Of a stretch of DNA of 64,000 nt, positions 1 to 64,000 are shown in pieces. How positions within the stretch are numbered: position 1 is the first letter of the stretch; every line of letters begins with the position of its first letter. Position numbers and translations under genes: made by a program. This DNA is from Heterodontus francisci (Eukaryota), in contig NC_090421.1 in the NCBI RefSeq assembly GCF_036365525.1, positions 2,993,327 through 3,057,326 on the forward strand, in the 5' to 3' direction. The notes under the pieces are model-generated. The model did no database searches, was not told the origin of the DNA, and saw nothing but the letters and a program-made list of their open reading frames with translations.

Positions 1-9
1 GAATACGCC

Positions 10-110
10 TCTTTGACTTGGTGTTAAATTTTGCCTGATTACGCTCCTGTGAAACACCTTGGGAGGTTTTACCACATTAAAGGTGCTATATAAAGGCAAG
101 CTGTTGTTGT
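10..110 (+). mobile_element. L2-type LINE 3' end fragment
   Basis: ...taaaggtgctatataaaggcaagctgttgttg tail; a related sequence lies on the - strand at ~4240-4478. Confidence 0.55.
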
Positions 111-721
111 GTGAGTCAGCAGTCTGGCACCCACACACCCCTCGAATAAGAAAAATTTGCAGTAAATGGAATTAAACTGCACTCTTCACAAACTCTGGCA
201 TTAGAAAGAATAACGCGAGCTGGAAGAATATGTTTCATGACAATAACACATCAATGTGTGACTGCTGATGTAACAACAGTGACTGTACTTCAAAAGTGAT
301 CAATCCATTGGCTGTGAAATGCTTTGGGACATCCTGGGGATGTAAATGAAGGTGGCATGTAAATGTATGTCTCTTTGTCTCTCTGTATGTCTCTGGGCTT
401 TGTGTATATAAAATAATGCAGCCTGTGTGAAATAGACTCCAGTCTGTATAATATAACATATAACATACCAATATAACATACCAGCCTGTGTTTTATCCTG
501 TGTCTAGCAGTCTCCAAATGGTGTAATTGTGCATTAACACCTTCCAGCCTATATGTTATCCTATGTGCAACTCTTTCCAGTAGAATCTTGCTATACTGCT
601 GTGCTGTTTGTTGAACTGGAGGAAGCCTTGTATGTTACTTGTATATTGCCTACATGTGTATGTATGTCTTGTATGTTACCCATATGTGTTGTATAACCAA
701 TCAAATTCTTCACTTTTGCAG

Positions 722-936
722 TCAGTAACATTTCTTGGGGAGCGAATCTGTGACATTAGAATTAACCGGGATAATGTATCGGAAGTGCTGCGGATTTTCC
801 TGGAAGCCTACGGTGCTGAGCCTGAGCTCTGTGAAGGTCTGAAAAGCAAATCATTCCAGGCACATTGTTCCGAAAAAAAGGCGGCAGTGCTGGCCTTCCT
901 CGTCAATGAACTGCTGGGGAGCAGTGTGGTAATAAG
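722..936 (+). CDS. BAZ2A: BAZ2A internal coding exon (WHIM1 region); upstream exons lie outside the window
   Basis: ttttgcag| acceptor, |gtaaga donor. Encodes SVTFLGERICDIRINRDNVSEVLRIFLEAYGAEPELC...KAAVLAFLVNELLGS, matching BAZ2A RDNVSEILRCFLMAYGVEPALC...KAAVLAFLV as recalled. Confidence 0.92.
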
Positions 937-1074
937 GTAAGAGGCAAAACATGGAACTTGTTTAACTTACAGAAGAGCCTGCCATCGAGTGGCATTAATA
1001 CTGGCTCTGCTGAAACGCTAAAAAAAAGGAATGGTCAATTCTTGGTCCGTGCTGAGTTAGCTGATTTCTGTCAT

Positions 1075-1128
1075 TTGTCTCTCTTTCTGTCTCTCTCTCT
1101 GTCTCTCCCTCACTCTCTCTCTCTCTCT
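1075..1128 (+). repeat. (CT)n microsatellite, imperfect
   Basis: Visible ct/ctgt repeats. Confidence 0.8.
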
Positions 1129-1522
1129 GGCTCTGACAGGAGTTACCAGAACTGTGGGTGTGTCTCTTATGGAGCTGTGTATCCACTTTGTCTCTGAGTT
1201 AGTGCCAATACAGTTGAGATTGGGAACTAATTAGAGTGAAAGATTGAGGGCGTACCTGTATCCTTCTCCAGTGTGAGTTGGGGTAGGTGCATATTGGAGA
1301 TTGAGTCAGCCTGGGCCACACTCCTCATAGCTACTTAGGGGCAGCCTTGGCAGAGGCCTAGTACCAGGTCAGCTGCCCTCTGAACCAACCAATGGGAATG
1401 GAGAACCTGAAAGAAGAAAACAAATAACGAAGAAAAAGGATCCAAAGACAATATGTAAAACATTCCTGTGAAGAAAGCTATGTATTAAAGAATGTCTCTT
1501 GATTTGTTTTAACTCTATGCAG

Positions 1523-1597
1523 GGAAATAGATAAAAACATAGACCATCGAGCCAACATTCGGAAGAACAAGTGGATTGTGGAAGGAAAATTGAGGAG
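1523..1597 (+). CDS. BAZ2A: BAZ2A coding exon
   Basis: tatgcag|...|gtaagg. Encodes EIDKNIDHRANIRKNKWIVEGKLR. Phase 2 joins are consistent with both neighbours. Confidence 0.92.
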
Positions 1598-2722
1598 GTA
1601 AGGCATTCCACTTGCTGTCTCTTTGTAGCAAAAAAAAGTTCAATTTAAAGAGTGAGTCTGGACCTCATGGATTCCTCCTACAAACCAAATCTGTTAATCT
1701 ACATCCTCTTTTTCTGTTTGCCCCAGGGTAACACCGAAATTATGGCATTAACAGCAAGTGAATAAGTGATATGCACTCTGGTGTCTGAGCTAGTCAGGAG
1801 GACGTGTGAGAGTGAGGCTATGATAACTTCCTCTGATTTAAAAAAAAAATCTTTCTCAACCCCTTGGTATGGGAAACATTCTGGCGTTCAGTACCTCTCC
1901 CAGAGTGGCACAACTAAGATTGACAGCTTAACAGAGTGGTGAATTGTGAATATGAACCTGGATCATACTCTGGTGCCTGGCATTGTTCATTCAGGCTATT
2001 TTTGTTTATTTTTTAAGCTGTGAATCATCATTAAGTGCTGTCTTCCAAGGTATTATTAAACCTCATTGTGCGATGGATGTGAACTCGTACATACTTTAGT
2101 ACATACACGCTCATTAACCAAACATAGCAGCATGACTAGCTATTAATTCAGCTCTTTCCTAAGCTCAGTGACCCTTCGAATCCAGTATCTCCCCATGATG
2201 TCACAAAACTGTGAATCATAAACACAGCTCTGCTGCTGGCCCAGTGGGTCATGCATTGCTTGCTGCATTGTTGAGCCATATATACCAAAAGGCTCCTGGT
2301 TCAATCCCAGGTCTGTTCCGAGTTGGCTGATCTCAGTTGGGGCAGCAGTTGGGGTTTTACAATTGGCCTCAGCAGCTTCTGGGATAGGGTGGAGAAATCA
2401 GCTCGGGTTTTTAATCATTTCAGCATATGTATATATATATCAGGTGAGGAAAGATTAGGGTTGACTGTGAAGTCCTCCGCATTCTAATAACCTGTGTACA
2501 GCCGCCACATGTGGACTATTTGCCCCTAAATTGGGCGCCCATTTAAGTTTGTTATGGGATTCCTCGCTCTGACCCAAAAATACAGGATATAAAATGGAGA
2601 AACTAGCACCTGGGAATTATTTGAAGTTATTTGCATGCAGCGAGTTGCTTTGTTTTTCAGTCTCGCTACAAGTGAGAGGCTTGCTTCACTCCTGCCAAGC
2701 TGCAGAAGCTGTTATTGAGGAG

Positions 2723-2962
2723 TAAAAACAAGAAATGCTGGAACCACTCAGCAGGTCTGGCAGCATCTGTGAAAAGAGAAGCAGAGTTAACGTTTCGGGT
2801 CAGTGACCCTTCATCGTTCATGAGTTCCGATGAAGGGTCACTGACCCGAAACGTTAACTCTGCTTCTCTTTTCACAGATGCTGCCAGACCTGCTGAGTGG
2901 TTCCAGCATTTCTTGTTTTTATTTCAGATTTCCAGCATCTGCAGTATTTTGCTTTTATTTTA
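2723..2962. mobile_element. Non-autonomous Penelope-like element: inverted duplication of the terminal repeat carrying a hammerhead-like motif
   Basis: 94-bp arms 2723-2816 and 2828-2921. 14-bp TSD ctgttattgaggag at 2709-2722 and 2963-2976. Matches the terminus of the Penelope copy at 57635-57771. Confidence 0.85.
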
Positions 2963-3078
2963 CTGTTATTGAGGAGAATTTCTAAGCTCTGCACTGTGAT
3001 TCTCTGCAAATTGTTAACTGAAGACAAAGTGAGGTGAAAGACTTTTTTATTTTGTTCATTTCTCCTGATGATCGGTAG

Positions 3079-3271
3079 ATTAAAGAGAGCTCTGGCAAAG
3101 AAGAAAGGGATTCGCGAGCCCGATTGCAATGTGGAGGGCAGGAGAAGGAAACAAGGCCTCGATTCTGAAGAAGACCACAACAGTACTGCAGCAGGCAACG
3201 GGAATGAAGAGAGTGCGAAGGAGGAAACTAAAGAAAAATCATCAGAAAGAAGGACCGATGGAACTAATAAG
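3079..3271 (+). CDS. BAZ2A: BAZ2A coding exon
   Basis: ggtag|...aag|gttaat. Encodes RLKRALAKKKGIREPD...GTNK. Phase 2 in, phase 0 out. Confidence 0.85.
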
Positions 3272-4239
3272 GTTAATTGATGTTTCAGGCTGTTTCTTTT
3301 AACCACCAAATATTCCTTACCCTTTGTCTAACTTCCTGTATGTGTCACATCCATTCCCTAGCTAATGCAACAAAGAAAGGAGCACTTCTTCAAATGTCCC
3401 TCTGTAACTGATGCTACAAGGTATGCGAAAGTGACTGAGGTCACTCTCTCAACCCCTGAAATCATCCTTCTCTGCAGATTGCTCTGGCAGATATTCGATG
3501 CCTCCCAGGGCAGCCCCAGTTGCTCTAGATGACTTCAAACCAGCCTGGAAACTGATTCAAAGCCATCAGAGCCCTGGGAAAATGCTGCATACCCACATAG
3601 TTGTCAGGATTGTTGTCTGATGTTGTGTTACCAGAGCTACTGGGCTTCCAGCCCACCTTACTGCCAATGTTCTCTTGTGCATGCTTAATCGTTTAGCGCA
3701 AAAAAACATTAACAAGACTTTTAAATAACAAAATTTGTAAGAGGCTTGTCATGGAGTGGCACAGGTCACACTTGTTACACATAGAATTACATAGAATATA
3801 CAGAACAGAAAAAGGCCATTTGGCCCAAACAGTCAATGCCGGCGTTTATACTCCACTCTTGGGAAGTGCTGCCGAAGAAGCCTTGGCAAGTTGCTGCAGT
3901 GCATTTTGTAGACAGCACACATTGTGGCCACAGTGCACCAGTCTTCTGATCAGGACAGGTATCTGGTGACATCACTGATTTGAAATGTGGGTTAATGGCC
4001 CATTTCATCTCTGCTAGCTCTTTCAAACCCGATCTGCAGCTTCAGTTCATTTTATGATCAATTGATGAACGGCGTTTGGATCCATCTGTGGTAGTTATCA
4101 GTATATGGGCTGCATTTGATATTCAGATTTGATGAAGCAATTCCCTTTTAACTAAATTTCAATATATAAAAAAAAATATGCTATTTGTGCCCAACAAGGG
4201 AAGGGGTGTTAGGCCTGGGAATGGAATGTTCTCCAACAG

Positions 4240-4478
4240 CTTGTAAAAACATCCTAAGGCGCTTCACAGAAGCGATTATCAAACAGTATTTGACACTGAG
4301 CCGCATTAGAAGATATTAAGGTAAATGACCAAAAGCTTGGTCAAAGAGGTACATTTTAAGGTGTGTCTTAAAGGTGGAAAGAGGGGTAGAAATGCAGATA
4401 GGTTTAGGAAGGGAATTCCAGAGCTTCAGGCCTTGGCAGCTGAAGGCACGGCCGCCAATGAGGGAGCAATTAAAATCA
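4240..4478 (-). mobile_element. L2-type LINE 3' fragment
   Basis: Related to the reverse complement of the element at 10-110; truncated where the tandem array begins. Confidence 0.5.
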
Positions 4479-4784
4479 AACACTCCCAGGGCAGCTACAG
4501 CACGGGGTTAAATACAGAGTAAAGCTCCCTCTACACTGTCCCCATCAAACACTCCCCAGGACAGGTACAGTACAAGGGGTTAGATACAGAGTAAAGCTCC
4601 CTCTACACTGTCCCCATCAAACACTCCCAGGACAGGTACAGTACAGGGGGTTAGATACAGAGTAAAGCTCCCTCTACACTGTCCCATCAAACACTCCCAG
4701 GACAGGTACAGTACAGGGGGTTAGATACAGAGTAAAGCTCCCTCTACACTGTCCCATCAAACACTCCCAGGACAGGTACAGCAC
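4476..4784 (+). repeat. ~70-bp tandem repeat array, left part (~4.4 units); target of the Tx1 insertions
   Basis: Unit ggggttagatacagagtaaagctccctctacactgtcccatcaaacactcccaggacaggtacagcac. Period 70-72 bp (tta register at 4508, 4580, 4651, 4721). Confidence 0.95.
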
Positions 4785-5466
4785 TGGGATTGGCTGCTCT
4801 CTGATTTGGGAGCCTGAGTGTTGAGAGCCTCAACGAGGTGCAGCTGAGAGTGCTGGTGGCAGTTGGAGGTTGCAGAGGTGGAGAGAGGAGCTGCACTGAG
4901 CAAGGGAGAGCAGCTACCAACAAGCAGAGGAAAACTCCAACAACAGTCTCCATTAAAGAGAAGAAAGAGACATTTTTTGGAACAAGGCTTTGTCTGGAGG
5001 TGGGTGCTGAACACCAGTAATTTACTTTGGACTGTTGGGGGAGGAACAAGTGGCTGGAACAACAAGGGGTGGGGCTGCCAATTCAACAGGAGTCTGTGCT
5101 GCTGCAAAAGCACACAGGGAAGCTCCCTCCCCACCCCAATTGCCAAACCTGGGTCAGCTGAAGCTGCCCAGCTAAACAGACGGAAGGGGATAGATAGTGC
5201 CTGGGCAGCTTCAGCTGACCCAGGTGAAGACGACTCCCCCAACCAGAAGACCGGAAGACCAACTTCAAAGACTGTTTGTTTTAAGTGTACTGTGAGCACC
5301 ACCTCCAGAAAGCAAGTCATCCCTTCCAGCCTGCCTTTGCCTCTCCTCTCTTACCTCAGCCTCTCCACTAACCTGTTGTTTGTTTGTTTGTCTTTTCAAA
5401 TTTTTCTGTGAATCTGTTATTTAGTGTGCAAGTCCACAATTTGGGGTGGGTTTAGCTCTTGGACCC

Positions 5467-7509
5467 ATGGCAAGCCCTTCATCACCGGTGGCGGGGCCCT
5501 CTACTACCTACGCAGCTGCAGCTTCTGTGGCTGCCCACGTGGCCCCGTCACCCTTTAAATTATTGACATGCAGCCATGGGGTGAAGAGCTATCCCCACCC
5601 CAACATGTCTATTGAGGCCTGCGTTAAGGCAATGGCCGTGGTTGTCGGCCCCTCGGCCATTGTTGCGGCCTCAAAAATGTATGGGAAGGCTGTGTTCTTT
5701 TTGAAGACTGAGCGGGCGGTGTCCCTGGCCCTGAGTAAAGGGCTCACTGTGGGGGGGACCTTCCTGCCAGTGGACCCTCTGGGGGCCACTGCGCATCGGA
5801 TAATGTTGTCCAACGTCCCACCCTTCATTCCCAGTGAGCTCCTCCTCCCCCACCTACACCATCTGGGGGAGGTGAGGTCGGGGATCACCCCAGTCCGGCT
5901 TGGTCTTCGGGAGCACAGCCTCCAACATGTCTACTCCTTCCGCCGCCAGTTATTTATGCAGCTGGCGCGGGAGGAGGACACGGAGGGCCAATTTAATGTG
6001 GAGTTCCAGGGGACGGCCTACCGCGTCTTTTGGACCTCGGACGGGGCGCGGTGCCACGTCTGCAAGGGGGTGGGGCATGTTCGGAAGAACTGCCCCAACC
6101 TCCCGGCCGCCAGCTCCACCTCGGCGGCCCAGAGTGGTTCCACAGCACCTCCTCCCACTCCCCCCGCACATCCAACAGACACCGCTCAGTCGGTTCCGGA
6201 GGCTGTGGTTTTCACAGCCTCTGGCGGGGAGGGGAGCGTCCGTCCGAGCGGAAGGAAGACGCGGGGAAAAAAGAAACATCGTGAGGCGCGTCCCCTGGAC
6301 ACTTTGACTCAACCCGAGCCTGAGCTCAGCCCAAAGCCCATTCCCATGGAATCCACCTGTCCCAGGGCTGGGCTCAGGCCCAGGGTGACTAAAAAAGGAA
6401 AAAAGGGTGCGGAGGCGGAGGCCTCTGATGACATGGAGGTCTCTGAGTCTCCGCGCCCAAGTGCGAAAAAGAGGAGAAGGCACCCCTCCACAGAAATAAC
6501 ACAGGGCCCTGAGGTGCAGGGCCCATCTGTTGGAGGGGAGCTGCCTCCTGTTTCTGGTCCTCAGGTGCCCCCTACCGCCACCACCAAGGCTGCAAAGTCC
6601 GGGCAGGTGCTCCCTATTCCTCAGGATGGAGGGGAGGGGATGGCCCCGGTACGTGAGGCCCCTCCTGAAGGAGTAAGTGGGGCCCTGCTTGTGGTGGGGG
6701 AGCCTGGGGAAACCGCCCATTCCGCCACTGCTACTGGGTCGGGTGTCCTGAATGAAGGGGAGGGCGAGGCCCCAGAGGGTCGGGCCTCCCAGCCGGAGTC
6801 CACCACCAACCAGGAGACACCCGACCCAGTTATAACTGAGAATGCTGCCCCATCTGCTGGGCCTGTGGGTGCTGGCGGAGCGGGAGATGGCCTCCTCTCG
6901 CCGCCTCCAGTCTCGGCTCCGGCTGGTTTCCCGGAGTCCGGAACTTCTGTCTCCCCTGGACCAGTCATTGGCCTGGGGATGGAGGTGGAGGGGGGTCCTG
7001 AACCGCTGGTGCCTACAGGCTCCAGTTTCACAATAGAACCCAGAGAGGACTCCTCCGCCATCGATCCTGGGGGTGGGATCGTGACGGAGGCGGGACCAGC
7101 TGGCGCGGCCGGGACGTCCGCCCCACAGTGTGTGGTGGATGTGTCGGCCGCTGGCGGTGACGACCCGGAGGAGGATGGGGATTCGGTGCGGGGCACGGAG
7201 GATGATCTTGATTCCATCGCCAGTGAGGTGGTGGAGTCCCTCGTGCCTCCCACCGAATCTCCTCTCATCCCCACGGCGGAACTCCGGGATTTCCTCGCGG
7301 CTTGCAGAGGTTGCCGCAATAAAGTTCAGCTGGCCCTCGACCGTTGGTCGAATCTGGCGCTGATCATCCAGTCCGTCCGTGCCGCCCTTAAGATAGCGGG
7401 CAAGCGCGCGGACGTGAAACTGGTTGAGAGGCGCCGTTTTAATGTGTTCCTCAATGGGTTGCTGGGGGAGTGGAGGGCCAGGTGCACTTCCACTCCCTCC
7501 TCACAGTGA
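5467..7509 (+). CDS. Tx1 ORF1 protein (CCHC zinc knuckle; ZCCHC3/Tx1-ORF1-like), copy 1
   Basis: First ATG in cccATGg context; CHVCKGVGHVRKNC knuckle; long Pro/Gly/Glu-rich C-terminal half. Confidence 0.9.
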   Translation: MASPSSPVAGPSTTYAAAASVAAHVAPSPFKLLTCSHGVKSYPHPNMSIEACVKAMAVVVGPSAIVAASKMYGKAVFFLKTERAVSLALSKGLTVGGTFLPVDPLGATAHRIMLSNVPPFIPSELLLPHLHHLGEVRSGITPVRLGLREHSLQHVYSFRRQLFMQLAREEDTEGQFNVEFQGTAYRVFWTSDGARCHVCKGVGHVRKNCPNLPAASSTSAAQSGSTAPPPTPPAHPTDTAQSVPEAVVFTASGGEGSVRPSGRKTRGKKKHREARPLDTLTQPEPELSPKPIPMESTCPRAGLRPRVTKKGKKGAEAEASDDMEVSESPRPSAKKRRRHPSTEITQGPEVQGPSVGGELPPVSGPQVPPTATTKAAKSGQVLPIPQDGGEGMAPVREAPPEGVSGALLVVGEPGETAHSATATGSGVLNEGEGEAPEGRASQPESTTNQETPDPVITENAAPSAGPVGAGGAGDGLLSPPPVSAPAGFPESGTSVSPGPVIGLGMEVEGGPEPLVPTGSSFTIEPREDSSAIDPGGGIVTEAGPAGAAGTSAPQCVVDVSAAGGDDPEEDGDSVRGTEDDLDSIASEVVESLVPPTESPLIPTAELRDFLAACRGCRNKVQLALDRWSNLALIIQSVRAALKIAGKRADVKLVERRRFNVFLNGLLGEWRARCTSTPSSQ

Positions 7510-7541
7510 GCTGTTGGTGACGGGTTTTACGTACCTTTGAC

Positions 7542-10500
7542 ATGAAGATAACCATAGCCAGCCTCAACATCAACGGCAGCAGAGGGGCTCACCGCAGATT
7601 TCACAATCTCTCAGTCCTTAGGGAAGGGAGATACGCGGTGAGCTTTCTGCAGGAAACCCACACCGTTCCGGGAGACGAAGCCACCTGGCTCCTGGAGTGG
7701 CAGGGTGGGGTCTACATGAGTCACCTCACCCCTATTTCTAGTGGGGTGGCTATCTTGTTGGCCCCGACTTTTCAGCCGGAGATCTTGGGGGTCAAGGAGC
7801 TAGTGCCGGGCCGCTTGCTCCACCTCGCCGTTCGCCTGGGTAGCGTGCCGCTCCACTTTGTGAACGTGTACGCGCCCAGGCCCGGCGCTTTGCAAGCGCG
7901 CTTCTTTGAAGAAGTGTCCGCTCTCTTGAGCTCCATCGACAGCGGCGAGTGCATCATCCTCGGGGGGGATTTTAACTGCACCCTCGAGGTGGGGGATCGC
8001 TCCGGTCCCCAGCGCGGCCAAGCGTCGGTGGAGAAGTTGAGGGGACTGATCAGCTCCCTTAACTTGGTGGACGTCTGGCGGAATCTCCATCCCGACTCCA
8101 GCGCCTTCACGTGGAGGTCTGGAGGAGGGGGGTCGCGAATCGACCGCCTCTACATTTCGCAGGCGTACGTCTCCCGCGTTTCGGCGGCCTCCATGCGGCT
8201 GGTGCCGTGCTCGGACCACCGCCTGGTGTGGGCGGAGTTCACTCCGCTCCGCACGCGGGCGGGGTCCGCGTACTGGCACTTTAACAACCGGCTGCTGGAG
8301 GACGTGCGATTTCGGGACTCGTTCTGTCGATTCTGGACCGACTGGAGAAGGAAGCAGGGGGGCTTCCCCTCCTTGAGGCTATGGTGGGATGTGGGCAAGA
8401 CTCACATCCGCGTCTTCTGTCAGGAGTACGCGAAGGGGTCGACCAAGAGGCGGGAAGCCGAGGTCGGGCGCCTTGAGAGGGAGGTGCTCGACTTGGAATC
8501 CCGCCTCGGTCATGCCGTCGCGGACCCGGCCCTGTGGCAGGCGTACAAAGAGAAGAAGGGCGCGCTGAGGAACCTGCAGCTCATAGGGTCCCGAGGCGCG
8601 TACGTGAGGTCGCGGATCCAGATCCTGGAAGATTTGGACCGCGCCTCACCCTTCTTCTACTCGCTGGAAAAATGGCGGGGGGTCCGTAAGCAGCTTGTCG
8701 AGCTGCTGGCCGACGACGGATCCTCCATCACGGATCCGGAGGGAATGGGCCTCCTGGTCCGGACGTATTACAGTGCGTTGTTCTCTCCGGATCCGTCCAG
8801 CGAGGATGCGCGCAGAGTTTTGTGGGAGGACCTGCCGCAGGTCAGCCCGGAGGGCGCCGAAGGATTGGAGGCTCCGCTCACGTTGGCGGAGCTGACTGGC
8901 GCCCTCCACCAGCTCTCGAGGGGCAAATCCCCAGGGCTGGATGGGTTGACCGTGGAGTTCCTCAGGGCGTTCTGGGACGTCCTGGGGGACGATTACGCGC
9001 GGGTCCTGGGGGAAAGCCTGGCGACCGGGGAGATGCCCCTCTCGTGGCGCAGGGCGGTCATCGTCCTGCTGCCGAAGAGGGGCGATCTCCGCCTGCTTAA
9101 AAACTGGCGTCCGGTCTCCCTCCTCAGCACGGATTATAAGATCTTTGCCCGGGCTATGTCTACCCGCCTGGGCTCCGTGCTGGCCCACATGATCCACCCC
9201 GACCAGTCCTACACGGTCCCGGGCCGGTCCATCCAGGACAACATCCACCTGGTCCGGGACCTGATCCATCTTTCCCAGAGGACTGGTCAGTCGGTCGCCT
9301 TTCTCTCCCTCGATCAGGAGAAGGCGTTCGACAGGGTGGATCACGATTACCTTTTCGGGACTCTGCGCGCTTTCGGACTCGGGCCGCATTTCGTGGCCCG
9401 GGTCCGACTTTTATACGCCGCCGCAGAGTGTCTAGTCAAAGTTAACGGGTCCTTGACGGCGCCCCTTCGATTTGGGAGAGGAGTGCGTCAGGGATGCCCC
9501 ATGTCCGGCCAATTGTATACCATCTGCGTGGAGCCCTTCCTGTGCCTGCTTCGCAGGAGGTTGACGGGATTGGCTCTGCGCGAGCCGGCCATGCGGGTCG
9601 TCCTCTCGGCTTACGCCGACGACGTGCTCCTCGCAATCACAGATCCCGTTGACTCGCGGAGGATGCGCGACTGCCAGCAGACCTTTTCTGCCGCGTCCTC
9701 CGCGAGGATCAATTGGGAGAAATGTTCCGGACTCCTGGTTGGTCAGTGGCGGGTGGATTCCCTGCCGGAGGAGATGACACCTTTTGCGTGGAGCACCACG
9801 CACCTCCTCTATCTGGGAGTCCACCTTAGCCCCGCTGAGGAAGCCTGGCCGGCAAACTGGCAGGAGTTGGAGGCGAAAGTCACCGCTCGGCTGGGGCGCT
9901 GGACAGGACTGCTCCGAGTGCTTTCCTACAGGGGCCGAGCGTTGGTCATAAACCAACTGGTGGCCTCCATGCTGTGGTACCGGTTGGTCACTTTGGCCCC
10001 GCCCCCTGTATTTGCCACCAAGATCCAGAAGAAACTCGTCGATTTCTTCTGGGGCAAGAGGAAACACTGGGTCTCTGCCGCGGTCCTGAGTCTCCCGATC
10101 GAGGAGGGCGGTCAGTCGCTGGTGTGCGTCCGCACCCAGGCTGCGACTCTCCGCCTTCGGACCCTGCAGAGATACCTGTACGTCGAGCGTCCTCCCAGAT
10201 GGTGTGCGCTGGCGACGTATTTTTTCCGTCAGTGTCACTGCCTTCAAGACGACACGCAGCTCCCGGTGGAGTCCGTTAGCCGCGCCTCTCTGAGGGAGTT
10301 GCCTGTCTTTTACCGGGATCTTTTCCGAGTCTGGAACATGGTCGCCTCCAGTCAGGGCGCTCCCCCGCCGGCGGAGGAGAGCGCCTCGGCTGTCCGGGCG
10401 GCCGACTCCGGGGACGGTCCGGCGGGCGGAGGAGTAGCTGAAACCCCCGGGACGCCCCTCACTGTGGGTGGCGAGGGGGCTCGGGAGTGCGGAGCGATCC

Positions 10501-11279
10501 CGGCCGAGCTGACCCCCGCTGGGCCGGAACTGCTCATCGGACCCAGGCCCCGAAACCCTCCTCGGGAGCCGGTCCCGCACAACCCGAGCCGCCTCTCGGG
10601 AATGCCCTCCGTGCCATTCCAATCGGCGCGGAGGGGTTTCCTGTACGGGCTGCTCCTGCACACTTTCCACTTCCTCGCCCTCGTCAGCCGGCCGGACACG
10701 CCCTGGCGGTCCGCGTTGCCATCTGGCGGCGAGGGGAAACCCCGATGGAGGTCTCTCTACGCGGGAGTCTTCCCCCTTTACATCGGGGACCTGGGGTGGA
10801 GGGTGCTGCACAGAGCAGTCCCGTGCAATAGGCTTTTAAGTAGGTTCACGGACTCCCAGGCCACCTGTACTTTCTGCGGCCTGGACGAGTCCGTGTTCCA
10901 CATTTATACGGAGTGTGCGAGGTTGCAGCCCCTATTTGAGTATCTGAAGGGGCTGCTCCTCAAATTCTGGCTGCACTTCAGTCCCACGCTCCTGATCTTT
11001 GGGCACCCGGTGCGGAGGGGCTTGGGCCGGGAGGAGGATCTCCTCGTCGGTCTGCTCCTGGGCCTGGCCAAGGTGGCAATTCACAGGTCCAGGTTGCGGG
11101 CCGTCGGGGGTTCCGTCCTCCCTGATTGCCTGCCCCTCTTCCGCGGTTACGTTCGCGCCCGGGTGTCCCTGGAAAAGGAGCATGCGGTGTCCGCCGGTAC
11201 GCTTGAGGCCTTCCGCGACCGGTGGGCACCGCAGGGACTGGAGTGCATCGTCGACGCCGAGAATGGCATTTTAATTTGA
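7542..11279 (+). CDS. Tx1 ORF2 protein: APE endonuclease + reverse transcriptase + C-terminal zinc finger, copy 1
   Basis: SLNING, LQETH, GGDFN, SRIDR, SDH (APE); KSPGLDG, WRPVSLL, LDQEKAFD, RQGCPMS, YADD (RT); CTFC...H...C. 1245 aa, uninterrupted. Confidence 0.96.
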   Translation: MKITIASLNINGSRGAHRRFHNLSVLREGRYAVSFLQETHTVPGDEATWLLEWQGGVYMSHLTPISSGVAILLAPTFQPEILGVKELVPGRLLHLAVRLGSVPLHFVNVYAPRPGALQARFFEEVSALLSSIDSGECIILGGDFNCTLEVGDRSGPQRGQASVEKLRGLISSLNLVDVWRNLHPDSSAFTWRSGGGGSRIDRLYISQAYVSRVSAASMRLVPCSDHRLVWAEFTPLRTRAGSAYWHFNNRLLEDVRFRDSFCRFWTDWRRKQGGFPSLRLWWDVGKTHIRVFCQEYAKGSTKRREAEVGRLEREVLDLESRLGHAVADPALWQAYKEKKGALRNLQLIGSRGAYVRSRIQILEDLDRASPFFYSLEKWRGVRKQLVELLADDGSSITDPEGMGLLVRTYYSALFSPDPSSEDARRVLWEDLPQVSPEGAEGLEAPLTLAELTGALHQLSRGKSPGLDGLTVEFLRAFWDVLGDDYARVLGESLATGEMPLSWRRAVIVLLPKRGDLRLLKNWRPVSLLSTDYKIFARAMSTRLGSVLAHMIHPDQSYTVPGRSIQDNIHLVRDLIHLSQRTGQSVAFLSLDQEKAFDRVDHDYLFGTLRAFGLGPHFVARVRLLYAAAECLVKVNGSLTAPLRFGRGVRQGCPMSGQLYTICVEPFLCLLRRRLTGLALREPAMRVVLSAYADDVLLAITDPVDSRRMRDCQQTFSAASSARINWEKCSGLLVGQWRVDSLPEEMTPFAWSTTHLLYLGVHLSPAEEAWPANWQELEAKVTARLGRWTGLLRVLSYRGRALVINQLVASMLWYRLVTLAPPPVFATKIQKKLVDFFWGKRKHWVSAAVLSLPIEEGGQSLVCVRTQAATLRLRTLQRYLYVERPPRWCALATYFFRQCHCLQDDTQLPVESVSRASLRELPVFYRDLFRVWNMVASSQGAPPPAEESASAVRAADSGDGPAGGGVAETPGTPLTVGGEGARECGAIPAELTPAGPELLIGPRPRNPPREPVPHNPSRLSGMPSVPFQSARRGFLYGLLLHTFHFLALVSRPDTPWRSALPSGGEGKPRWRSLYAGVFPLYIGDLGWRVLHRAVPCNRLLSRFTDSQATCTFCGLDESVFHIYTECARLQPLFEYLKGLLLKFWLHFSPTLLIFGHPVRRGLGREEDLLVGLLLGLAKVAIHRSRLRAVGGSVLPDCLPLFRGYVRARVSLEKEHAVSAGTLEAFRDRWAPQGLECIVDAENGILI

Positions 11280-11415
11280 GTTTTTTGTTTATTTATCTGT
11301 TTTAATAAAGTTATTTTAAAACTGTAAATATGTACATAAAGGGGGCCTGAGGGATAAAGGCCCCCTCGATGTGAAAAATATAAAAGGGGCCTGGGGTATA
11401 AAGGTCACCTTGTGG

Positions 11416-11446
<31 letters not shown>

Positions 11447-12228
11447 GGGGTTAGATACAGAGTAAAGCTCCTTAAAAAAAAAAGAAAAAAAAAAAAAAAA
11501 AAAAAACGGGGTTAGAATAAGGAAAAAAAGAAAAAAAAAAAAACTGGGATTGGCTGCTCTCTGATTTGGGAGCCTGAGTGTTGAGAGCCTCAACGAGGTG
11601 CAGCTGAGAGTGCTGGTGGCAGTTGGAGGTTGCAGAGGTGGAGAGAGGAGCTGCACTGAGCAAGGGAGAGCAGCTACCAACAAGCAGAGGAAAACTCCAA
11701 CAACAGTCTCCATTAAAGAGAAGAAAGAGACATTTTTTGGAACAAGGCTTTGTCTGGAGGTGGGTGCTGAACACCAGTAATTTACTTTGGACTGTTGGGG
11801 GAGGAACAAGTGGCTGGAACAACAAGGGGTGGGGCTGCCAATTCAACAGGAATCTGTGCTGCTGCAAAAGCACACAGGGAAGCTCCCTCCCCACCCCAAT
11901 TGCCAAGCCTGGGTCAGCTGAAGCTGCCCAGCTAAACAGACGGAAGGGGATAGATAGTGCCTGGGCAGCTTCAGCTGACCCAGGTGAAGACGACTCCCCC
12001 AACCAGAAGACCGGAAGACCAACTTCAAAGACTGTTTATTTTAAGTGTACTGTGAGCACCACCTCCAGAAAGCAAGTCATCCCTTTCAGCCTGCCTTTGC
12101 CTCTCCTCTCTTACCTCAGCCTCTCCACTAACCTGTTGTTTGTTTGTTTGTCTTTTCAAATTTTTCTGTGAGTCGCTGTTATTTAGTGTGCAAGTCCACA
12201 ATTTGGGGTGGGTTTAGCTCTTGGACCC

Positions 12229-14265
12229 ATGGCAAGCCCTTCATCACCGGTGGCGGGGCCCTCTACTACCTACGCAGCTGCAGCTTCTGTGGCTGCCCAC
12301 GTGGCCCCGTCACCCTTTAAATTATTGACATGCAGCCATGGGGTGAAGAGCTATCCCCACCCCAACATGTCTATTGAGGCCTGCGTTAAGGCAATGGCCG
12401 TGGTTGTCGGCCCCTCGGCCATAGTTGCGGCCTCAAAGATGTATGGGAAGGCTGTGTTCTTTTTGAAGACCGAGCGGGCGGTGTCCCTGGCCCTGAGTAA
12501 AGGGCTCACTGTGGGGGGGACCTTCCTGCCAGTGGACCCTCTGGGGGCCACTGCGCATCGGATAATGTTGTCCAACGTCCCACCCTTCATTCCCAGTGAG
12601 CTCCTCCTCCCCCACCTGCACCATCTGGGGGAGGTGAGGTCGGGGATCACCCCAGTCCGGCTTGGTCTTCGGGAGCACAGCCTCCAACATGTCTACTCCT
12701 TCCGCCACCAGTTATTTATGCAGCTGGCGCGGGAGGAGGACACGGAGGGCCAATTTAATGTGGAGTTCCAGGGGACGGCCTACCGCGTCTTTTGGACCTC
12801 GGACGGGGCGCGGTGCCATGTCTGCAAGGGGGTGGGGCATGTTCGTAAGAACTGCCCCAACCTCCCGGCCGCCAGCTCCACCTCGGCGGCCCAGAGTGGT
12901 TCCACAGCACCTCCTCCCACTCCCCCCGCACATCCAACAGACACCGCTCAGTCGGTTCCGGAGGCTGTGGTTTTCACAGCCTCTGGCGGGGAGGGGAGCG
13001 TCCGTCCGAGCGGAAGGAAGACGCGGGGAAAAAAGAAACATCGTGAGGCGCGTCCCCTGGACACTTTGACTCAACCCGAGCCTGAGCTCAGCCCAAAGCC
13101 CATTCCCATGGAATCCACCTGTCCCAGGGCTGGGCTCAGGCCCAGGGTGACTAAAAAAGGAAAAAAGGGTGCGGAGGCCTCTGATGACATGGAGGTCTCT
13201 GAGTCTCCGCGCCCAAGTGCGAAAAAGAGGAGAAGGCACCCCTCCACAGAAATAACACAGGGCCCTGAGGTGCAGGGCCCATCTGTTGGAGGGGAGCTGC
13301 CTCCTGTTTCTGGTCCTCAGGTTCCCCCTACCGCCACCACCAAGGCTGCAAAGTCCGGGCAGGAGCACTCTATTCCTCAGGATGGAGGGGAGGGGATGGC
13401 CCCGGTACGTGAGGCCCCTCCTAAAGGAGTAAGTGGGGCCCTGCTTGTGGTGGGGGAGCCTGGGGAAACCGCCCATTCCGCCACTGCTACTGGGTCGGGT
13501 GCCCTGAATGAAGGGGAGGGCGAGGCCCCAGAGGGTCGGGCCTCCCAGCCGGAGTCCACCACCAACCAGGAGACACCCGACCCAGTTATAACTGAGAATG
13601 CTGCCCCATCTGCTGGGCCTGTGGGTGCTGGCGGAGTGGGAGATGGCCTCCTCTCGCCGCCTCCAGTCTCGGCTCCGGCTGGTTTCCCGGAGTCCGGAAC
13701 TTCTGTCTCCCCTGGACCACTCGTTGGCCTGGGGATGGAGGTGGAGGGGGGTCCTGAACCGCTGGTGCCTACAGGCTCCAGTTTCACAATAGAACCCAGA
13801 GAGGACTCCTCCGCCATCGATCCTGGGGGTGGGATCGTGACGGAGGCGGGACCAGCTGGCGCGGCTGGGACGTCCGCCCCACAGTGTGTGGTGGATGTGT
13901 CGGCCGCTGGCGGTGACGACCCGGAGGAGGATGGGGATTCGGTGCGGGGCACGGAGGATGATCTTGATTCCATCGCCAGTGAGGTGGTGGAGTCCCTCGT
14001 GCCTCCCACCGAATCTCCTCTCATCCCCACGGCGGAACTCCGGGATTTCCTCGTGGCTTGCAGAGGTTGCCGCAATAAAGTTCAGCTGGCCCTCGACCGT
14101 TGGTCGAATCTGGCACTGATCATCCAGTCCGTCCGTGCCGCCCTTAAGATAGCGGGCAAGCGCGCGGACGTGAAACTGGTTGAGAGGCGCCGTTTTAATG
14201 TGTTCCTCAATGGGTTGCTGGGGGAGTGGAGGGCCAGGTGCACTTCCACTCCCTCCTCACAGTGA
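12229..14265 (+). CDS. Tx1 ORF1 protein, copy 2
   Basis: As copy 1, with a 6-bp in-frame deletion (EAEAS to EAS) and several substitutions. Confidence 0.9.
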   Translation: MASPSSPVAGPSTTYAAAASVAAHVAPSPFKLLTCSHGVKSYPHPNMSIEACVKAMAVVVGPSAIVAASKMYGKAVFFLKTERAVSLALSKGLTVGGTFLPVDPLGATAHRIMLSNVPPFIPSELLLPHLHHLGEVRSGITPVRLGLREHSLQHVYSFRHQLFMQLAREEDTEGQFNVEFQGTAYRVFWTSDGARCHVCKGVGHVRKNCPNLPAASSTSAAQSGSTAPPPTPPAHPTDTAQSVPEAVVFTASGGEGSVRPSGRKTRGKKKHREARPLDTLTQPEPELSPKPIPMESTCPRAGLRPRVTKKGKKGAEASDDMEVSESPRPSAKKRRRHPSTEITQGPEVQGPSVGGELPPVSGPQVPPTATTKAAKSGQEHSIPQDGGEGMAPVREAPPKGVSGALLVVGEPGETAHSATATGSGALNEGEGEAPEGRASQPESTTNQETPDPVITENAAPSAGPVGAGGVGDGLLSPPPVSAPAGFPESGTSVSPGPLVGLGMEVEGGPEPLVPTGSSFTIEPREDSSAIDPGGGIVTEAGPAGAAGTSAPQCVVDVSAAGGDDPEEDGDSVRGTEDDLDSIASEVVESLVPPTESPLIPTAELRDFLVACRGCRNKVQLALDRWSNLALIIQSVRAALKIAGKRADVKLVERRRFNVFLNGLLGEWRARCTSTPSSQ

Positions 14266-14297
14266 GGTGTTGGTGACGGGTTTTAAGTACCTTTGAC

Positions 14298-17200
14298 ATG
14301 AAGATAACCATAGCCAGCCTCAACATCAACGGCAGCAGAGGGGCTCACCGCAGATTTCACAATCTCTCAGTCCTTAGGGAAGGGAGATACGCGGTGAGCT
14401 TTCTGCAGGAAACCCACACCGTTCCGGGAGACGAAGCCACCTGGCTCCTGGAGTGGCAGGGTGGGGTCTACATGAGTCACCTCACCCCTATTTCTAGTGG
14501 GGTGGCTATCTTGTTGGCCCCGACTTTTCAGCCGGAGATCTTGGGGGTCAAGGAGCTAGTGCCGGGCCGCTTGCTCCACCTCGCCGTTCGCCTGGGTAGC
14601 GTGCCGCTCCACTTTGTGAACGTGTACGCGCCCAGGCCCGGCGCGTTGCAAGCGCGCTTCTTTGAAGAAGTGTCCGCTCTCTTGAGCTCCATCGATAGCG
14701 GCGAGTGCATCATCCTCGGGGGGGATCTTAACTGCACCCTCGAGGTGGGGGATCGCTCCGGTCCCCAGCGCGGCCAAGCGTCGGTGGAGAAGTTGAGGGG
14801 ACTGATCAGCTCCCTTAACTTGGTGGACGTCTGGCGGAATCTCCATCCCGACTCCAGCGCCTTCACGTGGAGGTCTGGAGGAGGGGGGTCGCGAATCGAC
14901 CGCCTCTACATTTCGCAGGCGTACGTCTCCCGCGTTTCGGCGGCCTCCATGCGGCTGGTGCCGTGCTCGGACCACCGCCTGGTGTGGGCGGAGTTCACTC
15001 CGCTCCGCACGCGGGCGGGGTCCGCGTACTGGCACTTTAACAACCGGCTGCTGGAGGACGTGCGATTTCGGGACTCGTTCTGTCGATTCTGGGCCGACTG
15101 GAGAAGGAAGCAGGGGGGCTTCCCCTCCTTGAGGCTATGGTGGGATGTGGGCAAGACTCACATCCGCGTCTTCTGTCAGGAGTACGCGAAGGGGTCGACC
15201 AAGAGGCGGGAAGCCGAGGTCGGGCGCCTTGAGAGGGAGGTGCTCGACTTGGAATCCCGCCTCGGTCATGCCGTCGCGGACCCGGCCCTGTGGCAGGCGT
15301 ACAAAGAGAAGAAGGGCGCGCTGAGGAACCTGCAGCTCATAGGGTCCCGAGGCGCGTACGTGAGGTCGCGGATCCAGATCCTGGAAGATTTGGACCGCGC
15401 CTCACCCTTCTTCTACTCGCTGGAAAAATGGCGGGGGGTCCGTAAGCAGCTCATCGAGCTGCTGGCCGACGACGGATCCTCCATCACGGATCCAGAGGGA
15501 ATGGGCCTCCTGGTCCGGACTTATTACAGTGCGTTGTTCTCTCCGGATCCGTCCAGCGAGGATGCGCGCAGAGTTTTGTGGGAGGACCTGCCGCAGGTCA
15601 GCCCGGAGGGCGCCGAAGGATTGGAGGCTCCGCTCACGTTGGCGGAGCTGACTGGCGCCCTCCACCAGCTCTCGAGGGGCAAATCCCCAGGGCTGGATGG
15701 GTTGACCGTGGAGTTCCTCAGGGCGTTCTGGGACGTCCTGGGGGACGATTACGCGCGGGTCCTGGGGGAAAGCCTGGCGACCGGGGAGATGCCCCTCTCG
15801 TGGCGCAGGGCGGTCATCGTCCTGCTGCCGAAGAGGGGCGATCTCCGCCTGCTTAAAAACTGGCGTCCGGTCTCCCTCCTCAGCACGGATTATAAGATCT
15901 TTGCCCGGGCTATGTCTACCCGCCTGGGCTCCGTGCTGGCCCACATGATCCACCCCGACCAGTCCTACACGGTCCCGGGCTGGTCCATCCAGGACAACAT
16001 CCACCTGGTCCGGGACCTGATCCATCTTTCCCAGAGGACTGGTCAGTCGGTCGCCTTTCTCTCCCTCGATCAGGAGAAGGCGTTCGACAGGGTGGATCAC
16101 GATTACCTTTTCGGGACTCTGCGCGCTTTCGGACTCGGGCCGCATTTCGTGGCCTGGGTCCGACTTTTATACGCCGCCGCAGAGTGTCCAGTCAAAGTTA
16201 ACGGGTCCTTGACGGCGCCCCTTCGATTTGGGAGAGGAGTGCGTCAGGGGTGTCCCATGTCCGGCCAATTGTATACCATCTGCGTGGAGCCCTTCCTGTG
16301 CCTGCTTCGCAGGAGGTTGACGGGATTGGCTCTGCGCGAGCCGGCCATGCGGGTCGTCCTCTCGGCTTACGCCGACGACGTGCTCCTCGCAATCACAGAT
16401 CCCGTTGACTTGCGGAGGATGCGCGACTGCCAGCAGACCTTTTCTGCCGCGTCCTCCGCGAGGATCAATTGGGAGAAATGTTCCGGACTCCTGGTTGGTC
16501 AGTGGCGGGTGGACTCCCTGCCGGAGGAGATGACACCTTTTGCGTGGAGCACCACGCACCTCCTCTATCTGGGAGTCCAGCTTAGCCCCGCTGAGGAAGC
16601 CTGGCAGGCAAACTGGCAGGAGTTGGAGGCGAAAGTCACCGCTCGGCTGGGGCGCTGGACAGGACTGCTCCGAGTGCTTTCCTACAGGGGCCGAGCGTTG
16701 GTCATAAACCAACTGGTGGCCTCCATGCTGTGGTACCGGTTGGTCACTTTGGCCCCGCCCCCTGTATTTGCCACCAAGATCCAGAAGAAACTCGTCGATT
16801 TCTTCTGGGGCAAGAGGAAACACTGGGTCTCTGCCGCGGTCCTGAGTCTCCCGATTGAGGAGGGAGGTCAGTCGCTGGTGTGCGTCCGCACCCAGGCTGC
16901 GACTCTCCGCCTTCGGACCCTGCAGAGATACCTGTACGTCGAGCGTCCTCCCAGATGGTGTGCGCTGGCGACGTATTTTTTCCGCCAGTGTCACTGCCTT
17001 CAAGACGACACGCAGCTCCCGGTTGAGTCCGTTAGCCGCGCCTCTCTGAGGGAGTTGCCTGTCTTTTACCGGGATCTATTCCGAGTCTGGAACATGGTCG
17101 CCTCCAGTCAGGGTGCTCCCCCGCCGGCGGAGGAGAGCGCCTCGGCTGTCCGGGTGGCTGACTCCGGGGACGGTCCGGCGGGCGGAGGAGTAGCCGAAAC

Positions 17201-18035
17201 CCCCGGGACGCCCCTCACTGCGGGTGGCGAGGGGGCTTGGGAGTGCGGAGCGATCCCGACAGAGCTGACCCCCGCTCGGCCGGAACTGCTCATCGGACCC
17301 AGGCCCCGAAACCCTCCTCGGGAGCCGGTCCCGCACAACCCGAGCCGCCTCTCGGAAATGCCCTCCGTGCCATTCCAATCGGCGCAGAGGGCTTTCCTGT
17401 ACGGGCTGCTCCTGCACACTCTCCACTTCCTCGCCCTCGTCAGCCGGCCGGACACGCCCTGGCGGTCCGTGTTGCCATCTGGTGGCGAGGGGAAACCCCG
17501 ATGGAGGTCTCTCTACGCGGGAGTCTTCCCCCTTTACATCGGGGACCTGGGGTGGAGGGTGCTGCACAGAGCAGTCCCGTGCAATAGACTTTTAAGTAGG
17601 TTCACGGACTCCCAGGCCGCCTGTACTTTCTGCGGCCTGGACGAGTCCGTGTTCCATGTTTATACGGAGTGTGCGAGGTTGCAGCCCTTCTTTGAGTATC
17701 TGAAGGGGCTGCTCCTCAAATTCTTGCTGCACTTCAGTCCCACGCTCCTGATCTTTGGGCACCCGGTGCGGAGGGGCGTGGGCCGGGAGGAGGATCTCCT
17801 CGTCGGTCTGCTCCTGGGCCAGGCCAAGGTGGCAATTCACAGGTCCAGGTTGCGGGCCGTCGGGGGTTCCGTCCTGCCCGATTGCCTGCCCCTCTTCCGC
17901 GGTTACGTTCGCGCCCGGGTGTCCCTGGAGAAGGAGCATGCGGTGTCTGCCGGTACGCTTGAGGCCTTCTGCGACCGGTGGGCACCGCAGGGACCGGAGT
18001 GCATCATTGACGCCGAAAATGGCATTTTAATTTGA
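14298..18035 (+). CDS. Tx1 ORF2 protein, copy 2
   Basis: 1245 aa, uninterrupted; 28 aa differences from copy 1 by manual comparison. Confidence 0.96.
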   Translation: MKITIASLNINGSRGAHRRFHNLSVLREGRYAVSFLQETHTVPGDEATWLLEWQGGVYMSHLTPISSGVAILLAPTFQPEILGVKELVPGRLLHLAVRLGSVPLHFVNVYAPRPGALQARFFEEVSALLSSIDSGECIILGGDLNCTLEVGDRSGPQRGQASVEKLRGLISSLNLVDVWRNLHPDSSAFTWRSGGGGSRIDRLYISQAYVSRVSAASMRLVPCSDHRLVWAEFTPLRTRAGSAYWHFNNRLLEDVRFRDSFCRFWADWRRKQGGFPSLRLWWDVGKTHIRVFCQEYAKGSTKRREAEVGRLEREVLDLESRLGHAVADPALWQAYKEKKGALRNLQLIGSRGAYVRSRIQILEDLDRASPFFYSLEKWRGVRKQLIELLADDGSSITDPEGMGLLVRTYYSALFSPDPSSEDARRVLWEDLPQVSPEGAEGLEAPLTLAELTGALHQLSRGKSPGLDGLTVEFLRAFWDVLGDDYARVLGESLATGEMPLSWRRAVIVLLPKRGDLRLLKNWRPVSLLSTDYKIFARAMSTRLGSVLAHMIHPDQSYTVPGWSIQDNIHLVRDLIHLSQRTGQSVAFLSLDQEKAFDRVDHDYLFGTLRAFGLGPHFVAWVRLLYAAAECPVKVNGSLTAPLRFGRGVRQGCPMSGQLYTICVEPFLCLLRRRLTGLALREPAMRVVLSAYADDVLLAITDPVDLRRMRDCQQTFSAASSARINWEKCSGLLVGQWRVDSLPEEMTPFAWSTTHLLYLGVQLSPAEEAWQANWQELEAKVTARLGRWTGLLRVLSYRGRALVINQLVASMLWYRLVTLAPPPVFATKIQKKLVDFFWGKRKHWVSAAVLSLPIEEGGQSLVCVRTQAATLRLRTLQRYLYVERPPRWCALATYFFRQCHCLQDDTQLPVESVSRASLRELPVFYRDLFRVWNMVASSQGAPPPAEESASAVRVADSGDGPAGGGVAETPGTPLTAGGEGAWECGAIPTELTPARPELLIGPRPRNPPREPVPHNPSRLSEMPSVPFQSAQRAFLYGLLLHTLHFLALVSRPDTPWRSVLPSGGEGKPRWRSLYAGVFPLYIGDLGWRVLHRAVPCNRLLSRFTDSQAACTFCGLDESVFHVYTECARLQPFFEYLKGLLLKFLLHFSPTLLIFGHPVRRGVGREEDLLVGLLLGQAKVAIHRSRLRAVGGSVLPDCLPLFRGYVRARVSLEKEHAVSAGTLEAFCDRWAPQGPECIIDAENGILI

Positions 18036-18182
18036 GTTTTTGTTGATTTATCTGGTCTTAAATAAAGTTATTTTTTTTTAAACCTGTAAATATGTATATA
18101 AAGGGGGCCTGAGGAATAAAGGCCCCCTCAACATGAAAATATAAAAGGGGCCTGGGGTATAAAGGTCACCTTAAAACAAAAA

Positions 18183-18395
18183 CGGGGGTTAGATAAAAAA
18201 AAAACGGGGGTTAAAAAAAAAGAAAAAGAAAAAAAAAAACGGGGGTTAGATACAGAGTAAAGCTCCCTCTACACTGCCCCATCAAACATTCCCAGGACAG
18301 GTAAAGCACGGGGGTTAGATAAAAAAAATTGGGGGTTAGATACAGAGTAAAAAAAAACGGGTTAGATACAGAGTAAAGCTCCCTCTACACTGTCC
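18183..18395 (+). repeat. ~70-bp tandem repeat array, right part, interrupted by A-tracts
   Basis: One full unit (18240-18308) plus partial units, each restarting at (c)ggg(gg)tt after an A-tract. Confidence 0.92.
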
Positions 18396-18751
18396 AAACA
18401 ATGTGCCTTGAGCCGAACCTCATAAGGAAGCCCCCAAATGCACGTATACAATGTTTTTCTATGAAACAAACCAATCATCCTTCTGACCTGTGGGAATGAG
18501 ATTGTAAATTTAATACAAATTTATGACCACATTTCCATGGTCAGTTCACGGGCAGCATAGATGGGGATTGGGATGCAGGCAACCTGCTTGTTCTCTTGTT
18601 CATAGTTAGTATATGGAACAGAGAAAGACAGGTCAGAAAATTTAGAATAATAACCTTGAGCAAAAAAATTGATTCTAAAAACAATGATTAAGATGGTGTG
18701 GCTGTTAGTTCCTGCAGTTAATGTATGTTTCTCACCTGCCCTTCTTCTTAG

Positions 18752-18814
18752 GCGGATGACCATCCTTCTGCCAGCGTGGCTGAACTAAATCGTCAGATTG
18801 AGAAACTAAGTAAG
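18752..18814 (+). CDS. BAZ2A: BAZ2A coding exon
   Basis: cttcttag|...|gtgagt. Encodes ADDHPSASVAELNRQIEKLSK (BAZ2A ELERQIEKLSK). Confidence 0.9.
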
Positions 18815-18819
18815 GTGAG

Positions 18820-19400
18820 TAATCATAGAATGTTCCAGCACACAAGCAGGCCACTTGGCCGTTTAAATCTATGTTTGTGTTTGTCTTCACATGCGCCACC
18901 TAATCTAATTGCATCCCCCAAAACTAAGGTTTTGTACAAGTTCAGTAACACCTCCTTGCTTTTGTATTCTATACCTCTAGATATAAAAGTAAAGATTTTG
19001 TTTGCCTTTTTATGGCTTTATCTGTTTATCTTGTAATTTTTTAGTGCTGCGTATCTGCTCCTCTTTACTATTTGAGATATACTTCCTTTCCCTATTCCTA
19101 CTTCCAAAATGTATTACTCCATCTACTACATCCTTCAAATCTCTCCAATCTTTAATAGCATTCGTCACAATTTGGAAATCCCCCAATTTAGTATCATTAG
19201 CCAATTTTGATATAGTTGCCTTCGTTCTCCACCTGGATCAATTGTGTATACAGTAAATGAGAGCAGGCCCAACACAAAGCCTTGCAGAATATCACTCATC
19301 ACATCTGAGACAGTTCCCTTTATCCCTACCATTTGCTTTCTGCCCTCTAACCATCTGTCTATCCGTGTGACTACATTCCCCTTAATTCCATGTGCCATTA
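18820..19400 (-). mobile_element. Degenerate CR1 LINE fragment
   Basis: Remnant RT peptides (AHGIKGNV..WL..RKQ.V; QGFVLGLL; ANDTKLG). Confidence 0.65.
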
Positions 19401-19581
19401 TCAAGAGCCTCCTAAAACCCTCTCAGCAAGATGCACACATACACTCTGAATTTTACCCTTTTGCCTGTTGTCCACCTCCTCCCTGTAAAGTGCTCTGAGA
19501 TGTTTCCTTTACACAGGGGCGCAATAGCAATGTACACCGTTGTAATTTGGTAACAAGTGCTGCAATTGCTTGTTTCCATAG

Positions 19582-19726
19582 CGACAAAGTTTTTTTGCAC
19601 GAAAGCTGCTTCAAGTCTCCCAGACACTACGTGCCTTGTTATTGGGGCAGGACCGTTTCAGGCGTCGCTACTGGGTTTTTCCACACCTATGCGGGGTGTT
19701 TGTGGAAGGCTCGGAGGGATCACTAG
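19582..19726 (+). CDS. BAZ2A: BAZ2A coding exon (WHIM2/WSD motif)
   Basis: ttccatag|...|gtaaga. Encodes RQSFFARKLLQVSQTLRALLLGQDRFRRRYWVFPHLCGVFVEGSEGSL. Confidence 0.93.
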
Positions 19727-20364
19727 GTAAGACTTACAATGCCAACTGTTCTGTCGTAAATAGTCAAATAAATGCAATCCCATAGAGCCTACTGTTTCTA
19801 TTTTAGGGAATTTCTTACCTTGATGCTGTTAGATGCTTTTCTGTAATTTTCCCAGCAAAATCCATAATCTAATCAGCCCTACTTTTCCCCCAATTTTCTC
19901 TTCTTTCCTCCTCCCTCCCACTGAACCCCTTGACCAAAGGCACAGACTCCTGCTGAGGTACAGTTCCACATGTCCCAGCAGGGCTTCAGTACCTTAACCC
20001 ACTGCCCATTTGCCATATGTGTGTCTCGACACAGAGTGCTGGCAGAATATCAACTGTTGGAGGGATCAGAGTGGGCCTGAACCTGACCTCACCCAATCTC
20101 CAGACACACACATTTTCCAAGAACTCTGCCCAAAGAAATGTGCTGTGGCATGGGTCACTGCTTTTAGGAGAAGAGGGAAGATTATTGAGAGGGACAGAAA
20201 GAAACGGCAGCTTGGGAGGAGGGGAAATTTGGGGTTTTGAAACTCTGCACTTATTGGGCATATTCAATTGAGTAGAAATTATTCACCTTCCAGCATTCTG
20301 ATCTGTACAATGTATTTTTAATGAGGAAATGTCATAATTCATGCTTGATATCCCTCTCCACCAG

Positions 20365-20999
20365 GTACTGAAGAGTTGGAAGCCGAAAGGAATCAACACA
20401 ACCTCATTGAGATTGCCCCAGTTAAAGTGGAGTCGAGGGATGTACCAGATGAGAAACCAAACACTCTGGGTAGGCCAGCAGATAACCGGCGGAGAAAGTG
20501 TGAGACAGAACTGGTCAACCCAGAGAACCCAAAGCGGCACCGAGCTGCTGCAAACGCCAAGCATTACAGTGACACTGTAGAAGACACACATTCCACCAAT
20601 CAGACTCTTCATAATGTTAACCAATCAGGTGTTTTTTTAGCCTGGCTGAGCATCCTACAGAACTCGGTGTCAAACCTCTCTCTTCCTACACCTCAGTGCA
20701 GCACCAGCAAAGACAGCCCGAGTGCCATCTCCCCAGAGGTGCTACTGGCTAGCAATCGGAAGCTATTTGATCTCAGTGTCCCAAACTCGGAGCAAAAGGT
20801 CAAAGAATGTGCCGAGAAACACGGACAGTGGTTCAGCCTTCTACCCAGAATGCCCTGTGATTCCTCTTCTATTACCCACCTTCCATTTTCTTCACAACAA
20901 ACATTGCTGAATCAATCCCAGAGACTGGATTCAGATCCAAGTCAACTGAACCACAGTGCAGTAAAGCCGCCTGCCTCTGCTGCTTTTACAAAGTCACAG
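20365..20999 (+). CDS. BAZ2A: BAZ2A large coding exon
   Basis: ccaccag|...cag|gtatgt. Open for 635 nt; contains NQSGVFLAWLS and GQWFSLLPRMPCD (BAZ2-family motifs). Phase 1 in, phase 0 out. Confidence 0.88.
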
Positions 21000-22430
21000 G
21001 TATGTGATTTGTATTTTTGGGTGCAGGAGACGAGAGGGAAGAGGAAGGATGTGAATCTAAATTGGGAATTTTAAATTATGAACGTCATCATGTTGACTAC
21101 TTCAGGGGGGACCTTTGATCTTTGAGCCTTGGATTAAAAGCCCCACAGGCTGATAGCTACCAGAATGCTAGATGAAGTGAATTTGAGCTGTCTCAATCCA
21201 GTTCCTAGTGGGCTTTACAGAATTACCCAGCAGAAATATCACAGTGACCAATATCTCACTCAGAAAAGCCAGAATGATGGCTGGTGCAGGGAATGAAAAA
21301 TACCCATGGCTCGGCTGTGGGTGTTTCTTTGGGCGTGGTATATTGTTGGGACAGAGTGCAGGGAACGTTTCTGTGTACATGACTGACATACAAATCTGAC
21401 CTGGACATGTTGGTGTTCACTGGCACTGGGGACAAAAAGTGGGAACATTTTCATTGCCCAGACACCTTTTACCTGATTTAGAGCAAAAAAAAACGAGCAG
21501 TGTAGGAGGGGAGAATGCTCAGCCATGCTTCCAGCTCCTGGCTGCTATCTAGCAACCCCTGCTGGAAAGAGGGTGTGATGTTGGGTGATCATAAAATCAT
21601 AGAATGATGCAGCCATTCAGCCCATCGTGCCTGTGCTGGCTTTTTAGGTGGTGAGCGGACTTGGTGGCCCTGAGGCTGTCAATCCTCGAGTTGTCTGCCG
21701 ACACCTCACTGTGCAAAGTCACAAATGAAGCATTGCCACCTGAGCAAGGTACAGGAGGGAACCTACCAACCACGGAACAAGAACCCAACAAAGAGTTAAT
21801 GCCTCCAGCAGAGGAAGGAAGGGGAGAAGGTTGACTGGAAAAGGTGCAGGGTGGTGGGGGAAGTAAAAGACTGATTTGGAAGGCATATTAAGTAGTTTGT
21901 ACACATTAGAAGCAGGGAGTGCTCTCGTGAAAATGGGGTTGGCATATTGTTGGTGTACCATAGAGGGAGCTGTACTCTACATCAAAGCATGATACACCTG
22001 ACCTGGGAGTGCTTCGTGCTGACTCTGGGACAAAGGAATTGGAATATGTTTCATTCCCTGGCAGTGACATCCTTCCCTTGATTGATGCTTTGCTTTTTTA
22101 TCTGACAGTGTTTTCTCCTGATCTCCTGAAAGCTGACTCCCTGTGGGAAAGTGGTTCCAAAAGCAGTGGCTGCTTTCCAATATTTCACCCAAGTGTCCAT
22201 TCCTCAGGCGTCAGCCTGGGCAGTGTGTGTCAGCAAGCTATTACATACACCGTGGACAGCATCACAGTTGTGACTGATCCTGTCCTTCCCCCATTGGCCA
22301 CTCACAGCCACACCCACTTTTTACAAAGGCTATGGGCTACACTGGAAAGATCCCATTTACTGCCCAATGAATGCCACCTTCTTGAGCCACGGCAGACCTT
22401 TCCAGCAGGGGTCACTGCATAGCAATCAGG

Positions 22431-25413
22431 AATTAGAATTAGAATTAGAACATTACAGCGCAGTACAGGCCCTTCGGCCCTCGATGTTGCGCCGACCTGT
22501 GAAACCATCTGACCTACACTATTCCATTTTCATCCATATGTCTATCCAATGACCACTTAAATGCCCTTAAAGTTGGCGAGTCTACTACTGCTGCAGGTAG
22601 GGCGTTCCACGCCCCTACTACTCTCTGAGTAAAGAAACTACCTCTAACATCTGTCCTATATCTATCACCCCTCAACTTAAAGCTATGTCCCCTCGTGTTT
22701 GCCATCACCATCCGAGGAAAAAGACTCTCACTATCCACCCTATCTAACCCTCTGATTATCTTATATGTCTCTATTAAGTCACCTCTCCTCCTCCTTCTCT
22801 CCAACGAAAACAACCTCAAGTCCCTCAGCCTTTCCTCGTAAGACCTTCCCTCCATACCAGGCAACATCCTAGTAAATCTCCTCTGCACCCTTTCCATAGC
22901 TTCCACATCCTTCCTATAATGCGGTGACCAGAACTGCACGCAATACTCCAGGTGCGGTCTCACCAGAGTTTTGTAGAGCTGCAGCATGACCTCGTGGCTC
23001 CGAAACTCGATCCCCCTACTAATAAAAGCTAACACACCATATGCCTTCTTAACAGCCCTATTAACCTGGGTAGCAACCTTCAGGGATTTATGCACCTGGA
23101 CACCAAGATCTCTCTGTTCATCTACACTACCAAGAATCTTCCCATTAGCCCAGTACTCTGCATTCCTGTTACTCCTTCCAAAGTGAATCACCTCGCACTT
23201 ATCCGCATTAAACTCCATTTGCCATCTCTCAGCCCAGCTCTGCAGCCTATCTATGTCTCTCTGTACCCTACAACATCCTTCGGCACTATCCACAACTCCA
23301 CCGACCTTAGTGTCATCCGCAAATTTACTAACCCACCCTTCTACACCCTCTTCCAGGTCATTTATAAAAATGACAAACAGCAGTGGCCCCAAAACAGATC
23401 CTTGCGGTACACCACTAGTAACTAAACTCCAGGATGAACATTTGCCATCAACCACCACCCTCTGTCTTCTTTCAGCTAGCCAATTTCTGATCCAAAGCTC
23501 TAAATCACCTTCAACCCCATACTTCCGTATTTTCTGCAATAGCCTACCATGGGGAACCTTATCAAACGCCTTACTGAAATCCATGTACACCACATCCACT
23601 GCTTTACCCTCATCCACCTGTTTGGTCACCTTCTCGAAAAACTCAATAAGGTTTGTGAGTCACGACCTACCCGTCACAAAACCGTGCTGACTATCGCTAA
23701 TGAACTTATTCTTTTCAAGATGATTATAAATCCTGTCTCATAACCTTTTCCAACATTTTACCCACAACCGAAGTAAGGCTCACAGGTCTATAATTACCAG
23801 GGCTGTCTCTACTCCCCTTCTTGAACAAGGGGACAACATTTGCTATCCTCCAGTCTTCCGGCACTATTCCTGTCGACAATGACGACATAAAGATCAAGGA
23901 CAAAGGCTCTGCAATCTCCTCCCGAGCTTCCCAGAGAATCCTAGGATAAATCCCATCTGGCCCAGGGGACTTATCTATTTTCACACTTTCCAAAATTGAT
24001 AACACCTCCTCCTTGTGAACCTCAATCCCATCTAGCCTAGTAGTCTGAATCTCAGTATTCTCCTCGACAACATTTTCTTTCTCTACTGTAAATACTGACG
24101 CAAAATATTCATTTAACACTTCCCCTACCTCCTCTGATTCCACACACAACTTCCCACTACTATCCTTGATTGGCCCTAATCTAACTCTAGTCATTCTTTT
24201 ATTCCTGATATACCTATAGAAAGCCTTAGGGTTTTCCCTGATCCTATCCGCCAATGACTTCTCGTGTCCTCTCCTTGCTCGTCTTAGCTCTCCCTTTAGA
24301 TCCTTCCTGGCTAGCTTGTAACTCTCAAGCGCCCTAACTGAGCCTTCACGTCTCATCCTAACATAAGCCTTCTTCTTCCTCTTGACAAGCGCTTCAACTT
24401 CTTTAGTAAACCATGGCTCCCTCGCTCGACAACTTCCTCCCTGCCTCACAGGTACATACTTATCAAGGACACGCAGTAGCTGCTCCTTGAATAAGCTCCA
24501 CATTTCGATTGTTCCCATCCCCTGCAGTTTCCTTCCCCATCCTACGCATCCTAAATCTTGCCTAATCGCATCATAATTTCCTTTCCCCCAGCTATAATTT
24601 TTGCCCTGCGGTATATACCTGTCCCTGCCCATCGCTAAGGTAAACCTAACCGAATTGTGATCACTATCACCAAAGTGCTCACCTACATCTAAATCTAACA
24701 CCTGGCCGGGTTCATTACCCAGTACCAAATCCAATGTGGCATCGCCCCTGGTTGGCCTGTCTACATACTGTGTCAGAAAACCCTCCTGCACACACTGGAC
24801 AAAAACTGACCCATCTAAAGTACTCGAACTATAGTATTTCCAGTCGATATTTGGAAAGTTAAAGTCCCCCATAACAACTACCCTGTTACTCTCGCCCCTG
24901 TCGTGAATCATCTTCGCTATCCTTTCCTCTACATCTCTGGAACTATTTGGAGGTCTATAAAAGACTCCCAACAGGGTGACCTCACCTCTCCTGTTTCTAA
25001 CCTCGGCCCATACTACCTCCGTAGACGTGTCCTCAAACGTCCTTTCTGTCGCTGTAATACTCTCCTTGATTAACAATGCCACACCCCCCCCTCTTTTACC
25101 ATCTTCTCTGTTCTTACTGAAACATCTAAATCCCGGAACCTGCAACATCCATTCCTGCCCCTGCAGGAATGAACTGGGTAATGAACCCGGCCAGGTGTTA
25201 GATTTAGATGTAGGTGAGCACTTTGGTGATAGTGATCACAATTCGGTTAGGTTTACCTTAGCGATGGGCAGTGACAGGTATATACCGCAGGGCAAAAATT
25301 ATAGCTGGGGGAAAGGAAATTATGATGCGATTAGGTAAGATTTAGGATGCGTAGGATGGGGAAGGAAACTGCAGGGGATGGGAACAATCGAAATGTGGAG
25401 CTTATTCAAGGAG
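22431..25413 (-). mobile_element. Young 5'-truncated CR1 LINE with an inverted internal duplication at its 5' end
   Basis: (ttctaa)n tail at ~22431-22450. ORF2 pieces 23724-25148 (APE: GDFN, SDH) and 22514-23629 (RT: PQGSVLGP, FADD), split by a frameshift. 25173-25413 is the reverse complement of 24483-24723. Confidence 0.92.
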
Positions 25414-25789
25414 TGGGAACCCTGGCTGTGGTCTCTCCGTTCCCCAGCCCAGAGCACTGAGGCCTCAACTACTGATCTGGCTGAAATTCAATATAGAACA
25501 GGAAGCAAACCTGGAGCCCTCTGGTTTGTGTGACTCAGTGCTACACTGCTTGATTCCTTCACTCAACACTGCCGCTTGAGGAAACCTTTTACCTTCTTGA
25601 AAATACAGTAGATGTTTCTAAAATGAAATTCAAAGTATTCTGGTGGCCCCTCGTCTGGGGCCTGTGGGGTGGTCCAGACTGCTTTTTCAGTAGAGTACAT
25701 TCAAGCAGTACATGGCTCTGCTCACCACTCTCTTCATTCTCCTCTGCTTTTCCTTATGCCATTTATGGACATTCCATTTGATGGGGCAG

Positions 25790-26006
25790 TCCGTGGGCTC
25801 ACTGGATTCCGCTGCTACTTATGAGACCTCAATCGCAGCACCTCTTGAAGCTGGCCCCTCTGTGACCAAAGGGAAGGTGAAATCTCATCAGTGTGGCGGT
25901 GCTGCTCAGAACGAATGCGTATTGCCACGGATACCTCGGCGCCGTGGGCGACCATCAAAATTGCTGAAAGAGATTAATCAGCGCCAACTGAAACCTATTC
26001 CAGCAG
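25790..26006 (+). CDS. BAZ2A: BAZ2A coding exon with AT-hook (5' boundary uncertain: 25790 or 25694)
   Basis: Ends in PRRRGRPSKLLKEINQRQLKPIPA, g|gtgaga donor. Two in-frame phase-0 acceptors are possible. Confidence 0.75.
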
Positions 26007-27049
26007 GTGAGATTTGTTGGTGATAATAATGCTCACATTAAGTCAAATGAAACTTTGTTTTACTTTATTAGGGGAGGAGCATTACATCATGACATGTAGG
26101 ATGGATTATTCTGCCATATCCTTTTAAGGCCATGAAATCACATTGCTGTTACGTGAACGCATGGGATGATTCCCAAACCGAGCGCTTGCAGTAAGGAATG
26201 GTGCTTGTGTCGAGCACTGGTCAGGAAATTGTGGACCTGTAGACCTTGTTCTCATGTCAATCTTTGAAGTTAACTGTCAAAAAGAAAATGAGTACAAAAA
26301 ACCATAAAGAGGACATTGGCCACCCTGGAAAAAGCGACACAGCCATTTTATAAGCAAATGTGTCCCTTACAGGTGACCCCAAGGGATATATAGATTACTT
26401 ATTTCCACAATTTACATATCTCCCTATTAGCCATAAATTGAATCTGTGTACGAATCCATTTGCCGTTTGAAAACTTCAATATTACCTGCTTGCCCCACAT
26501 TCCATCAACACCCTCGTGTCCTCATTCGTCAACTCAACCCACATTGTCCATCTATTTATGTGAGTGAAGAATAGTTATGCTGTAAATTAACTTCAGTGTT
26601 TAATTGGTGGCATAAACAGTAAGAACAGTTGTCGATTGCTTTGTAGAAAACTTGTGACATTAAATTACAGCCTTTTACTCACTTCCAGTCACTTGTTATC
26701 TTTGATACAAATATATTGTCGTTTCACCAAAATAACAGATAGAAAATCATGCTAAGGACTAACAGGCTATAGATTCAAACAGTAATTAACCAGAGGATTA
26801 ATACAGGAATTATGCTGCTATTAAGCTACATTCTAGGGCTAATGAGCCTATATAATAGGGTTAACCTAGCACAGCTCCATTTCCAGTGTGAGTGTCTCTA
26901 AACAGGAGTGTGAGACAGAGATAGGAGGATAACACTGTAGGGCCAATTCTGTGACCTGCACTCACATTTGTCAAGGATAAGGCTGCAGGCTGGGAGCAGA
27001 GCCTTGTAAAATGATTGTAGCTATCTATGTTAAAAGAAAGACTTGCAAT

Positions 27050-27635
27050 TCCAAAGTACCTTATGCAAGAGTATAAGAGTAAAGGAATCTTACTACCAAT
27101 ATATAGGGCCTTGATGAGACCACACCTGGAGTACTGTATACAGCTTTGGTCGCCTTACCTAAGGAAGGATATACTTAGCTTAGAGGGAGTGCAACAAAGG
27201 TTCACTAGACTGATTCCTGGAATGAAGGGATTGTCTTGTGAGGATAGATTCAGTGGACCAGGCCTATATTCCCTGGAGTTCAGAAGAATGAGAGGTGATC
27301 TTATTGAAACATATAAAATTCTTAAGGGGCTTGACAGGGTAGATGTTTCCCCTGGCTCAGGAGCCTAGAACTAGGGGTCACAGTCTCAGGACAAGGGGTC
27401 AGCCATTTAGGACTGAGATGAAGAAAAATGTCTTCACTCAAAGGGTTGTGAATCTTTGGAATTTTCTATGCCAGAGAGCTGTGGATGCTCAGTCATTGAG
27501 TATATTCAAGACTGGGATCGATAGATTTTTGGATATAAAGGGATATGGCAATAGTGCAGGAAGGTGAAAGATCAGCCATGATTGTACTGAATGACAGAAC
27601 AGGCTTGAAGGGCCTACTCCTATTTCTTATATTCT
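27050..27635 (+). mobile_element. CR1 LINE 3' fragment
   Basis: RPHLEYCIQLWSPYLRKD...RGDLIETYKIL; RTRGHSL. Confidence 0.85.
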
Positions 27636-27639
27636 TTCA

Positions 27640-28045
27640 CAACCTCAGAGCATTTCAATGCACTTAACAGCCAATGAAGTACTTTTTGAAGTGTGGTCAC
27701 TGTTGTAATGTAGGAAAAGATGGCAGCCAATTTGTGCACAGCAAGCTCCCATAATAAGCAATGTGATAAAGACCAGATAACTTGTTTTATTAGTGATGAT
27801 TGTTGAAGGATAAATATTGTCCCAGGACACTAGAGAATACTCCTCTACAAGGCAGTGCCAGAGGATCTTTTATGTTCACCTGAACAGGAAGGCAGGGCCT
27901 TGGTTTAACATCCTATTTGAAATAGGCACCCCTGACAGTGTTACACTCCCTCTGCCCTGTACTGGATTTTGTGTTCGAGAGTGGGCCTTGAATCCATAAT
28001 CTCATGAGTCAGATTTAAGAGTGCTACCCACTGAGCCACAACTAA
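27640..28045 (-). mobile_element. Deu-domain SINE (SacSINE1/AmnSINE1-like)
   Basis: Reverse-complement similarity to the copies at 31495 and 52612. Confidence 0.65.
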
Positions 28046-28430
28046 TATGCACAGCTTGTGGTATACTTTCATGCACACTTTGTAGCTAACACCCCTGTTA
28101 TATAACAGGGTAGCCTCTGACTCACTGTGAGCATTTCCACGAGTGATCAGCCAGTATACATTACATAATATATTTGAAAAATCTGTTTTTAACTTTTCAG
28201 TGTTGCTGTAAATTTGCAGATGGTAGAACAGAATTTTGTACAAGCAATTCATGATATGGAGTTATTTCTTTAACTGCTTTGCTTGAAATGTTTCACTTCA
28301 TTCTCAAAAGTAGGCAAACCTAATGCTTTATCCAAGCCAAGCCCTGCAGTCAGTCAGTACCTATTGTTAGAACTCTCTCTATTGGACAGCAGTGGTATTG
28401 CAGCTCTTTAACAGGGATCAAACTTGTTTG

Positions 28431-28596
28431 ATAAAAGCAAAATACTGCAGATGCTGGAAATCTGAAATAAAAACAAGAAATGCTGAAAACACTCAGCAGG
28501 TCTGAAGAAGGGTCATTGACCTGAAACATTAACTCTGCTTCTCTCTCCACAGATGCTGCCAGACCTGCTGAGTATTTCCAGCATTTCTTGTTTTTA
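28431..28596. mobile_element. Second inverted Penelope terminal-repeat mini-element
   Basis: A minus-strand terminus joined to a plus-strand piece beginning ctgaagaagggtcattgacctgaaac. 15-bp TSD gatcaaact(t/g)gtttg at 28416-28430 and 28597-28611. Confidence 0.8.
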
Positions 28597-28757
28597 GATC
28601 AAACTGGTTTGTATGGTTCAGCACCATACCTGCTGGTAGCTGCACTAAGCCATTTGTTATGACTTTGGTTTTTAAAGGATTATTATCTTTTTCGACTGTC
28701 ATACAGTACTTGTCTTGCAGAGGCTATGCAATGAACAATGAACCCAAATTGCATGGA

Positions 28758-30838
28758 AACATACAAACTAGGAGCAGGAGTAGGCTATTCTGCCCCTTGA
28801 GCCTGCTCCACCATTCTATAAGATCATGGCTGATCTGTTTGTGGACTCAACTCCACTTTCCTGCCTACTCCCAATACCTTTTGACTCCTTGTTTGTCAAG
28901 AATCTATCTACCTCTGCCTTAAAAACATTCAATGACCCTGCCCCCACTGCTCTCCAGGGAAGAGAGTTCCATAGACTAATGACCCTCTGAGAGAAATAAA
29001 ATCCTCCTCATCTTCGTCTTAAATGGGAGACCTCTCATTTTTAAACTGTGTCCCCTAGTTCTAATCTCTCCCACAAGGGGAAACATCCTTTCAACATCCA
29101 CCCCACTGTCAAGTCCCCTCAGGATCTTATATGTTTCAATAAGATCACCTCTCATCCTTCTAAATTCCAATGAATACAGACCCGACCTGTCCAACCTTTC
29201 CTCATAAGATGACCCTCTTATCCCAGGAATCAGTCAAGTGAACCTTCTCTGAACTGCTTCTAATGCAATTATATCCTTTCTTAAGTAAGGAGACCAAAAC
29301 TGTACACAATACTCTAGACATGGTCTCACCAATGCCCTATACAACTGCAGCATTGCATTTGCCTTCTTAATCACTTGCTGTACCTGCATACTAACCTTTT
29401 GTGTTTCGTGTACTAGGACATCCAGATCCCTCTGCATCTCTGAATTCTGCAATCTCTCTCCATTTAAATAATATATGTTGCTTTTCTATTTTTCCAGCCA
29501 AAGTGGACAAGTTCACACTTTCCCACATTATACGCTATCTGCCAATTGTTTGCCCACTCACTTAACCTATCTCTATGCCTTTGGAGACTCTTTGGCTGGA
29601 ATTTTAGGCTCCCCCCCCCACGAGATCGGGCTGGCGGGGCGGGTGCAAAATTGAGTGGGAGGCAGGGAGGGGGTGTTCCTGACCCCCTCCCGCCCCCGCT
29701 GCAATTTTACCAGGTGCAGCAGCGAGAAATGGCCTGCCCGCCCCAGGCCAATCAAGGCCCTTAAGTGACCAATTAACTGACACTTAAGGGCCTCCTCCTG
29801 CCGTCGCTGGTATTCGACCAGTGGTTGATGGGTACCTCAGGCCCCCAGAATGCTGTCAGATAAAACCTGGCAGCCTCCTTGCGGGCTGGGGGTGGCCCTC
29901 CTAATCGGGTACCCTGTACCCCCTGGAGGGCCACACTGAAGCCCTGACCGACCCCCCCCACACCCCTTGCCTCGCCGGGGCCCGGCTGATTGTCCCCGGT
30001 GAGGCTCCAAAACCTACCTTTTTTCCAGGGCCGGTGTCCTTCATGCTACTGATGCTGAGTGCAGTTCCAGCAATGGCCAACACTCCCGGTAGCACTGCTG
30101 GAACTAAGAGCTTCAGGCCTGCTGATTGGCTAGCAGCTATTGGAGGCCGGTCTTCCTGCCTCAAGGAGGTGGCAGTCCCAAGTCCAATTAAGGACCTGGG
30201 CGTGGTGCCCCAGGCCTGGTGGAGGCCCGCTCACCCCCGACTTTTTGGCCGGTGGGCGGGGCTGCCCAACGTAAAGTTCCGGCCCTTACATCCTCTTCAC
30301 AACTTACTCTGCTACCTATTGTTGTGTCATCAGCAAATTCCACAACCATACATTCTGTCCCTTTATCCAAGTCATTGATATAGATTGTAAATAGTTGAGG
30401 ATCCAGCACTGATCCCTGTGGCACTCCACTAGTTACAGCTTGCCAATCTGAAAATGACCCATTTATGCCTACCCTTTGTTTCCTGTTAGCTAACCAATCT
30501 TCTATCTATGTTAATATGTTACCCCCCTATACCATGGGCTCTTATTTTGTTTAGTAACCTTTGATGTGGCACCTTGTCAAATGCCTTCTGGAAATCCAAG
30601 TACACCACATCTACAGGTTCCCCTTTTTCCACGTTGCTTGTTACTCCCTCAAAGGACTCTAATGAATTAGTCAAACACGATTTCCCTTTCACAAAACCAT
30701 GTTGACTCTGCCTGATTGCATTGAGATTTTCTAAATGACCTGCTATAACCTCCATAGTAATAGATTCCAGCATTTTCCTAGATGTTAAGCTAACTGGCTT
30801 GTAGTTTCCTGCCTTCTGTCTCCCTCCTTTCTTGAATA
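28758..30838 (-). mobile_element. CR1 LINE, interrupted by a MITE
   Basis: RT peptides SQHGFVKGKSCLTN, LDFQKAFDKVPH, PQGSVL, FADD, RGDLIETYKIL on both sides of 29594-30285. Confidence 0.85.
29594..30285. mobile_element. GC-rich non-autonomous DNA transposon (MITE, possibly PIF/Harbinger-type)
   Basis: Imperfect TIRs ggctggaattttag / gtaaagttccggccc; T/A-rich flanks; cleanly interrupts the CR1. Confidence 0.6.
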
Positions 30839-31494
30839 ACAGTAAACTGTCTACAACAATAAGTCTTCAATTTGCTCACTAACCAAACTATCACCATATG
30901 AAACAACGCAGTTACAGGCTAAACTTCCTACAGTATTTATTTCTAATTTAAACAACACACAGAAGTATCAGAACTTCCCTTATATGTATAGCATCAAAAG
31001 CTCATTAAAGCACTGAACACTTTTCTCCAGCAGAAATAGTCTTTTGTGTTTTTAAAAGTCTTTCCAAAATTCCACCTACACTGAAAAAGGGAATTGAATA
31101 AATACTTAAAGGGGCAAATTTTGCAGGACTGTGAGGAAAGGGTAGGGGGAGTGGGACTAATTGGATAGCTCAGTAGCTCTTTCAAAGAGCCAGCACATGC
31201 ACAATGGGCCGAATGGCCTCCTCTTGTGCTGTAGCATTCTGTGATTCTATGACTGCAAGATCATCTCTTCTGCAATCCAAGGGTTATCCTTTAAGCTCAA
31301 ATTGTCTTTGATGCCAGAACTGCTTAGCCAAGAAACAATACCATTTTTACATGTAACAATTCTAAAATACAATATTGCAAAAATACACCATGGAGTGCTA
31401 TTGTGGAACTTCAGTATGGACCTTCTTGTCTTTGTTTAGCTGTGATAGCCAACAATCAAACTACTCCCCAACTCCTGATCCTACAAGGTGTCAG

Positions 31495-31873
31495 AGCCAT
31501 GGCTCAATGGGTAGCCCTCCAGGACTTGAGCACAATATCTAGGTTGACATTCCAGTGCAGTACTGAGGGAGTGCTGCACTGTCAGAGGTGCTGTCTTTTG
31601 GATGAGATGTTAAACCGAGGCCCTATCTACCCTCTCAGGTGGACCTAAAAGATCCCATGGCACTATTTCAGAGGAGTTCTCCCCAGTGTCCTGGCCAATA
31701 TTTATCCCTCAATGAACATCACAAAAAAATAGATTATCTGGTCATTATCACAATGCTGTTTGTGGGAACTTGCTGTGTGAAAATTGGCTACACTTCAAAA
31801 GTACTTGATTAGCTGTAAAGTGCTTTGGGGCATCCTGAGTTCATGAAAGGCCCTATATAAATGCAAGTCTTTC
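31495..31873 (+). mobile_element. Deu-domain SINE (SacSINE1/AmnSINE1-like)
   Basis: Head tggctcaatgggtag; core gcagtactgagggagtgctgcactgtcagaggtgctgtctttt ggatgagatgttaaaccgaggcc; L2-like tail ctatataaatgcaagtc. Confidence 0.75.
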
Positions 31874-32126
31874 TTTTACTCTACATACATTCACACTTTA
31901 CATAATTTTCTGAAAACATCAGATAGATGAACTGGAGCCTGTCAGCCATCTTGGATGTTATAGAAAGCTGGACAGAACCTGTTTTAACTTCAGATACATT
32001 AGATTTGGAAAGCTAACATTACTGTAGTATTTATTTACAATTTAAACAGCACATTATTAGAGGAGCTTGGATTTGGAGCTCCAAATATTCACTAATTCTA
32101 TGTGTGTGTGTTTTTTTCTTTTGTAG

Positions 32127-32282
32127 AGATGCAGAAAGGCTGGTGGCACATTGACAACCTGGAGCAGCTAAATTTCTTGCTCAAAGCACTTCATCCCCGG
32201 GGGGTACGGGAAAAGGCCTTACATAAACAACTCCTCAAACACATGGACTATGTCAGTCAAGCTTGTATGAGAGAGAAAACAG
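32127..32282 (+). CDS. BAZ2A: BAZ2A coding exon (WHIM3)
   Basis: ttttgtag|...|gtaggg. Encodes EMQKGWWHIDNLEQLNFLLKALHPRGVREKALHKQL. Confidence 0.93.
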
Positions 32283-32774
32283 GTAGGGCTCTGACTACTT
32301 TATAGGATTGTCAAAGTCCTATTGTGTTTTGTACTCCAGTGATGATAGTGGGTGCCATTTTCTTGAGGGCAAGTTTTATATTTCCGTACTTGACCATCTG
32401 ATGTATCAATATTGTTTGCAAGCTCTCTTTGTGCAGTTTTTTTAATATCTCATTTTCCAAAGGTGCTGACTATTACGGGCTACAGTTCCCCAGCTGCCAA
32501 CTGTCTCACCCAGTTGGCATTGTTCATATACAAACCTGGACAGTGAGTGTTGGCAGCCTATTTGACTGGAGAGGGCGTCACAGCTGAGCCCAGCCCTGTA
32601 GACACCTGAAACCCACACGATGCATTTTCCAGCAGGGATTACTGAATAGCGATCAGAAGCTAAACTCCATGCTGATTCTGCCCCTCCCTAACACACAGAT
32701 GTTGAGTCCAATAGTAGCCCCATCTGAGATCTGTTAACTCCGTATTTATGCCCCTGATTTCTCTCCTTTCTTAG

Positions 32775-32932
32775 ATTCCATCTTTAGCAATAATAACAAA
32801 GAGCAGTCCATTACCAAGGAAATGGTGGAGATGTGGAAACCAGAGAAGTGGGCATTTCCAGTCGACCTTGCAGCCCTGCGCTACCTTGAGGCACTGGAGC
32901 AGAGAGTGATATCTGCAAGTCTGCAGGTGAAG
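32775..32932 (+). CDS. BAZ2A: BAZ2A coding exon
   Basis: tttcttag|...|gtaaga. Encodes DSIFS...WKPEKWAFPVDLAALRYLEALEQRVISASLQVK. Confidence 0.92.
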
Positions 32933-33149
32933 GTAAGAAAGTGTTGACAGACACTGTCTATCATCGAGTGGTGAATATACTGTGCCCATGGACAAATAGA
33001 ACAATCGCAAACTGACTGACACTGGACTACCTGCTGTCCTTCAGTATACGCAATTAAAGACTTTCTGCTGCACTGGGACAGAGAAATAATTAAACAGTTA
33101 CATAATTCAGAATTCCCTTTTCCAGTTTAGAAGTTACATGTTCCCTACA

Positions 33150-34050
33150 CAGCAACAACTCACATTTAGTTTGCACCTTTTAACATAGCAAAAGGTCACC
33201 AGCAGCAGTACAAGAGGGAACTAAGGGAGATGGCTAACAGCACTGTCACAGGAAAATTTTAAGCAGGATTTTGAAGGCGAGGAGGGATGGTTTAGACATC
33301 GGACTGGAGGAGGTTGCGGGGTAGGGGGGAGGGGCACGCAGAGTGAGGCTGTGAAGGAATTATAGAAAAGGCATAGGAGTTTGAAGTCGATGTACTGAGG
33401 ATGGAGGTCAGCAAGGATCAGGATGATAGGTGAATGGGGCTTGGTTCAGGATAGAATGGGGTTGATTGTGTTCTGCATGAGTTGAGTAGTGTAGGGTGGA
33501 GGACAGAGGGTGAGTACTGTTGAGTGTGAGGGTCTCAATGGCATGAATGAAGGTTTTAGTGACAGTTGGGAAAAAGATGAGCATTGTCTCAGAGGCAGAC
33601 AATATTGATGATGGATAGGGCAAAGGGTTATGAAGCTCAGCTCATGGTCGAGCAGGACACCCAGGTGATGCACTGTTAGATTGAGCTTGAGTGGGCATCC
33701 AGGAAGGGGGATGGAATCCAGGGGCTGAGGTGCAGTTTCTGGTGGAGCCTGAACAAGATGACTTCAGTCTTGACAATGTTGAGCTGCAAAATGTTCTGGT
33801 TCAATCACTCTGTACCATGAGGTTGTGCACAGTGAAGGTGAATCAACCAGACTTGTACCCAGCAGTAATCTTCTGCTGAAGGGAGAAGGCCCTTGGTCGT
33901 TGTTGAATGGTCATGGCCTGTGGTGTTCTAGTGATAAAACAGAAGACAAGGTAAATGAGGAAGTAGTGGTTTGGTGACACAAACATGAATTTTAAGAGCT
34001 CGTGATTGTACGGAAGACTCAAGGAGGTAAAGAGTTCCACAGTTTAGAGA
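33150..34050 (-). mobile_element. Old L2-type LINE remnant
   Basis: L2-like 3' tail near 33150 and a remnant peptide HLGVLLDHELSF. Confidence 0.5.
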
Positions 34051-34061
34051 CCCTGAGACCA

Positions 34062-36480
34062 CATCCTGGTGAACCTCCTCTGCACCCTCTCCAAAGCATC
34101 TACATCCTTTTGGTAATGTGGCGACCAGAACTGTGCACAGTACTCCAGCTGTGGTCTAACTAGCATTTTATACAGCTCCATCATAACCTCCCTGCTCTTA
34201 TATTCTATGCCTCAGCAAATAAAGGTAAGCATCCCGTATGCATTCCTAACCACTGTGTTGCTGCCTTCAGTGATCTATGGACAAGTACACAAAGGTTCCT
34301 CTGACCCTCTGTACTTCCTAGGGTCCTACCATCCATTGTATATTCCCTTGCCTTGTTTTTCCTTCCAAAATGCATCACCTCACACTTCTCAGGATTAAAT
34401 TCCATTTGCCACTGCTCCACCCATCTCCCCAGCCCAATTATCATCCTGCAATCTCAGGCTTTCTTCCTCACTATCCATGACATCACTAATTTTCATGTCA
34501 TCGGCAAACTTACTGATCATACCTCCTATATTCATGTCTAAATCATTGATGTACACTACAAACAGTAAGGGTCCCAGCACCGATCCGTGCTGTACACCAC
34601 TGGTCACAGGCTTCCACTCGCAAAAACAACCCTCGACCATCACCCTCTGCCTCCTGCCACTAAGCCAATTTTGGATCCAATTTGCCAAATTACCCTGGAT
34701 CCCATGAGCTCGCACCTTCTTGACCAATCTCCCACGTGGGACCTTATCAAAAGCCTTACTAAAGTCCATGTAGACGACATCAACTGCTATACCGTCATCT
34801 GCACATCTAGTCACTTTCTCGAAAAATTCAATCAAATTTGTTAGGCAGGATCGCCCCCTGACAAAGCAATGCTGACTATCCCTGATTAATCCCTGCCTCT
34901 CCAAGTGGAGATTAATCCTGTCTCTCAGAATTTTTTCCAATAGTTTCCCTACCACTGACGTTAGACTCACTGGCCTGTAATTACCTGGTTTATCCCTGCT
35001 ACTCTTCTTGAATAATGGTACCACATTCGCTGTCCTCCAGTCCTCTGGTACCTCTCCTGTGGCCAGAGAGCATTTGAAAATTTGTGTCAGAGCCCCTGCA
35101 ATCTCCTCCCTTGCCTCACATAGCAGCCTGGGATTTATCCACCTTTAAGCCCGCTAAAACAGCTAATACTTCCTCCTTTTCAATGCTAATATGTTCAAGT
35201 ATATCATAATCCCCCTCCCTGATCTCGACACCTACATCGTCCTTCTCCATAGTGAACACAGATGAAAAGTAATCATTCAAAACCTTACCTACGTCCTCTG
35301 GCTCCACACACAGATTGCCGCTTTGGTCCATAATTGGCCCCACCTTTTCCCTGGTTATCCTCTTGCCCTTAATATACTTAGAAAACGCCTTGGGATTTTT
35401 CTTTATCTTGTCTGCCAGTATTTTTTCATGCCCCCTCTTCGCTCTCCTCATTACTTTTTCAAGTACCCCCCCCCCCCACTACACTTTCTATACTCCTCTA
35501 GGGCCTCCACTGTTTTCAGTGCTCTGAATCTGCCATAAGTCTCCTTTTTTTTTCCTTATCCAATCCTTTATATCCCTTGACATCCAGGGTTCCCTGGACT
35601 TGTTGGTCCTACCCTTCACCTTTACGGGAACATGTTGGCTCTGAACCCTCACTGTTTCCTTTCTGAATGACTCCCACTGGTCTGATGTAGACTTGCCTAC
35701 AAGAAGCTGCTCCCAGTCCACTTTGGCCAGATCCTGTTTTATCATTGAAATCTGCCTTCCCCAATTCTGTACTTTTATTTCCAGTCCCTCTATGTCCTTT
35801 TCCATAACTACCTTAAATCTTAGAGTTATGGTCACTATCCCTGAAATGCTCCCCCACTGCAACTTCTACCACTTGTCCGGCTTCATTCCCTAGGATTAAG
35901 TCCAGTACCGCCCCTCCTCTTGCAGGACTCTCTACGTGCTGGCTCAAAAAGCTCTCCTGAATGCACTTTAAGAATTCCACCCCCTTTAAGCCTTTTGCAC
36001 TAATACTATCCCCTCTAATATAGGGGAAGTTGAAATCCCCTATTATTATTACCCTATTATTTTTGCACCTCTGAGATTTGCCTACATATCTGCTCCTCTA
36101 TCTCTCCCTGACTGTTTGGAGGCCTGTAGTACACTCCCAGCCAAGTGATTGCCCCCTTTATGTTTTTAGGTTCTACCCATATGGCCTTATTAGAGCAACC
36201 TTCTAAGATATCATCCCTCCTTACTGCACTAATTGCCTCTTTAATCAACAATGCAATGCCACCTCCTCTTTTACACCCTCCCCTATCACATCTGAAGATT
36301 CTATACCCTGGAATATTGAGCTGCCAGTCCTGCCCTTCCCTCAACCATGTCTCAGTGATAGCAATAATATGATAATCCCATGTGTTAATCAATGCCCTCA
36401 ATTCATCTGCCTTACTAGTAAGACTCCTTGCGTTAAAATAGGTACAATCCAGCCTTGCATTATTCGCTTGAGCCTTAACA
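34062..36480 (-). mobile_element. Degenerate CR1 LINE (APE and RT remnants)
   Basis: ITETWL, YYRPPNS, PGNYRPVSLTSVVGK, DFSKAFDKV, FADD in several frames. Confidence 0.88.
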
Positions 36481-36720
36481 GGTCTACATTTACTCTGCCC
36501 TCCAGACTGGGGAACTTATAGGACAAAGGTTTGCACCATCAGTTCCCCAAGCGCTGACTGCAATTTGTAACTGGGATATGATGCCATGGGTCAGGTACTG
36601 TAAACGTTTCAAGCTTTGTTTTTGCAGACGTGATGTCATCAGATTGCACTTTCCCACACACTCATTGACCTCCATTGTATTTATATGTGAGCAGTGAAGT
36701 GATGCATTTGATTTGCACAG

Positions 36721-37010
36721 GGCTGGACCAGTCCAGACACTGACTCCACCCGGGACGACCTGGTGTATTTTGATCAGCAGTGGCTCATCTCAGGCGATGG
36801 GAAAGTGAAAGATGAGGAAGAGATGGAATTAATGCGGCGGAATAACAACCCCCTGGATTTGGCTGTAACGCGCTTGGCAACATTAGAGCTAAACGTAGAG
36901 CGGCGGTATTTGAAGGAACCGCTATGGATCCCAGTCTCGGGGAAACTGGAGAATGCAGGGACAGTGAGTTCCAATCCTGCAGAGTGTGTCAATAATGCTG
37001 AACAGCACAG
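36721..37010 (+). CDS. BAZ2A: BAZ2A coding exon
   Basis: ttgcacag|...|gtaatt. Encodes GWTSPDTDSTRDDLVY...NNPLDLAVTRLATLELNVERRYLKEPLW. Confidence 0.93.
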
Positions 37011-37028
37011 GTAATTTACATTGTAATT

Positions 37029-37893
37029 TGTAAGACTCTTAAAAAGGGGGTCTCACTTCCCTCTAAGGTCCTGACCCCGTACTATCAATCACACGAAACA
37101 GACTTTGGATACAATTTCCACTTTATGCGGAACACCTTTATTAACTCACCAAGCAATATTATATACTTACAACACCAATTGCTCAGTTAGACCCACATAC
37201 AGAAACTCGTTCCCAGGTGGTCAGATCCGCTGAACGAATTGTTCCGCACGACTTCCTGTGACTGATCAAGTTACACTTCCCGACTGCAGCAACAATATCC
37301 TTGTGAACTGTGGCTTTATACCCCTTTCTGACCCTGGCCCCTTGACATATAAGGTAATGTTTTGAATTGGGTCATCCAATTGGGTTTCTTATCAATCCCA
37401 CCCTGGCTATGCAAGAGCACCTGCATGTGGTCATATCCTGCTCTCAGCAGGGGGGTGTCTTAAGTGCCTACCACCCATGGATGTCATATCTGCATCTTGA
37501 TAAGGCAACAAGAAAACCATTCACATATATTTCAAAAGGCCATTGTCCACGAGTGTGGTTGTAGACAAGCTGTTTGATGTTGTAACAGCCCAGGCTACCA
37601 CATCAGTGGCATGTCCTGACTTGCCTGTGTGTGTGTATATGTGGGGGTCCTTGTTCAGTTACATTGTCTTTTATTTTTTAAAAATCTAATATGAACCCCA
37701 GTGATGTCTTCGGTCAGAATTCTCCTTCCTTCATCCCGATGTCCTTCGTCTCCACGTTTTTACTACCCAGTGAGGTCCACATGCTGGTCCACATCACAGC
37801 TGGTTACATTTTACTTATGAACAGAACTGCGAGAGATATGAACAAATGCCTCACAGCGTAACAAAAACACAAGAGATATCCAGATGCCTTACA
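37029..37893 (-). mobile_element. Solo LTR (Gypsy- or ERV-type)
   Basis: Termini tgtaag...cttaca. 4-bp TSD aatt at 37025-37028 and 37894-37897. Minus-strand TATAAA (37315-37320) followed by AATAAA (37137-37142). Confidence 0.7.
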
Positions 37894-39193
37894 AATTATT
37901 TGTCACAATATGCAGTTACTTTCTAGACTAAATTTCCCAAGTATGTCTTGGCAGTATGCGAGCCCCTTCTGCTGCCAGTGCATATGGGACAATCACAGGA
38001 GCCTGGTCTGCAGTTTCTCGCTGCTTAAATGTAGAATAATAAGTACCTCAGCGTGTTGCAGAAGCACTGATATTTCAAGGAGCTTGCTGACTTTAAGACC
38101 TGGACTTTCCTCCTACCTCCCAGAGGAGGTTCAGAGCTTGATTTCCGTCTGCTGCCCCCCAACCAACCCCCGCGCTGACCCTGCTGTGACCCTGGTCCAA
38201 TTTCCATCTTGGACCTCATTAAATATCCAGTGAAGGTTCCCAGAGGGATCTCCCCGGCCAAGAGGGAGTCTGCCACTGCCAAGGAGAGGAATGTGGCCTT
38301 GCTGCAGCACCAGTGGAGGAAGGAGCCGTGATTAAAGGGGCAGAAGTACCCCGGAGACCAAAGGCCTTGGACTGGATTGAAACTTCCTGCGGGTAAGTCT
38401 TTGGGACCATTATATAAGGAGAGATGCTTCTTCTAGGGCGCCTCACTCCAAGCAGCTAAGTAGGGGATTGCTACTGCTCTCCCAGGTAGCACTGCCAACC
38501 CAGAGACCCTTTGGAGCACTGCCACCCCAGAGACACCAGCTAGCACTGCTCCCCGGGGGAGCACTGCGGTTTGCCAGGTCCCATCTCCATGCCATCAATA
38601 GGTGCTGAAGGGCAGCTGATGGCCTTCCCAGCTGGGTTGGGGGATGGAGGAAACCTGAAGTGGGAGGTGGAGAAATGGGGTGGTAGACTTAGCTGCGGAA
38701 CTTTCCCGCATCTTCTGCCATTATCCCACTTGAGTCACCTCGTCTAAATCCTGAGGTGGTTTTACTGCCTTATAAACAGCTCGTGTATTCCATATATTTC
38801 ATGCTCCTCCCCATCTCTCTTGAAGGTGCAGATTCATGTGCAATCTCACACACATACACACACATACCAGAATAGTCTGTATGATTCAGTAGCACACACA
38901 TGCCAAAAAAGCTATGGAATTAACTGTAGCAAAATGGAACCATGAGGATTCATGTGAAGGTTTATTTACTTTTTGATACTGGAAAATACCATGCAGTGAA
39001 TACAGACCTGGATGGTGTACTGTTGGAGAGGTGTGGAGGTTGTGTAATAATGCTTCATGTCATTGGAGGGGAGATCATTAACCTGCTGTCAACTATGGAT
39101 CTTTTGGATTGGTTCTGTGGCAATGGCAGCATTGTGGGAAGCATACAGGGAACAATATTATCCTTAGTAGTTTTCTTTGTGTCTTTCACACAG

Positions 39194-39329
39194 TAACGAA
39201 GGTCACATCTCTCCTGGACTGAGCGTGTGGCGGGAAACCTTACTGAAATGCACAAACGCTGCTCAGGTATTCATGTGCATCCAACAACTCGAGAGGGCCA
39301 TAGCCTGGGAGAAATCTGTAATGAAAGTG
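39194..39329 (+). CDS. BAZ2A: BAZ2A coding exon
   Basis: cacacag|...|gtaagc. Encodes HISPGLSVWRETLLKCTNAAQVFMCIQQLERAIAWEKSVMKV. Confidence 0.92.
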
Positions 39330-39499
39330 GTAAGCGTGATAATTTAGTGCTGTTGTAAATGCAGCATGTCTTAATATTTATCTGATGACATACTATTGCA
39401 TGTCTGTCTCTATCCATTTACTCTCTTATCCATTAGTAGCATCTACATGCCCATCTAGCATTCTCTCTCTCTCTAACCTGTATCTTTTACTCCCTGGCA

Positions 39500-39842
39500 A
39501 ACATAGAAACATAGAAAATAGGAGCAGGAATAGGCCATTCGGCCCTTCGAGCCTGCTCCGCCATTCATTATGATCAAGGCTGATCATCCAACTCAGTAAC
39601 CTGTTCCCACTTTCACCCCAGACCCTTTGATCCCTTTAAACCCAAGAGCTATATCTAACTCCTTCTTGAAAACATACAATGTTTTGGCCTCAACTGCTTT
39701 CTGTGGTAGTGAATTCCACAGGCTCACCACTCTCTGGGTGAAGAAATTTCTCCTCATCTCAGTCCTGAAAGATTTACCCCGTATCCTTAGACTATGACCC
39801 CTGGTTCTGGACTGCCCCACCATCGAGAACATCCTTCCTGCA
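39500..39842 (-). mobile_element. CR1 LINE 3' end
   Basis: (tttctatg)n tail; SRTRGHSLRIRG...FFTQRVVSLWNSLP. Confidence 0.85.
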
Positions 39843-40390
39843 AAATGTTATATGGGCTAGCAACCTGTTTCCAGGCCTCTAACACCGTCATTTGATCTTC
39901 CCTTGCTACCTGCTGCTCCCCCCCCTCAGGGCACATCTCCATTTGGCACTCCCATCAGCCTGGCTGTTATTGAGACTCACCAAGCTGGATACTTGTGGCT
40001 GGCTTGGGTCCTACTGCTGTCCACAGGCAGTGCGTCCATGCTCTCCACATGATCACTACTGTTGTAAATCTGAGTGGTCACCTACCCATCCGATACAGGA
40101 GATGGATTCTTACTTTGTGTTGCTGGTTGAGAAAGGGGTACATTTAATCATGTTTTACCATAGTCCCTTCTCCTGAAGACTGGAATACAATTCCACGAGC
40201 ACACCTTCACTGAACAGTTATTGTGTATGACTTTGGATACTGAGTGCTGGTTCTTACTGGGATGAGAGGCATTAAAACTGAGCCTGATCCTGCCTCAACC
40301 CAACCCTAATGCTTTGTGTTCAGCTCACATCCACGACTGGGTTTAAACTGTGAAATTCAGTCACTGTCCTTTCCTGACTTTATTTTGCAG

Positions 40391-40537
40391 TCGTGTCAGA
40401 TATGTCAAAAGGGAGACAAAGATGAGTTGTTATTGCTGTGTGACAACTGTGATCAAGGATGCCACACATACTGCCTCAAGCCTAAGATTATTGAGATCCC
40501 CGAGGGAGACTGGTTCTGTCCGATCTGCACAACCGCG
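40391..40537 (+). CDS. BAZ2A: BAZ2A PHD-finger exon
   Basis: ttttgcag|...|gtaagg. C4HC3 PHD: CQICQKGDKDELLLLCDNCDQGCHTYCLKPKIIEIPEGDWFCPIC. Confidence 0.95.
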
Positions 40538-41232
40538 GTAAGGATCTAGATTCTGAATTGGTTCCCAGGGTCAGACACTGTCTTTCAGTAAATTCCTTCT
40601 AAAGAGCATTTAAAGTTATAGTATCCCATTATTGTTGTAGTATCCAGCGCAGTACGCACCACCCTGCTAATCCAATCTGCCCCTCCCAGCAAAGGTTTAC
40701 TTCTTGCTGATTTTCTATACCTGCCCCCCAACTTTCCTGAAGGTATTGCCCCCTCCCAGGGAACAGTTCCATGGACACCAGATCACCTTCAGTACTTTGG
40801 TTAAGAACCCATTCTCCAACCAAGGGCATGGACAGGGAATGTTGGTAGACTGTTTGACCCCAGAGGAAATTGGAGCCATGCCCAACCCAGACCCCTTCCA
40901 AACACTTCACACGCACATTTTCCAACAGGAGTAACTAGCTAGTGATCAAGAGGAGGAATCCTGGCTAATTATTGCCCTTCCTTACAATTGTCTTCCAACT
41001 AACTCAGCCCAAGTATCCCAAAGCTGGGACCTTCCAATCTGTGTGGCTCACTACCTCACCAGTGTATTGAGCTGGAGAGCTGAGACAGTCGATACTGCAA
41101 AGGCAAACTCTCACTTGTAGAAACAAGAACTTAATTGACTTTTGACTGAGTCAGTATCTGAGCCCAACTATTGAGCCTTCTCATCCCACTAGGTTACATT
41201 GTTTTGGGAAACTATTTGATACTTTTCTCCCT

Positions 41233-41852
41233 GTGTCGGGCTGTGGGGAACTCCGTGTCGGGCTGTGGGGAACTCCGTGTCGGGCTGTGGGGAACTCCGT
41301 GTCGGGCTGTGGGGAGCTCCGTGCCGGGCTGTGGGGAGCTCCGTGCCGGGCTGTGGGGAGCTCCGTGCCGGGCTGTGGGGAGCTCCGTGCCGGGCTGTGG
41401 GGAGCTCCGTGTCGGGCTGTGGGGAGCTCCGTGTCGGGCTGTGGGGAGCTCCGTGTCGGGCGGTGGTGAACTCTGATGGGCTGTGGGGAACTCTGTGATG
41501 GGCTGTGGGGAGCTCCGTGATGGGCTGTGGGGAGCTCCGTGATGGGCTGTGGGGAGCTCCGTGATGGGCTGTGGGGAACTCCGTGTCGGGCTGTGGGGAG
41601 CTCCGTGTCGGGCTGTGGGGAACTCTGATGGACTGTGGGGAGCTCCGTGTCGGGCGGTGGTGAACTCCGTGTCGGGCGGTGGTGAACTCCGTGTCGGGCG
41701 GTGGTGAACTCCGTGTCGGGCTGTGGGGAGCTCCGTGTCGGGCTGTGGGGAGCTCCGTGTCGGGCGGTGGTGAACTCTGATGGGCTGTGGGGAACTCTGT
41801 GATGGGCTGTGGGGAACTCTGTGATGGGCTGTGGGGAACTCCGTGATGGGCT
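41233..41852 (+). repeat. G-rich 22-bp minisatellite (~28 units)
   Basis: Unit gggctgtggggagctccgtgtc with variants; period 22. Confidence 0.95.
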
Positions 41853-41868
41853 TTATTTCTGTTTCCAG

Positions 41869-42098
41869 GCAAACGGCCGGTCTGTCAGGAGTGGAGTGTC
41901 ACAGAGACAAAGCAAACAGAGAAGAGATGGAAGGCGTTCTGTAAACCAAGTCAGTAATGTTGAGGGTTTTGTCCCGCACTGCCCCAGAAAATACATGAAG
42001 AAGCAAAGAAGAAAGTGTCTATCGCGAGGGGGATCATCAGCTGCCAAGAGGAAGAAAATGTCATCCAGAAACCAATCCAGTGACCTCACGCTATGCGA
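41869..42098 (+). CDS. BAZ2A: BAZ2A PHD-bromodomain linker exon
   Basis: gtttccag|...|gtaaga. Basic linker ending AAKRKKMSSRNQSSDLTLCE. Confidence 0.88.
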
Positions 42099-42825
42099 GT
42101 AAGAGCCAGGAGGGAGGGGTCCTCGTGAACCATCTGGTCCCTGCATAAGGCTGTTTCATTACTGACGGCTTTAATTAATTCCATATTTATGTTCTAGACT
42201 GTCAGTAAAATAATGCTGATTTTCTTCTTCCAGTTTTTCTCTTCCCCTGAAGGTATTGTCTTGCTGGCCTACGGTTCCACAGCACCACACTCTCCATTGC
42301 CTCACCTTCGAGTGTCACTGGCCTATTGAACTGTGGGAGACATCACCACCAGGTCCCATCTATCACCAGCTATCGATCAGCAGTGGGAACCCTGGTTGAT
42401 TATTTTTCCCCTCCCTACTCGAGACCAGCTGTAACTGCTACCATTTGTGATCAGTACAGATCAAGGATTGAACTGATATTTTCAGACGCTAATCTTTCTC
42501 AAGAGTCTGCCCAAGTCATGGACTAACAGAGCCCAGCCATTTTATCTCTATAATTGACCATTGTATGTGTGCGAGTGGCTTTGTGTGACTTTCTGTCTGT
42601 CTTGGGAGCTGTAGATGGAGAAGCTGCTCCTCTCCAACTGTGACATCCCCCAAACCCCAAACCCCAAACCCAACATACAGGCAGGAAATGGTAGTCACCA
42701 CCCTGCCTAATCCAACCTGCCCCTAATTGTTCAACATAAGACAGCATACTCTGCAATCCTGTGTCTAGTCCTGGACAAATCTGACTGCATGATTTGAGAC
42801 TAATGTTGAGAATTTTTCTCCACAG

Positions 42826-42969
42826 GGTTATCCTCATGGAAATGGAATCCCACGAGGATGCCTGGCCCTTCCTGCATCCTGTGAACCCACGACTGGTGCC
42901 TGGCTACAGGAAAATCATCAAAAGGCCCATGGACTTTTCCACTATCAGGGGAAAGCTCATTAGTGGGAA
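42826..42969 (+). CDS. BAZ2A: BAZ2A bromodomain exon
   Basis: ctccacag|...|gtaagt. Encodes VILMEMESHEDAWPFLHPVNPRLVPGYRKIIKRPMDFSTIRGKL. Confidence 0.95.
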
Positions 42970-43324
42970 GTAAGTATCATTGTCTAGAGGGTCAGTGATG
43001 GTTGGAGGTTAAAGAAAGAAACAGTCAAATGTAATGGAGTCTGGATGGGGCTTTTTCAGGTAGAGACCTCATGCTTCTTATCATTTGTGTTTGTGAGTGG
43101 GAATTGATCAGAAGCCATTGATGCTGGAGCAAGGCATGCCCCAAGTGGACTTGGTCATTACGGTTTGTTGATGAGAGGATTGCCTGAGTTGGTACCCACT
43201 AATGGGATGGGACTTCTTAATAAGTACATGGAAAACTTCAACCCACTTCTCTACAATCTCCATTAGAGACTGGGGCCTATCAAGTGGGACACTTCTGGCC
43301 CAAATGACTCAGCACCACAAGAGG

Positions 43325-43520
43325 TGATTTTTTTTATTCTTTCATGGAATGTGGATGTCACTGACCAGGCTAGAATTGATTGCCCATCGCTAATTGCCCT
43401 TGAGAAGGTGGTGGCGAGCTGCCTTCTTGAACCGCTGCTGTCCATGTGAGGTAGGTACACCCACAGTGCTGTTAGGAAGGGAGTTCCAGGATTTTGACCC
43501 AGCGACAGTGAAGGATCGGG
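43325..43520 (-). mobile_element. LINE 3' end fragment (CR1 group)
   Basis: Peptide SKSWNSLPNS...FKKAARHHLLKG* followed by an A-rich tail on the - strand. Confidence 0.65.
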
Positions 43521-44817
43521 AGAGCCCAGCATTGGATAACTTGACAGCTTGAATGTGAAATACTGTTTTGAAAACAGAAACGAATCTCATATGCTAACAC
43601 TTACTGAGTGCCTACTTCATCCCTGGTTGTAACATTTACACATCACCCAGAGCAAATCTCCACCACCCCTCCCCCCTTGTCTGCAAAATTAAAGCCCCAC
43701 AAACACTCTAAATACAAAATCAATTTTTTTCTTCCATAGTTTTGAGTTGGAAGTGGATTGTGAGCTGCATGAAACAGGAATCTCGAATGAGAATTTTTAC
43801 CAGTTCTATATAAACATCTGCTATACAAGAAAGGATAAAAGATCTGTTCCAAAAGGTGTCTCATATGTTTCCAAGATTACTGGCACCAATATGACTGGGA
43901 TTGGTGGCTGTTGTTAATGTTTTTAACTCCCACATGTGTAATGGAAAGGGATTAGCTGCTTCAGCCTAATGATTTTTCTCCAGTGTTTTCCATTAATCAC
44001 AAGCTGCTGAATGAGAAATGTCCCATCAGTGTAAACCAACCTGCGTATTGCATCTGCGTTTGTGTCCTGATCTTAGTGGCAACAGTTCAAAGCCCTATTG
44101 AATTGAAATGTGAGAGGTGTCATTTTTTTGTAAACATCCAAGAATCACGTTGACTAAGAATGAACTGTATTGGGCTCCAGAGATTGCTGAGTGAACGCAG
44201 AGTCCAGTGTAGGACTCGACCACACACACATATCACAAAGGTCTCAGGCTTGCTCCTTAGCCTGTGCTGTCTTAGTTAATCTCAGCTGCCCTCCTGCAAT
44301 TGTCTTTGGCATTCTTGGGTGAGCAAAGAGTTGAAATCAGCTACTGGTCTTACTCCTGATCACTATACAACTGGCTCTCCCAGAATTGCATGTGTGTAGA
44401 CATCAGGTGAGTACATGATCACATTTGATGTGATGCCACCATGGTAGTCTAGCCATCTGCTGCTCACTGTCTGGGCCCACACGAATGGCCGCATGGGTAT
44501 CGTAGACACACAGGCAAATTCCAGCGGGGATCATTGGACAGAGATCTGCAGCAGGGATATCTAATTTCTCTCTCTATCTCTCTCTCTCTCTTCCCCACCC
44601 ACCCACCCCCCTGCCTTGGTGACACTGAGGCCAACTGATCACTGCCCTTTCAGAAACCAGGGATTGAACCTGGGACTTTCCTGGTCCATGTGCCTCAGTG
44701 CCACACAGGCAGCGGATTTGCCAAGTGAGCTGTGAAATAGCATGTGGAATAGTGGAGAATGCTGATAGCTATTTTTTAAAAGTGTACTAAACATTTTGAA
44801 ATGGTTTCTCCGGACAG

Positions 44818-44971
44818 ATACTTGAGCTGCAAGGAGTTTGCTGCAGACACTACCTTGGTGTTCGATAACTGCATGACCTTTAATGAAGATGACTCTGAGG
44901 TCGGACGGGCAGGACACGTGATGCGGAAATTCTTTGAGAGTCGATGGGCTGAGTTTTATCATTCGAGCTAG
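44818..44971 (+). CDS. BAZ2A: BAZ2A terminal coding exon (bromodomain C-terminus, stop TAG)
   Basis: cggacag|. Encodes YLSCKEFAADTTLVFDNCMTFNEDDSEVGRAGHVMRKFFESRWAEFYHSS*. The ending FFESRWxEFY is BAZ2A-type rather than BAZ2B-type. Confidence 0.94.
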
Positions 44972-47900
44972 AGCGTCACCAGGAAATTGGGCAAAAGGAG
45001 ACAATATAGTTCAAGATGAGGTCCAGCAACTTTGCCCCACACCACTGGAGCTCTGTGTACGATATGAGCTCAGTGTGAATTGACAAAAGCCACCTTTGGC
45101 TGTTGGCTGCTCAGGACTGGAAACAAAATGGATTTTGGCAGTTTCTAATGGCTCTATGGTGGATTTAAGTCCACAGTATTTAAAAAAAATAACCCTATCC
45201 TTAATGTGTCAGTCTTAGCTTTTAGATGCCGAGGTTGAATATGTGGGGAATGGACATGACAACAAGGGGTGCTCTATAGACTGCTTGATACCATTAGATT
45301 TTGCTGCCAATCACTGCAGTTCATCATTAATTTCAATAGGGGTGAGAATAATTGGGGGCAAGATATTTCAAACTGGGAAAGTTGCAGGTTAATTATGTTA
45401 CATGTTCATCAATTAGTGCAGAGTGGGATTTAAACCTGCATTCTTGTGCTCTCAGCTCAAGAGAATCACTTATTTCCCCATTGAAATGTTTGCTGTGCTG
45501 ACTCACAGTGATGTGTCTATTTTGGGAATGTGGCAGGTTCAGCCGTTATCTAGTCTGAACTGTGTGGGTTTTTCAATTGGCTGGGACAACGCTTCCTCCT
45601 TTGAGTAAATGTAGGGGCCGTGAGAGGTGACAAACCATATGTACAATATAGTGACAGCCAAGGGCTATGTGTCATAGACATAGTTTGACTCTTAACTCAT
45701 GTTGCCCAAGGTCATGTAGGAAACATTCCAACTCTGTGGAACAGAGTAGCCACATAAACACTCATCTTAAAAACAGCATTCCAGACACACTCTGAATCTT
45801 TTGTGTTCTGACCCTCTCTTCCCCACCCCAAATCCCCTCCAGACTTGTGTATTTCACCATTGAGGCAGACATCATCACTCATAAGTGACATAAGCAGTAC
45901 AAAGAGCTGTAAGGGATGTAGTTACCTGTAGCATCCAGACTTCACTATTATCTATTTATATTTGTGACATTTAGTAAATAATATTATTTATGTTTTTTCT
46001 TAATTTTGCACTGAGCTACTGTACTGTACTATATGCTCAAGGAGGGGTGGGGGGGTTCTGGAGTGATAGGTTCCCAGTCCAGGCATCACAATGACACCCA
46101 GTAATTCCAGTTCTATTGAAATCCTGGGCCAACCGTAACCATTCCTGGAAACTTAGTTACAGATTTATCAAACTTCAACTGCAGCAATATAGCAATAATT
46201 TCTTTTCCAGGGATGAATATGAATGTCATACCTCATGCTCAAAGTTGGATACAATAATAGTGAAATCCATATAATTGTCTTTCACTACATATTCCCCCCA
46301 CTCCACCCCTCCCACCCCCACCCCCCACAACCAGGCCTTAAAAATGAACAAAAGCCAGCTGAATGAAAGAATGCTGCAGTGACACTGAGCTGGGACCTTC
46401 GTACCGAATCACAAGAGGCAGTCTTTTTGTGCTGCACAGATTTCGCAGTACAGGTTACAGTAAAGGTCAAACTCTGGCTATGTTCCACACACGGCATTCA
46501 CATTGAACCTCAATGAAATGGTCTCAGTCATTGTGCGATTTGCTGATGCTTATGTTGTGTGTGACTGACAGGTTGTTGGGAAGGAAAATAGATATAATAA
46601 AAAGAAGAGTGACTGTGCGCAGTAAACTTCATGTAGGTTTTTCAGACTGCTCCTGGTAGATGGTTAAAGGCTGCCAAACATACATTACAAAATAGATGTG
46701 ATTGCGCTATCTGCTTTTGAGTAGGTGTGTTTTTAGTGAACAATTTGATGATTTTATCTGAATTATGCTTGTGTCTGACACACTTGTGACAATAGGTGGT
46801 GACTGAAAATTCCACTGGTTTAAGATAGGTACAGGGAAAACAATCATGTTTTTGTTTGTATGTGGCAACTGACTGCCCGTATTGGAGCAGGAAAATAACA
46901 AGTGTCAGATCAGTCTAGATCTGGTTAAAGGAGGAGCACAGGTGGCCTTTCACCTCTCTGAACTAATGCTGAAATCCACCCCAGACAAAGGTACCTGCTG
47001 AAAGGATCCAAAATAAAATGAGTTTCCATAGCCTCAGAGTTCCCAACAGAGGCCCACAACATGAAATCCACAATCTCACTAAGAGAGGCCACAGAGATAG
47101 TCTATGTGGGAAATCATGCAGTAAGGAGTATTCTTCTGAGGTTGGGTTAAGATACATTACCTGAGATTCTCCTCCATGATCCCACTGGAAATCTAGCAGG
47201 ATCTCAGTGGATGATGATGGAATATTCTTTCAGTGGGACCTACTGTCACCTCACTGTCCCAAATGGGAATTCACATCTCTTCTACTCACCGTGTGCAAAT
47301 AGAAGTGAGGCCCAGGTCTTCAGAGAATTTCCTTCCCATCTGCTTACCTTTTCATCCCAGGGGCACCAGAGGGAGTGATGATAGGCCCCAGGAAACAGTA
47401 GTAACCTCCTCTCCCTCCAGTCTGGCCCCAAACACTTACTGGCCAATGGACCCAGTCTCAGATGAGATCTTTGGGGCAATTCTTCCCCTTTAAGTGTCCC
47501 TCATCACCTCACTGTTAGCACTGGCAGGTTCCTTCTTGAGGCCAGTATCTCACTGGAAGCCTGCCATGCGTCCCAGTGAAATAAGTCCGGGTTGGGGTGG
47601 ATTTGGAGAGGTGGACAGAGGTTGTGTCACAAGGTTGCTGACACTCCTGTGCAGTACTGAGGGAGGGCTGCATGTTTGGCTGTGCTGTCCTTTGGATGCG
47701 ATGTTAAACCAACATTTTTAGTATTTCCTTCTTTCACTGTGAGGGCAGAGTGGAAGGAATCAGCATTGTAACTAAACAATGAGCATGAGGTGCTTGAAAA
47801 CTGGAAAGTGTTCCATTTCCCAGAACTATTATCCCTCAACTTGGCCACAAAATACACCAAAAATAAGTGTGGTTAGGAACATTTTTTAGAATTTATGAAT

Positions 47901-48940
47901 TACCTATAGAGGAGGGAGTTTTAACTGATATGATACAGCCCTACAAAAGCCAAAATAATTTGAGATGTTAAATCCTACAAAGGGTCCGAGTTGTAACATG
48001 TACACTCAGTAGCAATGGAAGCTTTATTAAAGTCCCATCTCAGCCCACTCTAGAGCAGGTATTGCTGACAGTGAGAGTAGGGCAGGAAGAAGCTCTCCAG
48101 AAACACTTTTTTTTTAACAAGAGTACAAGGAATGTTCTCTTTGCCTCCCGCTCCCATATGTGTATGTAGCTAATGATGAAAGCTGATCATTTTATAAATA
48201 ATATTGGATCATATACAAGAAGCATTAACTCCCTGCTCCAGAGTACTGGTGTAAATGGCCGTTGTGAACAGGGCCCCTACATGAACTTGAAATATATGAA
48301 CACTTTGGGATCTGTTCAGTCCTTGACTGGTGTTTCCATAAATAGAAATACAGCGCACCTACACACAGACGTACACCCACCTTTGTGCACACACACCCAT
48401 CCACACTCATCTCTTTCTCACACACCCATCCACGCCCTCTTTCTCTTACGCAGTGACCCAAGCAGCAGCTTTTGTTTCAGCTGACCTTTGGGTGTACACA
48501 ACAGAGTGAGAGGGACAAGAGAAGAGAGGGAAAATATCCCATTATCAAACACTACCAACCTTCACAGAGAAAACCCATCAAAAACTATATTCAAAAACAA
48601 TAATTTAAGAGTCAACATGGAAATTAGGCCAGTAGGATCAGTCACATATGCCGAAACTGGACTGGTCTGCATATGGAAGAGCCCATTCTTTATTCCTTTT
48701 ACCTAAAGGAACACCCTTTTATATGACCATGTTTGCTGTTGAGACTGTTTTATAATGTACAGTTTTTTTTGTGACTGAAAGTTCATTTGTTTCTATATAT
48801 TTTTAGGACCAACAACCTTTCTAAAAAGAAGCTATTATAAGAGAGGACCTCTCTGAATCATGCTGTGACAGGTGTTGTAATGCAAGTGCAACTGTAGAAT
48901 ATATTGTGAGTTCAATAAAGTCACATACTGCGAAACAGGT
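44972..48940 (+). other. BAZ2A: Probable long BAZ2A 3'UTR with poly(A) signal AATAAA at 48914-48919
   Basis: Follows the stop codon, is TE-poor, and has AU-rich blocks (~45940-46030, ~48715-48910) ending at a canonical hexamer. The end point is inferred. Confidence 0.55.
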
Positions 48941-49214
48941 GGAATCTGAGGCTCAATATTTTGAATGTTATTCTTTGCATCATTTGTTCATTTATCTCAG
49001 TAACCTACACAGACATAAAGCTATTATTTTTAGTGGGGGAGGCTGGCTGGCACATTGGGTTAGGGCAACTGCCTCACTCCTATTTGAAGAGAAGTATGTT
49101 CAGTGAGGCGACCTCTACAGAGAGCTCAGATAAAATCCAAGATTTAGCCATATACTCCCATAGATTCCAGCTTCATGAAGGTAGCATGGAAACTCAAACA
49201 AATAATTTCTGTAA

Positions 49215-49620
49215 AAAAAAATGCATTTATATAGCACCTGTCATGACCACCAGATGCCTCAAAATGCTTTACAGTCAATGAAGTGTTTTTTGAGATGGGG
49301 TGACTGTTGTAATGCAGGAAATGCAGTAGCCAACTTGCGTACAATAAGATCCCACAAACAGAAATGTGATAATGATCAGAAAATCAGTTTTTGTGATGTT
49401 GATTGAGGGATAAATATTGGCCAGGACACCAGGGAGAACACCCCTGCTCGTCTTCAAAATAGTGCCATGGGATCTTTTACAACCACCCCGAGCAGGCAGA
49501 TGGGGCCGCAGTTTAACATCTCATGTGAAGGACGCCACCTCCGACAGTGTGGCACTCCCTCAGTACTGCACTGGAGCGTCAAGCTTGATTTTTGTGCTCA
49601 AGATCTGGAGTGGAATGCAA
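49215..49620 (-). mobile_element. Deu-domain SINE
   Basis: Reverse complement of the 31495 family (gcactccctcagtactgcactgga). Confidence 0.75.
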
Positions 49621-50446
49621 AGTAAAGCAATGTAAATGGGGTTCCTGAGCCGTATATGCTCCGTCAGCTTGTATAAAGCCGCAACCTGTCCTTTACGTTT
49701 CTCATGAACTAGCCTGTTCCTTTCTGATTACTGGACGGATGTCCAAAGCAACTGATGTGTGTGTTGCTGCCAGCTTAAAAGTCACTGGGAGTAAATCGTT
49801 TTCAAGCTCACAAAGATCCCCATTTTTGTGGTTGAAAAATCACAACTGCACTCTGGAACACATGATCTATGTGTGCCTCAAATTGAATCCTAGTCAGAAG
49901 GGCAGCTTTGAGGTAAATTGATTCCTGGTATTGTTCTCCAAGATCATTGCTACTTCCCACTCTTTTGACTAGAGACCCTTTTGAGAATTTGACATGACCA
50001 CCGTCCATACTGATTGCCCTACCATTAACTAAGTGGCGTAACACAGAGTCTATTTCGTCCCACTGAACGAATTCACTTAAAACCTTCAATGTGTGCACCA
50101 CATTACACTAGCTTTCCCAACCTCCAGGGGTCCTTACTATTGTCTGTTAGGTCAAACCCTAAAGATCCCCACACAGGTTTGTTAGACACTGGACTACTCA
50201 GTCATTGGCAAGCAGCTCAGAGGAACCCTTTTAACCATAACTGATGACAGGCCTTAGAAAATTTAAAAAAAATATTTAGATGCAATTTTGAATACTAGCA
50301 TGGGAAGTGAGTTGACTAAAGTCTACTTCTTTAAAACTGTTGATCATTAAAAAAAAGCTTTACTTTTCAAAAATGTGAAACCACAGTTTAGGAATATTAC
50401 ATTTAGTAGTGTGCTTTGGTGTAGTTGGATTTATATAGGACTTCTA

Positions 50447-50546
50447 AGTTCCGATGAAGGGTCACTGACCCGAAACGTTAACTCTGCTTCTCTTTCCACA
50501 GATGCTGCCAGACCTGCTGAGTGAATCCAGCATTTCTTGTTTTTAT
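50447..50546 (+). mobile_element. Penelope terminal-repeat fragment with hammerhead-like motif
   Basis: agttccgatgaagggtcactgacccgaaacgttaact... Confidence 0.8.
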
Positions 50547-50628
50547 GACAGTTATTACTGCACCTGCAACATTAAATAGTTAGATGCAACTAGTTCACAA
50601 TATATATATGTCTAGGTTATAAAAGCTG

Positions 50629-51734
50629 AAGAGGGAATTTTCCTCCACACAAGATCAGGGGGCAGGTTGTTCAACCTTGCCCGTCTAAGAGCGAAGTCCA
50701 AAGTACGGAAAGTCCTCATCAGAGAACTCCTCTTTGCTGACGATGCTGCTTTAACATCTCACACTGAAGAATGCCTGCAGAGTCTCATCGACAGGTTTGC
50801 GTCTGCCTGCAATGAATTTGGCCTAACCATCAGCCTCAAGAAAACGAACATCATGGGGCAGGATGTCAGAAATGATCCATCCATCAATATTGGCGACCAC
50901 GCTCTGGAAGTGGTTCAAGAGTTCACCTACCTAGGCTCAACTATCACCAGTAACCTGTCTCTAGATGCAGAAATCAACAAGCGCATGGGTAAGGCTTCCA
51001 CTGCTATGTCCAGACTGGCCAAGAGAGTGTGGGAAAATGGCGCACTGACACGGAACACAAAAGTCCGAGTGTATCAGGCCTGTGTCCTCAGTACCTTGCT
51101 CTACGGCAGCGAGGCCTGGACAACGTATGCCAGCCAAGAGCGACGTCTCAATTCATTCCATCTTCGCTGCCTTCGGAGAATACTTGGCATCAGGTGGCAG
51201 GACTATATCTCCAACACAGAAGTCCTTGAAGCGGCCAACACCCCCAGCTTATACACACTACTGAGTCAGCGGCGCTTGAGATGGCTTGGCCATGTGAGCC
51301 GCATGGAAGATGGCAGGATCCCCAAAGACACATTGTACAGCGAGCTCGCCACTGGTATCAGACCCACCGGCCGTCCATGTCTCCGTTATAAAGACGTCTG
51401 CAAACGCGACATGAAATCGTGTGACATTGATCACAAGTCGTGGGAGTCAGTTGCCAGCATTCGCCAGAGCTGGCGGGCAGCCATAAAGACAGGGCTAAAT
51501 TGTGGCGAGTCGAAGAGACTTAGTAGTTGGCAGGAAAAAAGACAGAGGCGCAAGGGGAGAGCCAACTGTGCAACAGCCCCAACAAACAAATTTCTCTGCA
51601 GCACCTGTGGAAGAGCCTGTCACTCCAGAATTGGCCTTTATAGCCACTCCAGGCGCTGCTTCACAAACCACTGACCACCTCCAGGCGCGTATCCATTGTC
51701 TCTCGAGATAAGGAGGCCCAAAAGAAAAGAAAAG
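50629..51734 (+). mobile_element. 5'-truncated RTE-clade LINE
   Basis: Open frame 50667-51674: LLFADD, FTYLGS, LRWLGHV.RM.DGRIPK, C-terminal CxxC...H finger. (aaaag)n tail. TSD aaaagctg at 50621-50628 and 51735-51742. Confidence 0.9.
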
Positions 51735-51739
51735 AAAAG

Positions 51740-51834
51740 CTGCGGATGCTGGCAATCTGAAACAAAAACAAGAAATGCTGGAATCACTCAGCAGGTCTGG
51801 CAGCATCTGTGGAAAGAGAAGCAGAGTTAACGTT
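51740..51834 (-). mobile_element. Penelope terminal-repeat fragment
   Basis: Reverse complement of the 50447 and 57635 terminus, ending at gttaacgtt. Confidence 0.8.
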
Positions 51835-51894
51835 GGGCGAGATTTTAACTCATTCAGAACTCATATTTGGAGAGTTAAAATTGGGCCTGTTCAA

Positions 51895-51956
51895 ACTGCG
51901 TGACCTTTGACCGGTCTCTTCCGCTTGTCGCAGTTAGTGAAAGATCGGGAGATTCG
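51895..51956 (+). promoter_or_regulatory. COX14: COX14 promoter and non-coding exon 1 (CpG-rich region to ~52265)
   Basis: tgacctttgacc (DR1/ERR-type nuclear-receptor site, 51901-51912); ctcttccg (ETS-like, pyrimidine-rich start); strong donor cg|gtgagt at 51957. Confidence 0.7.
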
Positions 51957-52611
51957 GTGAGTGAGGAGGAAAACCATCGGGGTTCAGAAGCAGCTGCTTC
52001 TTCATTCGCAGTTTTTAATAAGAACTCTGATTTGAAGCCGAGACTTTCTCCGGGCTCAGGCCGCAGGAGCAGCGGCTGCAAGGTGATCCTGTGCCGGGGA
52101 AGCGACATCGAAACTGCGGCCTCGGAATCCGGGGCCTGGGTTTTGGGGCGGGTCGGCTTCAGACGGCTTGTTGCAACCGTTTAGAAAGCCAGCTCCAGCC
52201 CAGTAACCACGCTGTTTATTGGAAAGGTTGAGCCGGTTTACCTTTGTCCCGGATCCCGATCAACGATCATTTAAGTAAGCCAGTGGTGAGGAAGGGCATG
52301 TGAATTGTTGAGGTCAGGCTGCTCATGTTTTTAATCGCCTGTCAGTTCATTAAAATAAGGATTCATTTTACCCACTCTGGCCACTGCTCCGTGGATTTGT
52401 GCACACAGGGGACATTTAGGGATTCAATTGACATGAGGTGCAACCTGGCAAGGAGCAGCCAATTGGAAAGCAAATTAATATACCAGCAACTCTTATTCAC
52501 CTCGAAAAATAGTCCTCTCTTCTGCTTGCTCAGGGAATGGTATGTGCCAGGGGAAGTTGCTGGGTACCAGTTTGCTTCCAGTATCCCCCCACCCTGGTCA
52601 AATGCAACAGT

Positions 52612-53005
52612 GTCAGCCATGGCTTCGTTGGGAGCACTCTTGCCTGAGTCAGAAAGCTGTGGCTTTAAATCCTAGGACTTGAACACCAGCATCTCGGCTG
52701 ACACGCCAGTGTGGCATCTTTCCAATGAAACATTAAACCGAGGTCCCATCTGCCCTCTCAGAACAAGGATTTACAGCACTATTTCAAAGAGCAAGAAAGT
52801 TATCACTGATTTCCTGGCCACTATGTTATCCCTCAATCAACATCACAGAAGCAGATTATCCAGTCATTATCACATTGCTATTTGTGGGAGCTTGCTGTGT
52901 GCAAATTGGCTATCGCGTTTCCTACATTACAACAGTGGCTCCACTTCAAAAGTACTTCATTGGCTGTAAAGTGCTTTAGTGAAAGGCACTATAGAAATGT
53001 AAGTT
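52612..53005 (+). mobile_element. Deu-domain SINE in the COX14 intron
   Basis: Same family as 31495-31873. Confidence 0.7.
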
Positions 53006-53053
53006 TTTTTTCCTGACTGAAATCACTGGTGTATTTGTTTCAGATCTGTCACA

Positions 53054-53230
53054 ATGATGTCCTCCAAGAGGCTCGCAGACCTTGGCTACAAGATGTTCTC
53101 AGGATCAATGATATTACTGACGGTATATGGTGGTTATCTGTGCAGTGTCCGTGCATACCGCTACTTCCAGAGACAGAAGGCCATAAAGGCAGCAGCTGAA
53201 GATCAAGTCAATGAAATGGTAAAGGACTAA
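53054..53230 (+). CDS. COX14: Cytochrome c oxidase assembly factor COX14 (58 aa; CDS within one exon)
   Basis: Acceptor tttgtttcag| at 53043. Encodes [58 protein letters not shown]; compare human [35 protein letters not shown] as recalled. Confidence 0.95.
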
Positions 53231-53559
53231 CAGCCATCCTGACCCTGGGAAACAAAAGCCTCCATTTCCACCATGTGAAAAAAAAATGACTGTTTAACAT
53301 GATGTAACTACCAGACTTCTGTGAATTAGCTTTTTCTTTTCTTACTCTATTCATTAGAAAAATTAAGACATGGATAAATAGTTTTGTTTGAAAATTATTT
53401 TCTGCTCAGCTTTTTTTTGTGGCAAATCTTTCTTTACTCAGAATACAGCCTTGATTCACTACACTTGAAAAGGCAAAATATTTCTATAAATATGATCCAA
53501 ATAGTTTGTTGTTTCAGATACAGGATTTTGACAGCTATAATGAAAGAACAGCAACATAT

Positions 53560-55062
53560 TTCCAAGTCTGTAACTACTGAAGGAAATGAGTGTGGAAATC
53601 GCAGAGGCACGGACCATAATTTCTCAGTCTTCCTTAAACTCGGTGGGTGCCAGAGGTCTAGAGAATTGCAAATGTTACACCCTTGTTCAAAAAAAGTGTT
53701 AAGATAAACCCAGCAACTACAGGCCAGTCCATTTAACTCCAGTGGTGGGGAAACTTCTAGAAAGAACAATTTGGGACAATAATAGTCACGTGGGAAAATG
53801 TGGGTTAATTAAGGAAAGCCAGCATGGATTTAAGAGAAAAATCATGTTTGACTAACTTGCTGGAGTTCTTGTGAGGAGGTAACAGAAAGGGTTGATGAGG
53901 GCAATGCTGTTGATGTGATGTACATGGACTTTCAAAAGGCATTTGATACAGCGCCACACAACAGACTTGAGCAAACTTGTAACTCATGGAATAAAAGGGA
54001 CAGTAGCAACATGGATACGGAATTGGCTGAGTGACAGGAAACAAAGAGTAGTGGTTAATGGATGTTTTTCAGACTGGAGGAAGGTTTGTAGTGGAGTTCC
54101 CCAGGGATCAGTGTTGAGACCCTTGCTTTTCCAGATATATATTAATGACCCAGACCTTGGTGTACAGGCACAATTTCAAAGTTTGCAGATAATATGAAAC
54201 TTGGAAGCATTGTGTACTGTGAGGAGGATTGTGTAGAACTTCAAAAGGACATAGACAAGTTGGTGGAATGGGCAGATGAAGTTCAGAGAAATGTGAAGTG
54301 ATTCATTTTGGTAGGAGGAACATGGAGAGACAACATAAAATAAAGGGTACAATTCTAAAGGGGGTGCAGGAGCAGAGGGACCTGGGTGTATTTGTGCGTA
54401 AGTCATTGAAGATGGAAGGACAGGTTGAGAAAGTGGTTATTAAAGCATACAGTATCCTGGCCTTTATTAAAAGGGGCATAGAGTCCAAGAGCAAGGAAGT
54501 TATGTTGAACTTGTATAAGACAATAGTTCAGCCTCAGCTGGAGTATTGCATCCAGTTCTGGGCTCCACACTTTTGGAAAGATGCAAGGGCACAGGAGAGC
54601 GTACAGAAAAGATTCACGAGAATGGGTCCAGGAATGAGGCACTTCATTTACGAAGATAGATTGGAGAAGTTAGGACTGTTTTCCTTGAAGAGAAGGCTGA
54701 GAGGTGATTTGATAGAGGTATTCAAAATCATGAGGGGTCTGGACAGAGAGAAACTGTTCCCACTCGTGAAAGGATCGATAATCAGAGGACACAGATTTAA
54801 AGTATTTGGTAAGAGAAGCAAAAGTGACAGGAGGAAAAACTTTTTCACACAGAGTGGTTAAGGTCTGGAATGTGCTGCCTGAGAACGTGGTGGAGGCAGG
54901 TTCAATTGAAGCATTCTAAAGGGAATTAGACAGTTTTATGACAAGGAAGAATGTGCAGGGTTACAGGAAAAGGCGGGGGGGGGGCAGAAAAATGGCACGT
55001 GAATTGCTCTTTGAGCCGGTGCAGAAACGATGGGCCAAATGGCCGTCTCCTTAACAATTCTG
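53560..55062 (+). mobile_element. Degenerate CR1 LINE
   Basis: [50 protein letters not shown]. Confidence 0.85.
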
Positions 55063-55402
55063 TGAAGTTAGGATGGTGTGTGATTTGAAGGGGAACTTGC
55101 AGGTGGTGGTGTTCCCATGCATCTGCTGGCCTTGTCCTTCTACATGGTTGAGGTTATGGGTTTGGAAGGTGCTGTCGAAAGGAGCCTCGGCAAGTTGCTG
55201 CAGTGCATCTTGTAAAAGTAGTACACTGCAGCCACTGTGCACTGGTGGTGAAAGGAGTGAATTTCTTTTTTTGAGGTAGTGGATGAGGTGCCATTCAAAT
55301 GTTGCACCTCCTCCAAAATCTAGAGTATTACTGCTCACGTGCAAACACATGTGCATTTAGGTGACATACACCACTGCCGAAGTACAACATTAATTGTACC
55401 AT

Positions 55403-57771
55403 CAGCATGACGTTGAGCTCTTCTTCCGTCGCCTCCGGGCTCACTTCTTTGAGCAGGAGTCCTCCCCCTGACCAGCAGACCCATTCACCCGCCTCCAGCA
55501 TTCTCCCTCTACCTGGACCCCTCCCCCTGGCCTCTTACCCGCTCTTGATCTCTTCATTGAAAACTGTCGGCGAGACATTGGTCATCTCAATTTCTCTGCC
55601 CCCCTCACTCACTCTAACCTGTCCCCCGCTGAACTTGAGGCACTCCGTTCTCTCAGGTCTAACCCCGACATGGTCATCCAACCTGCAGACAAGGGTGGTG
55701 CTGTTGTTGTATGGTGTACCGACCTCTACCTTGCAAAGGCTCAGTGCCAACTCTGACACTTCTTCCTACCTCCTGCTGGACCATGACCCCTCCACCGAAC
55801 ATCAAGTCACTGTCCAAAGGACTGTCACTGACCTCATCTCCTCTGGAGATCTTCCCTCTACAGCTTCCAATCTCATAGTCCCGCAACTCCAGACAGCCCG
55901 CTTCTACCTCCTTCCCAAAATCCACAAACGGGACTGTCCCAGCAGACCCATTGTGTCAGCTTGCTCCTGCCCAACTGAATTTATTTCTTCCTATCTTGAC
56001 TCTATCGTTTCTCCGCTGGTCCAGTCTCTTCCCACCTACATCCATGACTCTTCTGACACCCTACGTCATTTTGACAATTTCCAGTTTCCTGGTCCCAACC
56101 GCCTCCTCTTCACTATGGACGTCCAATCGCTCTACACCTCCATCCCCCACCAGGATGGTTTGAGGGCTCTCTGCTTCTTCCTGGAACAGAGGCCCAACCA
56201 GTCCCCATCCACCACCACCCTCCTCCGCCTGGCTGAACTTGTTTTCACATTGAACAACTTCTCCTTCAACTCCACTCACTTCCTTCAAGTAAAAGGTGTT
56301 GCTATGGGTACCCACATGGGTCCTAGTTATGCCTGTCTCTTTGTGGTTATATGTCAAGCATTCTTTGTTCCAGTCCTACTCAGGCCCCCCTCCCCCAACT
56401 CTTTTTTCCGGTACATTGATAACTGTATCGGTGCCATTTCCTGCTCCTGCCCCGAACTGAAAAACTTTATCAACTTTGCTTCCAATTTCCACCCTTCTCT
56501 CACCTTTACATGGTCCATCTCTGACACTTCCCTTCCCTTCCTCGACTTCTCTGTCTCCATCTCTGGGGATAGGTTGTCTACTAATATCCATTATAAGCCC
56601 ACTGACTCCCACAGCTATCTCGACTACACTTCTTCACACCCTACCTCGTGTAAGGACTCCATTCCATTCTCCCAGTTTCTCCGTCTCCGACGAATCTGCT
56701 CTGATGCTACCTTCCATGACGGTGCTTCTGATTCTGACCTTTTTCCTCAATCGAGGATGCCCCCACTGTTGTTGACAAGGCCCCCCCTCAACCGTGTCCG
56801 GCCCATTTCCTGCACCTCTACGCTTACCCCTTCCCCTCCCTCCCAGAACCGTGACAGGGTTCCCCTTGTTCTCACTTTCCACCCTATCAGCCTCCATATC
56901 CAAAGGCTCATCCTTCCCTATTGCCGCCACCTCCAAACGCATCTTCCCCTCCCTTCCCGTCAGCATTCCGAAGTGATCGTTTTCCTCCGCGACACCCTGG
57001 TCCACTCCTCCATTACCACCTCGTCCCCGTCTCATGGCACCTTCCCCTGCAATCGCAGGAGGTGTAATACCTGCCCATTTACCTCCTCACTATCCCAGGC
57101 CCCAAACCCTTGTTTCAGGTGAAGCAGCGATTTATTTGTACTTCTTTCAATGTAGTATACTGTATTCGCTGCTCACAATGTGGTCTCCTCTACATTAGGG
57201 AGACCAAGCGCAGATTGGGTGACCGCTTTGCGTAACACCTCCGCTCAGTCCGCAAGCAGGACCCAGAGCTTCCGGTTGCTTGCCATTTTAACACTCCCCA
57301 GCTCCCGCTCCCGCTCCCCAATTTTCTTTTATTTTTAGTTATTTTTTCTTTTACATTTTTTATTTTAAGTTTCTTTCATTTGACCTTAGTTTGTTCAGTT
57401 TGCTTACCCAGTTTTTTTTCACATTTGTACTTGCTGCTGTTTAATCTTTAGTCCACTAACACCCCATCTGTACTAATGCTTTGTCTTTCAACACAATTAA
57501 CATATTGTTTGCCTTTACTCCATGACCTTTTGGTCAGCTATGTGGCCTTGTCCAAACTGCCCCTTCTCCTTTGTTATCTCTTGCCCCCATCCCCGCCTCA
57601 CTTGCTTATAACCTGTGACATTTCTAATATTTGTCAGTTCCGAAGAAGGGTCACTGACCCGAAACGTTAACTCTGCTTTGCTTTCCACAGATGCTGCCAG
57701 AGCTGCTGAGTGGTTCCAGCATTTCTGGTTTTTATTTCAGATTTCCAGCATCCACCGTATTTTGCTTTTAT
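55403..57771 (+). mobile_element. 5'-truncated, decayed Penelope-like retroelement (RT + GIY-YIG endonuclease + terminal repeat)
   Basis: FYLLPKIHK..PSRPIVS, LFTMDVQSLYTSIP, GVAMGTHMGPSYA, FRYIDN; GIY-YIG-type NVVYCIRCSQCGLLYI near 57150-57200. 14-bp TSD attaattgtaccat at 55389-55402 and 57772-57785. Confidence 0.9.
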
Positions 57772-58529
57772 ATTAATTGTACCATTCTGGATATAAATAT
57801 ACATTACCTCAAGATTAATACTTCTGCAATCATTTATGTGCAGGCCAGTTACCAAGGCTTTGATTAGCTTTAAACATTTTAATTAAAAAAAAACTCCCAC
57901 CCCTGAAGCAAACTCCTCACTGGGTTGTACTTTTGTGGGCTTCAGGCATCCTATGGTACATTCATGCAGATTTATTCTTTATGCGAATTCCACTGAGTGC
58001 TCAGTTTTAATTCGGATAAAGGATACACAGCCAAAATAGTAACCTGTCTCTTTATAGTGCTGACTTGACCGGCTGTTTATTTCCAGCATTTTGTTTTTGT
58101 AACAATTTATTGAAGCTGCTACACACTTGGCAAGCAAAAGGGCCTGAAAAGCAGAACAGAAAATAAACCAGTTGAATCCTAACAAGCACTACTTTAAAGA
58201 TTGGCAATGCATGTTGTGCACTTGACTCAAATCACTGATCAGGGTTTTGCACAAGAGAACAGATTTTCTAAATTTGCTTTTTCCACTAAGTAAATGTTAT
58301 AGTAAATCTATCAGCAGGCTCACATCTTCTTTTTAAAATGTCCAAGCCAGATTCTGAAATTGCATTTCATGGATGAAAGTTGAACTGTGACTGTTTTGCT
58401 TAGAGAAGGGCTGTGCACCTACACCTGTTCCAACTGGCAACTTGGCTTTCAAACACAGAATCTCAGAATGGTGTCTGTGCTACCTTCATTTTAGTCAACT
58501 GAGAAAATGAAATGGCAACATTCAATTAA

Positions 58530-60442
58530 AATATTTAATGACACTTTTATTGCAGTGTATCCAGTAAAAAAAAACACATTGAATTAACAATAGAACCTCC
58601 ACTAACACATCCACAGTTTGTTATCTTACAAACATTAGCCTGTATTGACAAATTTTGATGCATTGATTTAAAATGCAAGACAATATTTATTTTGGTAAAT
58701 TAAAAAGGGTCGTCCTCCTCTCCTAAATCATTCTTCTTGTTAAAGCCACTCAGATCTGATCACTGGTGTGTTTGTGACTCCAAGCTGCTTCCTGTGCCAC
58801 ACTGGCACTGAAAAACTCAGCCATCACTCTGCGGGGTTTGTCGAAAAAAAAAGCACAGCAAAAGCTGCAAAGTAACATTCTACAGCAATATTAAACAATT
58901 AACATGAAATCAAATCCAAATCAGTGGGTGCCTCAGCCAACAAAAAACCGCGAAAGACAAAAAACCTCATTGGCTTTTCTGCCATGTATCAGTTCCGGCA
59001 CCCATTATAGTCAATCACTTCAATTGACAGCAAGAAAAGCCTTTCACCACTGGATGTATTCTACATGTTCCCAGCAATTAGCACCTCCCCCATAACATGC
59101 AAATACTCCAGGATGTCAGTTTTGATGATTCCAGAGTGCTGGTGGGTGTTGTCTTTTCCTCCCTCCCAAAAGGTGACAACTCTTGCTGGGTTAGTTTCAC
59201 ATGCCCACCCTCCAGTGCCTCACGCAAGAAATCATTCCTCCCACACAGGAATTTCAAATCAAGTGGAAACACTGGTTGTTTTCCTTGGTCTTATTTGTAG
59301 CCCAGAAGACAGATACCAGTTATTGTACCCCCTTCCTTTCCTGCGCGCAGCCCACCCACCCCCCAATCCCTGTAATGAGATCAGCTGGCACACCACTGAC
59401 CAATGGTTGAACCGGAGATCTTCCCGATCTGTGGCTCAGTTCCATACCAAGTGGTATAACCACCAACTGAACCATCAGGGTTTAAGAGAAAGTATCAGCT
59501 CATTCAATTTTCATCAAATTTTTTTACCCCTTAAATTTCTAGCACCTCATGGTAGACTCCAAATGCCAGAGTATCACTGATGCCATGATACTGGCACTGA
59601 AAAATCAATAACGTAATTGCTGCTACTTTAGTTTATTCAGTGCTAAACCACAGTTGACTACCATGAAACAGCATAGCCAAAATGATAACAAACGTATCAC
59701 CAGGAGATCAGTATGACGCATCATCTTCAGTTCTCATACTTTTACAAATTCCATTACTGTATTATGACTGGCCAACATGGCATTACAAAAATTAAAAAGA
59801 TCAGTCCATTCGAGAGATTGATGTAAATTGTAAATCTTTTAATAAAGTAAACAATGTTACATAGACAAAGTCACTTTATTTAAAATGATATCCAGTTTGC
59901 AATTTTGATATCAATGCTATTGTATTTCGGTGATCTCCAGCACAGCCAGAGGATCCATTGGTCCCAACTCCATCCCAGCTCTTCCAGCCTGCACACATGT
60001 ATTACACAGCAAGCATGAGTCAGTGTAATATAGAAACACCCGAATCAAATTCATTATACATAGAATAATGACTTGGCTGTTAACAGTGTAGGCACAAGAG
60101 TGGCATAGTACTAGTGCTATACTCAGGCATGCTCAGAAGTAAAACATGGCTAGAGTGAATTCCTGGAGAGCAACCATTACTTTGGATAATATAGCAGTAC
60201 TTTGCCACTCACCCATCTTCTCCCGCCCAAAAAGCTAAAGAAAAACCAACAGATATACAAAAAAGAACAGTGGACACATTCAGTCATATATTCATGCCAG
60301 TTACAAGGGCATCATGTTGAAAGTGTGCTGAGGAAACTTGTAGAATATACAATGTAGTGAGCAACTCACTGCAAATTTAAAAATATCCTAATACTCATCA
60401 GTCATGTGATGCAAGAACCAACATGCATCTGCTTAGGTCATA

Positions 60443-60482
<40 letters not shown>

Positions 60483-63300
60483 TGACATCATTGGTGTCAG
60501 TGAGCTTGGCAAATCTTCCAGAGAACGAATGCCTGAATATTGGGAAATTTCCATGAGCATAACTTCCATAGACAACACACACACAAATAATAAAATGGTT
60601 GTCTAAAGTTCAAACGTGGCTCAGGTGAACTCTGAAACTGTGAGTGAAGTGAGACAGCAATTCAGATTTGGGTTTCCTTTCCCATTAAATCTGAGTTCTG
60701 CTAATCAGAGGCAATCATTTCCTTAAGCTCAGGCATTTCTTACTTTTTACAATAGCAGTTTCATAAAAACACAAATAAGCTGAGAACCATAGAGGCTGAA
60801 AAAGGGACTAATAACAGGTGAATGACATATACTGAAGGTTATAACATCACCTGACTGGTACTGCAGTACCACTTCCCCTTTCTGTATACATATAGAAAAA
60901 GGGATTTGACAGGAAACATCATTTTTTTGGCGGGGGAAAGAAATGAAAAATTCAAGTTTCTCCCAAAAGATTGCTTGGGTGAACTCTTTCCTCAGACGGG
61001 AGGCTCTTAGTTTTGCTATCCTAAAGCCAGGCCTGCTACAGCAGGCTTCCCAGTCAGACACATTGATTATGTATTTAATGGATCTACTTCAAAAACTTAG
61101 TACCAGCTAGGATTAAAGTTGAGCTGTAGCCAGCCTTGAATTAGAATACATGCTCTCACTGGGTCTTCTCTGGCTAGATTTTTTAAAAATGGATAATACA
61201 GGCCTCTACAAAGCTATTTCTTTGCAGGCAGGATACATACCAAATTAAGAAGGGTTTTGAGGAGATTACTTCACAGTACATTTTGCTCTCCCCAAGGACA
61301 ACTTTGCCCTTTTAAGGATACAAACAGTCCACAGCTTTGAGGGATTTGTGCACCATTTCTGCTGAGCTCATTTCAACCAACTGGTGTGGTCTGTAGCGAT
61401 ACAGTTCTAGTCATCTCATCGGCACTGGTGAAAATCACAATAGTAAAATGTATACAGTTTGAGCCACACTACTTACAGAATACAAATGCCCTCAACTACA
61501 CCAGTGTCTCGTAACTCCCTCCCACCTCTCCACTAAACCATCCACAAACCAGCCTAGCAGCATCACTTCTATTTACAGTTCAAGATAGAGCATGGGGCTT
61601 GCTACATCACCCAAGGCTATACCATACTTGTACCTCCATAAATCTGAAAGTGGGGGAAGTGATTATGGAATCTCATCACTGGGAGGCTGTATATTTCAGG
61701 GAACCTTGGTCCTTTACAGTGTATTCCTTTTCTACTCCATATATTGAAGATTAAATTAGTTAAGAAACAAACATTGTGACACTGGTGAACCTGGTTGCCA
61801 GAAGACCATGGCATGCAAGAAAAAAGAATCCCCAAGTTCACATGAGGAGGGAAAGGTAGATTACAACGTACTTTCATAATTAGTGTTCAGGGCAAAACCA
61901 TTTAAAGTGCAGCCTTCAATAGAAATAGAAGTGGAACAAGTGGACGGCACCAAACTCTGGTCAAGGGTCACATGGTTTCAGGTTATCTCCTACAACCCCC
62001 TACAGTTTGTCAGCAATAGCACTGCCAGATGAAAATTTTCAGCCAGCTTTAAAAAAAGAATTGTTTGTGGGTCAGATAGTATGGAACTCACTCTAGTCTA
62101 TAATTTTTTGTAGAAAAAACCCTTTGAAGAGTCCAGACTAATATCTTTATGAGCATTCCACATTAGGGACCTTTCTATAGACTTCAAATTCCAGAAATTA
62201 ACAAACTGGATGCCAAGGTCACATCCTTATACAAATGTGACTTACAAACAATTCTCTTTCACCAATGTACAAACCCATTGTTGCTGTATAAACTGTGTTC
62301 GAAAATAAATCCTGCTCAGTTTAACTGACATCATTTAAAAAATAAAATCCCTCCCAGAGTCCCTGCTATAACCTCAAGAACCAAATAGGCAAATCACTGT
62401 GTTAACAGGGTCTCGGAGGTTAACAGTTGAAGTCTCCAGATCAGGTAGTATTGGTGACAAATGGAGTATCGACCACTTAGGATAGTAAAGAACTTGGCAG
62501 CTGATACATAATTACATCAAAGATTACAAGAAAACATCAAGAGCGTCAGCTCACTTAAGCAGTATGGATGATAACATTCCTTCAACAAACCCCAGTACCC
62601 CAGTACTTAAAACTATGCCAATTTAATTCAGACTTTTACCTAGCTCTTTGCCACAGACATTTTTTAAGACAATGAGCGGTAATGTGCAGCACCAGGTTGG
62701 AGATTTAATCCACCTGCCAGCCTTCATCAATTTGATGCAAGAAGTCATCAGGCTGTGGGTCACCCTGTCTGGGGTAGGGAGAGGTAGGAATGTATAGAGC
62801 AGCAGTACCCCATACCTCCCAGCAGCTAATGGCATTGTTGGAGGGCTGCAATCAGTTACTCAAAAGGTCTCCCATTTTCACATAATGGGATTGGGGAGGG
62901 ATGAGGAGAAGAAAAAAAAAAAAAAGAGATTCAAGTAATAGAGGTAAGCAACAATCCCTTACCTCACCCAAGTGTTCAGACGTCACCCGTGTGCCAATTG
63001 ACCTAAAATGATGGGTTTGGTGCTTGAACAACTTGGACACTATGTTTGGTTAGAAGAGTCATGTTTACTTTGAAGCACAGGACAGCACAAAGATAAAGAT
63101 CAAGCCAACAATAGCAGAGGGTAAAAGGGAGATAACTGAACAAATGCCCACATAAAAATACCAAAACCCTTACATCCCATCTTCGACATTGTTGCATGGT
63201 GATTTAGTGTACTGACCCTGTACATTAGCTGTGTACTACTGGCCATCTTTAAAATCATGCTTTCAAACACTCCATATTCAGTGAACAAGATGCTTCTGTC
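58530..63300 (-). other. Possible long 3'UTR of a convergent gene whose coding exons lie right of the window
   Basis: TE-poor, AT-rich unique sequence with minus-strand AATAAA at 58546-58551 and 59875-59880. No coding exon is visible. Confidence 0.35.
60445..60478 (+). repeat. (CA)n microsatellite
   Basis: Visible dinucleotide run. Confidence 0.9.
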
Positions 63301-63789
63301 ATTTGGACTAGGTTTACCACAGCGAAAGAAACATGAAAGCTTACTTAAGAGTAACCCTCAGAGACAAATGCTTTCTCTCTGGCAACAGCAGAAAGGTCTC
63401 AAGAGGGTAGGTGGGTCTGATAGCTGTCGGAGAGTCCAGTGGTGGTGATTTGATATCAGAGCAATTAAAACCAAAGGAAGTCCCAGGTTTGATCCCTGCT
63501 CTGTGGTAATCTGGCTGAGATTAGCCAACTCATGAGAGAGAGCACTGGTTTGAGTTTCCAGGCTAGAGGGGGAAAGCAGGGTTTCCTGCTCCCAACTCCT
63601 ATTCCAGTGCCCCCTGCATGCGGACAACAGTGAAGGGAGGAGGGGAGGAGAGCAATGCAGCTGAGCCCAAAGGTTCAGGCAAGAATTGGGCCTGCGTGAG
63701 CAATGTCCTAAAGGGCTGCTAATGCCCACGGAACAGTACCCCAGCAAGAGTCAGCAGCTTCAGGAGAGAATAAATAGCGGTTTGCGGGT

Positions 63790-63811
63790 GGGGGGGGGGG
63801 GGGGGGGGGGG
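63790..63811 (+). repeat. Poly-G run (22 G)
   Basis: Visible homopolymer. Confidence 0.9.
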
Positions 63812-64000
63812 TGTGGGGGTGATAAAATATGGACAAGGTCGCTCCGAATGTCAGCTACAGACTGACCATTTGAACGCAGGCTTCCCAAAACACAGCGGCA
63901 GTGCAAGGAGCACAATCCCACTCACCCTCCCATTCTCTCAGCTGCAGCCTAACAGAATGACTGGGTGGATACAAAGAGGATTTTAGTCTCACAAAAATTT

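Follow-up and report, generated by a model that had tools for sequence, protein, structure and literature searches.

Two closely related LINEs of the Tx1 clade interrupt a minisatellite array in Heterodontus francisci. One site in the 69-bp minisatellite unit is probably favored strongly, though leakily, by their family, which probably also spreads that site. The window, i.e., the whole stretch of DNA analyzed, comprises 64,000 nt of a 6.0-Gb assembly, and the feature under study occupies its positions 4475 to ~18395.

Two full-length elements in one minisatellite array

The locus lies in an intron of a gene with an exon showing 100% identity to a BAZ2A-like protein of Heterodontus francisci. 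Its features are as follows (window positions):

3278..18751, plus strand: intron of the BAZ2A-like host gene; the elements share the strand of the gene
4475..4783 (repeat call to 4788), plus strand: minisatellite array left of the insertion, about 4.4-4.5 units, period 69-70 bp
4759..4783, plus strand: the array's last 25 nt of target ahead of the head of element 1; local units have GTA at -3..-1, the junction unit has GCA
4784..11415, plus strand: element 1, a full-length LINE of the Tx1 clade that opens with 8 nt similar to the downstream target half
5147..5225, plus strand: perfect 25-bp inverted repeat in the 5' UTR of element 1
5467..7509, plus strand: ORF1 of element 1, 680 aa, one CCHC knuckle (aa 196-209)
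7542..11279, plus strand: ORF2 of element 1, 1245 aa, with APE endonuclease, reverse transcriptase (RT) and C-terminal zinc-binding region; catalytic motifs intact
11290..11411, plus strand: 3' UTR of element 1, three hairpins, ATAAA in the loops of the last two; fold z = -4.06
11416..11543, plus strand: compound tail of element 1, consisting of A30, a 26-nt target fragment (11446-11471), an A-run, a 10-nt target fragment (11507-11516), 6 other nt and an A-run
11544..18172, plus strand: element 2, full-length Tx1-clade LINE; ORF1 12229-14265, ORF2 14298-18035
18173..18239, plus strand: compound tail of element 2, containing two target fragments of 12 nt and 8 nt (at 18183 and 18205)
18240..18395, plus strand: right part of the array, with two further A-run interruptions at the same site (18321, 18349)

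The two elements are ~6.6 kb each and 98.4% identical over 6,637 alignment columns. All ORFs are open (ORF1 of 680 and 678 aa, ORF2 of 1245 aa in both); ORF2 of element 2 differs from that of element 1 at 28 aa, including a change from GDFN to GDLN. Judged by sequence identity, the element may be currently active. An earlier note on this DNA had described an array split by two full-length Tx1 elements, and this description held, including the single array position. The note further stated that both elements split the target and that each tail is followed by the same target position. Indeed, CGGGG(G)TTAGA follows both tails, at 11446 and 18183, and element 1 is preceded by ...GGACAGGTACAGCA; element 2, however, is preceded by an A-run and not by the upstream target half. 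The tails are compound, with A-runs alternating with target fragments of 8-26 nt, and this alternation recurs at 18309-18357.

The clade assignment of the note was also correct. ORF2 matched PF03372 (APE) and PF00078 (RT), and its endonuclease matched L1 endonuclease structures at E 1e-20; the C-terminal zf-RVT match (E 1e-4) was below the cut-off. In ORF1, the motif CX2CX4HX4C starts at aa 196, with a zf-CCHC match below the cut-off (E 0.013). ORF2 is 50% identical over 1,240 aa to Tx1 ORF2 of Xenopus laevis (YTX2_XENLA-type 149 kDa protein, P0023). In a quick IQ-TREE analysis of 69 rows, elements 1 and 2, P0023, and sturgeon and turtle proteins formed a 13-row clade (SH-aLRT 100); this EN-RT tree was built from matches spanning aa 30-740 and was midpoint-rooted, without a named L1 outgroup. 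Thus the APE-RT-zinc ORF2, the CCHC ORF1, the EN-RT grouping and the poly(A) tail with duplication, which mark members of the Tx1 clade, were all found.

No sign of a ribozyme or structured RNA was found at the 5' end: an Rfam search of the element's 5' end returned no ribozyme or known RNA and nothing below E 0.05, and the folding of the first 216 nt was no better than that of shuffled sequence (z 0.07).

The family prefers one base of the minisatellite unit

An exact 28-nt 3' motif occurred 1,457 times in the genome, corresponding to at least 1,457 3' ends, and the exact head of the elements' subfamily occurred 293 times. The empty target site was present 4,220 times (29 nt exact) or 2,230 times (31 nt exact) in 6.0 Gb, and 12 A residues followed by 17 nt of the downstream target half 428 times. 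Since reversed control sequences of the empty site and of the A12 junction had 0 occurrences in 6.0 Gb, compared with 2,230 and 428, the association between element and target is not due to chance. Heads and empty sites were concentrated toward contig ends.

Among the best 30 5'-end loci, ACAGCA preceded the element in 26 and an A-run in 4. Similarly, the first 100 of the 293 exact heads listed were preceded by ACAGNA (78), an A-run (14) or one-letter variants of the target (8). At the best 30 3' ends, the tail was followed by the target or another head in 30/30. Furthermore, the same base is used by subfamilies that have different 5' UTRs and are 86-98% identical in the body. For 11 of 20 heads sought, the 3' end was located; the others were probably displaced by internal deletions. 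We conclude that the insertion site is base-precise and preferred, in agreement with the note's proposal that the element targets a ~70-bp tandem repeat at one position. Telomere targeting was considered, as the site holds one GGGTTAG, and was rejected, as no junction read continued into (TTAGGG)n.

The family is real, young and target-preferring. Public sequence runs of five further organisms contained 35-63% of sampled words, one of these organisms had a 2,452-nt contig with 14 differences, and in a second organism (organism E) contigs such as X13 join upstream target to truncated element copies. Pattern scans of metagenomes gave 0 matches.

Targeting is leaky

To determine both flanks, every 3'-motif match on two whole contigs, C1 (45) and C2 (21), was classed by eye, which covers 66 of the 1,457 ends. 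Both flanks were target in 27 and one flank in 7, while 31 ends were off target and 1 was unclear; this census counts survivors, so that selection and array recombination can shift the ratio. On C1 (288 Mb), the on-target copies were confined to 5.8-20.4 Mb, and on C2 (227 Mb) to 212.9-225.2 Mb, with off-target copies mostly in the interior. All off-target copies were 5'-truncated (49-1,262 nt). Heads were found in 16 of 34 on-target but in 0 of 31 off-target copies (p = 4e-6). Hence, targeting is real and base-precise but leaky.

With 27-34 of 66, the family lies above the threshold for a target-specific Tx1 family, for which PMC4494074 gives one repeat in >20% of flanks. The 31 of 66 ends off target do not fit strict site specificity of the Keno, R2 or strict Utopia type. 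The check proposed in the note, reading the sequence after each poly(A), proved misleading: by this common 3'-flank test, 50/66 ends appear on target, compared with 27-34/66 when both flanks are read. The test overstates specificity because 17 off-target copies carry target in their tail. The proposed safe-harbor target and site-specific insertion tool find no support in the census, in which 31/66 ends lie in unrelated DNA. As an insertion tool, the element is weaker than proposed, and tool-grade specificity is unsupported.

Duplications were called at 22 off-target sites and measured 8-18 bp (median 14); the 9 of 31 copies without a convincing automatic call were left out of these statistics. 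The duplications begin with A in 21/22, which is partly set by how the sites were anchored. C was found at -1 in 15/22 (22% background; p = 6e-6) and at -4 in 12/22, in agreement with the target GTACAGC|ACGGGG. This suggests a bottom-strand nick at 5'-TCTAACCCCGT/GCTGTA, opposite the top-strand C|A. The note had held that the nick is not of the L1 type 5'-TTTT/AA, and the off-target C|A core bears this out.

Off-target sites have little in common beyond a weak C|A core, so that more than the endonuclease may be needed to account for the enrichment. It is conceivable, if rather unlikely, that the endonuclease reads only this short core and that the enrichment mostly reflects RNA-DNA homology (of the leader and the read-through tail described below) or subtelomeric chromatin instead of protein readout. 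The weak off-target consensus and the concentration of on-target copies near contig ends are in line with this explanation. The hairpin loop of the APE domain sets target specificity, and in the shark element it is glycine-rich and four residues shorter than in Xenopus Tx1, which also speaks for a short recognition core. However, the same base was also hit by copies truncated at the 5' end, by an insert resembling a SINE and by foreign poly(A) RNAs, each time with a separate duplication (L016, L122, L138, L192, L114, L062). Moreover, two unrelated minisatellites were entered at look-alike C|ACGG cores (L223, L239).

Opposite to this, the element could be strictly site specific and suited as an insertion tool, with the off-target copies being old relics. 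Every head examined is on target, including all 16 census copies with a 5' head; many off-target copies are only 82-96% identical to element 1; and the 30/30 result was obtained for the youngest 3' ends. Nevertheless, we consider this very improbable. Some off-target copies are 99-100% identical to element 1 (L141 and L169, 100%; L146, 99.5%; with L186 at 98.8%), and the misses are therefore also recent, while transduced target (e.g., L022) confounds the 30/30 result. The favored reading remains a preference that is strong yet leaky.

Upstream target sequence is probably carried by the RNA

On-target copies differ at their left side according to length. Truncated copies have 0-17 nt of downstream target there, whereas full-length copies have none, and their head opens with a degenerate copy of the downstream half. 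One full-length copy (L223) resides in a different minisatellite, where 11 nt of the local site and three other letters are followed by 25 nt of canonical upstream target and the head. Furthermore, variants of the previous unit at -25..-7 were retained at 0/18 head junctions, compared with 25/58 junctions between intact units (p = 3e-4); at -39..-26 there was no comparable loss (5/12 versus 6/28). T at -2 was present in 2/100 heads and 23/100 empty sites, a difference that a cutting preference could also cause. From these data we infer an RNA leader of 25-27 nt of upstream target that overwrites the upstream half of the site. At the locus in the window, 4759..4783 would be such a leader, having replaced the local unit.

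Tails move the target, and one moved target was probably re-used

In 17 of 31 off-target copies, target sequence directly follows the first A-run and is succeeded by a second A-run and then the true flank. Examples of the cargo are an 18-nt target piece plus a second A-run before unrelated DNA (L022), >3 units (L167), 4.5 units (L106) and, at most, ~580 bp of array between 14-bp duplications (L104). One array with A-tail and duplication was even found without element sequence (L107).

Target fragments between two A-runs were identical to the next unit in only 4/36 cases (4/46 with a cruder parser), while neighboring intact units were identical in 27-66/139, depending on the length compared. 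This rules out that the fragments are target-site duplications and shows that they derive from other loci. In line with this, one truncated copy (L016) is flanked by an 11-bp duplication with a private variant, and its tail contains a foreign fragment. A length peak at 37 nt was probably caused by element ends misread as target and was not used.

At 33.05 Mb of C17 (L253/L220/L012), a truncated copy, 91-95% identical to element 1, lies with carried target between 14-bp duplications (one mismatch) in unrelated DNA. Inside the carried target is a full-length copy with 99.9% identity over 1,713 nt. The age gap between the two copies points to seeding followed by re-use, and this one clear locus argues for an element that seeds new target sites, which are later re-entered.

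Element copies end after either ATAAA hairpin. The location of ATAAA in hairpin loops and the alternate ends would fit weak polyadenylation and read-through.

These data can be combined into a mechanism. The APE domain would nick the bottom strand opposite C|A, and reverse transcription would be primed on the poly(A); a second nick ~14 nt downstream would create the duplication. Full-length RNA would begin 25-27 nt inside the upstream target, and its cDNA end would anneal to and overwrite the upstream half. Such leader-guided overwriting would account for the invariant junction, the lack of a visible duplication and the favored completion on target. At the other end, weak poly(A) signals in hairpin loops would allow transcripts to enter the downstream array; with this read-through, tails would gather target pieces and off-target events would plant landing sites.

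The view that there is no targeting and that the element hitchhikes with the repeat by transduction and by tandem and segmental duplication can cite the target carried by 17/31 off-target copies and the presence of duplicated loci (four C21 loci with one common flank; L179), but it is already largely refuted and extremely unlikely, given that truncation points are independent and come with separate short duplications in arrays with private variants, given that copies 86-100% identical to element 1 with differing 5' UTRs share the same base, and given that contigs of the second organism join target to truncated copies (X13).

The target unit appears to be the core of an old dispersed repeat

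Three further features of the window bear on the origin of the unit:

18359..18573, plus strand: last array unit passing into the flank of an old dispersed repeat (profile E 2e-20; copy outside the training set)
21171..21462, minus strand: decayed monomeric copy of the old dispersed repeat (sequence comparison, profile match)
21825..22074, minus strand: another decayed monomer of this repeat (sequence comparison, profile match)

With the decayed look-alike at 21825-22074 as the query, 17 other dispersed copies with 72-81% identity were detected. Their alignment revealed a ~300-bp old repeat, the core of which corresponds to one minisatellite unit. A profile built from 11 dispersed copies matched the right end of the array in the window with its flank (E 2e-20), and it also matched further array ends that had not been used for training. 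It follows that many arrays grew in place from the old repeat. Judged by these alignments, the 69-bp unit arose by amplification of this repeat's core. This origin, the carriage of target at both RNA ends and its spread were absent from the earlier note.

A relationship of the dispersed repeat to LF-SINE/uc.338 is a lead, still unproven. The Rfam model uc_338 was matched by 2/10 dispersed copies in target orientation at model positions 38-110 (L206, E 0.003; L212, E 0.18; 700-bp searches); at 22.4 and 16.3 bits, these matches stay far under the cut-off of 120 bits. The printed model consensus agrees at 14/14 nt across the insertion site. Searches of L211, the window copies and five other loci with uc_338 gave no match; neither did a search over the whole genome, in which the control was likewise silent. 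ARAGORN detected no tRNA head at 6 dispersed-repeat loci, where copies are 70-80% alike, so that decay can hide one. A protein search with the translated dispersed repeat gave 1 match. Excerpts of the literature place uc.338 in PCBP2 (PMC9829027) and report an LF-SINE-derived exon in the same gene (PMC9148063, PMC3698499). If the link were true, the closest sites in tetrapods would lie in conserved exons and enhancers and not in safe harbors.

Compared with the repeat consensus, the 69-bp unit reaches from about -28 to about +41 relative to the cut in the repeat core. The leader starts at -25 to -27 (L223, L048), and +26 to +46 is a common range for the ends of read-through tails. Fusion of a tail end with a leader would thus yield the unit junction. 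We tentatively consider, as a possibility of limited likelihood, that the element made and maintains the minisatellite, that it originally targeted one site in the core of an LF-SINE-like SINE, a motif retained in tetrapod uc.338, and that read-through, by scattering arrays and thereby providing new landing sites, would close a loop with a self-propagated target.

Relation to known systems

In L1 3' transduction, transcripts run beyond a weak poly(A) signal, which leaves patterned tails and moves flanks, and L1 subfamilies show 5' UTR replacement. L1, however, moves arbitrary flank, whereas the shark element moves its own target. Among rDNA elements, R2 shows 5' replacement and R1 read-through. 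The shark element probably resembles R2 and R1 in having RNA with flanking target and homology-guided 5' joining. Their targets are host genes kept by the host; the shark target is non-genic and moved by the element, in which no ribozyme was found. Co-transcription of R2 with its target is cited in PMC4494074.

LF-SINE/uc.338 is comparable to the dispersed repeat through the weak uc_338 match that includes the insertion site, but this match is far under the cut-off and no tRNA head was found. YURE, according to the available portion of PMC4640811, inserts in U2_sat, a U2-derived satellite; it is similar in that the satellite derives from another repeat, and it differs in that YURE has a restriction-like endonuclease and the shark element an APE.

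No published description of the pair of element and target was found in the papers covered; Repbase, Dfam, the supplements of PMC4494074 (which may name satellite-targeting families) and most subscription papers were outside the scope. In the sections at hand, PMC5753468 and PMC3747384 mention no shark Tx1 target. The earlier note's claim of a further, undescribed target is thus compatible with these papers as far as the pair is concerned. As a class, by contrast, such targets are already known: the accessible text of PMC4494074 lists Tx1D, U2, U5, 5S, microsatellites, satellites, Mariner, Harbinger and LTR elements for Tx1. The families labeled 'Sat' there, known here from the legend of Fig. 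3 alone, also insert into satellites.

Tx1L/Tx1 of Xenopus laevis shares with the shark element the APE-RT layout, the 13-row clade, half of the ORF2 residues (50% identity) and a target within another repeat, namely Tx1D (PMC4494074). The shark element differs in its target, in the shorter endonuclease hairpin loop, in that about half of its copies are off target, and in the target sequence at both ends. As a young vertebrate family with many copies, it allows every step of APE-type targeting to be read from the genome, namely the cut site, the length of the duplication, 5' homology capture and 3' read-through.

The crocodilian Tx1-Mar and SINEU, as described in PMC4494074, are similar in that they prefer a site in a repeat that is old and abundant, with tandem insertions around the duplication and trans-mobilized short RNAs. 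They also have 5' extensions from upstream target, for which co-transcription was proposed. They target a Mariner MITE and belong to old families (85-87% to consensus), whereas the shark element has a minisatellite target, copies up to 100% identical, and a visible dispersal of the target by 3' read-through. While satellite- and transposon-targeting Tx1 families were already known, the two-ended carriage of the target and the visible seeding of sites are what the shark family adds. They outline how an element with a target preference can increase the number of its own target sites, a point relevant to the survival of such elements and to the origins of dispersed minisatellites.

Host intron and neighboring repeats

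Exon mapping revealed that the array and both Tx1 elements lie within a single intron of a BAZ2A-like gene. The window also contains four further retroelement ORFs, which are probably CR1-, RTE- and Penelope-like, as well as the other repeats listed below.

Features of the window
719-44968, + strand: BAZ2A-like gene, fifteen exons
about 2720-2960: palindromic, MITE-like repeat, spotted by eye
22514-25148, - strand: retroelement ORF (ORF call)
41233-41852: separate 22-bp minisatellite, 28.5 copies, adjoining an exon of the BAZ2A-like gene (tandem-repeat call)
47014-47148, - strand: old dispersed repeat, one more partial copy (profile search)
50853-51674, + strand: retroelement ORF (ORF call)
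54322-54861, + strand: retroelement ORF (ORF call)
55407-57122, + strand: retroelement ORF (ORF call)

Sequence resembling the palindromic repeat was also observed beside several of the other loci analysed.

Duplicated loci and other organisms

Five element-bearing loci of contig C21 (L218, L221, L222, L225 and L226) share their flank, which is the same in four and closely similar in the fifth; judged by sequence, they are segmental duplicates that carry the element. At locus L179, the element and about 120 nt of flank are repeated on either side, a pattern that may reflect tandem duplication or read-through. Two further organisms, represented by contigs of the public sequencing runs X9 and X12, carry the element at about 99% identity, which may indicate either close relatives or horizontal transfer.

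Insertions beyond the element-target pair

The element was also found in three minisatellites unrelated to the target (L223, L239 and L079), two of which were entered at a target-like core. Moreover, the same base of the target was entered by foreign poly(A) inserts at six loci (L114, around 1790-2160; L062, 1105-1500; L090; L092; L047; L050). One of these inserts is SINE-like, presumably of the V-SINE type, and is surrounded by a 15-16 bp duplication; several short RNAs inserted at the target carry AATAAA or ATTAAA 13-31 nt upstream of the tail. The foreign inserts suggest trans-mobilisation or long read-through.

Tails and 5' junctions

In the loci analysed, G was the dominant interruption of the A-runs preceding the target (100 G against 19 C and 11 T in 3,149 letters of 142 tails), and may stem from mixed tailing or from later mutation. 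At locus L187, visual inspection picked out a tRNA-like piece about 100 nt to the left of the truncated element, in the stretch that separates the element from the left duplication, suggesting a template switch. ARAGORN called one atypical tRNA at this locus, which may or may not be the piece seen by eye.

At least five distinct 5' UTRs are joined to a near-identical ORF2 (loci L151-L160 and L178-L202), and each of them opens with a degenerate copy of the target and then reads TTGGCT. This variety of 5' UTRs on a near-constant ORF2 resembles the promoter swapping of L1.

Follow-up and report, generated by a model that had tools for sequence, protein, structure and literature searches.

Alternating poly(A) tracts and target fragments at two tandem Tx1-clade LINEs of Heterodontus francisci, and their possible origin in reiterative TPRT initiation

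The window analyzed here is a stretch of 64,000 nucleotides from Heterodontus francisci (contig NC_090421.1, positions 2,993,327 to 3,057,326 of the forward strand), and all coordinates below refer to it. On its plus strand, a tandem repeat with a period of ~70 bp and 4.5 units occupies positions 4475–4783 (TRF period 70, 95% matches; unit alignment). The alignment of its units showed that the final upstream unit is interrupted after ...CAGCA, which is the left half of the target site of the elements described here. From 5′ to 3′, and all on the plus strand, the repeat is followed by a first full-length LINE (E1, 4784–11415), a first cassette of alternating poly(A) and target fragments (11416–11543), a second full-length LINE (E2, 11544–18172), a second cassette (18173–18239), a whole repeat unit (18240–18308), a third cassette (18309–18357) and a terminal partial unit (18358–18395) that passes into unique sequence. 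The whole unit carries 5 G, differs from the upstream units at 4–10 columns and has the 5 G and the CCC spacing in common with upstream units 3 and 4; it is either the true right flank or else a read-through piece. The terminal partial unit has 3 G (G-run count and unit alignment). Three unit junctions (4574–4578, 4645–4650 and 4715–4720) have the variant left half GTACA and are uninterrupted; GCA followed by C is found at both interrupted junctions and also at one empty junction (4503), and these numbers are small.

No Rfam family matched anywhere in the 64,000-nt window, so the target is not a curated RNA family. The exact 24-nt target pattern had 0 matches in the prokaryotic genome contigs, and none of the 51 candidates obtained by comparing the translated repeat frame with longer proteins was significant. 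We take this repeat to be widespread in sharks. A literature search with the target motif, whose scope did not extend to Repbase, found no description of it, and the target of this Tx1 element is apparently previously undescribed. Spliceable exons on the plus strand were noted at 18752–18814, 32775–32932 and 42826–42969, the last of which encodes a bromodomain (Pfam 1.5e-10). Considering that this exon lies downstream of the elements on the same strand, the E1/E2 locus is probably intronic, with the elements in sense orientation; the host gene is presumably BAZ2-like. The sole PDB match of an exon peptide (E=1.2) was uninformative. Other repeats of the window include a 241-bp inverted repeat with 99% identity and arms 450 bp apart (24483–24723 and 25173–25413), which overlaps a minus-strand LINE frame bearing an endonuclease; a MITE-like palindromic dispersed repeat (2700–2944, self-inverted at 90%) with at least four partial copies, near 28431, 50447, 51725 and 57636; and a GC-rich minisatellite (41233–41852) of 28.5 copies of a 22-bp unit.

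ORF1 and ORF2 are open in both elements. In E1, ORF1 (5467–7509) contains a weak zinc knuckle (Pfam zf-CCHC, E=0.039, under the curated cut-off), and ORF2 (7542–11279) contains an APE-type endonuclease (Exo_endo_phos, 1.5e-16) and an RT (RVT_1, 1.9e-37). The corresponding frames of E2 lie at 12229–14265 and 14298–18035, and Pfam recognized both the endonuclease and the RT domain in ORF2 of either copy. ORF2 matched L1-EN structures at 1e-20 and was 50% identical to Xenopus Tx1L at 100% coverage. Its closest matches came from cartilaginous fish, including a Heterodontus protein (93% over 28% of the length) and a Hemitrygon protein (74% over 35%); against prokaryotic genome contigs, 15 pattern matches were obtained and 0 confirmed. 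In an RT tree of 26 rows (24 of the 120 matches plus E1 and E2), which was rooted at its midpoint with no named non-Tx1 outgroup, E1 and E2 grouped with a stingray protein (100/98), and together with Tx1L and the sturgeon, turtle and stingray proteins they formed one clade (100/100). An ORF2 with APE and RT domains, the grouping with Tx1L, the weak zinc knuckle of ORF1 and a poly(A) 3′ end were all found, and the element is, as judged from its sequence, an ordinary member of the Tx1 clade. Tx1 families are known to target transposons, microsatellites, small-RNA genes and satellites, and a family has been regarded as target-specific when more than 20% of its copies are flanked by one repeat type (PMC4494074, in the parts consulted); here 2 of 2 copies are repeat-flanked, both at one locus. 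The hairpin loop of the endonuclease (approximately 8103–8123) is Gly-rich and 7 residues long, a form common to the Heterodontus protein, and it has 11 residues in Tx1L and the turtle relatives. Among the 77 parsed of 120 matches, 50 had a loop of 11 residues and 9 a loop of 7. The short loop was considered as a sign of relaxed specificity and set aside as neutral, since an R1Bm-loop chimera aligns without gaps and the R1Bm loop is as short.

E1 and E2 differ at 111 of 6641 columns (1.7%) and have unlike 3′ ends, and they therefore represent separate insertions; a tandem duplication of a single element was ruled out on these grounds. The divergence is biased toward the 3′ end, with 0 differences in the first 250 nt and 21 in the last ~130 (11284–11415 versus 18040–18172), which may reflect recombination between subfamilies or 5′ homogenization. 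Two tandem hairpins were found in the 3′ UTR of E1 (11339–11411; fold z −3.95) and of E2 (18102–18172; z −3.08), the second of which closes exactly at the E2-type 3′ end; they are candidates for an RNA recognition or 3′-processing signal. Between the hairpins of E1, at 11379, lies a TATA-like word, the sole match to TATAWAWR in the 6.6-kb element. Both elements and all the target fragments described below share a single insertion phase in the repeat, and neither full element is associated with a duplication of more than 1 nt (0–1 nt at the E1 5′ junction). The 5′ end of each element (4784–4797 and 11544–11557) resembles the right half of the target at 9 of 14 positions. This likeness was noticed after the fact; by identity it is equalled by 0.23% of 6618 E1 14-mers, and by duplex energy (RNA parameters) it is equalled by 33% of them and is unremarkable.

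The first cassette had been picked out in a sequence-only reading, and on re-reading the sequence every segment of it was recovered. The tail of E1 is a pure A30 (11416–11445), followed by a 26-nt target fragment with 4 G (11446–11471), TT (11472–11473), an A10-G-A22 tract (11474–11506), a 10-nt target fragment again with 4 G (11507–11516), six non-target bases ATAAGG (11517–11522) and an A7-G-A13 tract (11523–11543) that adjoins the first base of E2. We found that the alternation extends further than was then described, with two more cassettes after E2. The second, in which all G runs are of 5, consists of A4CA5, a 12-nt fragment (18183–18194), A10, an 8-nt fragment (18205–18212) and A9GA5GA11. 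The third, which accompanies no element, consists of a 12-nt fragment, A8, TT, an 18-nt fragment without its first C, and A9. Over the whole locus there are six A-tracts without an element and six fragments, whose lengths are 26, 10, 12, 8, 12 and 18 nt. All six fragments start at the insertion point, five with the C found there and one with TT in place of it. Four fragments have clean ends, all at steps from T to A; such steps make up three of the six A-run starts in the first 30 nt of the target, so the agreement is suggestive only (p ~0.06). The observation that the fragments between the copies have 4 G and those after E2 mostly 5 was borne out by the counts, which are 4 and 4 between the copies and 5, 5, 5, 5, 5 and then 3 downstream of E2. 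On the left and right sides, the G counts are 4 versus 5 between the elements and 5 versus 3 in the third cassette; they are identical in the second only. Folding of the cassettes was not significant (z −1.58 and −0.10).

Assemblies are prone to error in repeats and in long runs of A, and reads from other loci could change G counts. An assembly or polishing artefact in this low-complexity sequence is nevertheless highly improbable, because both ORFs of both copies stay in frame across 186 G/C runs of four or more, the copies are distinct at 111 columns and every fragment is phased to the insertion point. Of the 23 A-runs of at least 8 in the window, six are directly followed by the target start word; these are six of the nine runs at the locus, against none of the 14 elsewhere, and outside the locus the start word itself occurs 11 times in 49,950 bases. 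Thus, the alternation is not due to chance. The feature is confirmed as real, with exact A and G run lengths as given by the assembly and not by raw reads.

The relative age of the copies bears on where the fragments came from. CpG sites intact in E1 and decayed in E2 numbered 23, as against 7 in the reverse direction (p=0.005), and 11 against 2 in the first 5.5 kb. Of the 28 residue differences in ORF2, 11 were derived in E2, 5 in E1 and 12 were ambiguous (p=0.21), and of the residues invariant in 10–11 relatives, 3 were changed in E2 and 1 in E1. These sequence comparisons suggest that E2 is probably older than E1, although the donor lineage, and not residence time alone, could contribute to the difference. 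The length of the A-tracts was tried as a clock, with the pure A30 as the youngest, and dropped, since inner tracts also expand (PMC3415434, as far as consulted). If E2 is older, the first cassette either predates E2 or came with E1 when this landed against the target-like 5′ end of E2. In the latter case its fragments would not be local duplications, because the right side at that place was element sequence. In the unit alignment, C-G4-TTAGAT occurs in no upstream unit, and the 4-G fragments between the copies were probably imported. The suggestion that they stem from a different target unit is therefore upheld and gains strength from the relative ages of the two copies. From this order of events, the tract at 11523–11543 would be the true 3′ junction of the E1 insertion.

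The framing of the cassettes as products of TPRT also proved right. Two forms of it had been proposed, of which the first was repeated abortive insertion at the same nick. Under this explanation, which we regard as unlikely, the site would be regenerated after each event, every event would leave poly(A) and a duplication of 8–26 nt, and E1 would have arrived last. The fragment lengths do resemble the top-strand nicks of L1 at +7, +11 and +19 in vitro, and an early start of the second strand has been proposed as a cause of truncation (both PMC7617806, in the parts consulted). The CC overlap and TT at 11470–11473 read like the end of an E2-type 3′ terminus, no element accompanies the third cassette, whose left half-site is intact, and sequential tandem insertion around a duplication has been reported for the Tx1-driven SINEU-3 (PMC4494074, within the portion consulted). 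However, six of the eight events would have to be poly(A)-only, with none between ~10 nt and full length. In human L1, 2% of insertions (157) are poly(A)-only and the median is 503 bp, according to the sections of 10.1101/2024.08.27.596794 consulted; with 6418 as denominator, our own sum of the classes listed there, the probability of at least six in eight is ~6e-9 if the L1 rate carries over. The duplications would also be bimodal, at 8–26 nt for the scraps and 0–1 nt at both full elements, and the orders of 26 before 10 and 12 before 8 force nicking at junctions of poly(A) and C without a left half. According to PMC1950540, as far as consulted, Tx1L-EN accepts a T-tract on the primer side, whereas the abortive explanation needs the opposite hybrid. 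Finally, in two cases the G count of the left copy is not that of the right, so that changes in the G run would be needed; the equality of left and right copies expected of a solo poly(A) insertion was found in the second cassette only. Independent abortive insertion is consequently the weaker option, given the poly(A)-only events, the bimodal duplications and the G mismatches.

The second form was serial 3′ transduction, in which the transcript of each generation would read a few bases into the target, acquire a new poly(A) and be copied whole, leaving stacked tails. This is possible, though we lean against it. Just two insertions at the locus would be required, with neither mutation of G runs nor duplications of variable length; the cassette abutting the older E2 would be accounted for, and TT and ATAAGG could come from sequence flanking the donor. 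Only variant hexamers, 15–37 nt from its end, are present in the element, and SVA offers a precedent for concatenated transductions, with 27 cases among 543 (PMC12593883, in the parts consulted). On the other hand, no enrichment of polyadenylation signals was found before the added A-tracts: variant hexamers lie 10–40 nt upstream of four of the six new tracts, against 4.5 expected. Five of six pieces measure 8–26 nt, compared with medians of 74–383 bp for SVA transductions (again PMC12593883 as far as consulted), and neighbouring copies would have had two and four consecutive generations of read-through with one G count per chain. Serial read-through thus explains the import and the G counts, but its re-polyadenylation step finds no positive support in the hexamers. 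Stacked fragments had also been suggested to help the RNA pair with the target; an RNA paired through one of its inner fragments would, however, presumably be primed at that point and lose whatever lies 3′ of it. Of the earlier reading as a whole, TPRT and the probable foreign origin of the 4-G pieces stand, the abortive events are weakened, and re-polyadenylation is left without positive support.

A tag at the 5′ end, as in HeT-A, was also weighed. Here the E2 RNA would have been transcribed from a promoter in the 3′ terminus of the preceding copy and so have begun with TT-poly(A)-target-poly(A), and the 26-nt piece would be the duplication of E2. The sole TATAWAWR word in 6.6 kb precedes the tail by 33 nt in E2 and by 37 nt in E1 and would place a start near the final TT, and HeT-A does carry such tags (10.1101/782904, in the portion consulted). 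But the UTR around this word is AT-rich and the word may serve as a polyadenylation signal, both downstream cassettes are left unexplained, the 26-nt piece has 4 G against 5 or 3 in the right flank, and E1 has neither tag nor duplication, which together make such a tag very unlikely.

A mechanism absent from the sequence-only reading, reiterative slippage on one read-through RNA, fits somewhat better. We tentatively favour it, at somewhat less than an even chance: the cassettes would be reiterative TPRT starts on read-through RNA by a repeat-targeting Tx1 LINE. As we infer each of its steps, the endonuclease would nick the bottom strand between AGCA and CGGGG, and the mRNA would be a read-through transcript comprising the element, the genomic poly(A) and the right target half of the donor. 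The RT would copy a short T run and release, the T run would pair anew with an A in the target part, nearer the 3′ end of the RNA, and the RT would then recopy the target back to the junction and again through the A tract, in a cycle that may recur. One processive round would give a full element; otherwise the event would close with scraps only. With a target-like 5′ end on E2, the junction of AGCA and the element would stay a usable site, and E1 would later have inserted at the junction of AGCA and E2, carrying the 4-G scraps of its donor. In a variant, the scraps would be copied from the nicked top strand of local DNA, which fits the downstream cassettes and not the one between the copies.

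Reiterative initiation would make a polyadenylation signal unnecessary. If the T run re-anneals to A's of the target, both the observed ends and lengths in any order would follow; all fragments start from the nick, their lengths (8, 10, 12, 12, 18 and 26 nt) are not arranged in a set order, and the four clean ends lie just before a target A. One template per event would give a uniform G count within a chain, as is found within chains and not between them (4 and 4 against 5s), and import from a 4-G donor would give a G mismatch with the flank; the greater age of E2 and the lack of C-G4-TTAGAT upstream agree with this. There are precedents in the parts of the sources consulted. L1 ORF2p slips in the A-tail and re-anneals at a more 3′ position of the RNA, so that non-A interruptions of the tail become duplicated (PMC3415434); it also incorporates bases without a template and switches between templates (PMC10830420). 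Annealing between RNA and target aids initiation by SART1 and R1Bm (PMC7265360). Against reiterative initiation, the case comes from one locus, a single A offers little hold for re-annealing, and slippage duplications of L1 were just 5 among ~200 Alu inserts (PMC3415434, as far as consulted), far rarer than here. The interruptions of A-tracts within one chain are not exactly alike, and additional ad hoc errors are needed for the last unit with 3 G, for ATAAGG and for the TT that precedes the 18-nt fragment. Pairing of target RNA with the 5′ end of E2 is no better than with a third of E1 14-mers. The likeness of the unit at 18240–18308 to local units 3 and 4 also makes local copying possible downstream.

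In having two ORFs and an APE endonuclease with RT, the element is like Xenopus Tx1L and the target-specific Tx1 LINEs (Keno, Kibi, Koshi, Tx1-Mar and those targeting satellites). It differs from Tx1L in its target, in an endonuclease loop of 7 rather than 11 residues and in the lack of a long duplication at full elements, the target-site duplication of Tx1L being reportedly ~23 bp. Its fixed phase in a multicopy target and its tandem insertion are again as in target-specific Tx1 LINEs (PMC4494074, in the parts consulted). The cassettes resemble the A-tail slippage of L1 ORF2p, where reiterative initiation duplicates non-A sequence inside the tail; that slippage is rare and engineered in the portion of PMC3415434 consulted, whereas in the cassettes it is the target site itself that recurs, in pieces of 8–26 nt, at both elements. 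Concatenated L1 and SVA 3′ transductions likewise have flank sequence between successive poly(A) tracts, but with longer unique flanks from different loci (PMC12593883, as far as consulted), in contrast to the short pieces of always the same target half found here. The proposed read-through RNA resembles that of R1Bm, SART1 and R2 in that its target part can pair with the primer strand; those elements belong to other clades and have single joins of poly(A) and target (PMC7265360 and PMC6530143, in the parts consulted). Short tagged pieces between head-to-tail elements recall the 5′ tags of HeT-A, which derive from the 3′ end of the upstream element (10.1101/782904, as far as consulted), whereas the present ones are target-derived and lie also 3′ of the last element. 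No Tx1 element with tails that alternate between poly(A) and target was found described in the literature searched, whose scope left aside most subscription papers and the Repbase reports and took in only parts of the papers cited; similar tails may exist in the supplementary junction alignments of PMC4494074. The compound tails are therefore like known products of slippage or transduction, in a form not found described.

These tails bear on how TPRT turns a precarious start into processive synthesis and on whether target sequence carried by the RNA helps or misleads priming, both of which matter for gene insertion with site-specific retrotransposons. Since the element targets one sequence in a polymorphic repeat, scraps in its tails can be assigned to donor or recipient by their variants, so that a genome-wide census would separate RNA-templated stutter, serial transduction and repeated nicking; as the ORFs of E1 are intact, a direct biochemical test is also feasible. 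The 5′ target mimic, if it holds, explains tandem arrays without long duplication. A bolder idea, and an improbable one, is that this lineage builds self-renewing head-to-tail arrays by design, with a 5′ target mimic by which every insertion would provide a fresh site, read-through target sequence in the RNA as a pairing guide copied reiteratively as in telomerase, and a 3′-terminal promoter for short RNAs of poly(A) and target, which would be inserted in trans and without the element. If that were true, compound tails would be a programmed feature of the whole family and not local accidents.

Follow-up and report, generated by a model that had tools for sequence, protein, structure and literature searches.

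The closest described systems, as they appear in the accessible parts of the sources cited, are of four kinds. Elements of the Tx1 clade (Tx1L in Tx1D, Keno, Kibi, Koshi and Tx1-Mar) show target preference and occur as tandem insertions at their targets (PMC4494074). L1 is known for 3' transduction, in which mostly short pieces are found with two tails and in connection with poly(A) signals (PMC13009371), and the events are classed as solo, partnered or orphan (PMC7058536); an account of L1 transduction and its orphans regards mobilisation of microsatellites by L1 as conceivable, and as unreported in 2013 (PMC3812793). Finally, 3' transduction with read-through into the downstream target has been described in assays of R7Ag and R1Bm (PMC7265360), and co-transcription with target sequence is held to help the target-specific integration of R2 (PMC4494074).

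The window (the whole 64,000-nt stretch of DNA analysed here) belongs to a 6.0-Gb genome (contig label C51) and contains a 70-bp tandem array followed by two full-length non-LTR retrotransposons. The 70-bp unit we take to be a cartilaginous-fish repeat. The features of the locus are as follows.

4475..4783, + strand: some 4.5 tandem copies of the 70-bp unit, forming the left part of the array that was invaded (TRF period 70, 95% matches, and sequence)
4784..11415, + strand: element 1, full-length and Tx1-like; ORF1 frame 5425-7509, ORF2 frame 7521-11279
11416..11543, + strand: tail block of element 1, consisting of A30, a 26-nt fragment (11446-11471), a mixed A-tract, a fragment of about 10 nt (11507-11516) with 6 extra bases, and a mixed A-tract
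11544..18172, + strand: element 2, full-length and Tx1-like; ORF1 frame 12187-14265, ORF2 frame 14277-18035
18173..18182, + strand: element 2's own first A-tail (from the sequence; the position matches the tails of its closest relatives)
18183..18204, + strand: 12-nt target fragment (18183-18194) and A10
18205..18239, + strand: 8-nt target fragment (18205-18212) and a 27-nt mixed A-tract
18240..18328, + strand: 81-nt piece (18240-18320; one 69-nt unit plus 12 nt) and A8
18330..18357, + strand: 19-nt target fragment (18330-18348) with a G-run of 5, and A9
18358..18395, + strand: final right flank with a G-run of 3, then non-repeat DNA (from the sequence; presumed original flank)

The two elements are 98.4% identical, and each has an open ORF1 frame and an ORF2 frame of 1,252 codons. 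Pfam matched PF03372 and PF00078 (N-terminal APE endonuclease and reverse transcriptase) in ORF2 of both copies and returned zero matches for ORF1; ORF2 also matches L1-type endonuclease structures, and Atlas clusters have the same build. The translations show two features of the Tx1 clade, namely a CCHC knuckle in ORF1 and, at the C terminus of ORF2, a cysteine motif, and the family shares with this clade sequence-specific insertion and a 3' A-tail. Judging by this anatomy and the naming in the first-pass annotation, the family would be Tx1-like. An Rfam search of the array and 5' UTR gave four weak matches only, far below gathering scores. The head of element 1 abuts the end of a unit directly, with target fragment absent between them, and that of element 2 comes directly after an A-tract.

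In the 3' UTRs (11336-11415 and 18102-18172) a GC-rich hairpin unit recurs whose loop carries a poly(A)-signal hexamer, and A-tails begin after different hairpin units in different element copies. Subfamilies with a common 3' part and differing 5' UTR, all keeping the target-like head, were seen at L069, L072, L073, L078 and L080. Elsewhere in the window, stretches at 18741-18815 and from 20365 onward look like exons with splice-like ends, suggesting that the array and both elements are intronic; a Pfam search on 20349-21074 matched nothing. Reverse transcriptase and endonuclease frames of another LINE lie at 22514-25235 (- strand) and 50616-51674 (+ strand), and 28.5 tandem copies of a 22-bp repeat at 41233-41852.

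The first-pass annotation had read five A-tract junctions in this locus as element-free poly(A) scars. All five junctions are present where they had been placed, the target restarting at 18183, 18205, 18240, 18330/18331 and 18358. The term element-free does not fit them: they lie in one unbroken 185-nt block straight after the 3' end of element 2, and the one at 18183 is no scar, as the preceding tract (18173-18182) is that element's own tail.

Genome-wide, A8 followed by the target start has 3,363 matches, against 2 for the reversed control. An anchor in the middle of the unit with a free 30-nt gap has 2,811 matches, against 7 for an anchor covering the other stretch, which occurs in 22,260 exact copies; copy number is known for this second anchor only, and the two gaps span most, not all, unit phases. 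Among the 100 matches listed for the mid-unit anchor, which were read individually, every restart is at the G-run site. A-tracts thus peak sharply at one position within the unit, as expected for a fixed first nick, and the claims of a single register and of an origin of the scars in retrotransposition are both upheld.

Scars were sampled from the first 100 matches listed, corresponding to 89 loci, in 81 of which a total of 113 scars were parsed. An element 3' end lies at most 400 nt upstream of 25 of them and another A-tract one unit upstream of 45; 83 have no element end in view upstream. Together with the 204 scars that, by a strict pattern, have an intact unit upstream, these last indicate that element-free scars do exist. 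In all fetched loci, the A-run immediately ahead of the target is most often 9-10 nt long (118 of 268), and A-tails are often made of several 9-10-nt runs parted by 1-2 bases, so that each run may represent one round. Listed junctions concentrate near the ends of large contigs. At L004 (~1450-2150), a scar unit of 35-37 nt plus A9-10 has been amplified to a tandem array of its own, in which two units alternate.

The origin of the fragments is best seen where the element has landed outside its target. For 5'-truncated copies, a script looked for a duplication after each downstream A-tract. The off-target class comprises 25 rows: 10 with an 11-14-nt duplication (at most 1 mismatch), 4 with 6-7 nt, 1 spurious (L193) and 10 with none, some of these last being copies with a wrongly called 5' end or copies on target (L088, L191, L194). 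All ten copies with an 11-14-nt duplication (L089, L094, L096, L098, L099, L101, L102, L105, L106 and L195) enclose satellite and a second A-tail inside the duplication, at distances of 65 to 576 nt from element end to duplication; nine of the ten come from loci fetched for holding a junction. Enclosed satellite and A-tail are also apparent by eye at L097 and at L107, which stacks three fragments, and at L087 a 10-nt target fragment sits inside a 7-nt duplication. Since these off-target sites had no target, the fragments must have arrived with the RNA. The 29 copies most closely related to element 2 were picked by their 3' end alone; two of the four off-target truncated copies in this set carry target, and 12 of the 29 have at least two junctions within 400 nt of the 3' end. 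L169 and L176 have in common a 75-nt tail fragment, alike in its private variants and in where it ends, and continue differently after it, as daughters of one donor would. Fragment ends peak at unit indices 27 and 33, which fits a variant poly(A)-signal hexamer (an amplified array adds to the count at index 33), and at indices 6 and 13, where no poly(A)-signal-like hexamer is found upstream at the usual distance of 10-30 nt. In four sequencing runs presumed to be RNA, all in the form of contigs, the pieces listed contained neither a tail-target bridge nor an RNA end, which bears neither way on read-through.

Two further patterns were noted in these tails. Short pieces of element head followed by an A-tail occur at L089, L152, L169 and L174, in the manner of read-through that reaches a following element in tandem. 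At L014 and L017, 7 kb apart on C1, one element has on either side the same 37-nt fragment, its 5 extra bases included, by duplication or by local transduction. Pure slippage, tried as an origin of the A-tracts, is ruled out by their register and the bracketed cases.

On-target truncated copies have duplications of 0 or 5-16 nt, most commonly 12-14 (two calls in L086 are spurious), so that the range for all truncated copies is 0-16 nt, mainly 11-14. At full-length copies the picture is different: none of 46 heads is preceded by a target fragment, 34 abutting a unit end and 12 coming after an A-tract (3 further head matches were dropped as not being heads). The second nick thus looks to be near 13 nt rather than spread across 8-26 nt, and the variable second nick that had been invoked for left fragments of 8-26 nt is not supported by the measured duplications. 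The head starts with a target-like C and G-run, the second base being usually T (26 of 49 matches). As T is also present in both window copies, the target-like head travels with the element.

The target site is used again after insertion, as had been proposed: truncated copies lie behind an earlier A-tract with 13-14-nt duplications at L074 and L185. Element heads are re-targeted as well. L178 shows a 13-nt duplication of a head, and at L168 a histone-like retrocopy precedes a head. The latter (L168 merged with L212, ~900-1223) consists of an H2B-like coding end, a short 3' UTR and A13, directly before the element head, and is apparently a cellular mRNA retroposed to the target register. Such renewed cutting, at tail-target junctions as well as at heads, explains the growth of arrays head to tail. 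The earlier account of such growth is right about re-use through tail-target junctions and had missed the heads as target-like insertion sites.

Left fragments, previously taken for target duplications, were compared with the right flanks of the same scars. Set aside beforehand were 21 of the 113 scars, in which an element head or other sequence lies on the right, together with duplicates within a locus, body-less fragments and tail-cut flanks; 73 scars were left. Fragments longer than 14 nt show no excess of identity (6 of 39 identical to the right flank, null 5.2), and none of 28 body variants is common to both sides; for these the duplication claim fails. Fragments of at most 14 nt are identical in 18 of 34 cases (null 11.5, P 0.008, or P 0.057 when the first base is left out), an excess restricted to short scars without an upstream A-tract (10 of 17, null 4.8, P 0.005), in which neighbour identity is nearly as high (6, 4 and 5 of 13). 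Scars with an upstream A-tract, which is the window's class, show none (8 of 17, null 6.6; 4 of 23, null 3.3). In 32 of 73 scars the left side has the longer G-run, and in 4 the shorter one; G-runs are somewhat shorter in units that follow an A-tract than in internal ones, which weakens this argument and leaves that from variants unaffected. One locus, L039, makes a convincing case for duplication, 11 nt being repeated on either side of a tiny insert.

Altogether, we regard it as quite probable that a Tx1-like element, by serial 3' transduction of its own target, accounts for most fragments, with a minority of poly(A)-only insertions. The first reading went further and made each scar a separate in-situ insertion of poly(A) alone, the left fragment being a target-site duplication whose length depends on a variable second nick. 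The fixed register agrees with it, as do L039, the identity excess in short isolated scars and the spread of on-target truncated copies from 0 to ~16 nt. An A follows the fragment end in 42 of 52 cases, which joining by microhomology predicts; tail addition, however, predicts this as well. Such insertions cannot yield fragments inside duplications of unrelated DNA, nor do they fit the lack of signal above 14 nt or of common variants, and three fragments of the window, at 19, 26 and 81 nt, are longer than the duplications measured. As a general explanation this reading is already contradicted, and we consider it unlikely; poly(A)-only insertions probably exist as a minority of scars. Much less likely still is a single origin of the A-tracts followed by their multiplication through turnover of the tandem repeat (by slippage or unequal exchange), most junctions being copies, not events. 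Amplified scar arrays at L004, L045, L146 and L157 and the frequent A-tract one unit upstream are in keeping with turnover, which leaves unexplained, however, the unique duplications around blocks of fragment and tail, the many fragment lengths (the four behind element 2 are all unequal), the distinct fragment ends at unlinked loci and the strand bias, with a single T-tract before a unit in the loci examined, these having been chosen for A-tracts. Turnover remains a secondary process.

A similarly slim chance attaches to independent polyadenylated satellite transcripts, retroposed in trans to the target site with no read-through from an element. The H2B-like mRNA end at the target register in L168 shows that trans-mobilisation occurs; at L066 the left fragment has a variant common to the upstream units and absent from the right flank, and the majority of sampled scars have no element end in view. 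Against this, all bracketed off-target cases open with element 3' sequence, and internal fragments begin exactly at the A-tract junction, as the flank of a donor element would. No bracketed insertion of satellite only was identified, short of a systematic search.

Serial transduction can be applied to the window by analogy. The layout of 18240..18328 is that of the transduced piece within the duplication at L094 (one unit plus 11 nt and A10), and 18330..18357 is of the same class as the last transduced piece within the duplication at L195 (18-nt fragment and A9). The last left fragment and the right flank, having G-runs of 5 and 3, are not identical copies. A search for a donor or sibling of 18240-18357 found none above 95% over part of the query (40 of 1,584 candidates scored), so the history of this tail is reconstructed from the other loci. 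Most simply, the block 18173-18357 would be the inherited tail of element 2 and, probably, 18358..18395 the right half of the original target. In the simplest history the array was once joined to 18358, where two elements then inserted, each with its tail block. The 12-nt length of two window fragments fits the 13-nt duplication size and counts against a reading by transduction only; these could be duplications made here or in a donor.

In the mechanism that we propose, the element would nick the 70-bp unit at one site, right before the C that opens the G-run, in line with the observed register. Termination would be weak, so that the element RNA often passes its own A-tail into the downstream target, with a new tail from 1 nt to several units on; the content of the off-target duplications is directly visible, and the RNA step is what it points to. 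Every daughter may add a block of fragment and A-tail, so that tails would grow serially, and 5' truncation within the satellite would give orphan transductions that join an upstream unit by homology and resemble element-free scars. The second nick would usually fall ~13 nt away, leaving a duplication in truncated copies and none in full-length ones, probably because the target-like head anneals to the overhang. Recutting of tail-target junctions and heads would build head-to-tail arrays. A minority of scars, of at most 14 nt, may be true duplications with poly(A)-only insertion. On missing its target, the element leaves target fragments or multi-unit arrays at new places. Turnover would later multiply individual scars, as at L004, to form arrays.

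New arrays in unrelated DNA are found at L099, L105 and L106, with up to ~570 nt of array (L105). In 17 further arrays, namely those among the first 100 anchor matches that were not fetched for junctions (a sample that leans against transduction), an A-tract of at least 7 within 40 nt is absent in 12; eight of the 17 have element words beside or inside them and a ninth has a head by eye. Transduction as the source of every array is unsupported, given these 12 without a nearby A-tract. Most likely, the satellite is older and independent in origin, and transduction is a second route. More tentatively, and with somewhat less than even confidence, we envisage a self-feeding loop in which read-through RNA seeds off-target arrays and lengthens existing ones, which are then re-invaded, giving a sizeable share of the spread and growth of the satellite; stacked tails would then also be a readable record of successive rounds of retrotransposition. 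Target-specific retrotransposons are usually viewed as limited by the supply of targets; here, the element demonstrably leaves its target in unrelated DNA, a direct way for a retrotransposon to spread a tandem repeat along with its own landing sites. The thousands of junctions in one genome make second-nick spacing, the part of the target-like head in 5' joining and lineage tracing by stacked tails open to test.

In the literature searched, which lay outside Repbase, Dfam and most subscription papers, we found no description of the 70-bp unit, of the family or of any site-specific element that plants arrays of its own target; the family may have a catalogue entry already. Each single step is known from L1, R1Bm and R7Ag, and a Tx1-like family moving its own target and seeding arrays was not found in the papers searched. 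R2 has target-like sequence at the 5' end of its RNA and full-length 5' junctions without duplication. Both traits recur here; R2 differs in its class of endonuclease, and the head described here is merely target-like and is itself re-targeted. The likeness to the Tx1 clade lies in the APE endonuclease and reverse transcriptase, the single preferred repeated target and the tandem insertions there (PMC4494074), the difference in the target itself, a 70-bp tandem unit. The accessible text on that clade (PMC4494074) has tandem copies sandwiching a duplication and mentions neither serial target transduction nor the seeding of arrays. R1Bm and R7Ag, as far as their source is accessible, are likewise site-specific APE elements whose RNA reaches into the downstream target; they are rDNA-targeting and were studied in assays, whereas the present evidence comes from many genomic loci and includes a new A-tail after the target piece. 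With L1, as described in the accessible accounts, our element shares two A-tails, a downstream flank within the duplication, mostly short pieces and orphans through 5' truncation. The flank carried by L1, however, is unrelated sequence. Here it is always the element's own target, so that an off-target event can make a new target.
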